A stretch of 64,000 nucleotides of DNA from Schmidtea polychroa (lineage: Eukaryota). Of this stretch, positions 1 through 64,000 are shown one piece after another; position 1 is the first letter of the stretch; each line of letters begins with the position of its first letter. The stretch covers positions 122,078,001 to 122,142,000 of the forward strand of contig CM097885.1 in the NCBI GenBank assembly GCA_044892525.1, read 5' to 3'. The notes beneath the pieces were generated by a model, which had not been told where the DNA came from, did not search any database, and saw only the letters and a program-made list of their open reading frames with translations. The translations under genes were made by a program, and so were the position numbers.

Positions 1-660
1 TAATTTTTTAGAACCATAATTTACTTTAATTTAATTTTTAGAACCTTAATTAACTTTAATTCAAATTTGGACCTTAATTTACTTTAATTGAAAATTTTAG
101 ACCATAATTTACTTAATTGAAATTTTAGACCTTAATTTGCTTATTTATCTTTAATTTACTTAAGTTTAAAAATATATACCATAATTTACTTAATTGAAAT
201 TTTAGACTTTATTTTAGAACTTAATTGAAAATTTTAGACTTTATTTTAGAACTCAATTGAAAATTTTAGACCTTATTTTCATGTAAAATTTTAGACCATA
301 ATTTACTTATTTGAAAATTTTAGACCTTAAATTGCTTAATTGAAAATTTTAGACCTTAATTTGCTTATTTATCTTTAATTTACTTTAATTTAAAATTTTA
401 GACCATAATATACTTAATTGAAAATTTTAGACCATAATTTACTTATTTGAAAATTTTAGACCTTAATTTACTTAATTGGAAATTTTAGACCTTAATTTGC
501 TTATTTATCTTTAATTTACTTCAGTTTAAAAATATATACCATAATTTACTTTAATTTAAAAATTTGGACCTTAATTTACTTAATTGAAAATTTTAGACCA
601 TAATTTACTTAATTGAAAATTTTAGACCTTAATTTACTTAATTGAAAATTTTAGACCATA
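1..660. repeat. AT-rich minisatellite, ~30-bp unit (TTAGACCWTAATTTACTTAATTGAAAATT-like)
   Basis: About 20 degenerate head-to-tail copies; a variant block recurs at ~126-190 and ~486-550. Runs off the window start. Confidence 0.9.
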
Positions 661-2461
661 ATTTTAATGTAAAATTGTCATTGAAAAAATTTTCATTTCT
701 CAGGCGATGTTTATAGTAGGTAGTTAGGATTATGGTATGAAGGGTCCTTTTAAGAAAGTAATATAAATGCCATTGAATAACAGCAAGTGTTTGAACATAA
801 CCAATTGTCAATTTTGCTTGAAAATTAGCTAAATTTTCAACAAGATAATGACATACCCTACAGATTCAGAATAAAAATGAAGTGATTGAGTAATAAAAAT
901 TAGAAATCATTAGTTTTCAGGTCTTATTCTATTCTATATTCAGAATAACTTTAGACATTTACTGAAATAAAAAATTATGAAACCAATCCGGTGTAATTCT
1001 AGGTGGAAGAAAAGATTTCTAAATAAATTTTCTTCGTTTTTTATCTTATTGAATATTTCTTAAATTGTAAGGGAACTCCAAATTTTCGGATTACTTAATC
1101 TGTTTATCCTTAATTTAAATTATTGAATAATTAAAAATTGCAAAACATGAATTTGCAAAATATGTATCAGGCCTATTCTCGAGTTATTAATAAAAATACC
1201 AATTAATTAATTAAAATTATGTTGATGAAATTAATAATTTTAATAAGAAAACGAAATCCGGTAGCTTAGCATGCATAATAGTGGCTTACCCACAAGTGGA
1301 AAAATAGTTAAAATTTATTTTGTTTATTCTAAATGAAGATTTAGGAAAATTGTATTGTAAATGTTTGTTAGAAGACAAAGTAAGCTTAATTTGCCGAACT
1401 CAATCGAAAACAAATGGTGTTAAAATTTGGAAAAGTGTTTGGCGTACTTGGTTTTGAAATTAGTTTTAATTTTATTCGTAAAGAATAAAATAGTTTCAGG
1501 TGGTCTACCTTGGGAACATCTCCTCTAAGTTTAAACTATTATTGTTGAACGATTAAATTTTTGTAATAACTGTGTTTGAAATAAAACTTATTGTGTTGGG
1601 TTTACTGTTTTAACCTAAAAGACACGTGGAGTCTGATTACAATGTTTTTCGCGTTTAATTTATGTAATAACTCAATAAATTATTAGAATATCAAAACATC
1701 GTAAAAAATTTACCGAAGTTTAACTCAACAAAACTGAAAAAATCTTTTTTAATAAATTTGACTTTTATCAACCAATATAATTATTAGAACTTAGCAAATT
1801 AATTAAAAATTAATTAATTAAATTTCCAAAGTAAAATCAATATATTTCGGTGGAAATGTAAAATATTGATCATTATAAAATCAAACATGTATCAAATAAT
1901 TTTAAATTGGTGAATGGCACCTAGTAGGCTATAATGCAAAAATACAAATTAATTAATTAAAGTGTTCACACCATCAATCAGCGCACTTTGAAAAACAAAA
2001 TTCGTATTTTGATAAATGAGGGAGTAATGGCGATTATAGAATAAAATAGAATTTATTTTATAATGAAAACTTGTAAAAGAGGCTTTTGCCGCGATGATTG
2101 ATGCAAATATAAAATATAATTTGGTTAAAATTTGACACGTTTGAGGCGAAAAAATTAAGTAATATGTATTGACCTACCATATAGTCAACGAGAAGAGGAA
2201 AAGTTTGAGACATCATCTACCAAACGAATCGGAGCAAAGGAAGATTTAATTTATTGTAAAAATTGAAAATCAGCTGCCTAGAATCTTACATTTTTGCGAT
2301 CAAAAATTTGCATAAAATTGCATTGTTTTAAAGTTTTAATGTTCTTTTTTGCTCTTTTTTTAAATATAGAGCACGTTATTTTTATAAACAGCATTGAATA
2401 TTATTTATCGTAAAAAAGTTTTCAATCTACAGATAATATTAATTTACAGAATTTACAGGTT

Positions 2462-2590
2462 TTTGCTGCAAATCTTTTGTTTTAATTAAATGAAAAATTT
2501 CAATTATGAAATCATTTCGAAAAAATTTTGAAAAAATTATTTCATAATCGAAAATTCTCATTTAATAAAACTTAAAACTTGCAACAAACA
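2462..2590. repeat. Imperfect foldback (inverted repeat, ~55-bp arms), MITE-like
   Basis: Left arm ...ttttaattaaatgaaaaatttcaattatgaaat matches the reverse complement of atttcataatcgaaaattctcatttaataaaac... Confidence 0.55.
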
Positions 2591-4166
2591 TTTAATTGTA
2601 GTTGTTACCAAGAAACTGTCTATATTAATAATCAATTTTATTAGAAACTCTTTTATATTCTTCTGTCAAATCGTGAAAATTCAAGTAACAGAGAATAATA
2701 AAAATATAAAGGATAAAATAATATTTGTCATGTTAAAAATTATCAAATTTGTTTCATCCCTAAAATGAAACTGAAAATATAAAATAAATAAAAACTCACA
2801 TAATTATCTTAATTCCTTTAAGTCTTATGAATGATTTAAAATTCGAAAATTCAATCTAAACTAAATGAAACACATGCCAGAGTTGCGTTCGAGAACAAGA
2901 AATCTACGAGAACCAGATTTATAGATCTGGTACCAGGTTGTGATGAAAAAATTATTTTGGCGATAACTAAGCAACTACTGAAGGCGAATGAGAGATGGAG
3001 AAAATCTCACCTTATTAACTAGTCTGACTACACATTGTACACTGCACATTTAGTGTGTGTGTGTGTGCATGCCAGTAGACTGGTGCTTCTATGAATCGAT
3101 TGCGACCATCCCACTCAGACAGAGTCCTCTAAAATAGGCAGCATCATACAATTATTTCAATTAATTACTCGCTTAATTGATTCATGTTAAGAAATTATTT
3201 TAAATGTCATTTTACGCCTGGAAATTTTTTTTAACTTGATCAGATCATTTGGAATTTAAATAAATCAATTGTTAATACATTTTAATCAATTAAAAATTTA
3301 TGAAATTTTATGATAAAATAAATATTGAAAATTATCGAAAATTCAATTTCTTCATTTTAGTTTCGATGCAATTTTTGTATTTGTAACGATTTTATTAAAA
3401 TTTAACATTTCTAAAATTTTATAGGTTTTTATTTTTAATGGTTTGTCAACAAGTAAAATTATTTTTCAGTAAAATGCAATCTTATTTAAAAATATAGTGT
3501 AAATAAACGTATAAAAAACAATTAAGAATAAAATAAAAATTAAATTTACGATATGTATCAAGAAGATTTAAAAAGAGAGAAAATTAGAATTTATTTCCAG
3601 TTTTAAAAGGTATCAACGAAAATTTATAGGTTTTATTAATCAACACTTAAACATTCTTAAGATTAACTAACAAGTTTCCAACACAATTTCAGAGGAAGAA
3701 ATGTCATCTATTAATAGGAGTAAAAGAATTTAAATGAAGTTTACTAGAGATTTTTAAAATTTTTAAAAATTTTAAAAATTTTTAAGGTACAATATAATGG
3801 TAATATTGTACAATCCAAAGTTGGGACTTCTCTAAGAAGTTCAGTGAAATTATTGAAATTTTTTCATATTACCTTATACAACACATAAAGAAAATAATTG
3901 CTTACACAAAATAATATAAGCATAAAATTATAAAATTATATAAAATTAAGAACTACAAATAAAATTTGTTATTAAATTGATTGTCTTCAAATCTCCAATA
4001 CCTCGATCTGAATTTTCTTATGGTTCGCCAAGTGTATATAACGGTTTCACTACTTACGTAGGTTTGAGTTTTCCCTGTTAAAATTTGATAGAATTAAATT
4101 TAATTTATATAAAGTTAAATGAATTTACACTTCATTAAAATATTTATTATTAGAATATATTTCAAC

Positions 4167-5800
4167 CTAGAACCTATGTTTGCGAACTTTTCTCATGGCG
4201 AAGTTATCAATTATGTCAGTAAAGCTAAGTGAGCTTACAATTTCACTTTCGATGCTCATTAGAGAGAGCAGACTCAGTCTTTGTTGTCCCATGCAACTTC
4301 TAACTTCATTTTTTATTCTTTTTAACTTTGAAAATGATCTTTCTCCGCTGCAGTTTGATGTCATCATTAAGAGATAGATGCGATGTGCGATGTGAACATT
4401 CGGGAAGGACTATGTAAATTTTAGCTCATTCAAAAACAGCAACATTTTTATCTCTGTCCTTGTGTTTTGAGGTTGGCATTGTGCTTCTTCCTGTCCTTGA
4501 CCCTGGCCCCGGGGCTGGACAATAACTGTCTTGAAGAGCTCGGAAAATTGAACTAACTCTGAAGGAAAGCAGTCTTCGAAATCACTTGAATATTCTTCCT
4601 TTAACTTGGCTGCTGCCCCTAGGATGGTGTCATTGCTGAGTTCAGTTAGATTTGTAAGAAAGCCAAAGTTCTCATGGATGTCTTCATATGCGTCTAACCG
4701 ATGTTGGAGAGCTGAAGATAGTTTGTCAATGATTACCAAAAATACCTCAACCTTGAATTTTTGTCTCGGTGAAAAGACTATTTCAGCTGATGGTCCTTCA
4801 TCAAACTGACACTTTCTCTTTTGTGATCGTATTGAAGATTGTTTATACTCTCCACAAACTTCTTCTTTCCTTTTTCTTCGTAAGAATCAAATTCAGAACG
4901 CTGTCTTTTAACAAACTCAAGGAGAGATTTCAACAAATGGATGGCTGAATTCAAAGATAGTCCTCGCTCTTGAAAGGACAAATTTGTTTTCTGAAATCTT
5001 TCTAAAATTGTGTCCCAAATTTCAAGTAAAATAGCGATTTCCAGTTGTTCAAGTTTTTTCCGAAATCCTTCTGCTTCAAGTCGACTGTCACGCGGCTGGT
5101 TTTCGTCAGTTGCCAATGCTTCCAGTGATGCAATATTCTCATTGTATGATTTATTAACAGACCTAACAGCATAATGTCTGGCTTACCATCTTGTGTCAGA
5201 AAAGGCTTTGTTAACAGGTAACCATTTATGTGTTTTTGATGTACTTGCCAACGATGAGCAGATTCACAAAAGGCAAAAAAATCTGGCTGCAGCAGGACAA
5301 CCTTCTGCTGCACTTTTCCCAACCAAATTAAGGGAATAAGCCGTGTGCGGCACATAATGAGCAACACAGCACTTCTCACGAAGGATAGCCTGGACTCCGT
5401 TATACTTCCCACTCATATTTGCAGCTTGTCGTATGACTGCCCACGGCAATCTTGAATTTGAATGCCATTTTCTTCCAAAAAATTAAGAATAATTCAGGCA
5501 ATTTCTGATCCAGTGTGGGAATACATTGGTATGAACTTGATGAATCGTTCAACAGGGCCAGATTGTACAATATACCGGATGATCACTGTTAACTGGTCCA
5601 CATGCATAACATCTCCAGATATCGAGAAGTACTTTGCAGATTTTATTTCAGCAACAATAACAGACAATACCTTTTGACCCATCAATTCAATCAACTCTTC
5701 ATAGATAGTTGAGGAAATATTAGACGTGTCTCCACGTCCTTTATTTCCATGTTGGCAGATATATTCAGCAAGAAATGTGTCAAATATTTTTGGGGCCCTA
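4167..5800 (-). mobile_element. hAT transposase pseudogene (ZMYM1/Tip100-like), frameshifted, 5'-truncated
   Basis: Collinear fragments KSAKYFSI..VDQLTVIIRY, AANMSGKYNGVQ, AYSLNLVG, LEIWDTILERF and the C-terminal dimerisation motif NCSGERSFSKLKRIKNEVRS. Confidence 0.9.
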
Positions 5801-6479
5801 TATTATGGTCCCCTATTGATTTTAATTCATAATTTTAGGTTAGCAAGACAAGTTGCAAAATCAAATTGTATCGCTCAAATAATATAAAATAAGTTATGTT
5901 TTATTTGATAGAGTATTTCTCCGATAATTAAAAAAAATCAAATTCGAATTTTGTGGAGGGTGGTGTTGGGTCGTTTGACGACAACTGACATGGATATTTT
6001 CTTAAAAACAAATCAAGTTAAAAATAAGAAAACAAAAAAATAAACTCAAATCAAAATTTAATTTGTCAATCATCACATAAATATATACCAAATTAAAATC
6101 AAATATCAAAAATTACTGTTTATATTCTTTTGCACAAATCTTTCAATTGTCATAAAATTCATAAATGAGTAAAATCAGCATTTTATTTTGAAACATTACT
6201 TTTTATAGGTGGGATTTCCCCATTATGACTAATTTCCTCAGATAGTTCAGTTTTGGTTTCGATATTTTTTATTCACTTTTTAATCCGCAGCAATTTTTTT
6301 TACATTTAAATTCTAGTAGAATTCTTAATTTTTTATTTCTTTCGAAAAACAATAGATTTTTTGAATTAAATATCTTTAAAATTTCTATAAAACTCGTTTA
6401 CGTATTTTTAACTCGCAACTGATCTATTTGAGTATTCTTAGCCACCTGTGGGTTTTATCTCAACACATAAAAAGCTTAA

Positions 6480-6934
6480 AAAGTCAACATCAGCTATCAA
6501 TACTAGATTGCTTACAAAAAAAGATGTCTTCATCCCAAGAATTCCACTCATACCAACAGATGTCTTTTGATTTCAAGCGCCTCCAATTTCCAATCAGGCT
6601 TGCATTTGCCATGTTTATTAACAAAACACAGGGACAGTCTTTAAAAGTGGCAGGCATTGTACTTGAGGAAGCATGCTCTGTCCATGAATTCCAGTGGCAT
6701 GTTTTAGAGTTCGTTCACCAAGAAATATTTTCATTTTTGCACCAGAAGGAAAAACCAAAAATATAGTCTATCGGCAAGCTTTATCATAATTGATATATAA
6801 ATTACATGTACTTTGTTTTAATTAAATTTTTATGTATTTTTTAAATTATTTTTTTTAATGAATAAATTGAAATAAATTTCTTTATTTTGAATCTGTTTAC
6901 TATTTTTTAAATAAACGCCGGGTACCTCAGGTAG
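6480..6934 (+). mobile_element. Helitron 3' end (Pif1-like helicase C-terminus plus terminus)
   Basis: DVFIPRIPLIPTD / FKRLQFPIRLAFAMFINKTQGQSLK / GKTKNIVYRQAL* across frameshifts; terminus aacgccgggtacctcagGTAG|T at 6934 resembles the CTAG|T Helitron end. Confidence 0.85.
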
Positions 6935-7059
6935 TAAAATATAAAAGAAGATTTTCCTTCAATTCGATTTCTGGGAAACATTGAAATTATAGAAAATATT
7001 TTTCATCCTAAACGGAATTGAAATTGTCAATCTTCCCAAATCTTAAGGTTTACATTTTT

Positions 7060-7257
7060 TTCGTTGAATAAATATTGTAAAGTTGAAATAGTTTTTAATA
7101 TTTTTAATATTTTTAATATTCATTTTAATTGTAGTTCAATATACTAAATTAACACACAAGTACCCCAGCTGTCCCAGTCAATTTTTAAAGGAGACTCTGC
7201 TGGACTCTATAAAATATCTTGCTATAAACATATACTACAAACATAATATTAATAACA
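7060..7257 (+). mobile_element. 3' part of a family-A Gypsy LTR
   Basis: Has the AAGG..AATAAA region, the conserved hairpin (7163-7207) and the ATAACA end shared with the other family-A LTRs. Confidence 0.6.
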
Positions 7258-8467
7258 AAAGATCGTTTCGATGTTTATCTTTAAATTTTTGGTTAATTAA
7301 ATGTGGTGACGAAAATTTGAAAAAAAATATGTATTCATCAAATGTTAAATTTTCTGATGTTGAATTTGGCGAAACTGCTTGATGTAAAATATTAGGGATG
7401 TGGTGATTCTCTACAACTATCGATTTACTTTCTACATCACTGGCTGTTAGGGTTGTCGATGAAATTTAATATTACCAATTATTGATCTAGTAACAATTAC
7501 AATGAATTCCAGACAATATTTATAAGCACAAATGACTACAACAATTACAACGACACCAAATACTTACGACCAAAACCAATTGCTATCAAGTGCTTATTAC
7601 AACATTTCGTAAAGAATATCACTTTTCATAATAACTTTTTGATAACAAGTTTAACAACTCTACTACCACTACTGAACTGATAATTGGTCAATGAAGCTGG
7701 TTGCCTTCTTGCTTCGACTAAAAGCCATTATCATTCTTTATAATTAATTTGATTCATGCTACCGGTATCAATTTAGTAAACAAGAATCTTTCTTTGGATT
7801 CCAATTTTCAACTTTTTCGATTCTAATTTCCCGCAAATTCCAAGTCTCGGTTTGTATCTCGTACAATTTATGTTTCTCCTTTTTATAAGTTGTCATTTGC
7901 TGTCACTTAGAGATAGTCCGGTTTTGTTTTCGTTTTCTTTATTTCAAGCAATCTCCGACTTTTCCACTCATTTTTCTGTTATTTCGAGAAACTGTTGAGA
8001 TATGCAATTTTATTTAATTTTTTTCCTTTTTATTTTTTTGACTTCCTCGGTGGTCCATTCATTATCTCGGATATGTTGTTGAGATAAGGCCATTCTATTT
8101 TATAATTTGGTTTTTGTTTTTCCTTTTTCAAATTGTTTTTATTAATTAAGAATGACTTTGTCCAATTTCATTGTTATTTTTTATCGATTCTTTACCATTC
8201 CATTTTCATTTTTTCATTTCTTGTCCTTGCTCCTGTTTCTTAGAATTCTGGAGCAATATACCTTTTATTTTATACCTTTCCCCTCATTCTGCTCAAATTA
8301 ATAATAATTAAATTTTATCATTTATGTATCCTCAACACCGCCATGGGATGTCAATACAAATCCTAATTATGTTTATTCTCATTTGGTGTCGCAATGATAA
8401 TATGAGTTGATCATGCGCTTTGTTTGTAAGATAATAATTGTATATATACAAAAATTATGCTATATGA

Positions 8468-8555
8468 TGTGGTCTTGTGACGAAGTGGCAAAATTCTGGA
8501 GTCTGGCTACGAAGTTGCTGGGTTCGATCTCTGATGGGGTGGAGCCTCTTATATG
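8468..8555 (+). other. tRNA-related SINE head or tRNA pseudogene
   Basis: Pol III A-box-like TGACGAAGTGG and B-box-like GGTTCGATCTC at tRNA-like spacing; no clean cloverleaf seen. Confidence 0.5.
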
Positions 8556-10978
8556 GTACCGATGAGAATCAAATAAGCTTCGAACATATTTATCATTAAA
8601 AATTTCATTGAATATCACTTAAATAGGTTTTATTTAGTTAGTCATCCCAAAAACCGAAAATCATTTGATTTATTGACTGAAATAATATTGTAAAGATTTT
8701 TCGATCATTATGGTCAGACTCCACAGTATAGTTCCTATACTGGTAATTCAAACTAAATTCCAAACCATAATTTTGAAAGTTTACTTCGTGCATCCGTAAA
8801 CTTTGAGCATTTTTAACTTGTAATGGTGTAAAATATTTTAAAAGTTATTTTAACAGTCCATTATTTATCATTTAAAATTATCTTAATAAATCATTAAAAT
8901 ATTTAATTCTCAGCTGAAAACACCTCACAATAACAATATCAGAGTTTGACTAATTATATAGTTCTTTTCATAAGGAAATAATTTTCTTTCGCCTCAAGGA
9001 GATAATGATGTTATAACTTAAATTTAAATTTTCCAAATAATTAAAAAAAGAATATTCAAAATTCAAAATCAAGAAATCATCTAATTAAAATTTGAAAAAC
9101 TGATCAGATGTAAATGAGATGATTGGAAAGATCATGACGAGAACGGATTCATCAGAATATGTTCAGAAATGATCGAAATGCAAGAAAACGTACAAAAATA
9201 GAAAATCGTTAATTAATTAAATAATTAAGGAAAACCTGTGTTAAGTAAACAAAAAGAAAAGTAAACAAAGTGAATTCTGGAAAACACTTCTGGAAAATCC
9301 TCAAAAACGGGGAAAAAATTACCATGAGGGAGAGGCAAGGTGTGACAACTAATTATTTCTTTCGAAGGATAAAAGATAAAAAAGGCCGTGAGACAAAGCT
9401 TGTCAAAAGACGATCTAGTTGAAATACCTTTAATCAATGCGATTATTTTAACTATATAAAGGAACTCAAGTTAAGAAGCAATCGGCATTTTGCCTCAGAT
9501 AGGGACTAACAATTTGACAGTAGCATTTAAGGTAAACTTAAAGTCAGAAAATTGAATTAATGGAAAGGAAAACAAAAGACTCAAGTTAAGTCAAAGGATT
9601 AAAGAAAAGAGGTGAATATTGTTGCAGAATGTGCAGAACCAAAGTGGTAACAGTGGAACATTGAATAGCCAGAATAGGCATTTTTATTGTGATATTCGCA
9701 GTTTTGTAAATTGTAGATTATACGAATTCGAATATAAATATACATTGAGTATTGCTTGTCTAAATGTTTTTTTAACAGACACTTGAAGTCAGAAACACCA
9801 ACTTTAATATTTAATTATATGAAAACTCAACAAATGTGATTTACAAAATATTCAAAAAATAATAAAAATCCAACTAAGTTACTTCAACGTAGATTTTGAT
9901 CAACACAATATATGCTCAATTAACGACGGTGCAACAGTAAATCAGAAATCTTACAGAGAAAATTCATCTAAGCAGATTTTGCGTCTAAACTCTAAATTAA
10001 ATTTAGCTGTAACAAAATTCTTCAACAAAAAACACGTTGCTCAATTCTGATGATACTTACAGTGACAAAGACTGTTTAAATATTCGGATTATATATGCAA
10101 TATATTATTTGGAAATAGCGTTTTAGATTTAATGAATATTAATGGAAATTTGCTGGTGACCACGCCGAAATCGCAGCTCTGACGATATTCAATTTATCCA
10201 GTGATAAAGAAGTATTTTTGGAGGAAAAGAAGAAAATGCAATGGATTTGGGATTCACCTTATTTCAAAAGATTAGATCAGATATTGGTAAAATACAATCT
10301 GTTATTAATAGTAAATGATGATAAGCAGAAGATAATAATTCCGCAGAAGATAGCGTCGTACAGCATATGCACAAAGAACTCTGTCATTTAAGAGTTAAGA
10401 AAACAACAAATTTTATGAACGATTATTTCTATTGGATACACATGGTAACCAATATACTAGATATTATAAAAAAATGTGATTTATTCATGAGTAGGAAAGT
10501 TTTGACACTTAAAACAGACACTGAGTATTTAATTCCTAGGGTAATAATGAATTCGATGAAACAAATCGTAATCGATTATTGCTCATATGAAAGAAATCAG
10601 AAACCGTAACCGTTATAATAATTGATTAGTTCAGCAAGATGGTTAGTTCAACATCTACTCAGAACCAAGATGAAAAGACTGTATATGGGGTACTTTTACA
10701 CAATTGGATATACAAATACGATAAGCCAGCTTACATTTTTTTCGGATAGAGGTAAGGTTTTCGAGGGAAGTCGAATCCAAGGGTTAGTTGATAATTTTAA
10801 CATCAAAAGGATATTTACTAAACCGTATGATCATGGGTCTAATCGTTTAACAGAACGGGTAATACGAACGATTGGTGATATAATCCTAACAATTTTGTGT
10901 GATGGTCGAACTAAACTCAACATCACAGAATTCTACGGGATTTTCGCCAATGGAAATAATATTTTGAAGAAAGGTTAT

Positions 10979-13900
10979 TGTAAGACTAAACGTTTTTCAA
11001 ATTTTATTTTTACCACATTTTCATAATATTAAAACAACATTAATTGTTTAATATTACACTATTCCTACATCCCCGCCAGATTCATCTGAATCTTTAACAA
11101 CTCTTTTTCTAATATCACCCACGTGTCGCGGCATATCATATCCATTACATCTGACTAAAAATTTTGTATTTGATAATGGTTTAATGATATGCCCATCTTT
11201 CCATCTTTCTGTGCATTTTTGATTCAAATTCGGTTTTATCCATACTGGGTCACCAGCAGAATATTTTGCTTCGATTATTATCTCTTTTTTATTGTAGCTT
11301 GGCAGATTCAGCTTTGGATTATATCTAAATATGGCTCTAGATGGACAAATATTATTGTTGTTTGGCATATTGTTTACACAGCTTCTGCGATTGTTCTTGA
11401 GGACCTAGCTGCTAGCAATTTGATTGTCTGATGGCTGCGTTCAATGATCTCGTTTCCCGCTGGACGGTTCACTGTTCTACAAACCAACTCAACATTCCAT
11501 TTATATGCTAATTCTTGAAATGTTCTAGATCTAAAAGATAAGTAATTATCTAATAATATTTCACTTGGAACTCCTCTTTCATATAGCACTTCATATAAAG
11601 AATTACATATCTCTTCTACATTTTCATTCTTAATTTTCTTCCAGATTGCATATCTCGATGGTCCACAGTCAATAATTGACAAATATTTATCTTTAGCAAA
11701 TATAGTTACATCAATTGCTAAACGGCACCAATTTTCATCACAGCTTAGTTCACCCTTTTCCCACGTTACTGGCGCTGGGTCAATTGATAGTCATTGATTA
11801 CAACTTGCAATTATTTCTGAGATCTCATTATCCACATTTAGTAGCCCCACTTCCGATGCTATGAATCGCATACGATTTTTCCCTACATGGCAGTTCTTAT
11901 GAATCTCTAATAACACATCTTTCGAGCTTTTTTGATTGCCTAGAGCTGCGACTTCTTTTTTAATAATCATCCAGTTGACTGGTACTCTCGTTAATACACC
12001 AGCCTTGTTATTTTCTGTAGATACAAACGCAATGTCCATTTTAAGTTCATACTCAATCGCTAGATCTTTTAAAAGCTCCAGCTTTCGTCGTATTAACAAC
12101 TCTGAATTTGCTTTTGTATGTATTTTTCTGTCGCTTGATAATATGCTGTTAACACAACACACAACTGATTTACTATGGGATTTAATTTTGATGTACTTTA
12201 GATTCCATTTAATACATAAATTAATACCCTTCACAATCGCTTCTAATTCCACCAAATTAATGTGTCTTGAATCACCAAGTTTTCGCAACCAACACGCATC
12301 TTCAACCACTGATCCTTCCATTTCTAATACAATTCCAATGGCGATCGAACTTGTATCGCACCAAATTATGCCTTTCTGATTGGTGGGAACACTCCAAATA
12401 CCTGACGATGATCTCTTTCATTCACTTTTTCTAAAAACCATTTTACTTTGTCAACAATATGGTTTTCTATTGAATCATCCGAATTTCCACTGGATAGCCT
12501 CTTGATGTATGAGCAAGCTGGCCACAACCACACCGACACAGGATAAATTCTAACTAACTGGCCACATAACGAATACAGTTCTCTTCTGAAAGCCCTTCAT
12601 TTAATTCATTTATCCGAATATAGTTCGATCTTTTCCAATGTAGTTCGTTATTCTTTCGAAATACATCAATACCTAATACTCTTACACTGAGAGTATCCTT
12701 GACCTTTTCTTCTTCTTTACATATCAAACCAAATTTACGCATTTCTGCACTTACTTTACTTGCTTTAACTTTAGATTCATCTACGAATATATCGTCTATG
12801 TATGAACTTGTGCTATTCTTGATTGATTCATTGTTCAATACTTTATTCACAATCTCTGTCATTATATTCAATCCAAATCCCATTCTCGTAAGCGCATATC
12901 TCTTCCCATTAACCATACAAGATTGATATCGCCACATGCTTTTATCCACATGTATTTGCATATATGCATCAGATAAATCTAACATTGCAAATTCTTTACT
13001 TAAACATCTCCATGATCGTAATTTTTCAGAACAAATATCTGCATTCCCACTATATACATTAATATATTTATTGATACTCCTTAAGTCAAATACTGGACGC
13101 ACTTTCGCTTTATTTAACTGAATTATACCATAAATAAGTACTGATCCGATCGGTTTGCCCATTGTTTTCTCGTCGTAATAAATTAGATAGCTGTTAGATA
13201 TCCAAGAATTTAGGATACGCATCGTATCCTGATCCTTACTACAATTATCATAAAAGTTTTACTTTCTATTAGGTAGAAATTTCGGCGGCTCTGACTTCCA
13301 ATCCCATTTGACAATCCATTTCTCGTTTTCAAATCTCGCAGAGAAATTTTCCTTCAATATTTATGACATACTACTACTAGAGCACGCTACATGACAAGGT
13401 GCTTCTTCACAACCGAATATGGCTTCTTTATTCAAATGAACTCCACCAAACCTATTAATGGCATTCACTCCTAAAATTACATCATAATTGGATACTAGTT
13501 TCGGGTATATTAAACAATCAATATTAAATAACTTATCTCCAACCCATATATCAACTTTACTTCACCTTGCATATATGATCGAACCATCAAGCATCGCTAC
13601 CGCAGTCATAGATTTTCGTGGATTTCCTTTTACTATAGTGGTAGTGCTGCCCGAATCAACTAAATATGCCTTTACATCACCATTTACTTTTAGGAGTCTC
13701 ACATATTCACAATTCTTGGGGCCACGCCCGATTCCACATTGTGTGTAGCCCCTTGATCTTTTCCCAACTTGCAAAACCTTAAAATATGTCCCATAATACC
13801 GCATTTTGCACATCTGATGTTGCGTCTTTTTGGACAGTATCTTACCACATGATTAGCACTATTGCATTTTCGATTGGCTTGTCTTCCACTATCTGATCTT

Positions 13901-14503
13901 GGTACTACTACCGTTTCATTTTCATAAATTTGATAACTTGCGATTTTCTTTGCTTGAGCGACTAACTCATTCATTGTTGACGCTGTTGACATCTTTAGTT
14001 GATTTCACAAATCACTTGGTAAGCTATTTACAAAAAATCGGGTTAGTAGATCACCTGAACATTCCAGCAGTCCCCTTAATTCATTTATATGGACATCCAA
14101 GTTATCACCCATTAATAACTTTTTCTGTAAAAGTTTCGTAAAAGCTTCTTGCTCGCTCATACTGAAGGTTTTCAATAATTCCTTCTTCAGCATACCAAAA
14201 TCCATTGTCGTGTTGCTTTTCTGTAACTGTTTGAAAATTGCATAAGATTGCCCTTCAAGTAAAAATGGCATTACATTCATGACATTTTTCACATTCTTGG
14301 CTTCCAAAATAATTTCGAGTTTGTCGAACCATTCTTCCACATCTCTATTTTTGCCATCGAATTTTCCAACATTTTCAATTATGATCTTGTTGATTTCCAT
14401 TGCCCGGATAGCTTGTAAGACTAAACGTTTTCAAATTCTATTTTTACCACATTTTCATAATATTAAAACAACATTAACTGTTTAATATTACATTATTCCT
14501 ACA
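10979..14503 (-). mobile_element. Complete compact Gypsy-order LTR retrotransposon (3.5 kb, 90-91 bp LTRs), ORFs decayed
   Basis: LTRs 10979-11069 and 14414-14503 (TG..CA; 3 substitutions + 1 indel); TSD gttat/gttac; PPT GGCGGGGA; gag 14400->13700, protease YLVDSGSTT, RT (PVFDLRSIN, LDLSDAY, SYIDDI), RNase H (VEDACWLR..HINLVELEA), integrase (LLDNY..GNEIIERSH). Confidence 0.92.
14402..14413 (-). promoter_or_regulatory. Putative primer-binding site complementary to tRNA-Lys(UUU) nt 1-12
   Basis: Plus strand reads GCCCGGATAGCT, abutting the 5' LTR with no gap; gag ATG begins 1 nt after it on the element strand. Confidence 0.75.
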
Positions 14504-15494
14504 GTTACTATACATTGAAAGAATTCATTCATAGATCTTAATCGAGAACAAGTATTATTGACAGCACAGAATAATATTATGGTAGCGGCAGATAAAATGA
14601 GATCAAGAGATGCAGATAAGAAAAGTCATCAGCATTTTGAGGTGGATCAAAGAGTACTAGTAAAAGTGGATCTACATAAGAGATCAAAACATGGTAATTT
14701 GTCCGAAGGTCCTGTAAAGATTCTTGGTTTTCCAACCGTACACAAAGTTGAACTGGAATAACCAGATGGGAAAAGATGCAGAAGAATTGAATGGTTGAAA
14801 GAGTATCACAGTTCTTAAAGAAGGAGAGAGTGATGATATTTAGACTGCTATTTTGTTTAAATATTCAGATTATATATTAAATATATTATTTGGAAATAGC
14901 GTGTAAGATTTAATGAATATTAATGGAAATGTTACTATGGCTCAATTGATGATGGGATAATGATTCAAGAAATAAGTAGGGAAAATTAAATTCATAAACA
15001 TTCAAATTTGTTCGTCCAATTGAAAGCTTTGAGAACGGTTATGAAATTTTATATCAGATCGCCTTCGAAAAATAATTTTTATAAGAAAAAATAAAATCCC
15101 ATCATGGTAAAAGAAAAATTAGAATTATTTAAAAAAATCAAATTATAAATTGCCGTATAATCTAATGATAAGCAGTTGAGACTAAAAATTGAGTTATGGT
15201 TTTCAAATGTTTAACTTTATTTTTTATTAGTGTTTTTGATTTAATATAGTGAAATATTTTCGATAAATTAAAAACATTTTCTTTTTACTTTATTTATTAA
15301 ATAATTTTTTATTTATGGAAATTTACCGGTTTCAGGAAAACGCAGGTAATACAGGAATTGTCAGTCGTCAATTTTGTGTAAAAATGTGTTTCAAGGTTAA
15401 ATTCTGGGGTGTTCCAAATGCTTTAAATGGCTTACTGCAATTCTTTCATTGTTGGTTAATGCAGTGCGGTAAAATTACTTGCTTCATCCTAGAC

Positions 15495-16565
15495 CAGTGG
15501 TTTCTAACCCGGGAGGCGCGGTCTATGGCTAGGGGAAGCGCCAAAACTTTTAGGTAAAAAAATAATTTTCGTACCATAATATCTACAAATAAATAAAACT
15601 TCATATTGTAACGAAACTGTAAAAATTCAGTGAATAAATACTTATTTTTATTTTTATTACATTTCTATACATACATTTAATTCGTATAAAGAAATTATCC
15701 GAAGAGGAAGATTTTAAAATTGGCGCCTTTGCAACGCTCTGTTTCGGATTTTTTTTAGTAAAGAAGTTTTAATTATTACAATGGACTAAAAACCAGTTAA
15801 GCCCCCGAAAATCTTTTGTTTTTTAAGACTTTCTTTACTTCCGCCATATATGGCGACCATACCCGTCAAGGGCTCTGGTTCTGGGTGGTATTACTTTGTT
15901 AGATGAGCCTATATTAAGTTACCAGTGTGACGGCATCATAATACGCGCGTGACTAACGAATCACGATTCGCCCCCGCCTAAGAGCACCCCACCGCTTACC
16001 GCTTTCGTGGGAATTTTATTTACTCCTTCCTCTCGCCCAACCAATCCCCCGCTCTGTTTCGGTAATGCACAAAACGCCCGCTAGTTGCACGAAACAATAA
16101 CCTCAAATTTATACGTCAGTCGTCGCAAAAGTGTCAACTGAAGCGAATTGGCGGGGTGTGATATTGTTATTATCGTGATTTATTTCTGAAAATAATCGTT
16201 AGTATATTTTCATATTTATATTTAATTATTATTTATTTTAAGTTATATCAATATAATATTTAAAGACAAATGGATAAACATTTGAGTGGATATAAGAGAA
16301 AAGTCGACAATAATGAAGATAATGATGTTAATACAAGTGGGAATAACATGAAAAAAGAAGGAGGTAAAACTCCCAAGAAAAGACAATACTGTTCATCATA
16401 TTTATCGTTAGGATTTACAAGTGTTGTTATAGATGATTCGGAAAAACCAATGTGTTTGTTGTGTTTGAAAGTCTTGAGACCAGTAAAATTAAAACGGCAT
16501 CATGAAACTCTACACCATGAATATGTTAACAAGCCCATAGAATTTTTTCAAAGAAAATTGCACAC
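15495..16565 (+). mobile_element. hAT (Buster/Charlie-type) 5' fragment with BED zinc finger
   Basis: TIR-like CAGTGGTTTCTAAC after ..CTAGAC; ORF 16270 has RQYCSSYLSLGF..KPMCLLC..KLKRHHETLH..KPIEFFQRK; truncated. Confidence 0.85.
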
Positions 16566-17209
16566 AATATTTATTATATATGTATATGGTTTTTTATGTT
16601 TTTCTGTTATGTGGTTATATATTTAACGATAATAAAGCATATTTTCTATGAAGTAAAGAAATCGGTTATACAAACCGTCCTCAGAGTAAATAACAAATGA
16701 TGGATCTAATTGCTCTCAGCACTGTGTAATAAAACTTGGATAAAGAAAGAGGGAGTTTCCCAAAGTTTACGCTATCGATTAGATCAAGGGTGATCTAACG
16801 TTTCCTAAATTAAATCCCTCTGAAATTTTATTTCAACGAGCAAGACAAACAGAAACGTAGCTTCTCGTGGTCGGGAGTGATTATAAATTAATTAACTACC
16901 ACAGTGGTATTTACCTTTATTGGTATTCATTTTATTCGCTTGACAAGTTAGCAAGTTAACTGCTACTGCAAGTTTTCTCTAATTTTCTTCTAATCTAATT
17001 TGGGTTTTATACAAATTATTTTGGTAACAGCTGTTTTTAATCGCCTCTTTAATTTTCTTTACTAGTTCTCTGGTCTGTCTTTTAATCGCAGTTGTTGCAC
17101 GACAGCTGTTAAATGCGTTCTGTTTGAATGCTTAAGCACAGATCGATATTTATTTCGGAATTTTTCCAAAACAACTCAATCCTATTTATATGAATTATTT
17201 TTGTATTAT

Positions 17210-17390
17210 NNNNNNNNNNNNNNNNNNNNNNNNNNNNNNNNNNNNNNNNNNNNNNNNNNNNNNNNNNNNNNNNNNNNNNNNNNNNNNNNNNNNNNNNNNN
17301 NNNNNNNNNNNNNNNNNNNNNNNNNNNNNNNNNNNNNNNNNNNNNNNNNNNNNNNNNNNNNNNNNNNNNNNNNNNNNNNNNNNNNNNNNT
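17210..17390. other. Assembly gap (N run)
   Basis: 181 N bases. Confidence 1.
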
Positions 17391-18985
17391 AATTATTTAA
17401 TTATTTAGAATAATTGTTCGTTTTATTTAATTATTTATACTTATTATTATTATAATTATAATCCTAACCTCTATATGGCTATTGAAATTGCTGCCTGAGC
17501 GAGGCCAACCCCAACACTTGAACTAAAGGATATATTCTTTGGAGTAATATTTAGAAAGAAACCTAAAGTAAGGGAGAATCAAGACACAGCTGTGAATAGT
17601 TCTGTGAATAGATTGAAGAATGGGATTAATCAAATAAATGAAAATTACTCAAAGGCAAAAAATGAATGGTAACAAAAATTAATGTGAATACAAAAGTAGG
17701 GGTAGGAGATTAAACTATTGTTTCGGAAAACAGATGAGGGGTTTGGATACGAAATGTTTGCACCCATATGAGATTGTAGGACTAAATGAATTTACAATGA
17801 AGCTTAAAATAGAAACGGATGAAAAAATAATTCAGAGTAGATCAGATGACGTTCTGGCGAAAAAGAATAGTTGAGGACAAGTGCGAGAATTAGAAAGCAA
17901 AAAAAACAACCACAATAAACTAATGAGAATAAATATACAAAAAAGTCAACTCGCTAAAATATTCAAGAAAACAAAATAGAAAGAAAGAATCGGTACATTT
18001 CGGGTACCATGGATCAGAAATAAATGAAAGGAAGACTAAAAACATGAATTGCAAGTGAAATAAATATTGCAATTAAAAATACAGTTTTTTAAATAATTGA
18101 ATTTAATACAAATTAGTTAACAATTTATGGATTAATAATTATTTGTAGATAGATTTAATATTTAGTTGTACATGTCAGCACATATACAAATAATAAATTT
18201 TACAAGTTTTACGCACGAAAGCTATAATAAACAGAAATTTAGATAGAGAATTTCGTAAGGAAATAATAAGCCAGGATAGGAACAAGAATTATCAACATTT
18301 CAATTACATATTTGGAAGTCTAAATATATTACTATCTGTACTTTAAATGTGAACCGTATAATTACTTTTAATAACAGTATGATCAGTTATCAATAATTAA
18401 GATTATTATATGATAAAATGGGCAATTTCTGTGTAGCGGTAACATTTAAAATATTAGCTGTTTTATCGTTATCTTGTATTAATTGTCAGAACTGTATAAA
18501 AATGCCTCTCCAATATATCAACAAATATTAAGGATATTTCATATTAGATGCGTAAGGGGAAATATATTCATTGAATAATAAGGATAATTAGCCACAAACG
18601 ATTAGCAGACATTCATTTTTCAATGTAGATAAAATGTGACTAACTAATTAAATTCAGACATTCATAATTTATGATGACCACATCTAAGTCTTAAATGAAA
18701 ATAAAATTACAGACTTAAAATATTAATCTAAGCCATGTAAAGATAGATATTAATAGAACAGGATCTTTTTCAATTACAGATCTAATATTGAAAATATTAT
18801 ATACAATTTGCTTGTAATGTATCAAAATATTACCGCCAAAAAAAGTAGTATATGAAACCACAAGAGTAATCAACTTTGGAACTGTAACGAATGGGTGAGT
18901 GGTATATGCGAGAACTGAGCTTACCTTTGTACGCTATAATCAGTAAGCATTCAAACGGGTTTTCCGACTGTCAATAGAAGGCCAG

Positions 18986-19768
18986 TGTAATGTATAGTTA
19001 TATTCTATTTTTTTATTAAAAAACAAGGTTACGCAACGCCTAGTCATTTCGTTTGGCGCGTGTCGCGTTCTAAAATAAAAGAAACTATATAGCGATAATT
19101 TACTATGGTAAATTATCGCTATACAAATATTAAACAACAAAAATAAAAAATCAATAAAAGAATTTTAAAAAATTATTGGGAAGCTGAAATTACAATTTAT
19201 AGAATATTAGAAGCAAGTCCAGAAAAATTCTAAAAGAAAGTCAAAAGGATAATCAAATTTAAAAACGTATGTTACTATAGTGAAGACGAACAAAAATCAG
19301 AAAAGAACAATAGAATATCAAAGGAAATAAAAGAAAATAGAAGAAGCAATAAGAATAAAACTTATAAAGAATAAAGAATTCCGAAGAAATAGAAGTAGTA
19401 ATAAGAACAAAACTTATAAAGAATAAAAGAAAATCGAAAGAGTTATTAAATTAGAGTTTAAAGACTGAAATCGAGACCAGACTAGAGTATTTCTAATTTA
19501 TCTTTGTCCGGTACTTACAGGTCTTTAATTATTATTTCTTGAAAAATATTTTATGTTCGATAATTGTGATTGTTAATTTATTATCAATTTTGTGTATAAA
19601 CACATATATATATATATATATATATTCAAACACACATTCATCCCAGCTGTCCCGAGACTGTCTTTTTAAAGGTGACTCGGCTGGGCACTACATTATTTCT
19701 CTTTTACATAGTAAAAAACCACATACTATTTATATATAGACTAAAACATATTAGATAGATTAATAACA
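18986..19768 (+). mobile_element. Family-A Gypsy LTR (probably solo)
   Basis: TGTAATGTATAG start, palindrome 19088-19123, internal ~55-bp duplication, hairpin 19642-19685, ATAACA end; flanks ccag/tcag only partly match. Confidence 0.8.
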
Positions 19769-21320
19769 TCAGATATATACTTAGATTAGGTTTTGTGCTC
19801 CAATGGAGCAATCTCGAGAGACCCACTAGATCTCACACATTATACTATCATGTGGTTTGATATTAACCATGAGGAAATCTTTCGCTATTGCACACTTTTA
19901 TTTCTAAAAGGTACACAATACTAAATTAACTGTTAGGAATATGTGTGTATAAGAACGATTTGAGTGCTCAAAGATTCGAGCTTGCCCGGATTGTTGGGTT
20001 TTTAAAGTTTGTCCATGGTGAGACCCGTAAGAGGTTTTGAAGTGAGCTGGAAGTCTAGACTCTGCGGTCGAGCTGCTGAGTCCTCCAACACTTGTTCCAT
20101 CAGATGTTGGTCGATAATGATCTGATTTTCTCGAGCTCTCTATTGTTTTTGCTAGACATTTAGGACCCGTATTTCCAGACTGTAACGTTTCAAGTTGTCG
20201 GAGACATTTTCGCAAATGTGTCGGGACTGAACTACGTTTTTTCCATTTTCGGATTTGTTCCTTGAGTACCTCGGCACGTTTGCGGAAAACTTCTACCAGT
20301 CGTAAGAGATCCTCCCGATCGGCTCGTATTCTTTCCAAATACTTTTCCACTAGAAATAAATGAAAATGCTTATAAATATCTTATGATCACATGTTCCAAT
20401 TAAGTACAGAAACGGGTTTAATTTTAACTGAAAACTTATCATCAGTAAAATGAGGTTTGTTGTCCCCCTCCTGACGGAAAAATCAATGAGTTTTTCTAAT
20501 TGTTTCATCGCTAATTTTATCCTATTTCATTCCTAATTGCATCATTCACCCCAATCACGACCACTACAATATCACAATCTACTCAATCATACAAGCACAA
20601 TAAGGGATTTAAAATTCAAAAACCTTTTATTCTAAAATAAACAAGAAAACAAACGATAAGTATCTAGGGCCTCATAGCGACATAGCGAACAGCAAAGTCT
20701 TAATAATTATGTTGGGCTTCCGCGCTTTCATTGATGTTCCTCCAGTCTCCGAGAGGACGTTACGGGGATCTCGATTTCCCGGATGTCACAGTGGGCGATA
20801 TCCGCCTGCCACTCCTCGTCCAAAAATTCCAAACACTCCCCGTCGGTGTTGGAAATGATCTTGCGTGATGTCAGTTTTAATTCGTCACAGCTTGTCTATT
20901 GCGATCCGGATCTTTGGAATCGCTTGGACCCGAGCCATCTGTGCCGAATTCAGGGCTGGCTCCCGCTTTAGGACCCCCACAGGGCAGTCATGATTCTCCG
21001 TGGAACTACTTGCATGGCCGGATTCCATAGATAGACTGTATGGTTCGATTCGATAGCTCGCTATCTTGGTCCAAATTCCTGCTGAAGAACTGTCGTCTGC
21101 TGAGGGCTCGTTCGTTCTGATGCTCTTTTGCGGTTTCCCCCACCAAGATGTAATGTTTTAGCCGATCTGAAAATAATGATAATTATGTCACATCTTTCAT
21201 CCTATGTTTTTACGATATCCCGGTTCTCCCCCGTTACGGCCATCCCTTGTTTTGACCGCCTCAGGTCATTCCTTGTCGCGCAAATGACCCAAGAGAATTT
21301 GGTACGACTAATTTAAAGCC
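19769..21320 (-). other. Unclassified GC-richer degenerate coding region (coiled-coil ORF 19904-20350 and broken ORFs upstream)
   Basis: GC content above flanks; weak peptide similarity to the ORFs at 50633-51480; no domain recognised. Confidence 0.4.
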
Positions 21321-21753
21321 TATGTATGTCTAATTTTCTTTGTATATTTTTATGTTGTTATTTTGTATGGTTTTATGTGTATTTTGTTTCTGTTTTTTTT
21401 ATATATTCAACCTGGATAAAACAAAATAAATATACAATTTACTCCATATTTACAAAGGAATCAATAAAAAACTGTACAATCAGCATTGTTTGTGTGTTTA
21501 TTTGTGTGCTTTATTTAAGGCAATTGCTGTATCGTTTTTTTTGTATAGGGGTGTGATTATTGTGTCTTTGTCAAATAGTTTGATTGAGTTTTTGTAGTTG
21601 AATGTGATGTTTTTGTGAATTGGTTGTGTTTTCGTTTGTGTTTGTATTTTGTTTTCTGGTGGGTTGTTTTGCAGGTTTTCGTTCAGGTGATAAGGTTTTA
21701 TTCGTCATGTTTATTTTTATTTTGTTGTTGTTTTTGATTATTGTGGCGACGTT

Positions 21754-21759
<6 letters not shown>

Positions 21760-21790
<31 letters not shown>

Positions 21791-22549
21791 AATTTTATTT
21801 TAAGTAAATCAATCTGGCACAAGGCCGAAGGGGAGAACGGTTCTCACCCTTAAATAAACTGAGATTTTTACGTTTATTCTCTTTGGATGCTGGAGTTAGG
21901 AACTCTGGCATCAAACATGGTTTTTTGGCTTGGTTTAGTATCGGTTAGGGGAGGCTTTCAGTCCAATCAGCTTATGCTTCCTGTCTAATAAGATTAAAAT
22001 ATCGGAGTAGGAAGACTCCATTTGTGATTTTTATAACGTTAATAGCTGATGTACTTATAATATAATAGAGATTGAAAGGATGTTGTAAAGTACCAAGGGT
22101 TTTAATATATTACAGATATGAGCACCTAAAAAAAAAGTATTATCCTATGAGCGGGGCCCCTACAAGGGCCCCTACATTTACACATAAGCCATATTAATCT
22201 ATTTATATTTATTTAAGTTTTAATAATGATTATTAGAAGGGGATAGAGTTATTAGTTGAGGCAAATAGCAGCGCATTAGTAATTAAATATTAAAAGTAAA
22301 AATATTAATAGTAAAATTATTAAAAGTAAAACCCCTAAATAGTTAATATTAATATAATAGTAAAATATTTGAGCTATATAAATACGCCTACACCTATATA
22401 CATATATATACATATATTAGTCATTGTTATAGGTATTTTCAATCCCTGGAGGAGACATATGAAAATCTAAGCAACTACGTATTTATCGTATTACGTTTAT
22501 AATAACCATAGTGTACAAATAAATATGGGTATGCATTGATATTATATAC

Positions 22550-22640
<91 letters not shown>

Positions 22641-23397
22641 CCTTAAGGGTGTGTTCTCTAAAGATATGATAGCTGCTTACTACCGCAGCTGTGCAAGCGT
22701 TTCTTGCCAGGCTTTTTATTTCAGTTTTGGAGAGACCTATTTTACTGAGAACTTGGTCGTTTTTGTTGTACCAAGAGCCTAGAGTACCTATTATCAAAGT
22801 AGACAATGTAGTTTTTACTTTATGAGTTTTTTCTATTTCGATTGCCAAATTGGCATATTTTCCGTAATTATCTGCATCCGCTTTTTTAAAATTTTCCCTT
22901 TGCTCGTAAGGTACTTTGATATCTACAATGTGGGTAATTTTATTTCTCGATGATCTGATGAGTAGGTCAGGTATTAAGGTAGTTTCGATTCCCTGTGGCG
23001 TGCGTTCGATGTCCATTTTGAATCCATAGTTAAGAAGAGATTGACATACCGCTTCTAGTACACGTGTATGCTTATTTCTTCTTGCATTTATTTTTGCAGG
23101 GCAGTGATTGAATACATGCGCCTGTGTCTCTGGGTGGGAATTGCATTGCCTACATAGAGTATTTTTTTTTGCCTTTAATCTATGTGGTGCATAGTTTAGT
23201 TTAAGGAGATTGTTCCTTGCTCTTAGAAGGAATAGGTATTGAACATCGGTTAGAGTGTCAGTTTTAACCAGGTAGTCAGCCACGCTACTATTGCATATGG
23301 ATTTAGCAATATGCCCTTGGCATTTGAGATTGATCCATTTTTCTGCATGGATTAAGCCTATTATTGAGTGGAGTTCTGATGATGTGTTGTTGAGATT
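21760..23397 (-). mobile_element. 5'-truncated RLE-type non-LTR retrotransposon (R2/NeSL/R4 group) inserted in the Gypsy integrase tail
   Basis: Open frame 23397->22636 with CCHC knuckle CRQC..ETQAHVFNHC and PD-(D/E)xK nuclease (IPDLLI..VDIKVPY); 8-bp TSD tttttgtt (21752-59, 23398-405) defined against Gypsy copy 2. Confidence 0.9.
22555..22636. repeat. (TA)n microsatellite
   Basis: About 40 units, starting at the stop codon of the RLE ORF. Confidence 0.98.
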
Positions 23398-26164
23398 TTT
23401 TTGTTGATTTCTAGGAGTTTGAATGAACCTTCTTATTTGGATTCAAAACCCTTTGTGAATGGTTTTTTTTATTAGAATGAAATCTGTTGTTAGTACTGTT
23501 TTTCCATCCACTTCAGAGTCCGGTCTCCTTTTGATTTCTGTTCGGTGGTTTCGCTATTTTTGTTTGTTATTTGTTTGATGTTTTCAGTGATTTTAGTTTT
23601 ATTTGATTTAAGTGATGGCGAATTTGTTGCTTTTTTAAAAACCGTGTATGCTGGACTTCTGTTATCTAATGAGTTTGGGCTATTTCTCAGTCCGATTAGT
23701 ATTGTGGGTAGTTGATTTAACCAGTTTTCATCATTGGCTTTTGTTCTGATGCTTTCTTTTAATGTTCTGTGAAACCGTTCAATTTTCCCGTTTGATTGTG
23801 GGTTGTAAGCTGTTGTTTGGTTCCTTTTGATGTTGTATTTGTTGCAGAGTATTTTGAACATTTCTGATTCGAACTGTCTGCCTTGGTCAGTTATGATTGT
23901 TTTCGGTTGGCCATAACGAGCTATCCAATTTAGTTCGATCCTTTCACAGATATTTTTTGCGCTGATTTCTTTTATTGGGATTACTTCGAACCAGTTGGAT
24001 TTCCTGTCTATAATTGTTAGCAGGTATTTGTAGTTGTCGTTTGGTGGTAGTGGTCCTACCACGTCTGTGTGTATCGTTTCAAAAACGTCGCTGCTTGGGA
24101 AGTTTACTTTTTGTGTTTTGAGTTTTTTTGTTGTTTTATTTAGTTGGCAGTTGTGACAACTCTTGATATCGTTTTTGATATCATTCCGCATGTTAGGCCA
24201 TATATAGTTGTTATGTATTAACTCGAATGTTACTTTGTTTCCCGGGTGATTAATCTTGTATATCTTTTCGATACAGCTTTGGCGGAATTCCTACGGGAGT
24301 AATATTCGTTTGTTGCTTTCGTTGGAGACGTCGTGCCATACTCCGTTGTGTTCTGTGTTTAGTGGAGAGTTTGTTAATTGTTTCGTTTTGTTTGGATTTG
24401 ATTTGATCCAATTCGATTATCTCTTCGAATTACAGGGAGTTTATGTCACTTTCGTTTCTTGATTGAGCGTCTGCTGCTATGTTTGATTTTCCCGCTACGT
24501 AGTTTATTGTGCAGTTGAATTGTGAAATGAAGTTGATTTGTTTTCATTCGATTGCGTTAGTTTGCGGTTTGTGATCTGTGAATATTTTGAAGTTTCGTCC
24601 TTCAATTAAATATTAGAAGTGTTTCGAATACTTTTTCGACGTCTTTTAGGTGTGTTTCTTTGTTTGTTATTAGGATGTCGTCCAGATAAGCTACTATGTT
24701 TTTGGAGTTTTTGAATGTTTGGTTCATAAATCGTTGGAAAGCGGCTGCGGCATTCCGTAAACAAAAGGCATTCTATTGTACTCGAACATACCTATCGATG
24801 TTGTTATTGCTGTCTTTTTTACGTCCTCTTTTTTAATTGGTATCTGGTGATATGCTTTTTGCAAATCTATTTTTGAAAAGAAGTATTTTGCACCATTTAT
24901 TCGGTTTATTATATCTTTTATTATAGGTAATGGATAGCTGTCTGGTTTTGTTATTTTGTTCAGTAGTCTGTAATCACCACAAGCTCTCCATTCGCCATTA
25001 GCCTTTTGTTTTAGCATCAGTGCTGAAGACCATTAAGAGTTTGAATGTCTGACTATGTTGTTTTCCAATAGTTCGTTAAAAATGTTTTTGTGATTTCTAT
25101 TTTTTCTGGATCTAGTGGTCTTACTTTTGCATGTACTGGATTTCCATTAGTAATGATGGCGTGTTCAGTTGAGTGGTTTGATATTCCGTCGAAAGTTACT
25201 GGAACGTGTTCAATTACTTTGATTGTTTTAATAATTGGTGTGTTTGTTTGTATCACGCCGATGTCTACTTTTGAAATGTTTGTCGTTTTAATCTTGCTGG
25301 TTTCCTTGTCTGATGTGATGTTTTCGATTAATTTTTTGTTTCTGCAATCCACTTTTAAGTTGTAGTGTGCTAAGAAATCAGCTCCTATTATTGATTGTTG
25401 TACCTCTGCGATTGTGAATGACCAGTTGTATTTTTGTGAATTTATTGTTAAGGTTGGTGTGTGTTGGTCGTATGTTTTATGCTGGAGCCATTTGCAGCTG
25501 TTAGTGATTTTTCTGTTGTTTATACGTTTTTGTAGATGTAGTGAGGTAGTAGTGATATTACAGAGCCTGTGTCAATTAGGAAATCAGTGTTATTTGTGTA
25601 CACCAAAAATGTATTGTTTTTGTTACTGAATGTGGGTGCTATCAACAAAGACTGTTTTAGTTTTCCTGTTCTATCTTATGAAATTCGCAGGGTTTTGTGC
25701 ATTTGTATGCTTTGTCTCAGAATTTGTTATGAAAGTAGCAGTGATTTTTGTTTATAAACTCGCTTCTTGGTTCTTTTTCTGGGCTATTGTTTCAATTTGG
25801 GGAGTTTGACCTGTTTCTGTAGTGATTGTTTGGGGATTTTCTGCGGCTGTAGTTCTGCCTGTTGTTTCCTTCAGATGATCGGTTATAGTTTTGTTTGTTA
25901 TGATTTTCTGATGGTTGGTTTGTGTTGAAATTGTTTCTGTTGAATAGATCTCTGTTTTCGTTTGGGTTGAAATTTTGCCTGTTGGTGAATTATGAGTTTA
26001 TGTCGCGTCTGTGTGCGTTCTCTGTTTGCATTTGACATTGGTTTTGTATGCGCACAAAGACGCGATCAGTGTAATTTTAAAGATTGATTATTATTTTAGT
26101 TTTTGGATTTCGCTGGAATTTGTGTGAATTTGATAGTTGTTTTAAAAATTGGTTTTCTGGAAGG

Positions 26165-26760
26165 GTTTTTTTTGAAAATAAATTTTGAAAATTTTCTTTA
26201 ATGGCTTCGATTAATACAGATAATTACTATTATCATAAATGCAGCAGGGACGTTCACATATCTCAGGATGGTAAATGTGTGACGTGCAATGATGGATTTA
26301 TTGAAAGAATTGAATCGGATAACTCAATGGAAAGTGATGATGATGCCTTGAATGTTTTTCATATTATTCATCATATTCCTGGTGGAAGTACTACAAACGA
26401 AACTGATGGTTCCTTTTTTATTACTCCAAGAGATCCTGATAACAGAAATAGTGTTTATGGCAAACTAATATCAAATTTATTTGGTGGATTGCTACCTCTA
26501 GATTTTAGATCAGATTCGTCAGATTACATATTTTCAGATCAAAGTTTCGACAATTTTGTAACGAGAATTATGAATCAATTTGAACAGAGTGTCCTCCAAC
26601 AGCAAATGAGGCAGATATTGAGAATTTACAAGTCAAGAAAATCACCGAGGCTAATGATACAGGTTCCATTTGTCTGTCAGATTATGAGGTGGCCGATGAA
26701 GTGTAAGAGTTGCCCTGTCAGCATAGAAACCATGTTCAGTGTCTAGAAACGTGGTTAATT
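26165..26760 (+). pseudogene. Intronless RNF115/RNF126-like RING-H2 E3 ligase copy, 3'-truncated
   Basis: N-terminal zinc ribbon YYYHKCSR..CVTCNDGFIERI; DYIFSDQSFDNFVTRIMNQFE; after a frameshift PPTA..ICLSDYEVADEV*ELPCQH.NHVQCLETWL; the final CPxCR is absent. Confidence 0.85.
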
Positions 26761-27988
26761 AAATACCTGTTGTATTTCTCTTTTATTTCGACTAGTTCCG
26801 CTTCTATTTGTCTGTTTTCAACGATTATTTCGTCGAATTTGCTAATCAAAGTATTTATTAGTTGGTTTGTTGTTTCTTTTGGTTCAGGATTTTTGTTGTT
26901 TGACTGGTTGTGGTAATTTGTTTTGTTTCTGTTGTAGTTTCTGTTGTCGGATAGATTTCTTCGTTTATTTTGTCGGCCATGTCCGCAAGTATTTCGACAT
27001 CACCGTTGCTGCTAGCGGCTAGGATGCGTTTGATTTCCGGTGGCATAGCGCGCATGAAGAATTCTTTCACCAATTTGTTTGAACCGGAGTTTTTTATGTT
27101 TGGTTGTAGATACTCCAGTTTTTGTTTTAATTGTCTTCTGAAATTTGTGGGCTTGTTGTCACCTAACTGTGTATTATTGAGACATGACTCTAGCATTTGC
27201 CTTCTGTTGACTTTGTTTTTGTTTGTTAGAACGTTGCAAAGCTTGTTGAACGGGTCTTCGCTCTTTGAAATTTCTTCAATTTGATCAGCTATTTCGTTCA
27301 GTTTGTAACTTGGGAGTGCGGCGATTATGTTTGAACATAGCGTTTTCGTCGACTTTATTCCCGATAAGGTTAGGGTTAGTTTAGCGATTTCAAGCCATTT
27401 TTGGGGTGTCCCATTTTCGTCGCTAAAGTAATTTGGGATGTTTGTAAAATTCGTGTTTTTAAAATTCACTTGAAAAAGGCAGTGCCAAAAATTAGTATCA
27501 AAAAACATCGATATATTACGAATTTATAGTCTTAAAGCTCTCTTTTTAATAAATTCAATGGAAAAATAATCAGTGGTGAAATTGGAAAAAAAGGTTCTTA
27601 TAATACATTCTATATAGTTTTTATAAATACACACACACACTATAGCTTAATTAAATCTACTTTAAAAATAGGCTACCATTGGATTAAATAAATACTATAA
27701 AGTTGTAATATGTACACACATACTTTGGGTGTAGAAAAACTGACTGTACACGTACATGTGTGTAATGGGCAATAAACTACAACAACTTTTAATAATCTAC
27801 AATTTTTATTAAAATTATGCATGTCAAATCGACTTTAAAAGTAGAGGCTTGCTAACTCAAAGTTGATTATTGAGAGTTCCTGATAAGGTATTTCGAAGAT
27901 CAGTGGCTCATTTTGAAGGGTTTTTATCAGGGTACACAGTTGTTTATTTTGATGGTCCAAGATATGGCAAGATAAGGGTCAATATGTG

Positions 27989-28208
27989 AGTAGGGTATGT
28001 AATGGAAACACCGACTCACCCTACCCCAGTTAAGTATTATTAAATTTTCAAATTAAAAAATTAAAAAATTTTAACATTGAAGTAGGGTGTTCCAATTTTA
28101 GACCCCACCCAACTTCAAATCTAAAAAATTAAATAATCTAAATATTGTAGGTGTAATGGGTCTCTAGAATAGGTAGGGTAAGTCGGTGTTCCCATTATAT
28201 ACACTACT
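27989..28208. repeat. 220-bp unit with Polinton-like terminal inverted repeats
   Basis: AGTAGGGTATGTAATGGAAACACCGACTCACCCTACC (27989-28025) and an inverted copy ending ..ACACTACT (28172-28208); no 6-bp TSD. Confidence 0.6.
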
Positions 28209-28658
28209 ACACTTTAAGATAAAAATTGAAAAATATAAAAATTGATGGGTATTGGTAAAAATTTCTATACCCAAGAATGTATTTATCAAAAATTAAAAAT
28301 TCTAAAAATTGATAATTCTAAAAATTGAAAAATATAAAATTATAAAATTCTAAAAAACCGAGGGTCACATTATGAATAGTAAAAATATAAAAATTGAAAA
28401 TTTATAAAATTTAAAACAGTGAAAAAATATTTTTTAAAAAAGATGGCTACTTTGAAAAATTTAGGTACGCAAAATTATTTTTGTAATTTGTGTAATAAAA
28501 ACTTTATAACAAAGACAGCATTAATATCTCATGAAAAATCAAAAGATCATTTAATCAAGAGAAATCTTTTGGATGATATCAACTCTAAAATTTGTAACAA
28601 GTGTAAAGAGAGATATTTATTCATAAACATTATAGAAATTGTATTGGACTTAAAAGAA

Positions 28659-28951
28659 TTAAAGAAAAATTTTCTTGTTTAATATGCCATAGAAATTTCA
28701 AAACTAAATTTGAATTAAAAAACATGCTAGAGAATGTGGTGAAGAAAGTGAACAAGAAGAAAACTGGGATGAATTTAATCACAATGATATATTTGGTTCT
28801 GGAGAAGTTGCAACATGCTCAATTTCATCATATATTTAAAAACATTTAAAAAAGATAAAAGATTCAATGGAGGAATCTATAAAAAAATTCAAAATTGCAA
28901 GGTTCAATAATTTAAAATACAAAATTATAGTTAAAACAAGATATTGGACGG
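28659..28951 (+). repeat. 293-bp direct duplication (second copy 31442-31734) flanking the piggyBac
   Basis: Both copies run from TTAA to GGACGG and appear identical except for 2 nt. Confidence 0.95.
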
Positions 28952-31441
28952 CCAGAGCGGTCATTTTGACCGTTAAGTAATTTAATTTTTAATTTGTGAG
29001 AAAACGAAAAGGAATTAAGGTCTCATATTTTGTGACAATTATTCATTTTTAGTGAACTTGTTGTGCATATCAAAGCTTCAATTATAGCATTTGTCACGAC
29101 TGAGATAATGAGGCCATCCCCATGGAAGGCCGAACCGGTCAATTTGACCGGTATCTTGAAACACACAAGAAAGTCACACATAATCATCTTACATACTAGA
29201 AAATATAAAACCAAATATAATTTACACACAACCGAAGCATTTAACAGTCATTTGGGAATGTTTTCCACAGTAAACTTTACTACATACATGGCATATAGCT
29301 CCGGATTTGTTATCACAATGAGGAGCAGAACAAGTTTTTCGCTTCTTTAATTTTGGTTGTTCAGAACAGAGTTCACCAGAGATGGGACTTGCTGTTCGAC
29401 GGCTTTTGAACTCCTCACAAAGAGATGTAGCTAATTCAAAAATAAAATCCCTTCTTTTTATAGTTGATCCCGTAGCATCTTTGAAAATAACATGAGCGTT
29501 GAGAGCTGCTTTATCAAGCAAATCATAGAAAGTAGCGACTGGCCATCTTGCTGTTGCGGCTTTACTGCTGTATAAACGCAACATGCTATCCATGGTATCT
29601 ACAGCTGTCTTATTTTTGTTATAAAAGTGTATCATTTCAGGCTTTCTCTTTTCGTCAGATCTCACACTAGCAGTAGAATGGAATGTTGACATGACAATGA
29701 CTTTCTTGTCCGATTTGCCTTGATAGGAAACAGTGACAGTGTTTTGACACGATAAATGAGTCGATTCAAAAAGAGGCTTTTTCTCCAAGTGAGCTGATGA
29801 TAAAAAGCGTGAATTTAATCTTACAGTACCAACCAATGTTGTTCGATTTACAAGGAGATGTTCAGCTAGTGAGAGACTTGTAAAGAAATTGTCAGTGCAG
29901 ACATTGTATCCTTTATTGAAAAATGGCTCCATTAGTTTCCTGACTACAAAATCACCCAGCCGTAATCCACAGCGTTCGTTTCTATCGTGAGCCCCTAACA
30001 ATGGCATTTGATTGATGACAAATTTGGTTTTGACATCAATGAGAATCCAGTATTTGATACCGAATTTATCAGGCTTATTTGGCATAAATTGGATGAAGCA
30101 ACACCTATTTTTTAGCGGCAAAAGTTGCTCGTCGACAGTAAGGAAGGGATTAGGAGTATAAACTTGAAGACAGTTTGAAACAAACAAGTCAAATATTTCA
30201 CGAAAATGGGCATATTTATCTTGTTCTACTCTTTGACGTCGAGAACATGGTTCATCAAAACGAAGAAAGCGCAGTATCTCACGGAAACGGTTCCGAGACA
30301 TGACTTCTCTGAAGTAAGGAGATCCAAATTGAGATGACCAGATTGAATTGATAGAATGTCGGCGAAAGCCTAACACACCACGGAGATACAGCAATCCAAG
30401 AAAAGCATCTAATTCTTGTAGACTGATACACCAGTCTGACGAAGCTTCTTTTCCTTTCATAATTGTGTATTTTTGAATTAACTTCAGCATTCCCTCAGAG
30501 ACTATCAAGCGCCAAGCGCTCAGGGGAGAGTCAATTTTGCGCTTTGCAAAAGCTTTCACACCAGGTGTTCCACTAAAAATATTGTGCGCAGGGAATCTGC
30601 CAACACTAATAGCGTGATTATTTTCTACTCGATTCCAAAGAGTGCCATCCCTGCTAGATAAAAGCTGATTTTCTAATGAAGAAATTGAGCTATTGACTGA
30701 CTCATTGTCACTTTCTAACGAACTTCCATTATCATCAGAGTTCCATTCATGTAACTCTTCGTCAGAATCATTTCTTTCGGGCTCATCATCACTTCCCATA
30801 GGCTGATCTTCATCTTCGGAGAGAGCAGCGTCAATATTCCATAGCTTCTGTAAAGCACGTTGAGCAGCAATTCTTTTAGTTGGCATATTTGATTCAAAAT
30901 AATGATAAAAACTCCGTCCATAAAATAAGAAACGTCAAATTTATTATTGGATTCTAATTGAAACACGGTTTTATAATGTTTGTTATCCCAAGAAGTTCAA
31001 AGATTTTCTATAACAATTATTAGATATTGTCTTATGACATTTCGTTAAGTTTTTCGTTTGATTCTTTTAATTTACCAAATTTCAAAACTTAGAACTCTTA
31101 ATGCTTGCTTAATTACACTTTTAATAAGCACTATCTTTGAATAAAAGCAAGAGAATATTTATAAACAAGAAATGAAGTATACATACATACCAATCTGAAT
31201 AAACGCGAAGACAATGTTTAAAATAGTGTAGCTTTGTGTCAGCTAAACAAATATTTAATAAATTAACTACTGTTAGAATAAAAATAGTTAAATTTTGAAA
31301 TCGTGTTAGTAGCACAAAGAAAGTATTGCTAAATGAGTTGCATCATAGAAATCTCAGCATGAAAATAAGGAGCATATGTGTACCGGTCAAATTGACCGGT
31401 TTGGCCTTCCAAGGTATAAAATATTTCCGGCCGTCCTAGTG
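28946..31441 (-). mobile_element. piggyBac element (CACTAG-type end), one end missing 5 bp
   Basis: Right end ..CCGGCCGTCCTAGTG|TTAA; left end begins GGACGGCC; subterminal inverted repeats at 29123-29153 and 31381-31411. Confidence 0.9.
29222..30886 (-). CDS. piggyBac transposase (PGBD4-like), intact 554 aa
   Basis: DDD triad TVDEQL / TDNFFTS / AVDTMD, KPDKFGIK motif and a C-terminal cysteine-rich domain; no stops. Confidence 0.95.
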   Translation of the reverse strand: MPTKRIAAQRALQKLWNIDAALSEDEDQPMGSDDEPERNDSDEELHEWNSDDNGSSLESDNESVNSSISSLENQLLSSRDGTLWNRVENNHAISVGRFPAHNIFSGTPGVKAFAKRKIDSPLSAWRLIVSEGMLKLIQKYTIMKGKEASSDWCISLQELDAFLGLLYLRGVLGFRRHSINSIWSSQFGSPYFREVMSRNRFREILRFLRFDEPCSRRQRVEQDKYAHFREIFDLFVSNCLQVYTPNPFLTVDEQLLPLKNRCCFIQFMPNKPDKFGIKYWILIDVKTKFVINQMPLLGAHDRNERCGLRLGDFVVRKLMEPFFNKGYNVCTDNFFTSLSLAEHLLVNRTTLVGTVRLNSRFLSSAHLEKKPLFESTHLSCQNTVTVSYQGKSDKKVIVMSTFHSTASVRSDEKRKPEMIHFYNKNKTAVDTMDSMLRLYSSKAATARWPVATFYDLLDKAALNAHVIFKDATGSTIKRRDFIFELATSLCEEFKSRRTASPISGELCSEQPKLKKRKTCSAPHCDNKSGAICHVCSKVYCGKHSQMTVKCFGCV

Positions 31442-32661
31442 TTAAAGAAAAATTTTCTTGTTTAATATGCCATAGAAATTTCAAAACTAAATTTGAATTA
31501 AAAAACATGCTAGAGAATGTGGTGAAGAAAGTGAACAAGAAGAAAACTGGGATGAATTTAATCACAATGATATATTTGGTTCTGGAGAAGTTGCAACATG
31601 CTCAATTTCATCATATATTTAAAAACATTTAAAAAAGATAAAAGATTCAATGGAGGAATCTATAAAAAAATTCAAAATTGCAAGGTTCAATATTATAAAA
31701 TACAAAATTATAGTTAAAACAAGATATTGGACGGAAATGAATCAAATCAAAACCTTCTTTATTCAGAAATTGAAACCAACTATAAATATTTATTTTCAAT
31801 GAGTGGATTCAAAAGAAGAATTAAAGATATTAAAGATAAAAGAGTTGGAAGAAAATCAAGAAGATCGTGAACAACAATTAGGAGAATCCAATTTAATTTT
31901 CCATTCTTTCCAAAATATTGAAATAAATTATTAAAAGGGAAGACCACCAACTCCTAGATCTTATATTCCAACACCATTTATTTCTAAATATATTATAAAT
32001 GTTAAAAATAGAGATAACAAATGTTTCCTATGGGCAATTTTATCAGCCCTACATCCACAAAAACATAATTCCGAGCGAGTATCTAAATATCGACAATATG
32101 AAAATGAAATAATATTTTGAGAAGATTTTATAAGTACTTATTGACGAATATTTATTTGCTATCTTTTTTAATAAAAATGAGATATATACGAATATGTTGT
32201 AGAATAATTATGTATGTATTATAAGAACTATTTTTTTCAAATTTCACCACTGATTTATTTTCCATTGTATTTAAATTCACTTGAAAAAGGCAGTGCCAGA
32301 AATTCCTAAATATCAAAAACATCGAAATATTTACTGATTCATAGCCTATAAGCTTCTTTTCATAAGTTTTTTTGCACAATTTCTCATACCAAAGTTTTTT
32401 TTCAGCTTACACGGTTTTTTAAAACTGTGGAAGACATCCTCAATTTTACTATGACTTCATGTCTTTTTTTACATGATTTTATTTTACACGGATTTCTTTG
32501 AAACGTATCTACCGTGTAAATTAATTAGTGCAATTAATTAGTTTTTTATAAATACTTTCGAAGACTAATAAAGTATACGTTAATATAATTGTTCTTAAAT
32601 CTAATTAAATAACTATTAATCCAAGTGTTTTAATATTCTTCAGTTTAATTAATTACAAATA

Positions 32662-35600
32662 ATGAATGAATTAATACATGACAATTATTCGGTTACAAAT
32701 AGTCCTGAAAATTCTTTTCGAGACATTTATAATGGTGAAGATTCAAATATGAGTCTTCCACAAGTATGAATAATTTCTACAAATAATTTTTCTTTTTTAA
32801 TTAATAGAGTGATTCCATAATTACCATTGAAAGTGACAATTTAAAGAAAAACAAAAAGTCAGAATCTGTAAAAAATAATAGACTCACTAAAGGGATAGTT
32901 GCAACACCCGAAATATCAGTTGAAGATATATTTGAATATCGTTGGCCACCAGATGATCCCGATGGTCATGTCCCTTTTAGAGGAAATGATAAGGATACAG
33001 CAGATTGGTTTGTTATTCAGGAAGTAATTTCTAGTTTATTGCAAGTAGGATATATAATAATAATTATATTAATCATTTTTTGATATAGATTAAATCGTTT
33101 AAGCGAAAATATCCCGATTTGTTTAGACGTTTAGTTGATGGTTGGGAAAAAGATTGGTTGTTAAAGAAAAATATGGTACCAAGACCTATTGCAGATTTAG
33201 GGTTAACCGCACTACGTTCTGATGAAGTTCTTTCTCTGTTAGAAACAGATTATCCGGATATGCACGCACAAGTATTTCGTGTTTTCCAAGAAAGAAAGTT
33301 ACAGTGGTTAGCAGAACAACAAAAAGAACAATATCAGGTTTATCTTAACTTTTTAATTAAGATTGTTTTTAATTTTCACCAATTGAAAATTTAAATGGCA
33401 ATTCAACATTAATTGAAATTTCTATTTTAATGTTTAATGGAAATTTTATAATTTCGATTTATATAAAATATTCATCTTTCTATTTTCAGATATTACAAAT
33501 AAAATTGAAGATTTGTATATTATATTGTTATAATATCCTTAATGACAGCGTTTTGTCATTCATTTAAGTTAGTAGAAATGAAAATTTGTTTAAGGATTTA
33601 GTGGTTTTATATGATGGAAATAATGTAATTATTAAGAACACATTTATAAATCTGATCTATAAATTAAACTGTTCCAAGCAACATATTTTATGAAAAAAAT
33701 AATTTATTAAATTTAATATTAATAGTTGTTGAAAAAAGCAGTATATAAGAAACTTAATTGTTTGATCCATAGCCATAATGAAAATGAATCAAATACTATT
33801 TCATCGCTTAACACGGAAGATATGTTCTGTTAGATTATCGTGTTAAACGAAACCGTGTAACCGTGACCAACAAATGTATTGCAAAAGATGGGATAAGTTC
33901 TTTTTTAGAAATATTAATGAAACTTATATGTACTTATTACTTTTTTGAAAATTCATTGAAACATTATTAAATAGATAAAAAATACTATTCAATGTCACTA
34001 GAAAATATTGACACTGGGGTTTTCTTTCGTTTTAGCAGAATATCATCAAAATTTGAATTTTTATCCCTATAAAAATTATTATAATCGATTTTGGTTTTGA
34101 CATGATTGGTCTAAAAAGTTATTTATTTGTAAAACTTAATTTTTCCATTAAAAAAATGAACAAAACAATATAGAATTTTACCACTAAATAAACAATCATT
34201 GAAAAGGCAATGCTAAATGGTTAAATTGACTTAAAGTTGAAAAAGAAATGAAAATAAAATAAATCAGAAAAAGAAAGTATGAAAAGTGTGTTTGATTTGT
34301 TTGTCCCGGACGAGAGTTAATTTTCGTTTTTGTAAAGTCTAAGGAAAATAAAAATTCATGAGACTATTAAAATTGTCTCGTACATACAATGAAATTATGC
34401 ATATTGTAAATTTAACACATTTAAAATGTCTTAAATACCTAATGTGAGTCTTCACATAATTTTCTTTTGATAAAATTTTGCATCCATTTTCATCTAAATA
34501 AGCCCACACTATTGAATTTTTGAGAAATACGATTCCATCTTCCGATAAATTCATTCATATCGTCAATTAAGTATGTCTTTTTTGGGTTAAAGCTTGGTAA
34601 TGTAATAAGATAATAATAATGTAATAAGTCGTCTCCCAAAGTTTTGTTGGAAAAAATGTCCAAAATAGATGACCCGCGTCTAAGCCGACCTATTAAAAAT
34701 CAAATTATGGGTAATATGTAATTTATTTCAAATTATCCAATTCACAAATAAGCACTGCAGGTTTTTTTAATAGCATCATATGATGGCCTCGAAACGCATT
34801 TTACTGGCTTCGATAATCAAAATAATAAACTGGTTCGAACAATTCAATTAGTAATTGGCACATTACATTTATCAATTAATTATTAAACCATAATTATTTT
34901 AATTGCATATAAGCCGACCAATCAACCTTGAAAAAAACCAATCCAAAATTACTCAGCCTATATACGGTAATTAAGAATTACATCTCTCCATGACAAGTAG
35001 ACAATACAAATGCTCTACGTGACTAAATGACATGTAATAAAAGTGATAATCTGAAGACTCGAATATCAGCATTAATCAAACAAACATGCAGGCATTCCAT
35101 TTAATTATTTACAATGTTACATAATATACCTTAGAGGTAAAGACAATTAAATATCTCATTACAACTACGCGACTTTTTGTTTTCAATAATTTAAAATGTA
35201 TAAAATTTTTAGATTTCACGAGTTGAAAGAGGAAGCAAACTAGACGTTTTAAGAAAAAAAGCTTTACAATCAGCGGTAGAATACAACAAATCCTTAATTC
35301 AAGACAGAAAAAGGGAAAGACTATATTATTGGGATTTGCAAACAATGCAAATTCATGTTCCACAGATTAAACGTCCTTTATTTAATTCATTGAATGATGT
35401 GGATAAAGATTTATCAACAAAACAAGACAATTTTAACGAATACCCCATTGCTGTAATACCAGGCCAGTTTGCTACTCGTTATAAGAAGTATAATGCACAT
35501 GAGCTCGGTTATATTCCTCTTAATTCTACTATTTACTGTGGTCCTAATCCGGAAAAAATTAAGCAATTTAATTTACAAATGCAAAACTTAGATTTTCCTC

Positions 35601-36431
35601 TTATTTCAAAGTCAGATTTATCTAATCAACCGGTAATGGCAAAACCTGAAAATTCTCCTAATTCATCTGGAATAACATGTAGCATTTGTCGCCAGCGTAC
35701 TGACAATCCACTGAAATGTGCAGATTGTGGCAAAGGTGGTCATCCAGAATGTATGGATATAAAAGATGACATGATAGAAGTTGTGCGCGGGTAAAAGTTA
35801 TTACATTTAATTTTATGGCCATTTTCGATTTATTTATAAGTAATCTTAAACATAAAACATTTGGATACAGTTCAAGTAGTAGAAATCGGGTAAATTTTCA
35901 AAACACGGTATTTCAAAATTAAAACCAATAAACTGTTTTCATTTAACCCTTTCGCGGACACATGAAATTTAGAAAATGTTCGCAAAGTGACACAAGTAAT
36001 TATTTGGGTTTTAATGCAGATATTTAAATTCGGTACAAGAGTACAAAAATCTATATAGGTCACTAACTCAAATCTGATTGATTCTGTAAGGGCACAAAAT
36101 ATGCTCCTACATATGCTCCCAATTTAAGCAATTCGTAGTGTCGGCCTATGCCGACGTGTCCTCGAAATGGTTAAGAAAGTATAATCGGGTTCCTTGAGGA
36201 AACCTGTTCATACGCTTGTAGTATTTCTGTTAATATATAGTTGGTTAGATATGTCTACAAATTCTCCTCATTTTTAATCATAAAAAGCACAACTATTTTA
36301 CAAGCGTTAGCGAACGGCAGTGCCTCTGAGTCTCTATGACATATTTCTTTGTATTTTGATAATAATTAGACTCAAATAATTTATTATAGAACAAAATTTA
36401 CTTTATTTACATAAAAATGAAAAACATAATT

Positions 36432-36516
<85 letters not shown>

Positions 36517-39500
36517 CAAATAGAGACTGACAGGCTCTGTTGTGCTTTCTAGGGTTAAATAACGATAAAATAATTTACTTAATTCCAATTTCCAGTCAGT
36601 GAAAAAAAGGAAAATACGTAAGCTGTGTAGGAAAGAATGATAAATAAATATTATACAATTAATTACACCAGGGACCCATTTGTTAAAATAAAAATCTTTG
36701 GTGACCCGTTGGCAATTAAAATTTCCGCCTAGGGGGACGAAGTGAGCGACGGGCGATTAAGGGGTCTGGGCAGATATTCAGCCGCCAACGCTTTTTGGGA
36801 GTATTTAGGTGTAACAATTTTGACACCCATAGGGAAAGCAAAAAACGAACAGTCAGAAAAAATTGGCAATGTTGTCGCAAATATTTAATTATGGGTTTTA
36901 TGAACTGTATGGCAAAGTCGAATACGCCTAATAAGATGCCGGAAAACGTCGGAAGTTATGTATTAGTGTGCACATTCATATTGTGGTGTCAAAATAAGAT
37001 TTTGGTTTGGATTCTGAATCGCGAACATTTTAAAAAATCGCTGCGTGCACGCTGTAAGCTCTTATTCTTAATGTATGCGAATCGAATGACAGCGTACATA
37101 GCAGTACGGTCAACCTATCTTAGGTCCTGCGCACGGGAGTCAAATAAAATTTATTTTTATTTTCTGATTTGGTGACCCACTTGGAAGGATCCCGCGACCC
37201 ACAAGTTGGGAAACGCTTGATTAAACTAACCTATTGCATTATAATATATCAAAATCGTTGTTTTAAAATCAGTGGTTATTTTTTATGGTTGTGTTTGAAT
37301 GTTGGTATGTATGTGTGTTTGCAGGTATTCTGTATTAATAATTAGTAAACCAATAAACTCCCTTTTTATAGGTATTGTAATAAAGAGCTATATAATAGCG
37401 TGTTGAAGATTTATATTGGATAATAAAATTTGTTACAACTATGTCCCTTCTTACCAATTTGTATGTGTTTAATAAATACGATCAACCCTCGTTTTATCTT
37501 TGATGTAAAACACTGAAAATGGGTTCGAGGATTTCATACAAACTTGTGTTGCGAATCAATTTGCGCCTTCCAAAGAATTCGTTTGCCAGAATTCACTCGG
37601 AAAGAACCGAATCCAAATAGCATTAATTGAATATAGTTTGTAGTATTTCTGTTTTTGTTAAAATTGTTTTTCCCAACTATGTATAACTTAATTAATTTGG
37701 TAACCGTTTAATGTTTATTGATTTTTTTATTAATTTTAAAATATCGTGTTTTGAGCATCTACCAAAAATTGTTAAAGATAAAAAATGTTACGCCGCGTTG
37801 CATTTGATAAAAAATAATCAACAAATTAAGTTATAATAAACAAAGCAAACTCACGTGTGTGGCTACACCTGTCTATTTATTATAAATTTCAAGAAAACCT
37901 AAAATATGTTAATGAAACATACAAACACATAATTTTATATGGAGTTTTATATTCCCTTTTATACGGAGTGTACAATATATTGTACACAGTTTTGTGTGCT
38001 GAATATCTGTTGTAAGCTCAGTAAAATTAACACCTACTGATACGAAATGTACAATATAATGTACATTCTCTAAAGCCGTTATTTAAAAAAAAATTAAATT
38101 ATTTTTTTATTTTTTTGCATAATTTGAGTCCCCTTACTAGGTTTGATGGTCTAGATCAGAGGTGTGCAGCCAAAAGTGGTCCGAGGGCCACTTTTAGGAA
38201 AATTATTTTTATAGGGCCAGAAAAAATTTTTAAAAAAAAACCCCCGCTCAAATAAAAAAACCCAATTTCTTTTCAGCGGAATTTTTCTTAGGGTTTACCT
38301 TTTAATCTAAAAAAACAGGACACTATACGCTTAATTACTGCAGCTAGTTAGCATAGTGTACAATAATATCCGCTTTAAACTATTTAAAAAAATGAACAGA
38401 TTAATTATTTTATTCTTTCTGTGACTTTGAACTCTCCACAAGAGAATTAATGTCCGGTGAAATCCCGGATATTGCTAATCGCAAGGAACTTTCAAGATGA
38501 TGATCAGTTATCCTGGATCTCTGAACTGATTTAACGAATTTCATTCTGGAGAATAGCTGCTCACACTTGTAAGTGCTACCAATCAAAGCCAGTCGCTTTT
38601 GAACAAATCTTGATAGATTTGGAAATTCGCTTGCTGGAAAAAGTTTCATGGTTTTTGCTTTCATCCTCTGCTCTATTCTCCCCTGTTAATCTATCAGTTC
38701 CAGTTGGATTTGATGTGGAGCTGTTGAAACATCAACATCGAATGGAGAAGAAAAAATTTTAAATCCAATATTATGAATTCGAAAATCATTAAATCGGATC
38801 ATAAATTCTTCATGTAAAATTTCCAATTCATTGGCAAATTCCTGACAACATAATTCACTTTCAAAATGCTTTAAAAGTGTTGGAAAGTGATAAACTCAAT
38901 TTATTCGTATGTTTTTTGATTTCCACGGGCCAGAAAAATTCGCCTCACGGGCCACCATTTGCACGCCCCTGGTCTAGATAATTAATTTACCCACAGAATT
39001 AATTCCCGAATGAAACGGTTAATAAAATAAACAGGGAATGAAATTTAGCACCTAATAAAAGATTTTTTTGAAATTTGATTTGTTATTAAATTATATTCAA
39101 AAAATTCAGTTTTTTTTTAAGTAAAAACAATTTTTAAAGCTCGAGTGAATAATCAATAAAAGTTTATTTTCGATTATTTATTGTAAAAATTGTTATATTT
39201 TTTCGGAAGAAAAATTGTTAATGAGGAAAAGTACAAATGTAAAATACTATTAACTTGATAAAAATATTTTTTTCAATAAATCACATAAAAGATCAATGGG
39301 ACTATATTATCTCTAGATCCTAAGATAACACCCAAAATTCCACATTTCTATTTTAATAATCACTCACAATTAGCATAATTCTTTCACTATTATTTCGATA
39401 CTTCATTCTTACTACAGGCATCGTAACACACTATTTTGCTCAATTCCTATTTCATTATAATTTTACTGTCTTTATAAAATTATTGAAACTTTCATATTAT

Positions 39501-39768
39501 TGCGTAAAGGGATTATAATTATATGTTATATTTACAAAAAAATTTCCGTATATATTATTTTTGAGTCTTACTTTTTCTTAATTGATAAATTATTTTTAGA
39601 TATAATTGGTCATGTATGGATTGCAAAAAATGCCATAAATGCTCTCAAGCTACTGATGAAGAACAAATGATGTTTTGTGATAAATGTGATAGAGGTTATC
39701 ATGCGTATTGTGTAGGACTTAAAGGTATTCCGGATGGCAATTGGGAGTGTTCAAATTGTTCAAAATAG
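32662..39768 (+). CDS. PHF10: PHD finger protein 10 (BAF45a/SAYP), 444 aa
   Basis: Exons 32662-32763, 32808-33044, 33089-33337, 35213-35790, 39600-39768; all GT-AG and in frame (1335 nt). Motifs EYRWP, IKSFKRKYPDL, GLTALRSDEV, YWDLQT and a C-terminal double PHD finger. Confidence 0.9.
35947..36170. mobile_element. piggyBac MITE in PHF10 intron 4
   Basis: TTAA|CCCTTTCGCGGACAC ... GTGTCCTCGAAATGG|TTAA; subterminal palindrome gtcggcctatgccgac. Confidence 0.88.
36435..36513. repeat. (TA)n microsatellite
   Basis: About 39 units. Confidence 0.98.
36670..37219. mobile_element. Non-autonomous hAT-like fragment
   Basis: Right end ..gacccacaagttgggaaacgcttg resembles a CAGTGTTTCCCAAC TIR; repeated ggtgaccc motifs; other end not found. 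Confidence 0.5.
38157..38971 (-). mobile_element. Internally deleted hAT (SPIN/GTF2IRD2-like), 815 bp
   Basis: TIRs CAGAGGTGTGCA / TGCACGCCCCTG, perfect 8-bp TSD gtctagat; C-terminal FPNL..GSTYKCEQLFSRMKFVKS. Confidence 0.93.
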
Positions 39769-39989
39769 TCAATTTAATTTTCTACTTATATAAAGACAAA
39801 TTTTGCATTTATTAAATTTTTTAATATAAATATATATTATTGTGATATTTTGTATTTTTTTTAATGTTTCAAGTTTATACAATTGTATTTAAAAACAATT
39901 AAATGATAATTTAAGACTAAGATAGTCCTTTTCAATGGACTTTAACAGCTTCTAAAAAATATATTTACTGAATTGATCAATCATGACCA

Positions 39990-40830
39990 TAATATACTGT
40001 TTCCCACTAAACCCTATCTTAAATGCACTATAAAATCAAAGAAAACACTTTCAAATGGTTCATTTGACGATAATCTATGAACTATTTCACGCGTTTTAAA
40101 TGTTAACTTTTTCTCACAGATATCACAATTTTAGTGATTTCATCTACTAACGGAACAAAAATATATTTCTAATATAATCTTTAGGCTTTTCAGTACCCGC
40201 ATGAAAAGTTCTTTGTGAATTTCTTCTATAAAAGTTTTACTCTTCGGAATATAGGCTTCATTTTCATATTTAATCAAATTGTCACTTAGCAAATATTTGG
40301 TTGGTTCCCCTGATAGTATTGTATCTTTTCGATTTTTTTCATCTTTCCTATTATGCTACTTTAATATACCTCCACTGTCGGTTATTGCCAAAATTCAAGT
40401 TCTCATTTTCTCCACTTTTGCATCTGAATGATTGAAGTTGTACTGTGAGCACTGTCTAGTATCCATTCTAGATAAAACAGATGCATTGGAATGTAATTCG
40501 CCTTTGCGATATTCTAGTTTCATAATCAAAATACTCAAAAAGATGATCCAATTTTGAAATTGGGCTGTTATTAGTTTCTTTAATGTCATCATAAATGTTA
40601 TGGCTTTGTGATCAGTGCGTAAAATGAATGTTCTTCCATAAAGATAATGTTTTAAAAGTTGTGTAAAAGTGAAATATAGACAAAAATTCTTGTTATGCAA
40701 TAACCAATCTCGTGAGTATTCAAACTCTTTGAAACATAAGCTATAACGTTTTCATTATTGAAACTAATTCTTTGTGATAATACGGTACCTATGGTGTCAA
40801 AACTAGCATCTGTATCGTCCTTGTTAAGAG
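39990..40830 (-). mobile_element. Degenerate Gypsy RNase H / integrase-linker fragment
   Basis: HYLYGRTFILRTDHKAITF..LEYRKGELHSNA; upstream frame with tDASFDTIGTVLSQ-like motif. Confidence 0.8.
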
Positions 40831-43800
40831 CTATCTTATAGTCGAAAACGTTTTCATTAAATACATTATTCGAACCAAAAGCCTTAAATTATCACTTAAT
40901 TATTAATATTATTATTAGTAGTAGTAGAAGTAGTAGTAGTATGATTACTATAAATATAGTTGGGATTAGTACATAAACCAAAATAATTATTTATAAAAGG
41001 AAGGCATAACAATTATTGGTAAAATCAATAAAAGTGCAAAATTAATTAAAACTTACTAAAAATCAATATTGAAACCCTCAAATGTTTACCTAGGATTCCC
41101 GGGAAATAATTAATTGCAGTTCTGTAGGTAATAAACCTCTCAGAAACAGTATAAAAAGAATCAGGCGATCAGTGATAAAAAAGAATATAGTAATTCGAAA
41201 AAAGTTTAATCCTCTTATCGAGTTATAATTGAGCGAAAGGTGCAAATATAGTGACAAATTGTAATTTGATTGAAATGGGATAAAGTTATTCTGTGTTGGG
41301 TCTCGACTTATTTGTTTGAATAAGAACACGAGGAGTCAGAGAGAGGGAATAAATAAAACTCAACAATATTATTATTACTTTTACGATTACCATTAACATC
41401 TTTAATCTTGTGGTCATTACTGTTATTGGTGGCATTATAATTGATCAAGAACCTCCGCTATCATTAAAACCGTTCCTTCGCTCTTAATATTACCATTATC
41501 ATCTTATATATTTGATATTATCATTATCAACCATTACAAGAAATATAAAATAGATAATAGAAAAACCAAAATTTATTGCATTAAAATTTATAATTATTAT
41601 TTTGCGAAATTTAACCCCGAATTACCCCATTTAGGTCCAATCATCGAAAACAGTGACATCTTAAAGTATTCTCCAATTCTAAAATCATATATAAATCAAA
41701 AAACTAATAAAAATTCTTATCTGACCTCATCAAGACAAAGATTCCCGAAAATTCTTAATTATCGTGAAAGATTAAATTTTCAGATATTTTCGGTGAATTT
41801 CGGGTTTATATTCTCCATTTTTGACATCAAAGTCACTGATTGACTCAAAAAATTAAATATTGATATAAATTAAAATAATATTACTGTAAATTTTCTAATC
41901 TTGCGCATAGTAAATATTTTTCCTAGGATTGGGGATTGCGTTATGTATAGTTGAATTTTGCCGTATATGTTGATTGTCAAGGGGAATGGGATATCATAAA
42001 AAATTCTCGAAAATTCTTCTTTCTACAGTATGAGTCTCACAGAATTGTTCTCTTTGAAAGTAAAAACTTATAATTATAAAATTAGAGCAAAACCTTTTTC
42101 TTTTCAAATATAATATCAATCAGCTATATTATTTTACTCCTCAATATTAAAAAAAGGGCACCACAATTGGTAGAAAAATTTGATGATATATCATTTGCAG
42201 AGATCGATGATTTGTTATTTGACGAACCTTTGTAGTTAACGCTATTTTACATTGTTTATTTAACTAGTAATGGAGAATTAAAAGTCAGAAGCAGTCATAT
42301 TAAAAAAACTTTACCAAAATTTGGAAATTTTCAGCGTTGATGCAAATAAACAATCAGATTTTTCAAAACCTAAATTTTTCGATTATATATAAATTTTGAG
42401 CGTTTTGCATGTGTTAGATGATGAAGGTAGGCCCATCACTAGATATACCCTAGATAAGTATTATAGAACAGGGCCAAACAAATATAGGGTCAATGTGTTC
42501 GCCGAAGAACGTAATTAGATCTCTCGCAATCCAATGTAAATAAAACTCTCTATATCTATCAATCCAATTCAACAATCCAATTTCCCAAAGAAAAACTTTC
42601 AACATCTCCTGTGTATATATAATTCGAACTCTATTTTATTGACATTTATGTTATTATTGACTATTCTTGATATTTAATTTGATCCTTTATATGTGACTAT
42701 TTTTAATTATTTTATTCTTTTATTGGTGTATATATGGATTATTTTATTCTATTTTGTAGCTTGCTAATATATCTTTCTGTATACATATTTCATATTTTAC
42801 AAAAGGGTAAATTAATAATTAATTTTAGAAATAAATAATAAAAATAATAATAACAATAATAATATAAAATAATCAGCGATTTCGTCTATGAGTATTAAAA
42901 AGAAACAGCTGTCTTAACGAATAGAGCAAAAAGAAATATTAAATTATAAAACATGCAATATTCAATAAGTATATAACACGCAATGTTTAACAGATGGTAG
43001 CAAAACAAATATAATAAATATAATATATTAATATATAATATTCCGTGCGTATAGGCCAGAAATTAAAATATTTTATTTCATTAACATTTAAAATAGTATA
43101 TATAGCACAACAAAATTTAGTAAATCCGCCCAAAATTTCTTAATAAGCTCCTAAATTTTGAAGAGGTAATCTCTACGAGATTTTAAATTAAGACAGAACA
43201 AAAAAGTCTACCAGAAGATTTTTCACATTTGATCATATAACACGCAACATAACATTCTAAAAAAAATATAACACACATTTATTTCTTTTTGATCAGCAAA
43301 TTTTGGAAAAGCTCGAAAGAGAATTTGTGTATAATTAAAAGGTGAATTTTTCTTATTAATAAAACTTTATCAAATAGTCTTATTGTTATTTGTTATGTAA
43401 GAACCAGTAAGTTGGGGTTTTCAAAAGTGAGACCTCAACACATGGAAAATATGTCATAAGAACTCTTAGAAATTTGCAAAAACTTTGATCAATTGCTTTA
43501 GAATTTTTACAAATTACTAAAATTTGACCAACTTAAGAATTTTATAAATTTGTTAGGCTAGAACCTAAAATTGAGACCTTTTTTTAATGAGTCGGAAATA
43601 CAGCATAAAAACTGCACCAAGTTGAAATCAAATTTATGATCATACACCAAATAATACAAAATAAAGTACGAAACCGATTGAGAATAAATAAAACAGTATA
43701 ATAACATCAAGGAACGCAAGAATATGCAATAATTAACACAATTAAAAGAAAAATGACGCATTCGAAAAATCTACCAAATAGAAAATAAAAGAATAATAAA

Positions 43801-44219
43801 TGAAATAACTGATAATATAAGAAAATTGATAATATAAGAAAACAGGGATGATTATTGGTCATATTTACATATGAAAGACCATAATCAAAATCATTAGAAT
43901 CAATAAAATAATTGAGAATACAAAAAAATTAAGTATGATTAGTGGTCGTATACGAAGGACCATAATCGAATTAATTAGGAATGTTATGGCTGGTATTTAC
44001 ACTCGAATGAGCCATGGCAATGAGTGCATTAGTTAAGAAGAGGAATAGAAAAATATTCTAAATAAATAAATTTAAAAATTGAAACGAAAATTTCCATTAA
44101 AATTCATTTAATAATAAAAATTATAATAAAATTAGTTAAAAATGTTAATATTAAAAAATTTATAAAATTAAATGCTAAAAATTAATAAAAGATAAATAAT
44201 TTGATTATTTAAATTAATT

Positions 44220-44775
44220 CGACATGAATGGCCTCCGTCGAGTCGATCACTGGCACCGTTTTATGAATTTTAGCGAGTCAGGTTAGTAATAAGGAAAGTG
44301 AGATCGACTGGAAGTAGAAAAGGTTTGGTTTTGGGTAATATTAGAGAATCACCGAGTAATTAGAATCACTCTGACACAGAATTCGAAATATAGGCAGATC
44401 CCTGCTCAAATATTTTGAAGACTATGCCGAACATCCTATAGTTTTGCAGAAAGTATAAAACAACATTAATAACTGAGAAATAAGGGCGGATCCCTGTGAA
44501 AAATTTTCGAAAATCACATTAAAAAACATCTAGTAATGAGGATCATAATTAAACGAGTAAATAAATTATAATAATCTAAGAATGAACAATGACATAAGAC
44601 CTTCTATCGGCAGTCCATAACCCTAAAATCTAAATATAATGAGGATTAGTTTTAGAAATAGGGCTTAACTAGTCATTATGACCATGGATACGCAAATGGT
44701 ATAAAGTAAAATAGTCATGAAGGCTTGTGAAGGAGTCTATTCAAAATCCATAAGTAACCCTAGCACATTTAAATG
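44220..44775 (+). repeat. Unclassified 'Z' repeat copy
   Basis: Collinear nucleotide similarity to 57140-57745, including GATCCCT repeats and GACCTTCTATCGGCAGTCC. Confidence 0.75.
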
Positions 44776-45530
44776 ACACCGCCTAAGCGCCAACAAATTT
44801 AGGAAGTCTTAATTTAATATTTTAATAAATTTATCAAAAAATTTCTCTAGATTGAAAATAGATTAAATATACAGAATGGAGTCAGCAGGGGTAAACTCTT
44901 ATTATATCAAGAGAGACACTGGAGCTACATAGACTTTGGATAGGAAATATGATCTCACATATTGGGGAGTATATGCGTGAAGCATATGAGTATATTATAA
45001 GAATTTCTTTTAATTTTCGTCTCTGATTTCTTTTAGATTGACATTATATTTATTTAAAAATTTACTATGAATCAATAAAGCTATCGATGTTTTTTTAAAT
45101 TCACGAATTTTCAACACACCCTTTTATAAATGAAAATAAAATATTAGTCAAGCGGTTTTTAAAATTTAACAAAATCATTTTAGTATATAAATACATTTTA
45201 TTATTCTATAAATTTTATTTATGTAAAATATTACCGAAATTTCATTTTTAGGTTATTTTAAGGAATATCGACTTATACAAAATATTTCATTATTTGGAAC
45301 GAATTTGAGATGATTTTTGAGATTTTTATTGAAAGCGTGCAAACCTTTGTTTAAATATCTTTATATTTATATTTTAAATTTAAAATTACCATGTGTGATT
45401 CTAAAATTAATAAATTGTTTGATAATTTATCAACAGATAATACAAATAAAAAACGTACTGCTATCAGAAATGTTATTGAGAAGTTCCAGGTTTTTAATAA
45501 CACTTAATATTTTTCTTTAATATATTTTAG

Positions 45531-48500
45531 AATGTTGAAAATTTACGCCCCGAAATCATAACATTTTTATTGAAGGGTTTAGCTTCTTTTGGTAATGAAT
45601 CCCACAGAGGTTATTTAGAAAGTTTTCGCTGGGTCTTAGAATGCATGAAAGACGAACTTTTATCGATAGCAGTTACACAGATGGAAGAATATCTATTTAG
45701 TAAGTTAAAAGATTCTACAATTAAGGAAAATAAATTAGGGTCAATACTGGCATTTGACGCACTTTTAACATCTGTTGATATAACGAAAGTAACATAATCA
45801 TTGATTTAATTTTATTGATTAAACGTAGGTTGACAAAAACTCTGTTTTATGTTTTTATAAATATGTTTTGCTACAATTACACGATGCTTCTGTTGGATTT
45901 TTGTCAATTTTGACAATAATCAAGCTATTTAAAAAAGTAAAATGTAATTTCATTTACAACAACACATTATCTTATTTGTTCAGATTAAGATTGCAGATTT
46001 TAAAGTCATGCTGAAAGAATTACAGAATGAAATCTTTACTGTTGATAGTTTAGAACGTTTCCCGCAACATTTGCTATTATGGTTATCTCTTTCTTCAGAA
46101 CAAAAAGTAGCATTAGTTTTTTTTGTTTTTTCAACTATTTATATATTAGAAAGCTCTAAAAGCCGATGCGAAAACAATTCCAGAAATTCACTCCAAAGAG
46201 GTTTTATCGAAACTTCCGGCTCTAATAAAATCAAGCAAGAGAGATCAATTAATAACAATTTTCAATTATTTGACTATGTCGCGTGAATTTCAAGTAATAT
46301 GGAAATATTTAGAAATGTTAAATGAAAAAGAATCTGGAGTAAAATTTAAACAAACAATGTTAATAATGGCATTTGAATCAATTTGTCCCCACCCAAATGG
46401 TTTGATTATTAACAAAACAGCGAAAGATAGATTAGATTTGATTAATATTATATGGGACAATAAAATTCTTTTAAAATTCTTGATGAAACAACTAGCCCAT
46501 CCAGAGTATGAGCTCCATACTGTTTGCAAGGATTTTGTATTAAAAATTAATGGATCCCCGAATCAAATCTATTCTGAACAATTGCTTAAAATAGCACTCG
46601 AATTGGGGCAAAATTTCATCGTGGAAGAATTTAAAATTAGCCAAACATTGCGCCTGACCTATAGCTTATTCCGTCACATTGCCAATGGAGATATTCTCAA
46701 TTCCTATATTGAAAATTTGAAAACCTATTTCAATTCATCGGATTTCCATCAGAAAATTTACGTGTTTGAACAGCTGTCGATTGGATTTATCAAGTGCCCG
46801 ATTAAGAACTATAATATCCCGGAATTTCTATTGAACATCAATCATTTCTATAACTATGAAACGACTGACTCGGTAAAGTCCACAGAAATCGAGGCGGCTA
46901 AATCTGCATTCTTAAAATGCCTGAATGAAATGATTACAACCAATCAGTTAGACCAATTAAAAAGTCTGCTAGAAATCAATTTAAAAATTGTCAAAAATGA
47001 AGATTTGAAATCTCGAAACCAAGACGTGCTGGAATTTTATGGCTGTCCAAAGGAAATTTCCAAAAAACGCAGCGCTTCGAAACGTAAAATCGAGTGTGAC
47101 AAGATCGATCTGACGAATAATACAAATGCTATGTTTGTTTCATTGTTGACAAATTTGTGCCTTTACATGACAACTCAACAATACGATTATGGTAAATTTG
47201 ATTGGTTAATTTTATAACAATACTAATTTTCCATTGGTTAATCGCTTTAGAAACTATTGAATTATTTGATGACGTTTTTGTGTGCTTTAATAAATTTCGA
47301 ACTGAATTTAGTAGTGATAAAGATGTGGTAAAGAAATCGAGAACTGATTCTGATGATCTGGAACGCGATGGAATTGCCAATGAAAATGATTGGCGGATAA
47401 TTCTGTCAGATGGATTGATTGCGCTTCTAGAACAGAATTGTCATTATTTGCGTACTCTTTCCAGTCAGGTCTTTAAAATTATGGTAACAGAAAACCTATG
47501 TAATACAGCGGTAATCGAGCATATCAATATGAGTATTGAAAATACACAAAGTAAGAAACAAATGAAATTCACGAGTTTCTATTTTTATTAAAACTGTTAA
47601 GTGCAAACTAAAAACATTGACAATAAAGAATTGAATAATAATGCTGAAATTGCCGAAGCTAGTGATTCCAGTTGTGATGAAGAAATCGATATTAATGAGA
47701 CAGATGTTATGAAGGCGAGAATTTTCAATGCTTTAGGTTCGATGGTAGCCGATGTCAACAGCGATTCAGATGACAATTGTCCTGAGATGGACCAACCGGA
47801 TACCAGTGGAAATGAGGAGGATGAATTGCCAATACCGAACAATAAAATATCAATTAAAGAAAAACGATACACATTAGTGCAATTGAAAAATTTCCGAAAT
47901 CGTTGCATTGATCTATTGGAAACAGTGTTCCTTCACGCGCCTAAATTAAGCGACCGAGTGGTAATAAAATACAAAATTAATATAATTTTCACTAAAAATA
48001 TTTCATAAAATTTCAGCTAGCATTTACTTATTTAATAAAGCGAGAAGGAAAATCTCATTTATCAGCGAATATTGAGAATCGTCTATCAAAAGCGATTGTT
48101 CAATTCAAAAAATACCAACCACCAATGGAACTAACGGGCCAGGATGTTGTTTCATATTTGAATCAATTGCTGGGCGGTGTTGACAAGTGTCACCTATCGA
48201 AACCAATCATTGAAATCTATTCGGAATTAATTGTCGCTTTTCTTCGTATGAATAAATCCAATGGTCCAGAAATTGTGGATTTCTTTAAGCCGATGATTGA
48301 AAAGTGTATCACTGAGAAGAAAATGCACTCGATTAAAGCGATTTTTTTGAGAACATTTGACATTTTCCCAGAAATCTGCTGGGAATTTCATGGAGAATTG
48401 TTGAAATATATGAGTGAAAAATATTCCGACCAATCACAATTCCAGGCTGCTTGTATAGTAAAGAAAATAATCACCAACCGAATCCTAAAGGATATCGTTC

Positions 48501-48859
48501 AAAATCAACGAAACACATCTTATGCCAACAGGACGGATATTTTGGATTTTGTAAATCAACTGGGACAAACTGTACAAGTTTCCATTACGAATATGGATTT
48601 GCAATGCCATCCGAAAAATGCAGCACTGTTTATTGGGCTATTAACCGAATGCATGAAATTGGGCGGTTTTCCGTTTTATCAAGTATTTTTCTCGAATTGA
48701 AAATTATTCAAATTAAATTTCTTTTAGAAAATTAACAAAGATGTTTCAGATAAAATTAGGAAAGCAACAATCAACCCCATTCCTGTGGATTTGAAAAAGA
48801 CGATTAATCAATTCATAGCAGCGGCCGATTGTGCAATGAAATCTATAAAAAGTGTGTAA
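45531..48859 (+). CDS. MYBBP1A: Myb-binding protein 1A / Pol5-like nucleolar protein (5' exon(s) unresolved)
   Basis: Exons 45531-45788, 45829-45936, 45984-46106, 46150-47191, 47251-47550, 47602-47960, 48017-48682, 48728-48859; GT-AG, frame-consistent. Motifs LKGLAS..HRGY, LGSILAFDALL, an acidic tract and FRNRCIDLLE. Confidence 0.72.
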
Positions 48860-49376
48860 ATAAAAAATTAAAAAAATTTGTGTAATTTTTAATGGATTTT
48901 CATCTATTAGTGAGACTTAAAAATTTAATAGTTTTCAATTATTATATGCCAATTGAGCCGTTTAGTTTGAAAGTGACAAGCCCATTTACGTTAAACCAAT
49001 AGCTACCTTGAATTTTTTAATAAATAAATTAGGCCATTTTCAAAATAAACTGCTCAATAAATAGTATTCCCATTTATTTTCCATTATCGAGTTGTTGAAT
49101 CAAATTTAAATTATTAATCGGTTGGTCACTGTTATTAAAGGGAATACACAAATGGCTCACTTAAAGTTCAAAATTGGCGATGCAAAAATGCTACGCCAAT
49201 TGGGGCAATATTCTTATAAAATGATATTTAGATTTCACTCAATTTTATTTTTTCTATATTTAACGGGTTAGGGTTAACATATTAATTTATTCTCTAATGA
49301 AATTTGTTTGTAATTTTTTTGGGATTTTCCTCCTTTCGCCATATAAATCTATGGATGATTAAATTAAGATATAAAA

Positions 49377-50259
49377 CAGGCATGCCAAACATGCGGCATG
49401 TTGTATGCGGCCCGCTACGGTAGATTATTTAACATTTCAGTCAACCTTATTTTTTTTAAATAACTCAAAACACAATATGTATTTCAAAAATTTATACCTA
49501 CATTTCATCTTGTGCACGCAAGATACTTAGTAAGAAATCAGATCCTTTTCGACTAAAGTAGCACAGCATCAAAAATGCTTGAGTAACTCTAGTGACGTTC
49601 TGCTTCAAAAAAACGTATGTTTTGACGTGTCTTGACGTGCGATGTTTTTTGCGTTTATTAATCAATTTTCACTGTTTTTCAATTCTTTCTTTTGTAATCA
49701 ATTACGAATTTTTCAAACATTCTAGCAGTATGAAGAAAAATCGGTCAATTGAAGAACATCGTAGTTTTCATGAAAAATGGAAGATACAATACTTTTGTAT
49801 ACAACGAGGACAAAATAAAATTATATGTTTGATATATAGAAAATCTTTTGCAATTTGCAAAGAATATAATATTAGAATATAACACTACCAAACAAGTCAT
49901 AGCAAAAGTTATGAAAAATATATTTCGAAACTACGTGTGGTTAAATTGTCAGAATTAAAGTTGACACTTCAAAAACAACAACGTGTATTTACCAAACCTG
50001 TTGAAGATAATTCAGCAGCTGTAAAAATTAATTATTTGTTATCAGATTTAATTGCAAGAAAGCCAAGACCTTTCACTGAAGGCGAATTTATCCGTGAATG
50101 CATGATTAAAGCAGTGGAAGTGTTGTGTCCAGAACAATTAAAGAAATTCAAAAATATAAGCTTAACTCGAAATACCTATTGCTAGAATTTAAAAATTCAA
50201 TTAAAATCAACAATCCCATCATTTAAGACCTATTCTATAGCAATTGACGAAAGTACGGA
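49377..50259 (+). mobile_element. hAT (SPIN/GTF2IRD2-like) 5' fragment
   Basis: TIR-like CAGGCATGCCAAAC; RSFHEKWKIQYF, KEYNI, RPFTEGEFIRECM, ISLTRNT; ends at AIDESTD. Confidence 0.88.
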
Positions 50260-51766
50260 TGGTGACGACCATATTGGTGCTTTACATAACGGCTGGGAAT
50301 CCATGAACAGGTGAGCTCCTTTGTTAGAACTACTCTTCATGGTATTCTCTATTCCAGTCCTAGAATGCCGATAGAAGGCCTTGCATCACTGTAAACGAAA
50401 TTCGGTGAGATTCGTTCGAAAACCCCTGGTCCAATTGAGGTTACCACTCCTATCATTCTCATACACATTCACACCACTAGCTGTAAAAATCGCAACATTA
50501 CCGAGAATGGATCAAAGCAAAATTCCACTAATGTATATTAACATTAAAACACTTTACAATTTATCATCGTTCAATGCTCCAGAGTTCTATAAAGAACAGA
50601 TGCAATCACATATTTAAGATATTTTTGTCAAATTACTGTCGATGAAAAGATCTTTCAAAGGGTAGCAGGATTAATTTACAACCCCGTGCTCCGGTTTGGT
50701 CCGTTGACCAAAACCTACTGTCATCGACTTCTTGTAACATGAGGTTGAGGTCGGCTTCTAGTTGCGCGTCATAAGCCCATGGATTAGCTGCTACGGGCAC
50801 CATCCTAAATGAAGGTGGCTGAGTGACCACTGGTAACAACGTTACTCCCGGCTTGGCTAGAAGAGGGGCGGAAAACAGAGCAGCCTCCACGGCGGTTAGT
50901 TCGTTCCGTTTACGTTTTGATCGTTCTGCGCGGGTGAGACGTTTATTTTTGGACAAGAGCTGGTATTAACAACGGTTGGCAGGTTGCCGACTAGTTGCGG
51001 AACGACTGCTGACGCTGATGCTTTGAGTGGAGCCACACTTGTGCCAACATACAGAACATCGGGAGTGGGGAGGGGAGATTCCATACCGTGATTCAGACAC
51101 GAAGTCCTGGTTGATGACTAGAGATTGTCAAAAAGATGATGTACGGGAAAGACGTTATCCCAATTGGAGGTGGGGCATTCCGAAATTCGTTTCCTCAATT
51201 CCGACTCCGAGTAGATACGGTGTAGAGTTTCCGATTGTGACTTGATGGTGAGCCTCAAGTTTTGATTCTCTTCTAGGAGACTGTATTTACAGTGCTCCAA
51301 TCTCAATATCTTTCGGTTCGCCTCTTTCATTCGGGGCGGGGCAAACCCTGTGCGTTCGAGAAAATCGATTTGCTTCTTTAGAGTCCCTACTTTCAGCTGT
51401 TTTTGCTTCAGGACTACAATAATATCCGCGCACGAGAAGCACGGTTGGATACCCGATCTCAGTAGAGTTGGGTCAGACATTTCTGTAATGAAAGTTGTTT
51501 AACGAAAATTTACGAAAAATTGTCAGGAGAGTGAGTCTGTTAAAAAAATCATTATCGATTATCCAAATTCATTTATCCAAACATTCAAGCGGATGGAAGA
51601 AGGAAAAGTTGATTCAACCGGGGAATGACGATGAAAATTCAGGAACCAGTTGCACCTTCTACATATATACTATCATAAGGTATCTTACCGAATGCAGTCG
51701 AATTTATCACTAGGGACCATCTTGTCAATCAGGTTTGTCAATTTAACAATACGAAAGCTTAATACG
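50260..51766 (-). other. Unclassified coding region: coiled-coil ORF (51118-51480), ORF 50633-50956, then a Z-repeat segment
   Basis: GC-richer; the 50260-50385 segment aligns without gaps to 57534-57659. Confidence 0.5.
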
Positions 51767-53590
51767 TGTTATTGTATTCGTAGATTTATATTTGGTTTTT
51801 TTTATATTTGTGTGATTGATATATGATTGCCTATGTAACAGAGATTTGAAGGGCCCAGCCGAGTCACCAGTAAATAAACTGTGTCGGGACAGCTGGGGTG
51901 AATGTATGTAAGTTAAAAAATATTACAATAATCAAAGGAACAATACTCTAAAATTACAACTTATATTAAAACTAAAAAAACAATAAATTATATACGCACT
52001 TTATATTGTAATCAGTCCTTTGCTCACTAATAGATGGCCGAGGAATCTCTTTGTATCCAGGTGAATTAATATCTCTAATATGTCTAATATATCTTCCTGG
52101 CCTTTCGTACAATTCCACTGTTTGAGTTCCTCTGATATCTGATTGTTGTCAGACAGTTTTATAGGTAAATAAGACTGGCGAAGAATCTTTTGATACTGAG
52201 ATCTTAAATTTTATATATCTTCGACTTCTTTATTTCTATTTTCTGGTTTCTAAGTTTATTTTCTTGGCAATATGGTTTCAGTTTATTTGGCTTCTGTTTT
52301 CTTTGGCACTTGGTTTCTTCTTTGGATAATATTTTGTTAATAAATTGAGTCAATTTGATTTGGTTTTCTTTTATATCCACGTTTATTTCACACGATTATC
52401 TTTAGCCTCGGCGTTAGGGAGTTATAGATTTTAAAATTTTATTATCAATTTTTTAATTTTTCATTTTACTATAGCGATAATTTACCATTGTAAATTATCG
52501 CTGTAATGTATAGTGTAATGTATAGTTATTTTTTTTTATTTCAGCGTTCACGATTAGGAATCGTGAATATTATAATATAAATCACCACCATCTGGAAAAT
52601 CCAGATTTTCAAAAAAACTATATAGCGATAATTTACTATGGTAAATTATCGCTATAGGAAATTGAAAAATTAAAAAAAAATCGATAAAAAAGATTTCGTA
52701 TATTAAAATTAATATTAAAGCAAGTTGTAACAAGTTGAAAATAAAGTCCTCAATTTCGATTCCAACCGTTAATTAAACATACCAGTTCCTTATAAAATCA
52801 GAGATCAATTTCAAATCTATTTGTAGACCAGGATTTGCTTTCGGATACGAGAACAAGGATAAAGGTTGAAATCCCGAAAATAATAATAATAAAATTAAAG
52901 CAAGTTGCAGCAAATTGAAAATAAAGTCCTCCATTTCAATCCCAAACCTATTTGTAGACCAGGATTTGTGTTAGGATACGAGAACAAGGATAAAGGTTGG
53001 AATCTCGAAAATAATAATAAGAAATAATAAGAATCCTAAGTACGAGCTAAAGAGTCAAAACCCTACAATTAATTTATTAATTGAACACAGTATTAAGACA
53101 CAAGAAAGAATCAAATTCAGATTAAACTATCTTAAACAACAAATTTCCAGTCCTATATCCAGGCAAAGGCCGATCTATCTTAAACCTCAAATCTACAGTC
53201 CTTACAGTCCTATATCCCGACAAAGGTCTAGATTCAAGTCGTAGTTAAACTACCTCCGAACTCAAGGTCTTAAAATTTTTATTTTGAATAAAAGTTTTGT
53301 TCCAATATATATTATCGTTTATTATTATTTTTATTTTACTTGTTATTACACAACACGCACCCCGATTGTCCCGCCACAAGTTTTAACGGAGACTCTTTCG
53401 GGCTCATCAGATTTCTAATCTAACATTACAACCTCATACCACATACAAAAACAAAATAGTCAAAAAAATAATATAACAATCGCTATATAGTTTCTTTAAT
53501 TAATTTCGTAATGAGGCTTACGTCCAACGAAATGGGCCAACGTCCCGTCCCCTTGTTAAAACATAAAAAAGAACAAAGTTGTACATTACT
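51767..53590 (-). mobile_element. 3' LTR (family A) of Gypsy copy 2, interrupted by a solo LTR
   Basis: Follows PPT AGGGGGAAG (53594-53602); contains the palindrome (52470-), hairpin 51854-51897 and ATAACA end at 51767. Confidence 0.8.
52502..53478 (+). mobile_element. Family-A solo LTR with 5-bp TSD
   Basis: TGTAAT..ATAACA, TSD ATCGC at 52497-52501 and 53479-53483; palindrome 52621-52656; internal tandem duplication; hairpin 53361-53402. Confidence 0.9.
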
Positions 53591-56500
53591 TAACTTCCCC
53601 CTGTAAAACCGGAGGTTAACATGGATCAATCAAATGTAACCAAAAAAAAACATTCCATAACCTTTTTTTCTATATATGTTTTTATATGTATTTTGTGTCT
53701 GTTTTTTTTAATATGCAACCTAGATAAAACAATAAAAAATTTACAACCAGTTTCATAATTACAAGGAAATAAATAAAACTGTACAATTAAGCATTGTTTT
53801 TGTGTGTTTTGTTTTTGTGTTGGTGTTTTAATTAAGGCAATCGCTGTATCGTTTTTTGTATAGGGGTGTGATTATTGTATCTTTGTCAAATAGTTTGATT
53901 GAGTTTTTGTGGTTAAATGTGATGTTTTTGTGAAATGGTTGTGTTTTCGTTTGTGTTTGTGTTTTGTTTTCTGGTGTATTGTTTTGTGGGTTTTCGTTCT
54001 GGTGAAAGGGTTTTATTCGTCTTATGTTTATTTTCATTTTGTTGTTGTTTTTGATTATTGTGGCGACGTTTTTGTTAATTTCTAGGAGTTTGAATGGACC
54101 TTCGCATTTGGATTCAAAACCATTTGTGAATGGTTTTTTTATTAGGATGAAATCTGTTGTTAGTACTATTTTTCCATCCAATTCAGAGTCCGGTCTCCTT
54201 TTTAAAATTCTTTTTGATTTCTGTTCGGTGGTTTCGCTATTTTTGTTTGTTATTTGTTTAATGTTTTCAGTGATTTTAGTTGTATTTGATTTAAGTGATG
54301 GCGAATTTGTTGCTTTTCCAAATACCTTGTATGCTGGACTTTTGTTATCTAATGAGTTTGGGCTATTTCTCAGTCCGATTAGTATTGTGGGTAGTTGATT
54401 TAACCATTTTTCATATTGGCTTTTGTCCTGATGCTTTCTTTTAATGTTCTGTGAAACCGTTCAATTTTCCCGTTTGATTGTGGATTGTACGCTGTTGTTC
54501 GGTTCCTTTTGATGTTGTATTTGTTGCAGAGTATTTTGAACATTTCTGATTCGAGCTGTCTGCCTTGGTCAGTTATGATTGTTTTCGGTTGGCCATAACG
54601 AGCTATCCAATTTAGTTCGATCATTTCACAGATATTTTTTGCGCTGATTTCTTTTATTGGGATTACTTCGAACCAGTTGGATTTCCTGTCTATAATTGTC
54701 AGCAGGTATTTGAAGTTGTCGTTTAGTGGTAGTGGTCCTACCACACCTGTGTGTATCGTTTCAAAAACTTCGCTGTTTGGGAAGTTTACTTTTTGTGTTT
54801 TGAGTTTTTTTGTTGTTTTGTTTAGTTGACAGCTGTGACAACTTTTGACATAGTTTTTGTTTCCCGGGTGGTTAATCATCTGTATCTTTTCGATACAGTT
54901 TTGGCGGAATTCCTCCGGGAGTAATATTCGTTTGTTGCTTTCGTTGGAGACGTCGTGCCATACTCCGTTGTGTTCTGTGTTTAGTGGAGAGTTTGTTAAT
55001 TGTTTCGTTTTGTTTGGATTTGATTTGATCCAATTCGATTATCTCTTCGAATTACAGGGAGTTTATGTCACTTTCATTTCTTGATAAAGCGTCCGCTGCT
55101 ATGTTTGATTTTCCCGCTACGCAGTTTATTGTGCAGTTGAATTGTGAAATGAAGTTGATTTGTCTGATCTGCCTTGGTGAGGGGTTCTTCATTTCGAATG
55201 CGTTAGTTAGCGGTTTGTGATCTGTAAATATTTTGAAGTTTCGTCCTTCGAGTAAATGTTTGAAATGTTTGATTGCTTCGTGTATTGCCAGGAGTTCTCT
55301 GTCGAATTTTGAGTATCTTGTTTGGTGTGACTTTAGTTTTTTAGAGAAGAATCCTAGTGGTTGTTTGCCGAATTTGTTTTCATGGAAAATTGTTGCGCCC
55401 ATTGCAAAACCTAAACAGTCTGTTGTTAGTTGGTAATCTAGCTCTGGATCTGAGTTGCCGTTGAAAGACTTTCTTTGGCTTTCTCGAAAGTATCGGTTGT
55501 TTGTTGTGTCCAGTTTATTGTGACATTCCGTTTTGTTTTGATAAGGTCGTTTAGTGGTGCTAGTAATTTACTACAGTTTGGGATATAAGAATGGTAAAAG
55601 TTTACCATTCCTAGAAATCTCCTCAGCTCTCTTGTATTTGTAGGCAGTTTGTAATTTTTTATGTTGTATTTTTTGTTTTCAATTGGTTGTGTTCCTTTGT
55701 CGTTCAGTGTGTGACCAAGGAAATTTATTTCAGCTTTCATGAATTCACATTTTTGTATGTTTATTTTCAATTTTGATTTGTTCAGCGTTTCGAATACTTT
55801 TTCGACGTCTTTTAGGCGTGTTTCTTTGTCTGGGCTAGTTATTAGGATGTCGTCTAGATAAGCAATTGTGTTTTTATTGGTTTTCATTGTTTAGTCCATG
55901 AATCTTTGGAAAGTGGCTGCGGCGTTTCGTAAACCGAAAGGCATTCTATTGTATTCGAACATTCCTATTGGTGTTGTTATTGCTGTCTTTTTGACGTCCT
56001 CTTTTCTAATTGGTATCTGGTGATATGCTTTTTGCAAGTCTATTTTTGAGAAGTATTTGGCGCCGTTTATTCGGTTTATTATGTCTTTTATTATAGGTAA
56101 TGGGTAGCTATCTGGTTCAGTTATTTTATTCAGAAGTCTGTAATCGCCACAAGCTCTCGATTCGCCATTAGCTTTTTGTTTTAGCATCAATGCTGAAGAC
56201 CATTCAGAGTTTGAATGTCTGACTATGTTGTTTTCCAATAGTTCGTTGAAAATGTTTTTTGTGATTTCTGTTTTTTTTGGGATTCAGTGGTCTTACTTTT
56301 GCATGTACTGGATTTCCATTTGTCAATATTGCGTGTTCGTCATCGAATTGGACTGGTTCCATTAGTTCTTTGTATCGTTCTAGGATTTTGTTGATTTCTG
56401 GTGTAATTTTTTCTGGATTAGTTTTGTTGTTTGTGTCAATTTTTGTCAATTTTTGGTTTCTCTCTGTTGCTCATGATGTATTGTGATGTTGTTGTATCGG

Positions 56501-56780
56501 TATTTTCTAATATTTGTTTGTTTTTGCAATCCACTAGGAGGTTGTATTTTGTTAGGAAATCTGCTCCTATTATTTCTTGTTGAACGTCAGCTATAGTGAA
56601 TGTCCAGTTGTAATTTTTTGTTTTATATTCAGATTTAGTGTCTGTTGTCCGAATGTTTTGATGCTTGTTCCGTTGGCTGCTGTTAACGGTTTATCTGCAG
56701 TTTTTGTATTTTTATACATGTAGTGTGGCAGTAATGAGATCACCGAACCGGTGTCTATTAGAAATTCTATGTTGCTGTAT
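53591..56780 (-). mobile_element. Gypsy (Mag-like) internal region, copy 2 (protease-RT-RH-INT), gag missing
   Basis: Close paralog of 21326-25800; AYLDDILI, FDRELLAI..FTDHKPL, QSNGKIERFHR; frameshifted. Confidence 0.93.
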
Positions 56781-57745
56781 TGTTATGAGATAATAAAATG
56801 TTATAGTAAATTTAGTTTGGTTAATTTCTTGCTCATTATCTTAATTTTGTTTGGTTCCTTTTTAATATTTAATTCGAAATGAATTTCTAGTAATTCTTAG
56901 TTTACATGAAGGTTATCTAATTTGACTTTTATGAATATTTTTCTGATTTAGGTATGCCCCCAGATTGGAATGCGTTTGTGAACCGTTGGCACTCGTGCCG
57001 ATGGACAGCAGATACGGTCCAGTTTGCCACATCTTTCGATGGGGTATAGTTAGAGATAGAGTCGATGGGAGGAAAAGAGTCATTTTGGACAGTTTAGAAC
57101 CTTGTTTTAAATGGAGGTAGCATAGGGCGGGTCCGTCACCATTATTTTTATGAATTATTGAGTCAGGAGTAGTGACAGAGTAACTAAGATCGGTTGTAGG
57201 TAGATAAGATTCAGTTTGGGTAATCTTATAGAATCTACGAATGGTTAGATGTCAAATAGGGCAAAATTAGAGATACAGACAGATCCCTACTCAAAATTTA
57301 TGGGAAATATGGAAATATTTGTTAACTTGGAAATAAAGGCCGATCCCTGCTCAAAACATTTGGAAGATAAATTAAATCTTCATAAATAGGACGAGAAACA
57401 CATAGTAACATTTACTAACAAAAAGAGAAGGGTGGATCCCTACACAAAATGTTTGAAGAGAACCATAGAAAACATCCAGAAATGAGGATCATATGTCAAT
57501 GATCCAACGATAGAAATAGACAATGAATAATGATGTAAGACCTTCTATCGGCAGTCCAGAACCCGAAAGGAAAATACAATGAGGTGTAGTTTTAGCAATA
57601 GAGCTCACCTGCTCATTGATTTTCAATCATTGTGTACAGTGCCAACATGGTCGTCGCCATGGGTACATAGATGGTCTAAAGTACAAGAGTCATGAAGGTT
57701 TAAGAAGGAGTCGATTTCACATCTATATTACCCCTTACACATTTA
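56781..57745 (+). repeat. Unclassified 'Z' repeat copy
   Basis: Starts TGTTATGAG where the Gypsy breaks off; three in-frame GATCCCT repeats (57282, 57342, 57435); conserved motif at 57539. Confidence 0.65.
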
Positions 57746-57829
57746 AATATAATATATATTGATCATTTTATTCTGATCTTCATTGTGATGTTTCTGTCAA
57801 ATGAATTCGATATTGAGATCTTTTCATTG

Positions 57830-58560
57830 AATTTGTTCGTTGTGTATATTGCACCCGTTCGAATTCAGAAATCGGAAAAATTCAATTAAGACTTCGAGTA
57901 TTCCAACATCAAAGCATCTCCTTAAGTGCTACCAGAAACCTTGCTTGCACGTGGAGAAGAATTCATTTTTATTTTTTCTTTTCTTTAAAAAAAACTATAT
58001 AGCGATAATTTACCAAGGTAAATTATCGCTATAGAAAATTGATTAGTTTTAAAAAATTCAATAAAAGAAATTAAGAAAGATATAACTACGGAAATTTCCT
58101 ATTTTTGAACAATTGAAGGAATTATTAAAAACCAAGAAGACAGAATCAACCAATCTCAATTTACTAAATTTCCCGATTAAAGAACCAACTCCAAGATATC
58201 AAAGTTTAGTCCAACTAAGCCAACAATAATAACTTAAAACTCTTTTGATTTCAATCAACAAATTTCAATCAAAACTTGCTAAATTTCCCGATTAAATAAT
58301 TAACAATCTCAAAAGACGACGACTGCGGTTCGTGATATCCCAATTAAATAAGGTCTTTTAATTTGTTTAATAAAAGTTTGAATTGTAGTTTATTAGTTCT
58401 ATTTGGTTAATTTTATTATATATTTTAATATATTTTTACACACATTCACCCATACTGTCCCGTGACAGTTTATTTACTGGTGACTTGGCTGGGCTCTTCA
58501 AATTTCTTTTACACACACGATCATACATTAAATAAATACTTAAATAATACGCACATAACA
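57830..58560 (+). mobile_element. Family-A LTR (5' boundary approximate)
   Basis: Palindrome 57998-58033, AAGGTCTT..AATAAA, hairpin 58449-58493, ATAACA end at 58560. Confidence 0.78.
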
Positions 58561-59470
58561 GCAGGAATCTCCTAACAATATATATACAACCAATTTCAAC
58601 AGAGACTCAGAGCAAAGTCGACAGAAAATGTTTGTTGTGAGTGCTCCAAACAGTCCAACCATAAGATAGAAAGAGAAAATAAATGAAGGGTTAAGAATTT
58701 CTCCCCTTATGCCGTAACTGGCCGATGTAATAAATAATAAAACTTTGATTTTTTTTTATATATAACTAGATTTAACACTATTCAATGACCGGATTTTTTA
58801 TATATAAGATATTAAGATGATATTTGTTGAGATCAGTGAAGGACCATGCTCGCTCATTGTAATCTCAAATGAGACAATTCTGATGAACTACAAATAAGAA
58901 ATTAATTCTCTGAAGAATACAACATTTGGTCGAGAATTATCGAGATAAAGCAGCGTATCAAAACATGGGGATTGGTAATTAGTGGCAAATGAGAATCTGA
59001 AGACAAAATAAAATTGAAATTGATGAAATTGATGAGAGGTTTCTAGGAGGGTCGGAGTGCGGTTATGAGGAGAGAGGAGGCTCAGCGAGATTATTATTAT
59101 AGAGTTATTTTATCGAATAATATAGAAATGAGCAATGTTGGTGAATATTTCATCAAAGGTTTAGTAATTAATGGTCGTAAGGAGAAAATTGATGCTTTTA
59201 ATGATATTTTTATATTTAATGGAGAAAGATCGAGCATGACAAATTGTGACATTTCGATGTGACTATGTGGTACAAGGCGAGAATTGGTATATATTAGTAA
59301 GGATATGCTTGTTAGAGGGAGGTTCGAAAACTCTTCATGTAGGAACCGACTTGGGATATGTCGAACGATTTTATTAATGAATTAAATGAATTAATAAACT
59401 CACGAAGGATGAAAAAATAAATTACAAGAAGGCAATATTAAACAAAATTAAAGAAGAGTTGTGTTCAGAT

Positions 59471-60769
59471 TAGGGTTTCTGGATACTGTTTAACAGTAAC
59501 AGTAAAACAGCTGTTTTTTCATAACTGTTTTTAACTGTTTTTCAGTAAAACTTAAAGTTCACTGTTAAAAAAATGACGGGTTTTCCCGTCATTAAGAACC
59601 AGAAAACACGTCATTCAGCGTTCTTTTCTCAATTTTTTCTGAATTGACCTGTCTCGCGTCATTTAATCGTCTTAACCCGTCATTTACGCATCATTTATCT
59701 CGCGTCATATGCTAGGCAAATCAATGGACAGCCTTTGCTTAACATGCCACACAACGCGACCGCTTTCCATTCAAGGTCAACAGTCAATGCATTGTCTAGA
59801 CGTCTAGACATAGCACCACTTATATATAAATGAACAGCACTGGTTTGTGTTTATTTTCACATTATAAAATAAGCATTGCAACTTTTACCGTTAATTAAAA
59901 CCGAAGCATCAATTCGTGAGACTCTTCAGGATTTCAAAGCACTCGATCTGATTGAAAACTTTGATCTTGGCGCTCTGAAATCATTGCTAGCAGCAATGGA
60001 GCCAGTTAAGCTAGCAGTAGAGAATCTTAGCAGAGAGGACTCAACTTTAATGAGCGCGGATACAATTTTAAATTTTATGTTCACAAAACTATCGAACATT
60101 AAAAATGAAATTGCAGAGAAATTACTGGAAAATCTAAAGCAGCGAGTTGGTGAAAGACTCAATCCCGACCTAATGAATCTCTTACGCAGCCTGAAAGATC
60201 CATCGATTGTGCCTTCGAGAAGCACGATTAATTTTGCAGGAAGTCTTGCAAAACGACTATTTGAAGTTGCTGACGAAGATACTGGCGATCAATTACCTCA
60301 TGAAGAAATATCTGTAAATTTATCAATGCAGGAGGAACTAAATGCTTTGCTTCAAAAAAGTGAAACTACAGTCACACCAGCTAATGATGCTGTCAGGTGG
60401 CTAAAGTCGGAATTTACACTTTTCAAGAACACTGGACAGCAAACTGAAAACCTACAAAAACTCTTTAATGCCATTTTACCATCAAACCCACTTCCACGGA
60501 CGTAGAACGCGTTTTTTCGGTCACCTCAAGATTTTGCACAAAAATTCGATCTCGTCTATCAGATAAATCACTCCAAGCATTGGTCTTTTTGAAATATTAT
60601 TATAATAAATCAAATAAATAATTAAAAGGCTTTAATTTCATATTAAAAAATTTTTTTCCTTACATTATTGACAGTAAAAACAATTAAAAACAGTAAAACA
60701 GCTGTTTTTTAAAAATCAGAAACAGTTAAACAGCTGTTTTTTGAAAACCACTGTTTTTCAGAAACCCTA
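59471..60769 (+). mobile_element. Internally deleted hAT (Ac/hobo-type), 1299 bp
   Basis: TIRs TAGGGTTTCTG / CAGAAACCCTA, perfect 8-bp TSD gttcagat; C-terminal PTSTDVERVFS..KIRSRLSDKSL motif across a frameshift. Confidence 0.94.
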
Positions 60770-60972
60770 GTTCAGATATTAAATAGCATGATAAGCTTGA
60801 GTTGATGAAAACACTAAAAAGTAATGAAAATATTTTCAGTAAATACAAGATGGACATGGAAAATCTGATGAAGTGAAACATTACATTGATACCGGAAATG
60901 CAAAACCAATACCGTTTAAGTCACGAAGGGTTCCGATAGAAGAGGTTGATCATATGTAAAAGATTTTTTTAG

Positions 60973-62205
60973 TGGTGGGTTACAGGTAATCAAACATTTT
61001 ACACATCGTGCTATTTCCAGCGTAACCCAGAATACAATTGAAGTTTGACCACTTGATACCTGTTGAGTGATCAACATTGGTAATGTACCAAAGGTTGGAG
61101 TACTAGCAGAAAGTGAGCATACTCTGTATACTATAACTGTTCAGTACTCCTTTGGGTCCACGGACTGCCGTTAGAAGGCCTGTGTCCGATTTTCCAGGTC
61201 CCTCTGTTTTAGATTGTATTCCCGAATCTCCTTTCCTTATCATATAATGTGGATTATTGATGTAACGTTAATAAAATTATTTAATAACAATATAAGTTGT
61301 TAACTATATAAATTAAATAGCATGAATAATAATAATGGTTGGTAATATCTAAAGTTGATAATATAATTAGTATGAGTTAGTAACGGCCTTAGCTGAGTCT
61401 AGATCTTGATACGGGTAAGGCATATATACCATAATTTGAATTCTATTAGCCGGTAGTCCGAATGTTATTGGGACTATTGGCTTAGATATAACAATTTTCC
61501 TGGAGAATAATATGCTCTGAGTAATATAATTTGGATTTAGACTACCCAGCATAGCTTTTTTTCTTTTAAATTCTAGAACATTCTATTTTTGATTTTTATC
61601 GATTTTGATGGCGATATTTTCGTAATAATTTTTGTTGTTATTTTAAAAATTTTATTCTTAATTATTTTCTATTAAAGTTGCCTCCTTGATGGATTTGGGC
61701 ACTAACCAGAACATTCCATATTAAATTAAATCTATTTTTTATTTTAGAATTCCTTTTTGTGAATTCGTTTTTAAAATTTTTATATTTTAGCCTAAATTAT
61801 TTAATTTTCTTAATTTTTATTGTGTCGATTAGCGGCCATGACGGATCTCGCCATTTTTATGGATTGTTCTGGGATTTTGTTCAAAATTTTGACAAAACTT
61901 TCTCTATTTTAGATTTTTATGAAATTTCTCCTTTAATTTTCTAATTTTCATGAATCGCCTTTATTCGAATTTGTTTCTGTTGTTTTTAGGTTTTTCTGTT
62001 GTGCTTGAGTCAATTCTCGTGTGATACTTCTTGCTCGTGTTTTATTTTAGTTTTAATTCGGACGTTTTATTTTTTGGTTATATTATTTCTTTATTATCGT
62101 TGCTTACTTGGTGTTGTATTTATATTTAAGTAAACTTAATGCACGGTATTCGTGCTGTGTGCCACGAAATTTTGTCATAAATCACAATTGAGTTCTAGCT
62201 CAACA
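60973..62205 (-). mobile_element. 1233-bp TG..CA insertion with 4-bp TSD (solo-LTR-like, carries the Z motif)
   Basis: TTAG at 60969-72 and 62206-09; removing it rejoins pol (..KIFL|DAGIIRP). Confidence 0.7.
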
Positions 62206-63641
62206 TTAGATGCAGGTATAATTAGACCAAGTTCACCACCATGGAATTTTCCTATAGTGGTGGTAAAAAAGTAAAATGGGGATATAAGAATGTGTGTCGA
62301 TTATCGAGCACTTAATGCTAAGATTGATAAGCCGATTTTTCAATACCAGTTGCAGAGGAGTTATTTGGTACCATTGGTGGAGCCAGATTTATTTAGTGGG
62401 TATTATCAAGTACCTGTTAACGAAAAGGAAATACAAAAAACGGCTTTTAGTACAAAGTATGTGCAATTTGGGTTCACAAGAATGCCTTTTGGACTTTGTT
62501 CGGCTCTTGCTACATTTTAAAAACTCATGAACATGATTATAAAGGAAGGAAAATTGGATTAATTGCGTGGTGTATCTGGATGACGTGTTGATTTTTGGAA
62601 GAACAGTAGAAGAACATCATGAGCAACTTGAAAAGGTGTTAGGTCGCATCAGAGAATCTAGACTTAAATTATCGCCATATAAGTGTGTATTTTTAAAGAC
62701 AGAGGTTAGGCATCTAGGGCATATCATAAATAAAGAAAGTGTTAAAACAGATCCAGAGAAAATCAAGCAGCACGTAAAAAAGAGTTGCAGTCGTTCTTGG
62801 GATTTTGCAATTACTACAGACGTTTTATTAAAAATTATGCAGACTTCAGAGAAATTGAGTGCGATACTAAAAAATGAAAGCAATTTCCAGTGGAATGAGT
62901 GCAGAAAAGCAGCATTCTATGAGCAAAAGCGTTTATATTCCTCTCCACCATTGTTGGCATTACCAAGCAAGAAAGATCAATATATTTTAGACACTGATGA
63001 ATCACATAATAGCATAGGAACTGTCTTGTCACAAATACAAGAAGGCGAGGAAAGAGTACTATGTTATGCGTCAAAAACTATTATCTACTAAAGCATTATC
63101 AACTCAGATCCAAATTTATAGTAAGGACTGATCACCAGGCACTGAAGTGGCTTTTGAAATCGGATAGCCCAAATACATCTCAATATTGTGTTTAGAGAGC
63201 TGAATTGGAAATTTTCGACATGGTGGTCGAATATAGGAAAGGTAGTGGGCATGTTAATGCTGATATCGATAACAATGTATGATCACCCATAGTGACCCTA
63301 TGAAACGGAATAGTGTCAAAGTATACAAGGATGAAGAGGTTGAGCAAAATGACCATGAACCTGAAAGGCCAATGACTCAAATAGTCATGGAAGAGGATGA
63401 TTGGGGGCAAGAAGAGGATGCAGATATTCGATTTATTATTAAATTGATGGAATGAGGTGATTATTTAACTGAAGAAAATCCAATAAGAAGAAACTTCAAT
63501 CAAATTAAAGTAACCAAGGACATAGGTAAGAAATTCGAGCTGGAGAGCATTACAAAGAAAACAAATACTTGGTCAAGAAAATCGAGCGTTAAAACAAAAG
63601 AAAGAAAAATTTATCCAAAAATAAAGACAAAATGTTGTATA

Positions 63642-63935
63642 ATGAGTTGTAAGAAACTTATCAAATTGGAGAATTAACAATATAATATCAAAGATATTCA
63701 AATTCAAAGTCTTACTGTGGCTACCTAGGTTTGACAATCTATTAATTTGAATAATTTAGCAAAGTTAAAAGATAGAGATTGTACACATGAACCTGAATTA
63801 TTCCCTACTCTGCGTTATACAAAATATAACCCACTGTGTGTAAATATTTTTTCGAGTGGTAAAATAGTTTTACTAGGTATTAAAAATTTAGAATTTCATA
63901 CTATTATTGAATGAATTATAAACTATATGAAGGAT
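63642..63935 (+). pseudogene. Divergent TATA-box-binding-protein-fold fragment (one repeat), intronless, with stops
   Basis: IQIQSLTVAT*V*QSINLNNLA..CTHEPELFPTLRYTKYNPLCVNIFSSGKIVLLGIK, compared with canonical YEPELFPGLIYRM..LIFVSGKVVLTGAK. Confidence 0.75.
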
Positions 63936-64000
63936 TCAATTGGATCTTTAACAATTTCTACAACTATAAGTAGCGAGGATTGCTTGAATATTTATTTAAC

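What the first reader, a model, noticed from the sequence alone, without database searches (positions are those of the whole stretch)
14402..14413. Primer-binding site complementary to the 5' END (nt 1-12) of tRNA-Lys(UUU): candidate new priming mode
Seen: directly inside the 5' LTR the element strand reads ..TTACA|AGCTATCCGGGC|A|ATG, with no TGG-starting PBS and no complement of this 12-mer in the LTR, so Tf1-like self-priming from the LTR is not supported. Established: metazoan tRNA-Lys(UUU) begins GCCCGGAUAGCUCAG (recalled from the human sequence; the CUU isoacceptor has C at position 7). Standard PBSs pair with the tRNA 3' CCA end, copia uses a tRNA cut in the anticodon arm, and Tf1 uses an 11-nt primer cut from its own RNA. 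Inference: the primer is a 12-nt 5' tRNA fragment ending at U12, either pre-existing or cut after annealing by the element's RNase H. A GC-rich 12/12 match starting at tRNA position 1 and ending at the LTR edge is unlikely by chance in AT-rich DNA. I know no published example but could not check the literature.
Basis: partly seen in the sequence, partly recalled or inferred. Interest (0 to 1): 0.85.

Follow-up and report, generated by a model that had tools for sequence, protein, structure and literature searches.

The report
Retrotransposon primer site matching tRNA 5' end
A dead, compact LTR retrotransposon in this window carries, exactly where its reverse-transcription primer must bind, 12 bases complementary to the first 12 bases of tRNA-Lys(UUU). 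About 60 distant relatives from nematodes, crustaceans and environmental samples have the same arrangement, matching Lys(UUU), Lys(CUU), Phe(GAA) or tRNA-like variants, which points to a priming mode I could not find described.

Summary
On the minus strand a 3,525-bp LTR element (10979-14503) has 90/91-bp LTRs, a 5-bp target duplication and a purine tract. AGCTATCCGGGC (14413..14402) touches the 5' LTR's last base (…ACA) and lies one base before the gag ATG. There is no TGG-type site and no complement of the 12-mer anywhere in the window.

Papers print this string as the antisense of nt 1-12 of human and zebrafish tRNA-Lys(UUU).

The decisive evidence is comparative. The RT has 986 relatives. 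I read about 90 related loci from Trichuris, Trichinella, a barnacle and metagenomes. In 57-62 of them the motif …CA|AGCTA-NNNN-GGC sits just upstream of gag, against 0 on the opposite strand. In eight elements with both LTRs it starts at the first base after the LTR. Variants equal the 5' 12 nt of Lys(UUU), Lys(CUU) and Phe(GAA). None of 62 elements carries an exact Tf1-like self-primer.

Best reading: minus-strand synthesis is primed by the first 12 nt of a tRNA, cut after nt 12. The site and its complementarity are shown; the cut and the nuclease are inferred. The host is unidentified, so its own tRNA could not be checked. The window copy is dead. I found no published precedent, but the searchable library is incomplete.

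The parts
10979..14503 (-). Whole LTR retrotransposon (3,525 bp), a dead copy nested in another element
   Evidence: LTR pair, termini, purine tract and target duplication read, domains
14414..14503 (-). 5' LTR (90 bp; TGTAGG...CTTACA on the element strand)
   Evidence: 95.7% identical to 10979-11069; sequence
14402..14413 (-). Minus-strand primer-binding site AGCTATCCGGGC, the complement of nt 1-12 of tRNA-Lys(UUU)
   Evidence: the same site is in relatives
13699..14400 (-). gag (CCHC zinc knuckle), broken by one in-frame stop
   Evidence: ORFs, Pfam zf-CCHC, break count
11054..13813 (-). pol (protease, RT, DUF7047, RNase H, integrase), broken by 2-3 frameshifts and about 4 in-frame stops
   Evidence: its stop codon lies inside the 3' LTR
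11070..11077 (-). Polypurine-like tract GGCGGGGA abutting the 3' LTR
   Evidence: similar tracts lie before the LTR in L001, L002, L005 and L087
10979..11069 (-). 3' LTR (91 bp)
10974..10978 (.). Target-site duplication, copy GTTAT
   Evidence: relative L003 also has a 5-bp duplication
14504..14508 (.). Target-site duplication, copy GTTAC (one mismatch)

Best explanation
The 12-mer is the minus-strand primer-binding site of a compact, retrovirus-like LTR retrotransposon lineage (gag, then protease-RT-DUF7047-RNase H-integrase; about 4-4.5 kb). It pairs with the first 12 nucleotides of a host tRNA: Lys(UUU) for the window copy, and Lys(CUU), Phe(GAA) and other tRNA-like 5' ends in relatives. 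DNA synthesis must run from the site into U5, so the priming 3'-OH has to be tRNA nucleotide 12. The tRNA must therefore be cut between nt 12 and 13, in the D stem.

The most likely route, by analogy with Tf1, is that the tRNA 5' end anneals to the site and the element's RNase H cuts at the end of the 12-bp RNA duplex. In Tf1 the first 11 nt of its own RNA pair with the site and RNase H cuts between nt 11 and 12. A pre-made fragment is the alternative. Plus-strand strong-stop synthesis would then run off the primer's natural 5' end (tRNA nt 1), giving a defined 12-nt overlap for the second jump.

Shown: the position, orientation, exact 12-nt extent, family-wide conservation, matches to named tRNA 5' ends, and absence of a self-primer. 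Inferred: the use as primer, the cut after nt 12, and the nuclease. The window copy itself is inactive.
For: Anatomy in the window.

Family size: the RT ORF has 986 relatives, named only 'hypothetical' in Trichuris, Trichinella and crustaceans.

Motif counts: the strict motif NCA|AGCTA-NNNN-G(G/C/T)C occurs in 57 loci on the pol strand and 0 times on the opposite strand, in about 350 kb. The looser motif gives 68 against 5.

Boundaries: in eight elements where the LTR end is fixed by the second LTR, the 12-mer starts at the first base after the LTR. These are the window, L003 (T. suis), L009, L012, L038, L044, L089 (barnacle) and L090 (T. spiralis). Conservation falls from 1.0 at site position 12 to 0.56 at position 13 and to 0.29-0.59 at positions 14-30. 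The next ATG lies 0-43 nt downstream, median 6.

Variant sites equal to paper-printed tRNA 5' ends: Lys(UUU); Lys(CUU); Phe(GAA).

Site classes are partly clade-specific, with repeated switches on an RT tree.

No exact tRNA-sense 12-mer occurs on the element's own RNA in 62 elements, nor in the 450 nt upstream in 57.

Predicted 12-bp duplexes are -18.7 to -25.5 kcal/mol.

The Tf1 analogy is taken from PMC7175516.
Against: No tRNA gene was found in the window or in any fetched locus, and the host of the window was not identified. No element is therefore paired with its own host's tRNA.

About two thirds of the site variants matched no named tRNA in the paper library. Examples are the tRNA-sense forms GCCGCGATAGCT, GCCTAGATAGCT and GCCGTGATAGCT.

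A cut after nt 12 is not a known tRNA fragment end, as far as I recall. There is no experimental or small-RNA evidence here. The closest relative, L087, has one mismatch in the site.
Confidence: 0.7

Rival explanations
1. Tf1/sushi-type self-priming: the 5' end of the element's own transcript folds back on the site and is cut to give the primer.
For: The site lacks TGG and is 11-12 nt long, as in Tf1 (PMC7175516). One relative (L068) has a <=1-mismatch copy of the tRNA-sense 12-mer 327 nt upstream of its site.
Against: The complement occurs nowhere in the window at <=1 mismatch, and nothing inside the element at <=3. Exact copies: 0 of 57 elements in the 450 nt upstream and 0 of 62 over the whole element RNA. 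Self-primers would not be expected to equal tRNA-Lys and tRNA-Phe 5' ends.
Confidence: 0.03
2. The 12-mer is a conserved cis element with another role, for example a target for 5' tRNA fragments, a translation or packaging signal next to the gag AUG, or tRNA capture without priming. Priming would happen elsewhere or otherwise.
For: The site sits 0-43 nt from the gag start codon, so tRNA annealing could affect translation. No direct evidence of priming exists.
Against: In the window, L003, L012, L061 and L068 the gap between LTR and ATG holds the 12-mer and at most one further base, so there is no room for another site. The 12-mer abuts U5 in the orientation that puts a 3' end at the LTR edge, which is what a primer site needs. 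Conservation stops exactly at the position pairing with tRNA nt 1.
Confidence: 0.12
3. The primer is a cellular RNA other than mature tRNA that shares the 5' sequence, such as a pre-tRNA, a tRNA-derived SINE transcript or a tRNA-like small RNA. Or, in the window's host, the 12-mer belongs to a tRNA other than Lys(UUU).
For: The same 12 nt start E. coli tRNA-Phe, so the 12-mer does not fix tRNA identity. The host is unknown.
Against: Three site classes equal the 5' ends of abundant cytoplasmic tRNAs of metazoans, and named hosts of the family are metazoans. Complementarity begins exactly at mature tRNA nt 1, which does not fit a leader-bearing precursor.
Confidence: 0.12
4. Chance resemblance of a GC-rich 12-mer to a tRNA 5' end.
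For: None beyond the single window copy taken alone.
Against: 0 of 100 shuffles gave a match. The site recurs in about 60 relatives, against 0 on the opposite strand.
Confidence: 0.01

Closest known systems
Tf1/sushi-group self-priming (Schizosaccharomyces pombe Tf1)
   Same: A short (11-12 nt) site directly after the LTR, without TGG. The primer is the 5'-terminal 11-12 nt of an RNA, which in Tf1 is released by the element's RNase H between nt 11 and 12 (PMC7175516). The template end defines the plus-strand stop.
   Different: In Tf1 the primer is the element's own transcript and its complement lies in the LTR. Here no such complement exists, and the site equals host tRNA 5' ends. The cut is proven in Tf1 and only inferred here.
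copia / Ty5 / Candida Tca-type priming by internal tRNA regions
   Same: The site does not pair with the tRNA 3' CCA end, so the tRNA must be cut to provide the 3'-OH. Sites complementary to internal regions of tRNA-iMet and tRNA-Arg(UCU) are described in PMC4139406.
   Different: Those sites pair with internal stretches, mostly of initiator tRNA-Met, in Ty1/copia-type elements. Here pairing is with nt 1-12, the extreme 5' end, of Lys/Phe-type tRNAs, and the gene order is PR-RT-RH-IN.
Conventional retroviral / Ty3 sites, e.g. retroviruses that use the 3' end of tRNA-Lys3
   Same: The same host tRNA species (Lys-UUU, Lys-CUU) is exploited. The site follows U5, and switching between Lys isoacceptors occurs (ETn example in PMC7472051).
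   Different: The opposite end of the tRNA is used, 12 nt instead of about 18, there is no TGG, and the tRNA has to be cleaved.
Dictyostelid Skipper elements (polypyrimidine tract in place of the primer site)
   Same: A Ty3/gypsy-like lineage that lacks the TGG signature and any self-primer, for which unconventional priming has been proposed (PMC5006619).
   Different: Skipper has a degenerate polypyrimidine stretch with no identified partner. Here the partner is identifiable.
Odin retrotransposons / lokiretroviruses
   Same: Retrovirus-like pol with a cellular-type RNase H after an extra domain and no env (PMC9040795). In this family Pfam finds DUF7047 followed by RNase_H/RVT_3, and the RT profile is nearest to foamy-virus PR-RT among solved structures.
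   Different: Odin was reported only from sea anemones after a screen of 1,710 protostome genomes. This family is in nematodes and crustaceans. The paper does not mention primer sites. Relationship not tested.

Membership tests
LTR retrotransposon (Ty3/gypsy-retrovirus gene order) | Two direct LTRs with TG...CA termini, a target-site duplication, and a purine tract before the 3' LTR | tested here: met
   90/91-bp LTRs 95.7% identical, TGT...ACA termini, 5-bp duplication with one mismatch, GGCGGGGA tract
LTR retrotransposon (Ty3/gypsy-retrovirus gene order) | gag with zinc knuckle, then protease, RT, RNase H and integrase in that order | tested here: met
   window pieces; intact relatives
Conventional 3'-tRNA primed elements | Site starts with TGG (complement of CCA-3') and complements the tRNA 3' end | tested here: not met
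   the site starts AGCTA, and no TGG site fits in the 13-nt gap between LTR and ATG
copia/Ty5-type internal tRNA-fragment priming | Site complements an internal stretch (anticodon arm region) of initiator tRNA-Met | tested here: not met
   The complement runs from nt 1 to nt 12 of Lys(UUU)-type tRNA. Initiator tRNA itself was not compared.
Tf1/sushi self-priming | The first ~11 nt of the transcript (in the LTR) are complementary to the site | tested here: not met
Tf1/sushi self-priming | RNase H cut of the RNA duplex 11-12 nt from the RNA 5' end | not testable with these tools
   Inferred by analogy only
Proposed 5'-tRNA-end primed lineage | 12-nt site abutting the LTR, complementary to nt 1-12 of a tRNA | tested here: met
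   Window. Relatives.
Proposed 5'-tRNA-end primed lineage | The host genome encodes a tRNA with exactly that 5' end | not testable with these tools
   No tRNA genes in the window or loci; host unidentified
Odin / lokiretrovirus-like | Dual RNase H (tether plus acquired RNase H) and RT phylogeny next to retroviruses | not tested
   Only Pfam hits DUF7047 + RNase_H/RVT_3 and a PDB profile search

The most novel reading that the evidence does not exclude
A deep, phylum-spanning lineage of compact retrovirus-like LTR elements (nematodes, crustaceans, annelid-associated and aquatic samples) starts reverse transcription from the 5'-terminal 12 nucleotides of host tRNAs, cut after nt 12. This would be a fourth priming mode beside the 3' tRNA end, internal tRNA fragments and self-priming. 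It works like Tf1 self-priming in trans, and it has switched repeatedly among Lys, Phe and other tRNAs that share U8-A9-G10-C11-U12.
Probability: 0.45. Interest if true: 0.85.

Novelty: new variant of a known kind. Interest (0 to 1): 0.78.

Why it matters
Priming of minus-strand DNA is a defining step for retroviruses and LTR elements, and only three modes are textbook knowledge. A fourth mode that uses the other end of the tRNA would matter in four ways.
- It would pose a concrete enzymological question: what cuts a tRNA in the D stem after nt 12?
- It would link Tf1-type 5'-end-measured cleavage to tRNA priming.
- Standard annotation tools look for TGG sites, so they would miss or misjudge these elements.
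- It predicts that 5' tRNA fragments could interfere with this lineage, as 3' fragments do with mammalian endogenous retroviruses.
Young copies with identical LTRs in Trichuris suis and a barnacle mean that public sequence and small-RNA data from those hosts could test it.

Tried and rejected
- Host identification failed. An exact look-up of the intact piggyBac ORF found nothing. The homology search gave a 99% unnamed match only.
- ARAGORN found no tRNA gene in the window or in 60+ loci. Rfam found nothing in the window.
- I did not scan metagenomes for tRNA genes carrying the 12-mer. Bacterial tRNAs share it and would swamp the output, so the single metagenome scan went to related elements instead.
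- Paper-library searches for the other site variants, as DNA, as RNA and as antisense, gave no named tRNA and no retrotransposon paper. Two supplement searches were empty.
- Phrase searches for a 5'-tRNA primer site gave nothing relevant. Two older papers on priming were not held.
- Odin retrotransposons were considered as the lineage. The paper does not discuss primer sites and reports a different host range.
- The neighbouring + strand element's integrase is only generically related to this family.
- One locus (Macrobrachium) returned no DNA.

Full report
WHAT IS THERE. The finding lies on the minus strand. The + strand at 14402-14413 reads GCCCGGATAGCT, so the element strand reads AGCTATCCGGGC. 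A self-comparison of the window gives one short direct repeat pair, about 10978-11069 and 14413-14503, 95.7% identical. Reading the sequence refines the LTRs to 10979-11069 and 14414-14503. On the element strand each runs TGTAGG...CTTACA. A purine tract GGCGGGGA abuts the 3' LTR (+ 11070-11077). The flanks carry a 5-bp duplication, GTTAT / GTTAC. The element is therefore 3,525 bp with LTRs of only 90/91 bp. It is inserted in the integrase of another, + strand, deleted LTR element. Between the 5' LTR and the gag ATG (14400) lie only 13 nt: the 12-mer and one A. ORF pieces give zf-CCHC, RVT_1, DUF7047, RVT_3 (RNase H) and rve, in the order gag-PR-RT-RH-IN. Compared with intact relatives, gag has one in-frame stop and pol has 2-3 frameshifts and about four stops. 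The copy is dead.

CHANCE. The 12-mer is unique in the window at <=1 mismatch on both strands, and none of 100 shuffles gave a match. At <=3 mismatches the count is at the random level and none of the matches lies in the element. The window has no tRNA gene and no Rfam match.

tRNA IDENTITY FROM PRINTED SEQUENCES.
- The human tRNA-Lys3(UUU) gene printed in PMC8715211 begins with the window's + strand 12-mer.
- The zebrafish 5'tRF-Lys(TTT) Northern probe in PMC4688932 ends with the element-strand 12-mer.
- Human tRNA-Lys(CUU) differs at position 7 (PMC12140204). The Triops Lys(CUU) 5'-half probe ends with AGCTAGCCGGGC (PMC4501094).
- Human Phe(GAA) starts GCCGAAATAGCT (PMC10505166). The Drosophila Phe(GAA) 5' probe ends AGCTATTTCGGC (PMC7038984).
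- E. coli tRNA-Phe shares the window 12-mer. The amino-acid assignment therefore depends on the host being a metazoan.

THE FAMILY. The RT ORF finds 986 proteins at E<=0.001. Intact relatives are about 900-1,200 aa pol or gag-pol proteins with DUF7047 and cellular-type RNase H hits. Source names place them in Trichuris suis and T. muris, Trichinella species, and the crustaceans Macrobrachium, Petrolisthes, Amphibalanus, Portunus and Pollicipes. All are 'hypothetical'. Against solved structures the integrase is nearest MMTV, Ty3 and PFV, and the RT is nearest foamy-virus PR-RT. I fetched 10 loci by exact protein look-up and 80 from metagenomes.

THE SITE IN RELATIVES.
- The looser motif CA|AGCTA+7 occurs 68 times on the pol strand and 5 times on the other strand in 348.5 kb.
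- The strict form NCA|AGCTA-NNNN-G(G/C/T)C is present in 57 loci and gives 0 hits on the opposite strand. A few more loci differ only in the LTR's last bases. Most loci without it are contigs that lack the 5' end.
- In eight elements the LTR end is fixed independently by the second LTR, and the 12-mer starts at the very next base. These are the window; L003, T. suis, LTRs 100% identical, 5-bp duplication; L009, L012, L038 and L044; L089, barnacle, LTRs 100% identical; and L090, T. spiralis, LTRs 99%.
- Across 59 distinct contexts the last three LTR bases are 88-98% conserved. Outside the anchored site, conservation falls to 0.56 at position 13 and 0.29-0.59 at positions 14-30. The next ATG follows after 0-43 nt, median 6. 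Site positions 1, 3-5, 10 and 12 were fixed by the search pattern; the sharp edges were not.
- Main site classes, element strand, counted as distinct contexts: AGCTATCGCGGC 12; AGCTATCTAGGC 11; AGCTATTTCGGC 11; AGCTATCACGGC 7; AGCTAGCCGGGC 3; AGCTACCTCGGC 3; AGCTATCCCGGC 2; AGCTATCCGGGC 2 (window and L084); AGCTATCGAGGC 1 (T. suis).
- L089 (barnacle, AGCTATTTCGGC) and L090 (T. spiralis, AGCTATCGCGGC) were read after that count.
- The closest RT relative (L087, 58% identity) has ACCTATCCGGGC followed directly by ATG, and a 133-bp LTR.
- Read as tRNA, all main classes keep G1-C2-C3 and U8-A9-G10-C11-U12 and vary in acceptor-stem positions 4-7.
- Three classes equal named tRNA 5' ends: Lys-UUU, Lys-CUU and Phe-GAA. 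The others found no named match in the paper library.
- On a rough RT tree the classes are partly clade-specific, but the same class recurs in separate clades. That fits repeated primer switching by one or two substitutions.

SELF-PRIMING TEST. The tRNA-sense 12-mer is absent (0 exact) from the 450 nt upstream of the site in 57 elements. One element reaches <=3 mismatches, against 6.6 expected from shuffled 12-mers. It is also absent from the whole element RNA in 62 elements, with one <=1-mismatch case, L068.

MECHANISM. Geometry is fixed by the sequence. The primer's 3' end must pair with the site base next to U5, and that is tRNA nt 12. tRNA nt 13 (C in the printed Lys3 and Phe sequences) would face the LTR's terminal A, so pairing stops at 12. 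A whole tRNA therefore cannot prime and a cut after nt 12 is needed. By analogy with Tf1 (first 11 nt paired, RNase H cut between 11 and 12; PMC7175516), I propose annealing of the tRNA 5' end followed by a cut at the duplex end by the element's RNase H. The predicted duplexes are stable, -18.7 to -25.5 kcal/mol. The cut and the nuclease are inference. From general knowledge, not tested here: a tRNA with A at position 9 avoids the pairing-blocking methyl-G9 common in eukaryotic tRNAs, which may explain the invariant A9. The closeness of the site to the gag AUG suggests competition between tRNA annealing and translation; this is speculation.

COMPARISON AND NOVELTY. The site fails the defining tests for 3'-end sites (no TGG), for copia/Ty5-type internal sites (pairing starts at nt 1) and for Tf1 self-priming (no complement in the LTR). 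It works most like Tf1, but in trans with a tRNA. All ten literature searches found no description of such a site. The antisense strings occur in papers only as Northern probes for tRNA 5' ends. The library lacks most subscription journals and older retrotransposon papers. PMC7175516 mentions 'novel mechanisms of priming' proposed for Cryptococcus Tcn2-5, which I could not read. I therefore rate this a new variant of a known kind, with a real chance that it has been noted before.

LIMITS. The host of the window is unknown. No element was paired with its own host's tRNA set. Most site classes lack a named tRNA. There are no expression or intermediate data.

Noticed in passing
window 10073-10978 and 14504-14930 (+ strand): The studied element is nested in the integrase of another, internally deleted LTR element. 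That element also has very short LTR copies (10073-10149 / 14854-14930, 93.5% identical) and a TGG-starting primer-site-like string about 4 nt after its 5' LTR copy. Its integrase piece is only generically related to the studied family.
   Followed up: partly
window 29222-30886 (-), flanks 28659-28951 and 31442-31734: An intact 554-aa piggyBac-type transposase ORF (PF13843) is 99% identical to an unnamed Logan/ENA protein. It lies between two 293-bp direct repeats that are 99.3% identical.
   Followed up: partly
window 1-715: Tandem array with a 29-bp period.
   Followed up: no
window 21366-25591 and 53675-56773: Duplicated retroelement-like segment, 79-87% identical, with an integrase ORF at 23490-24191 (-).
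   Followed up: no
window 22550-22640 and 36433-36517: An ~80-bp sequence matches in both orientations at two places, so it is a palindromic repeat, 95-100% identical.
   Followed up: no
window 17210-17389: Run of 180 N, left untouched.
   Followed up: no
L003 2647-7182 (Trichuris suis KL363267.1): A relative with 100% identical 344-bp LTRs and a single 1,174-aa gag-pol product lies within the span of a ThiF-family gene model on the other strand. It is probably a recent insertion in an intron.
   Followed up: no
L068 about 1286 versus site at 1613: This is the only relative with a <=1-mismatch copy of the tRNA-sense 12-mer upstream of its site. It is either chance or a local exception.
   Followed up: no
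L001, L010, L025, L054: The site and gag start recur about 4.0 kb apart in the same contig. These are either tandem elements sharing an LTR or assemblies collapsed over the LTR.
   Followed up: no
L090 7438-12675 (Trichinella spiralis): A BEL/Pao-type element (Pfam DUF1759, Pao_retrotransp, DUF5641) lies next to the studied family's copy.
   Followed up: no
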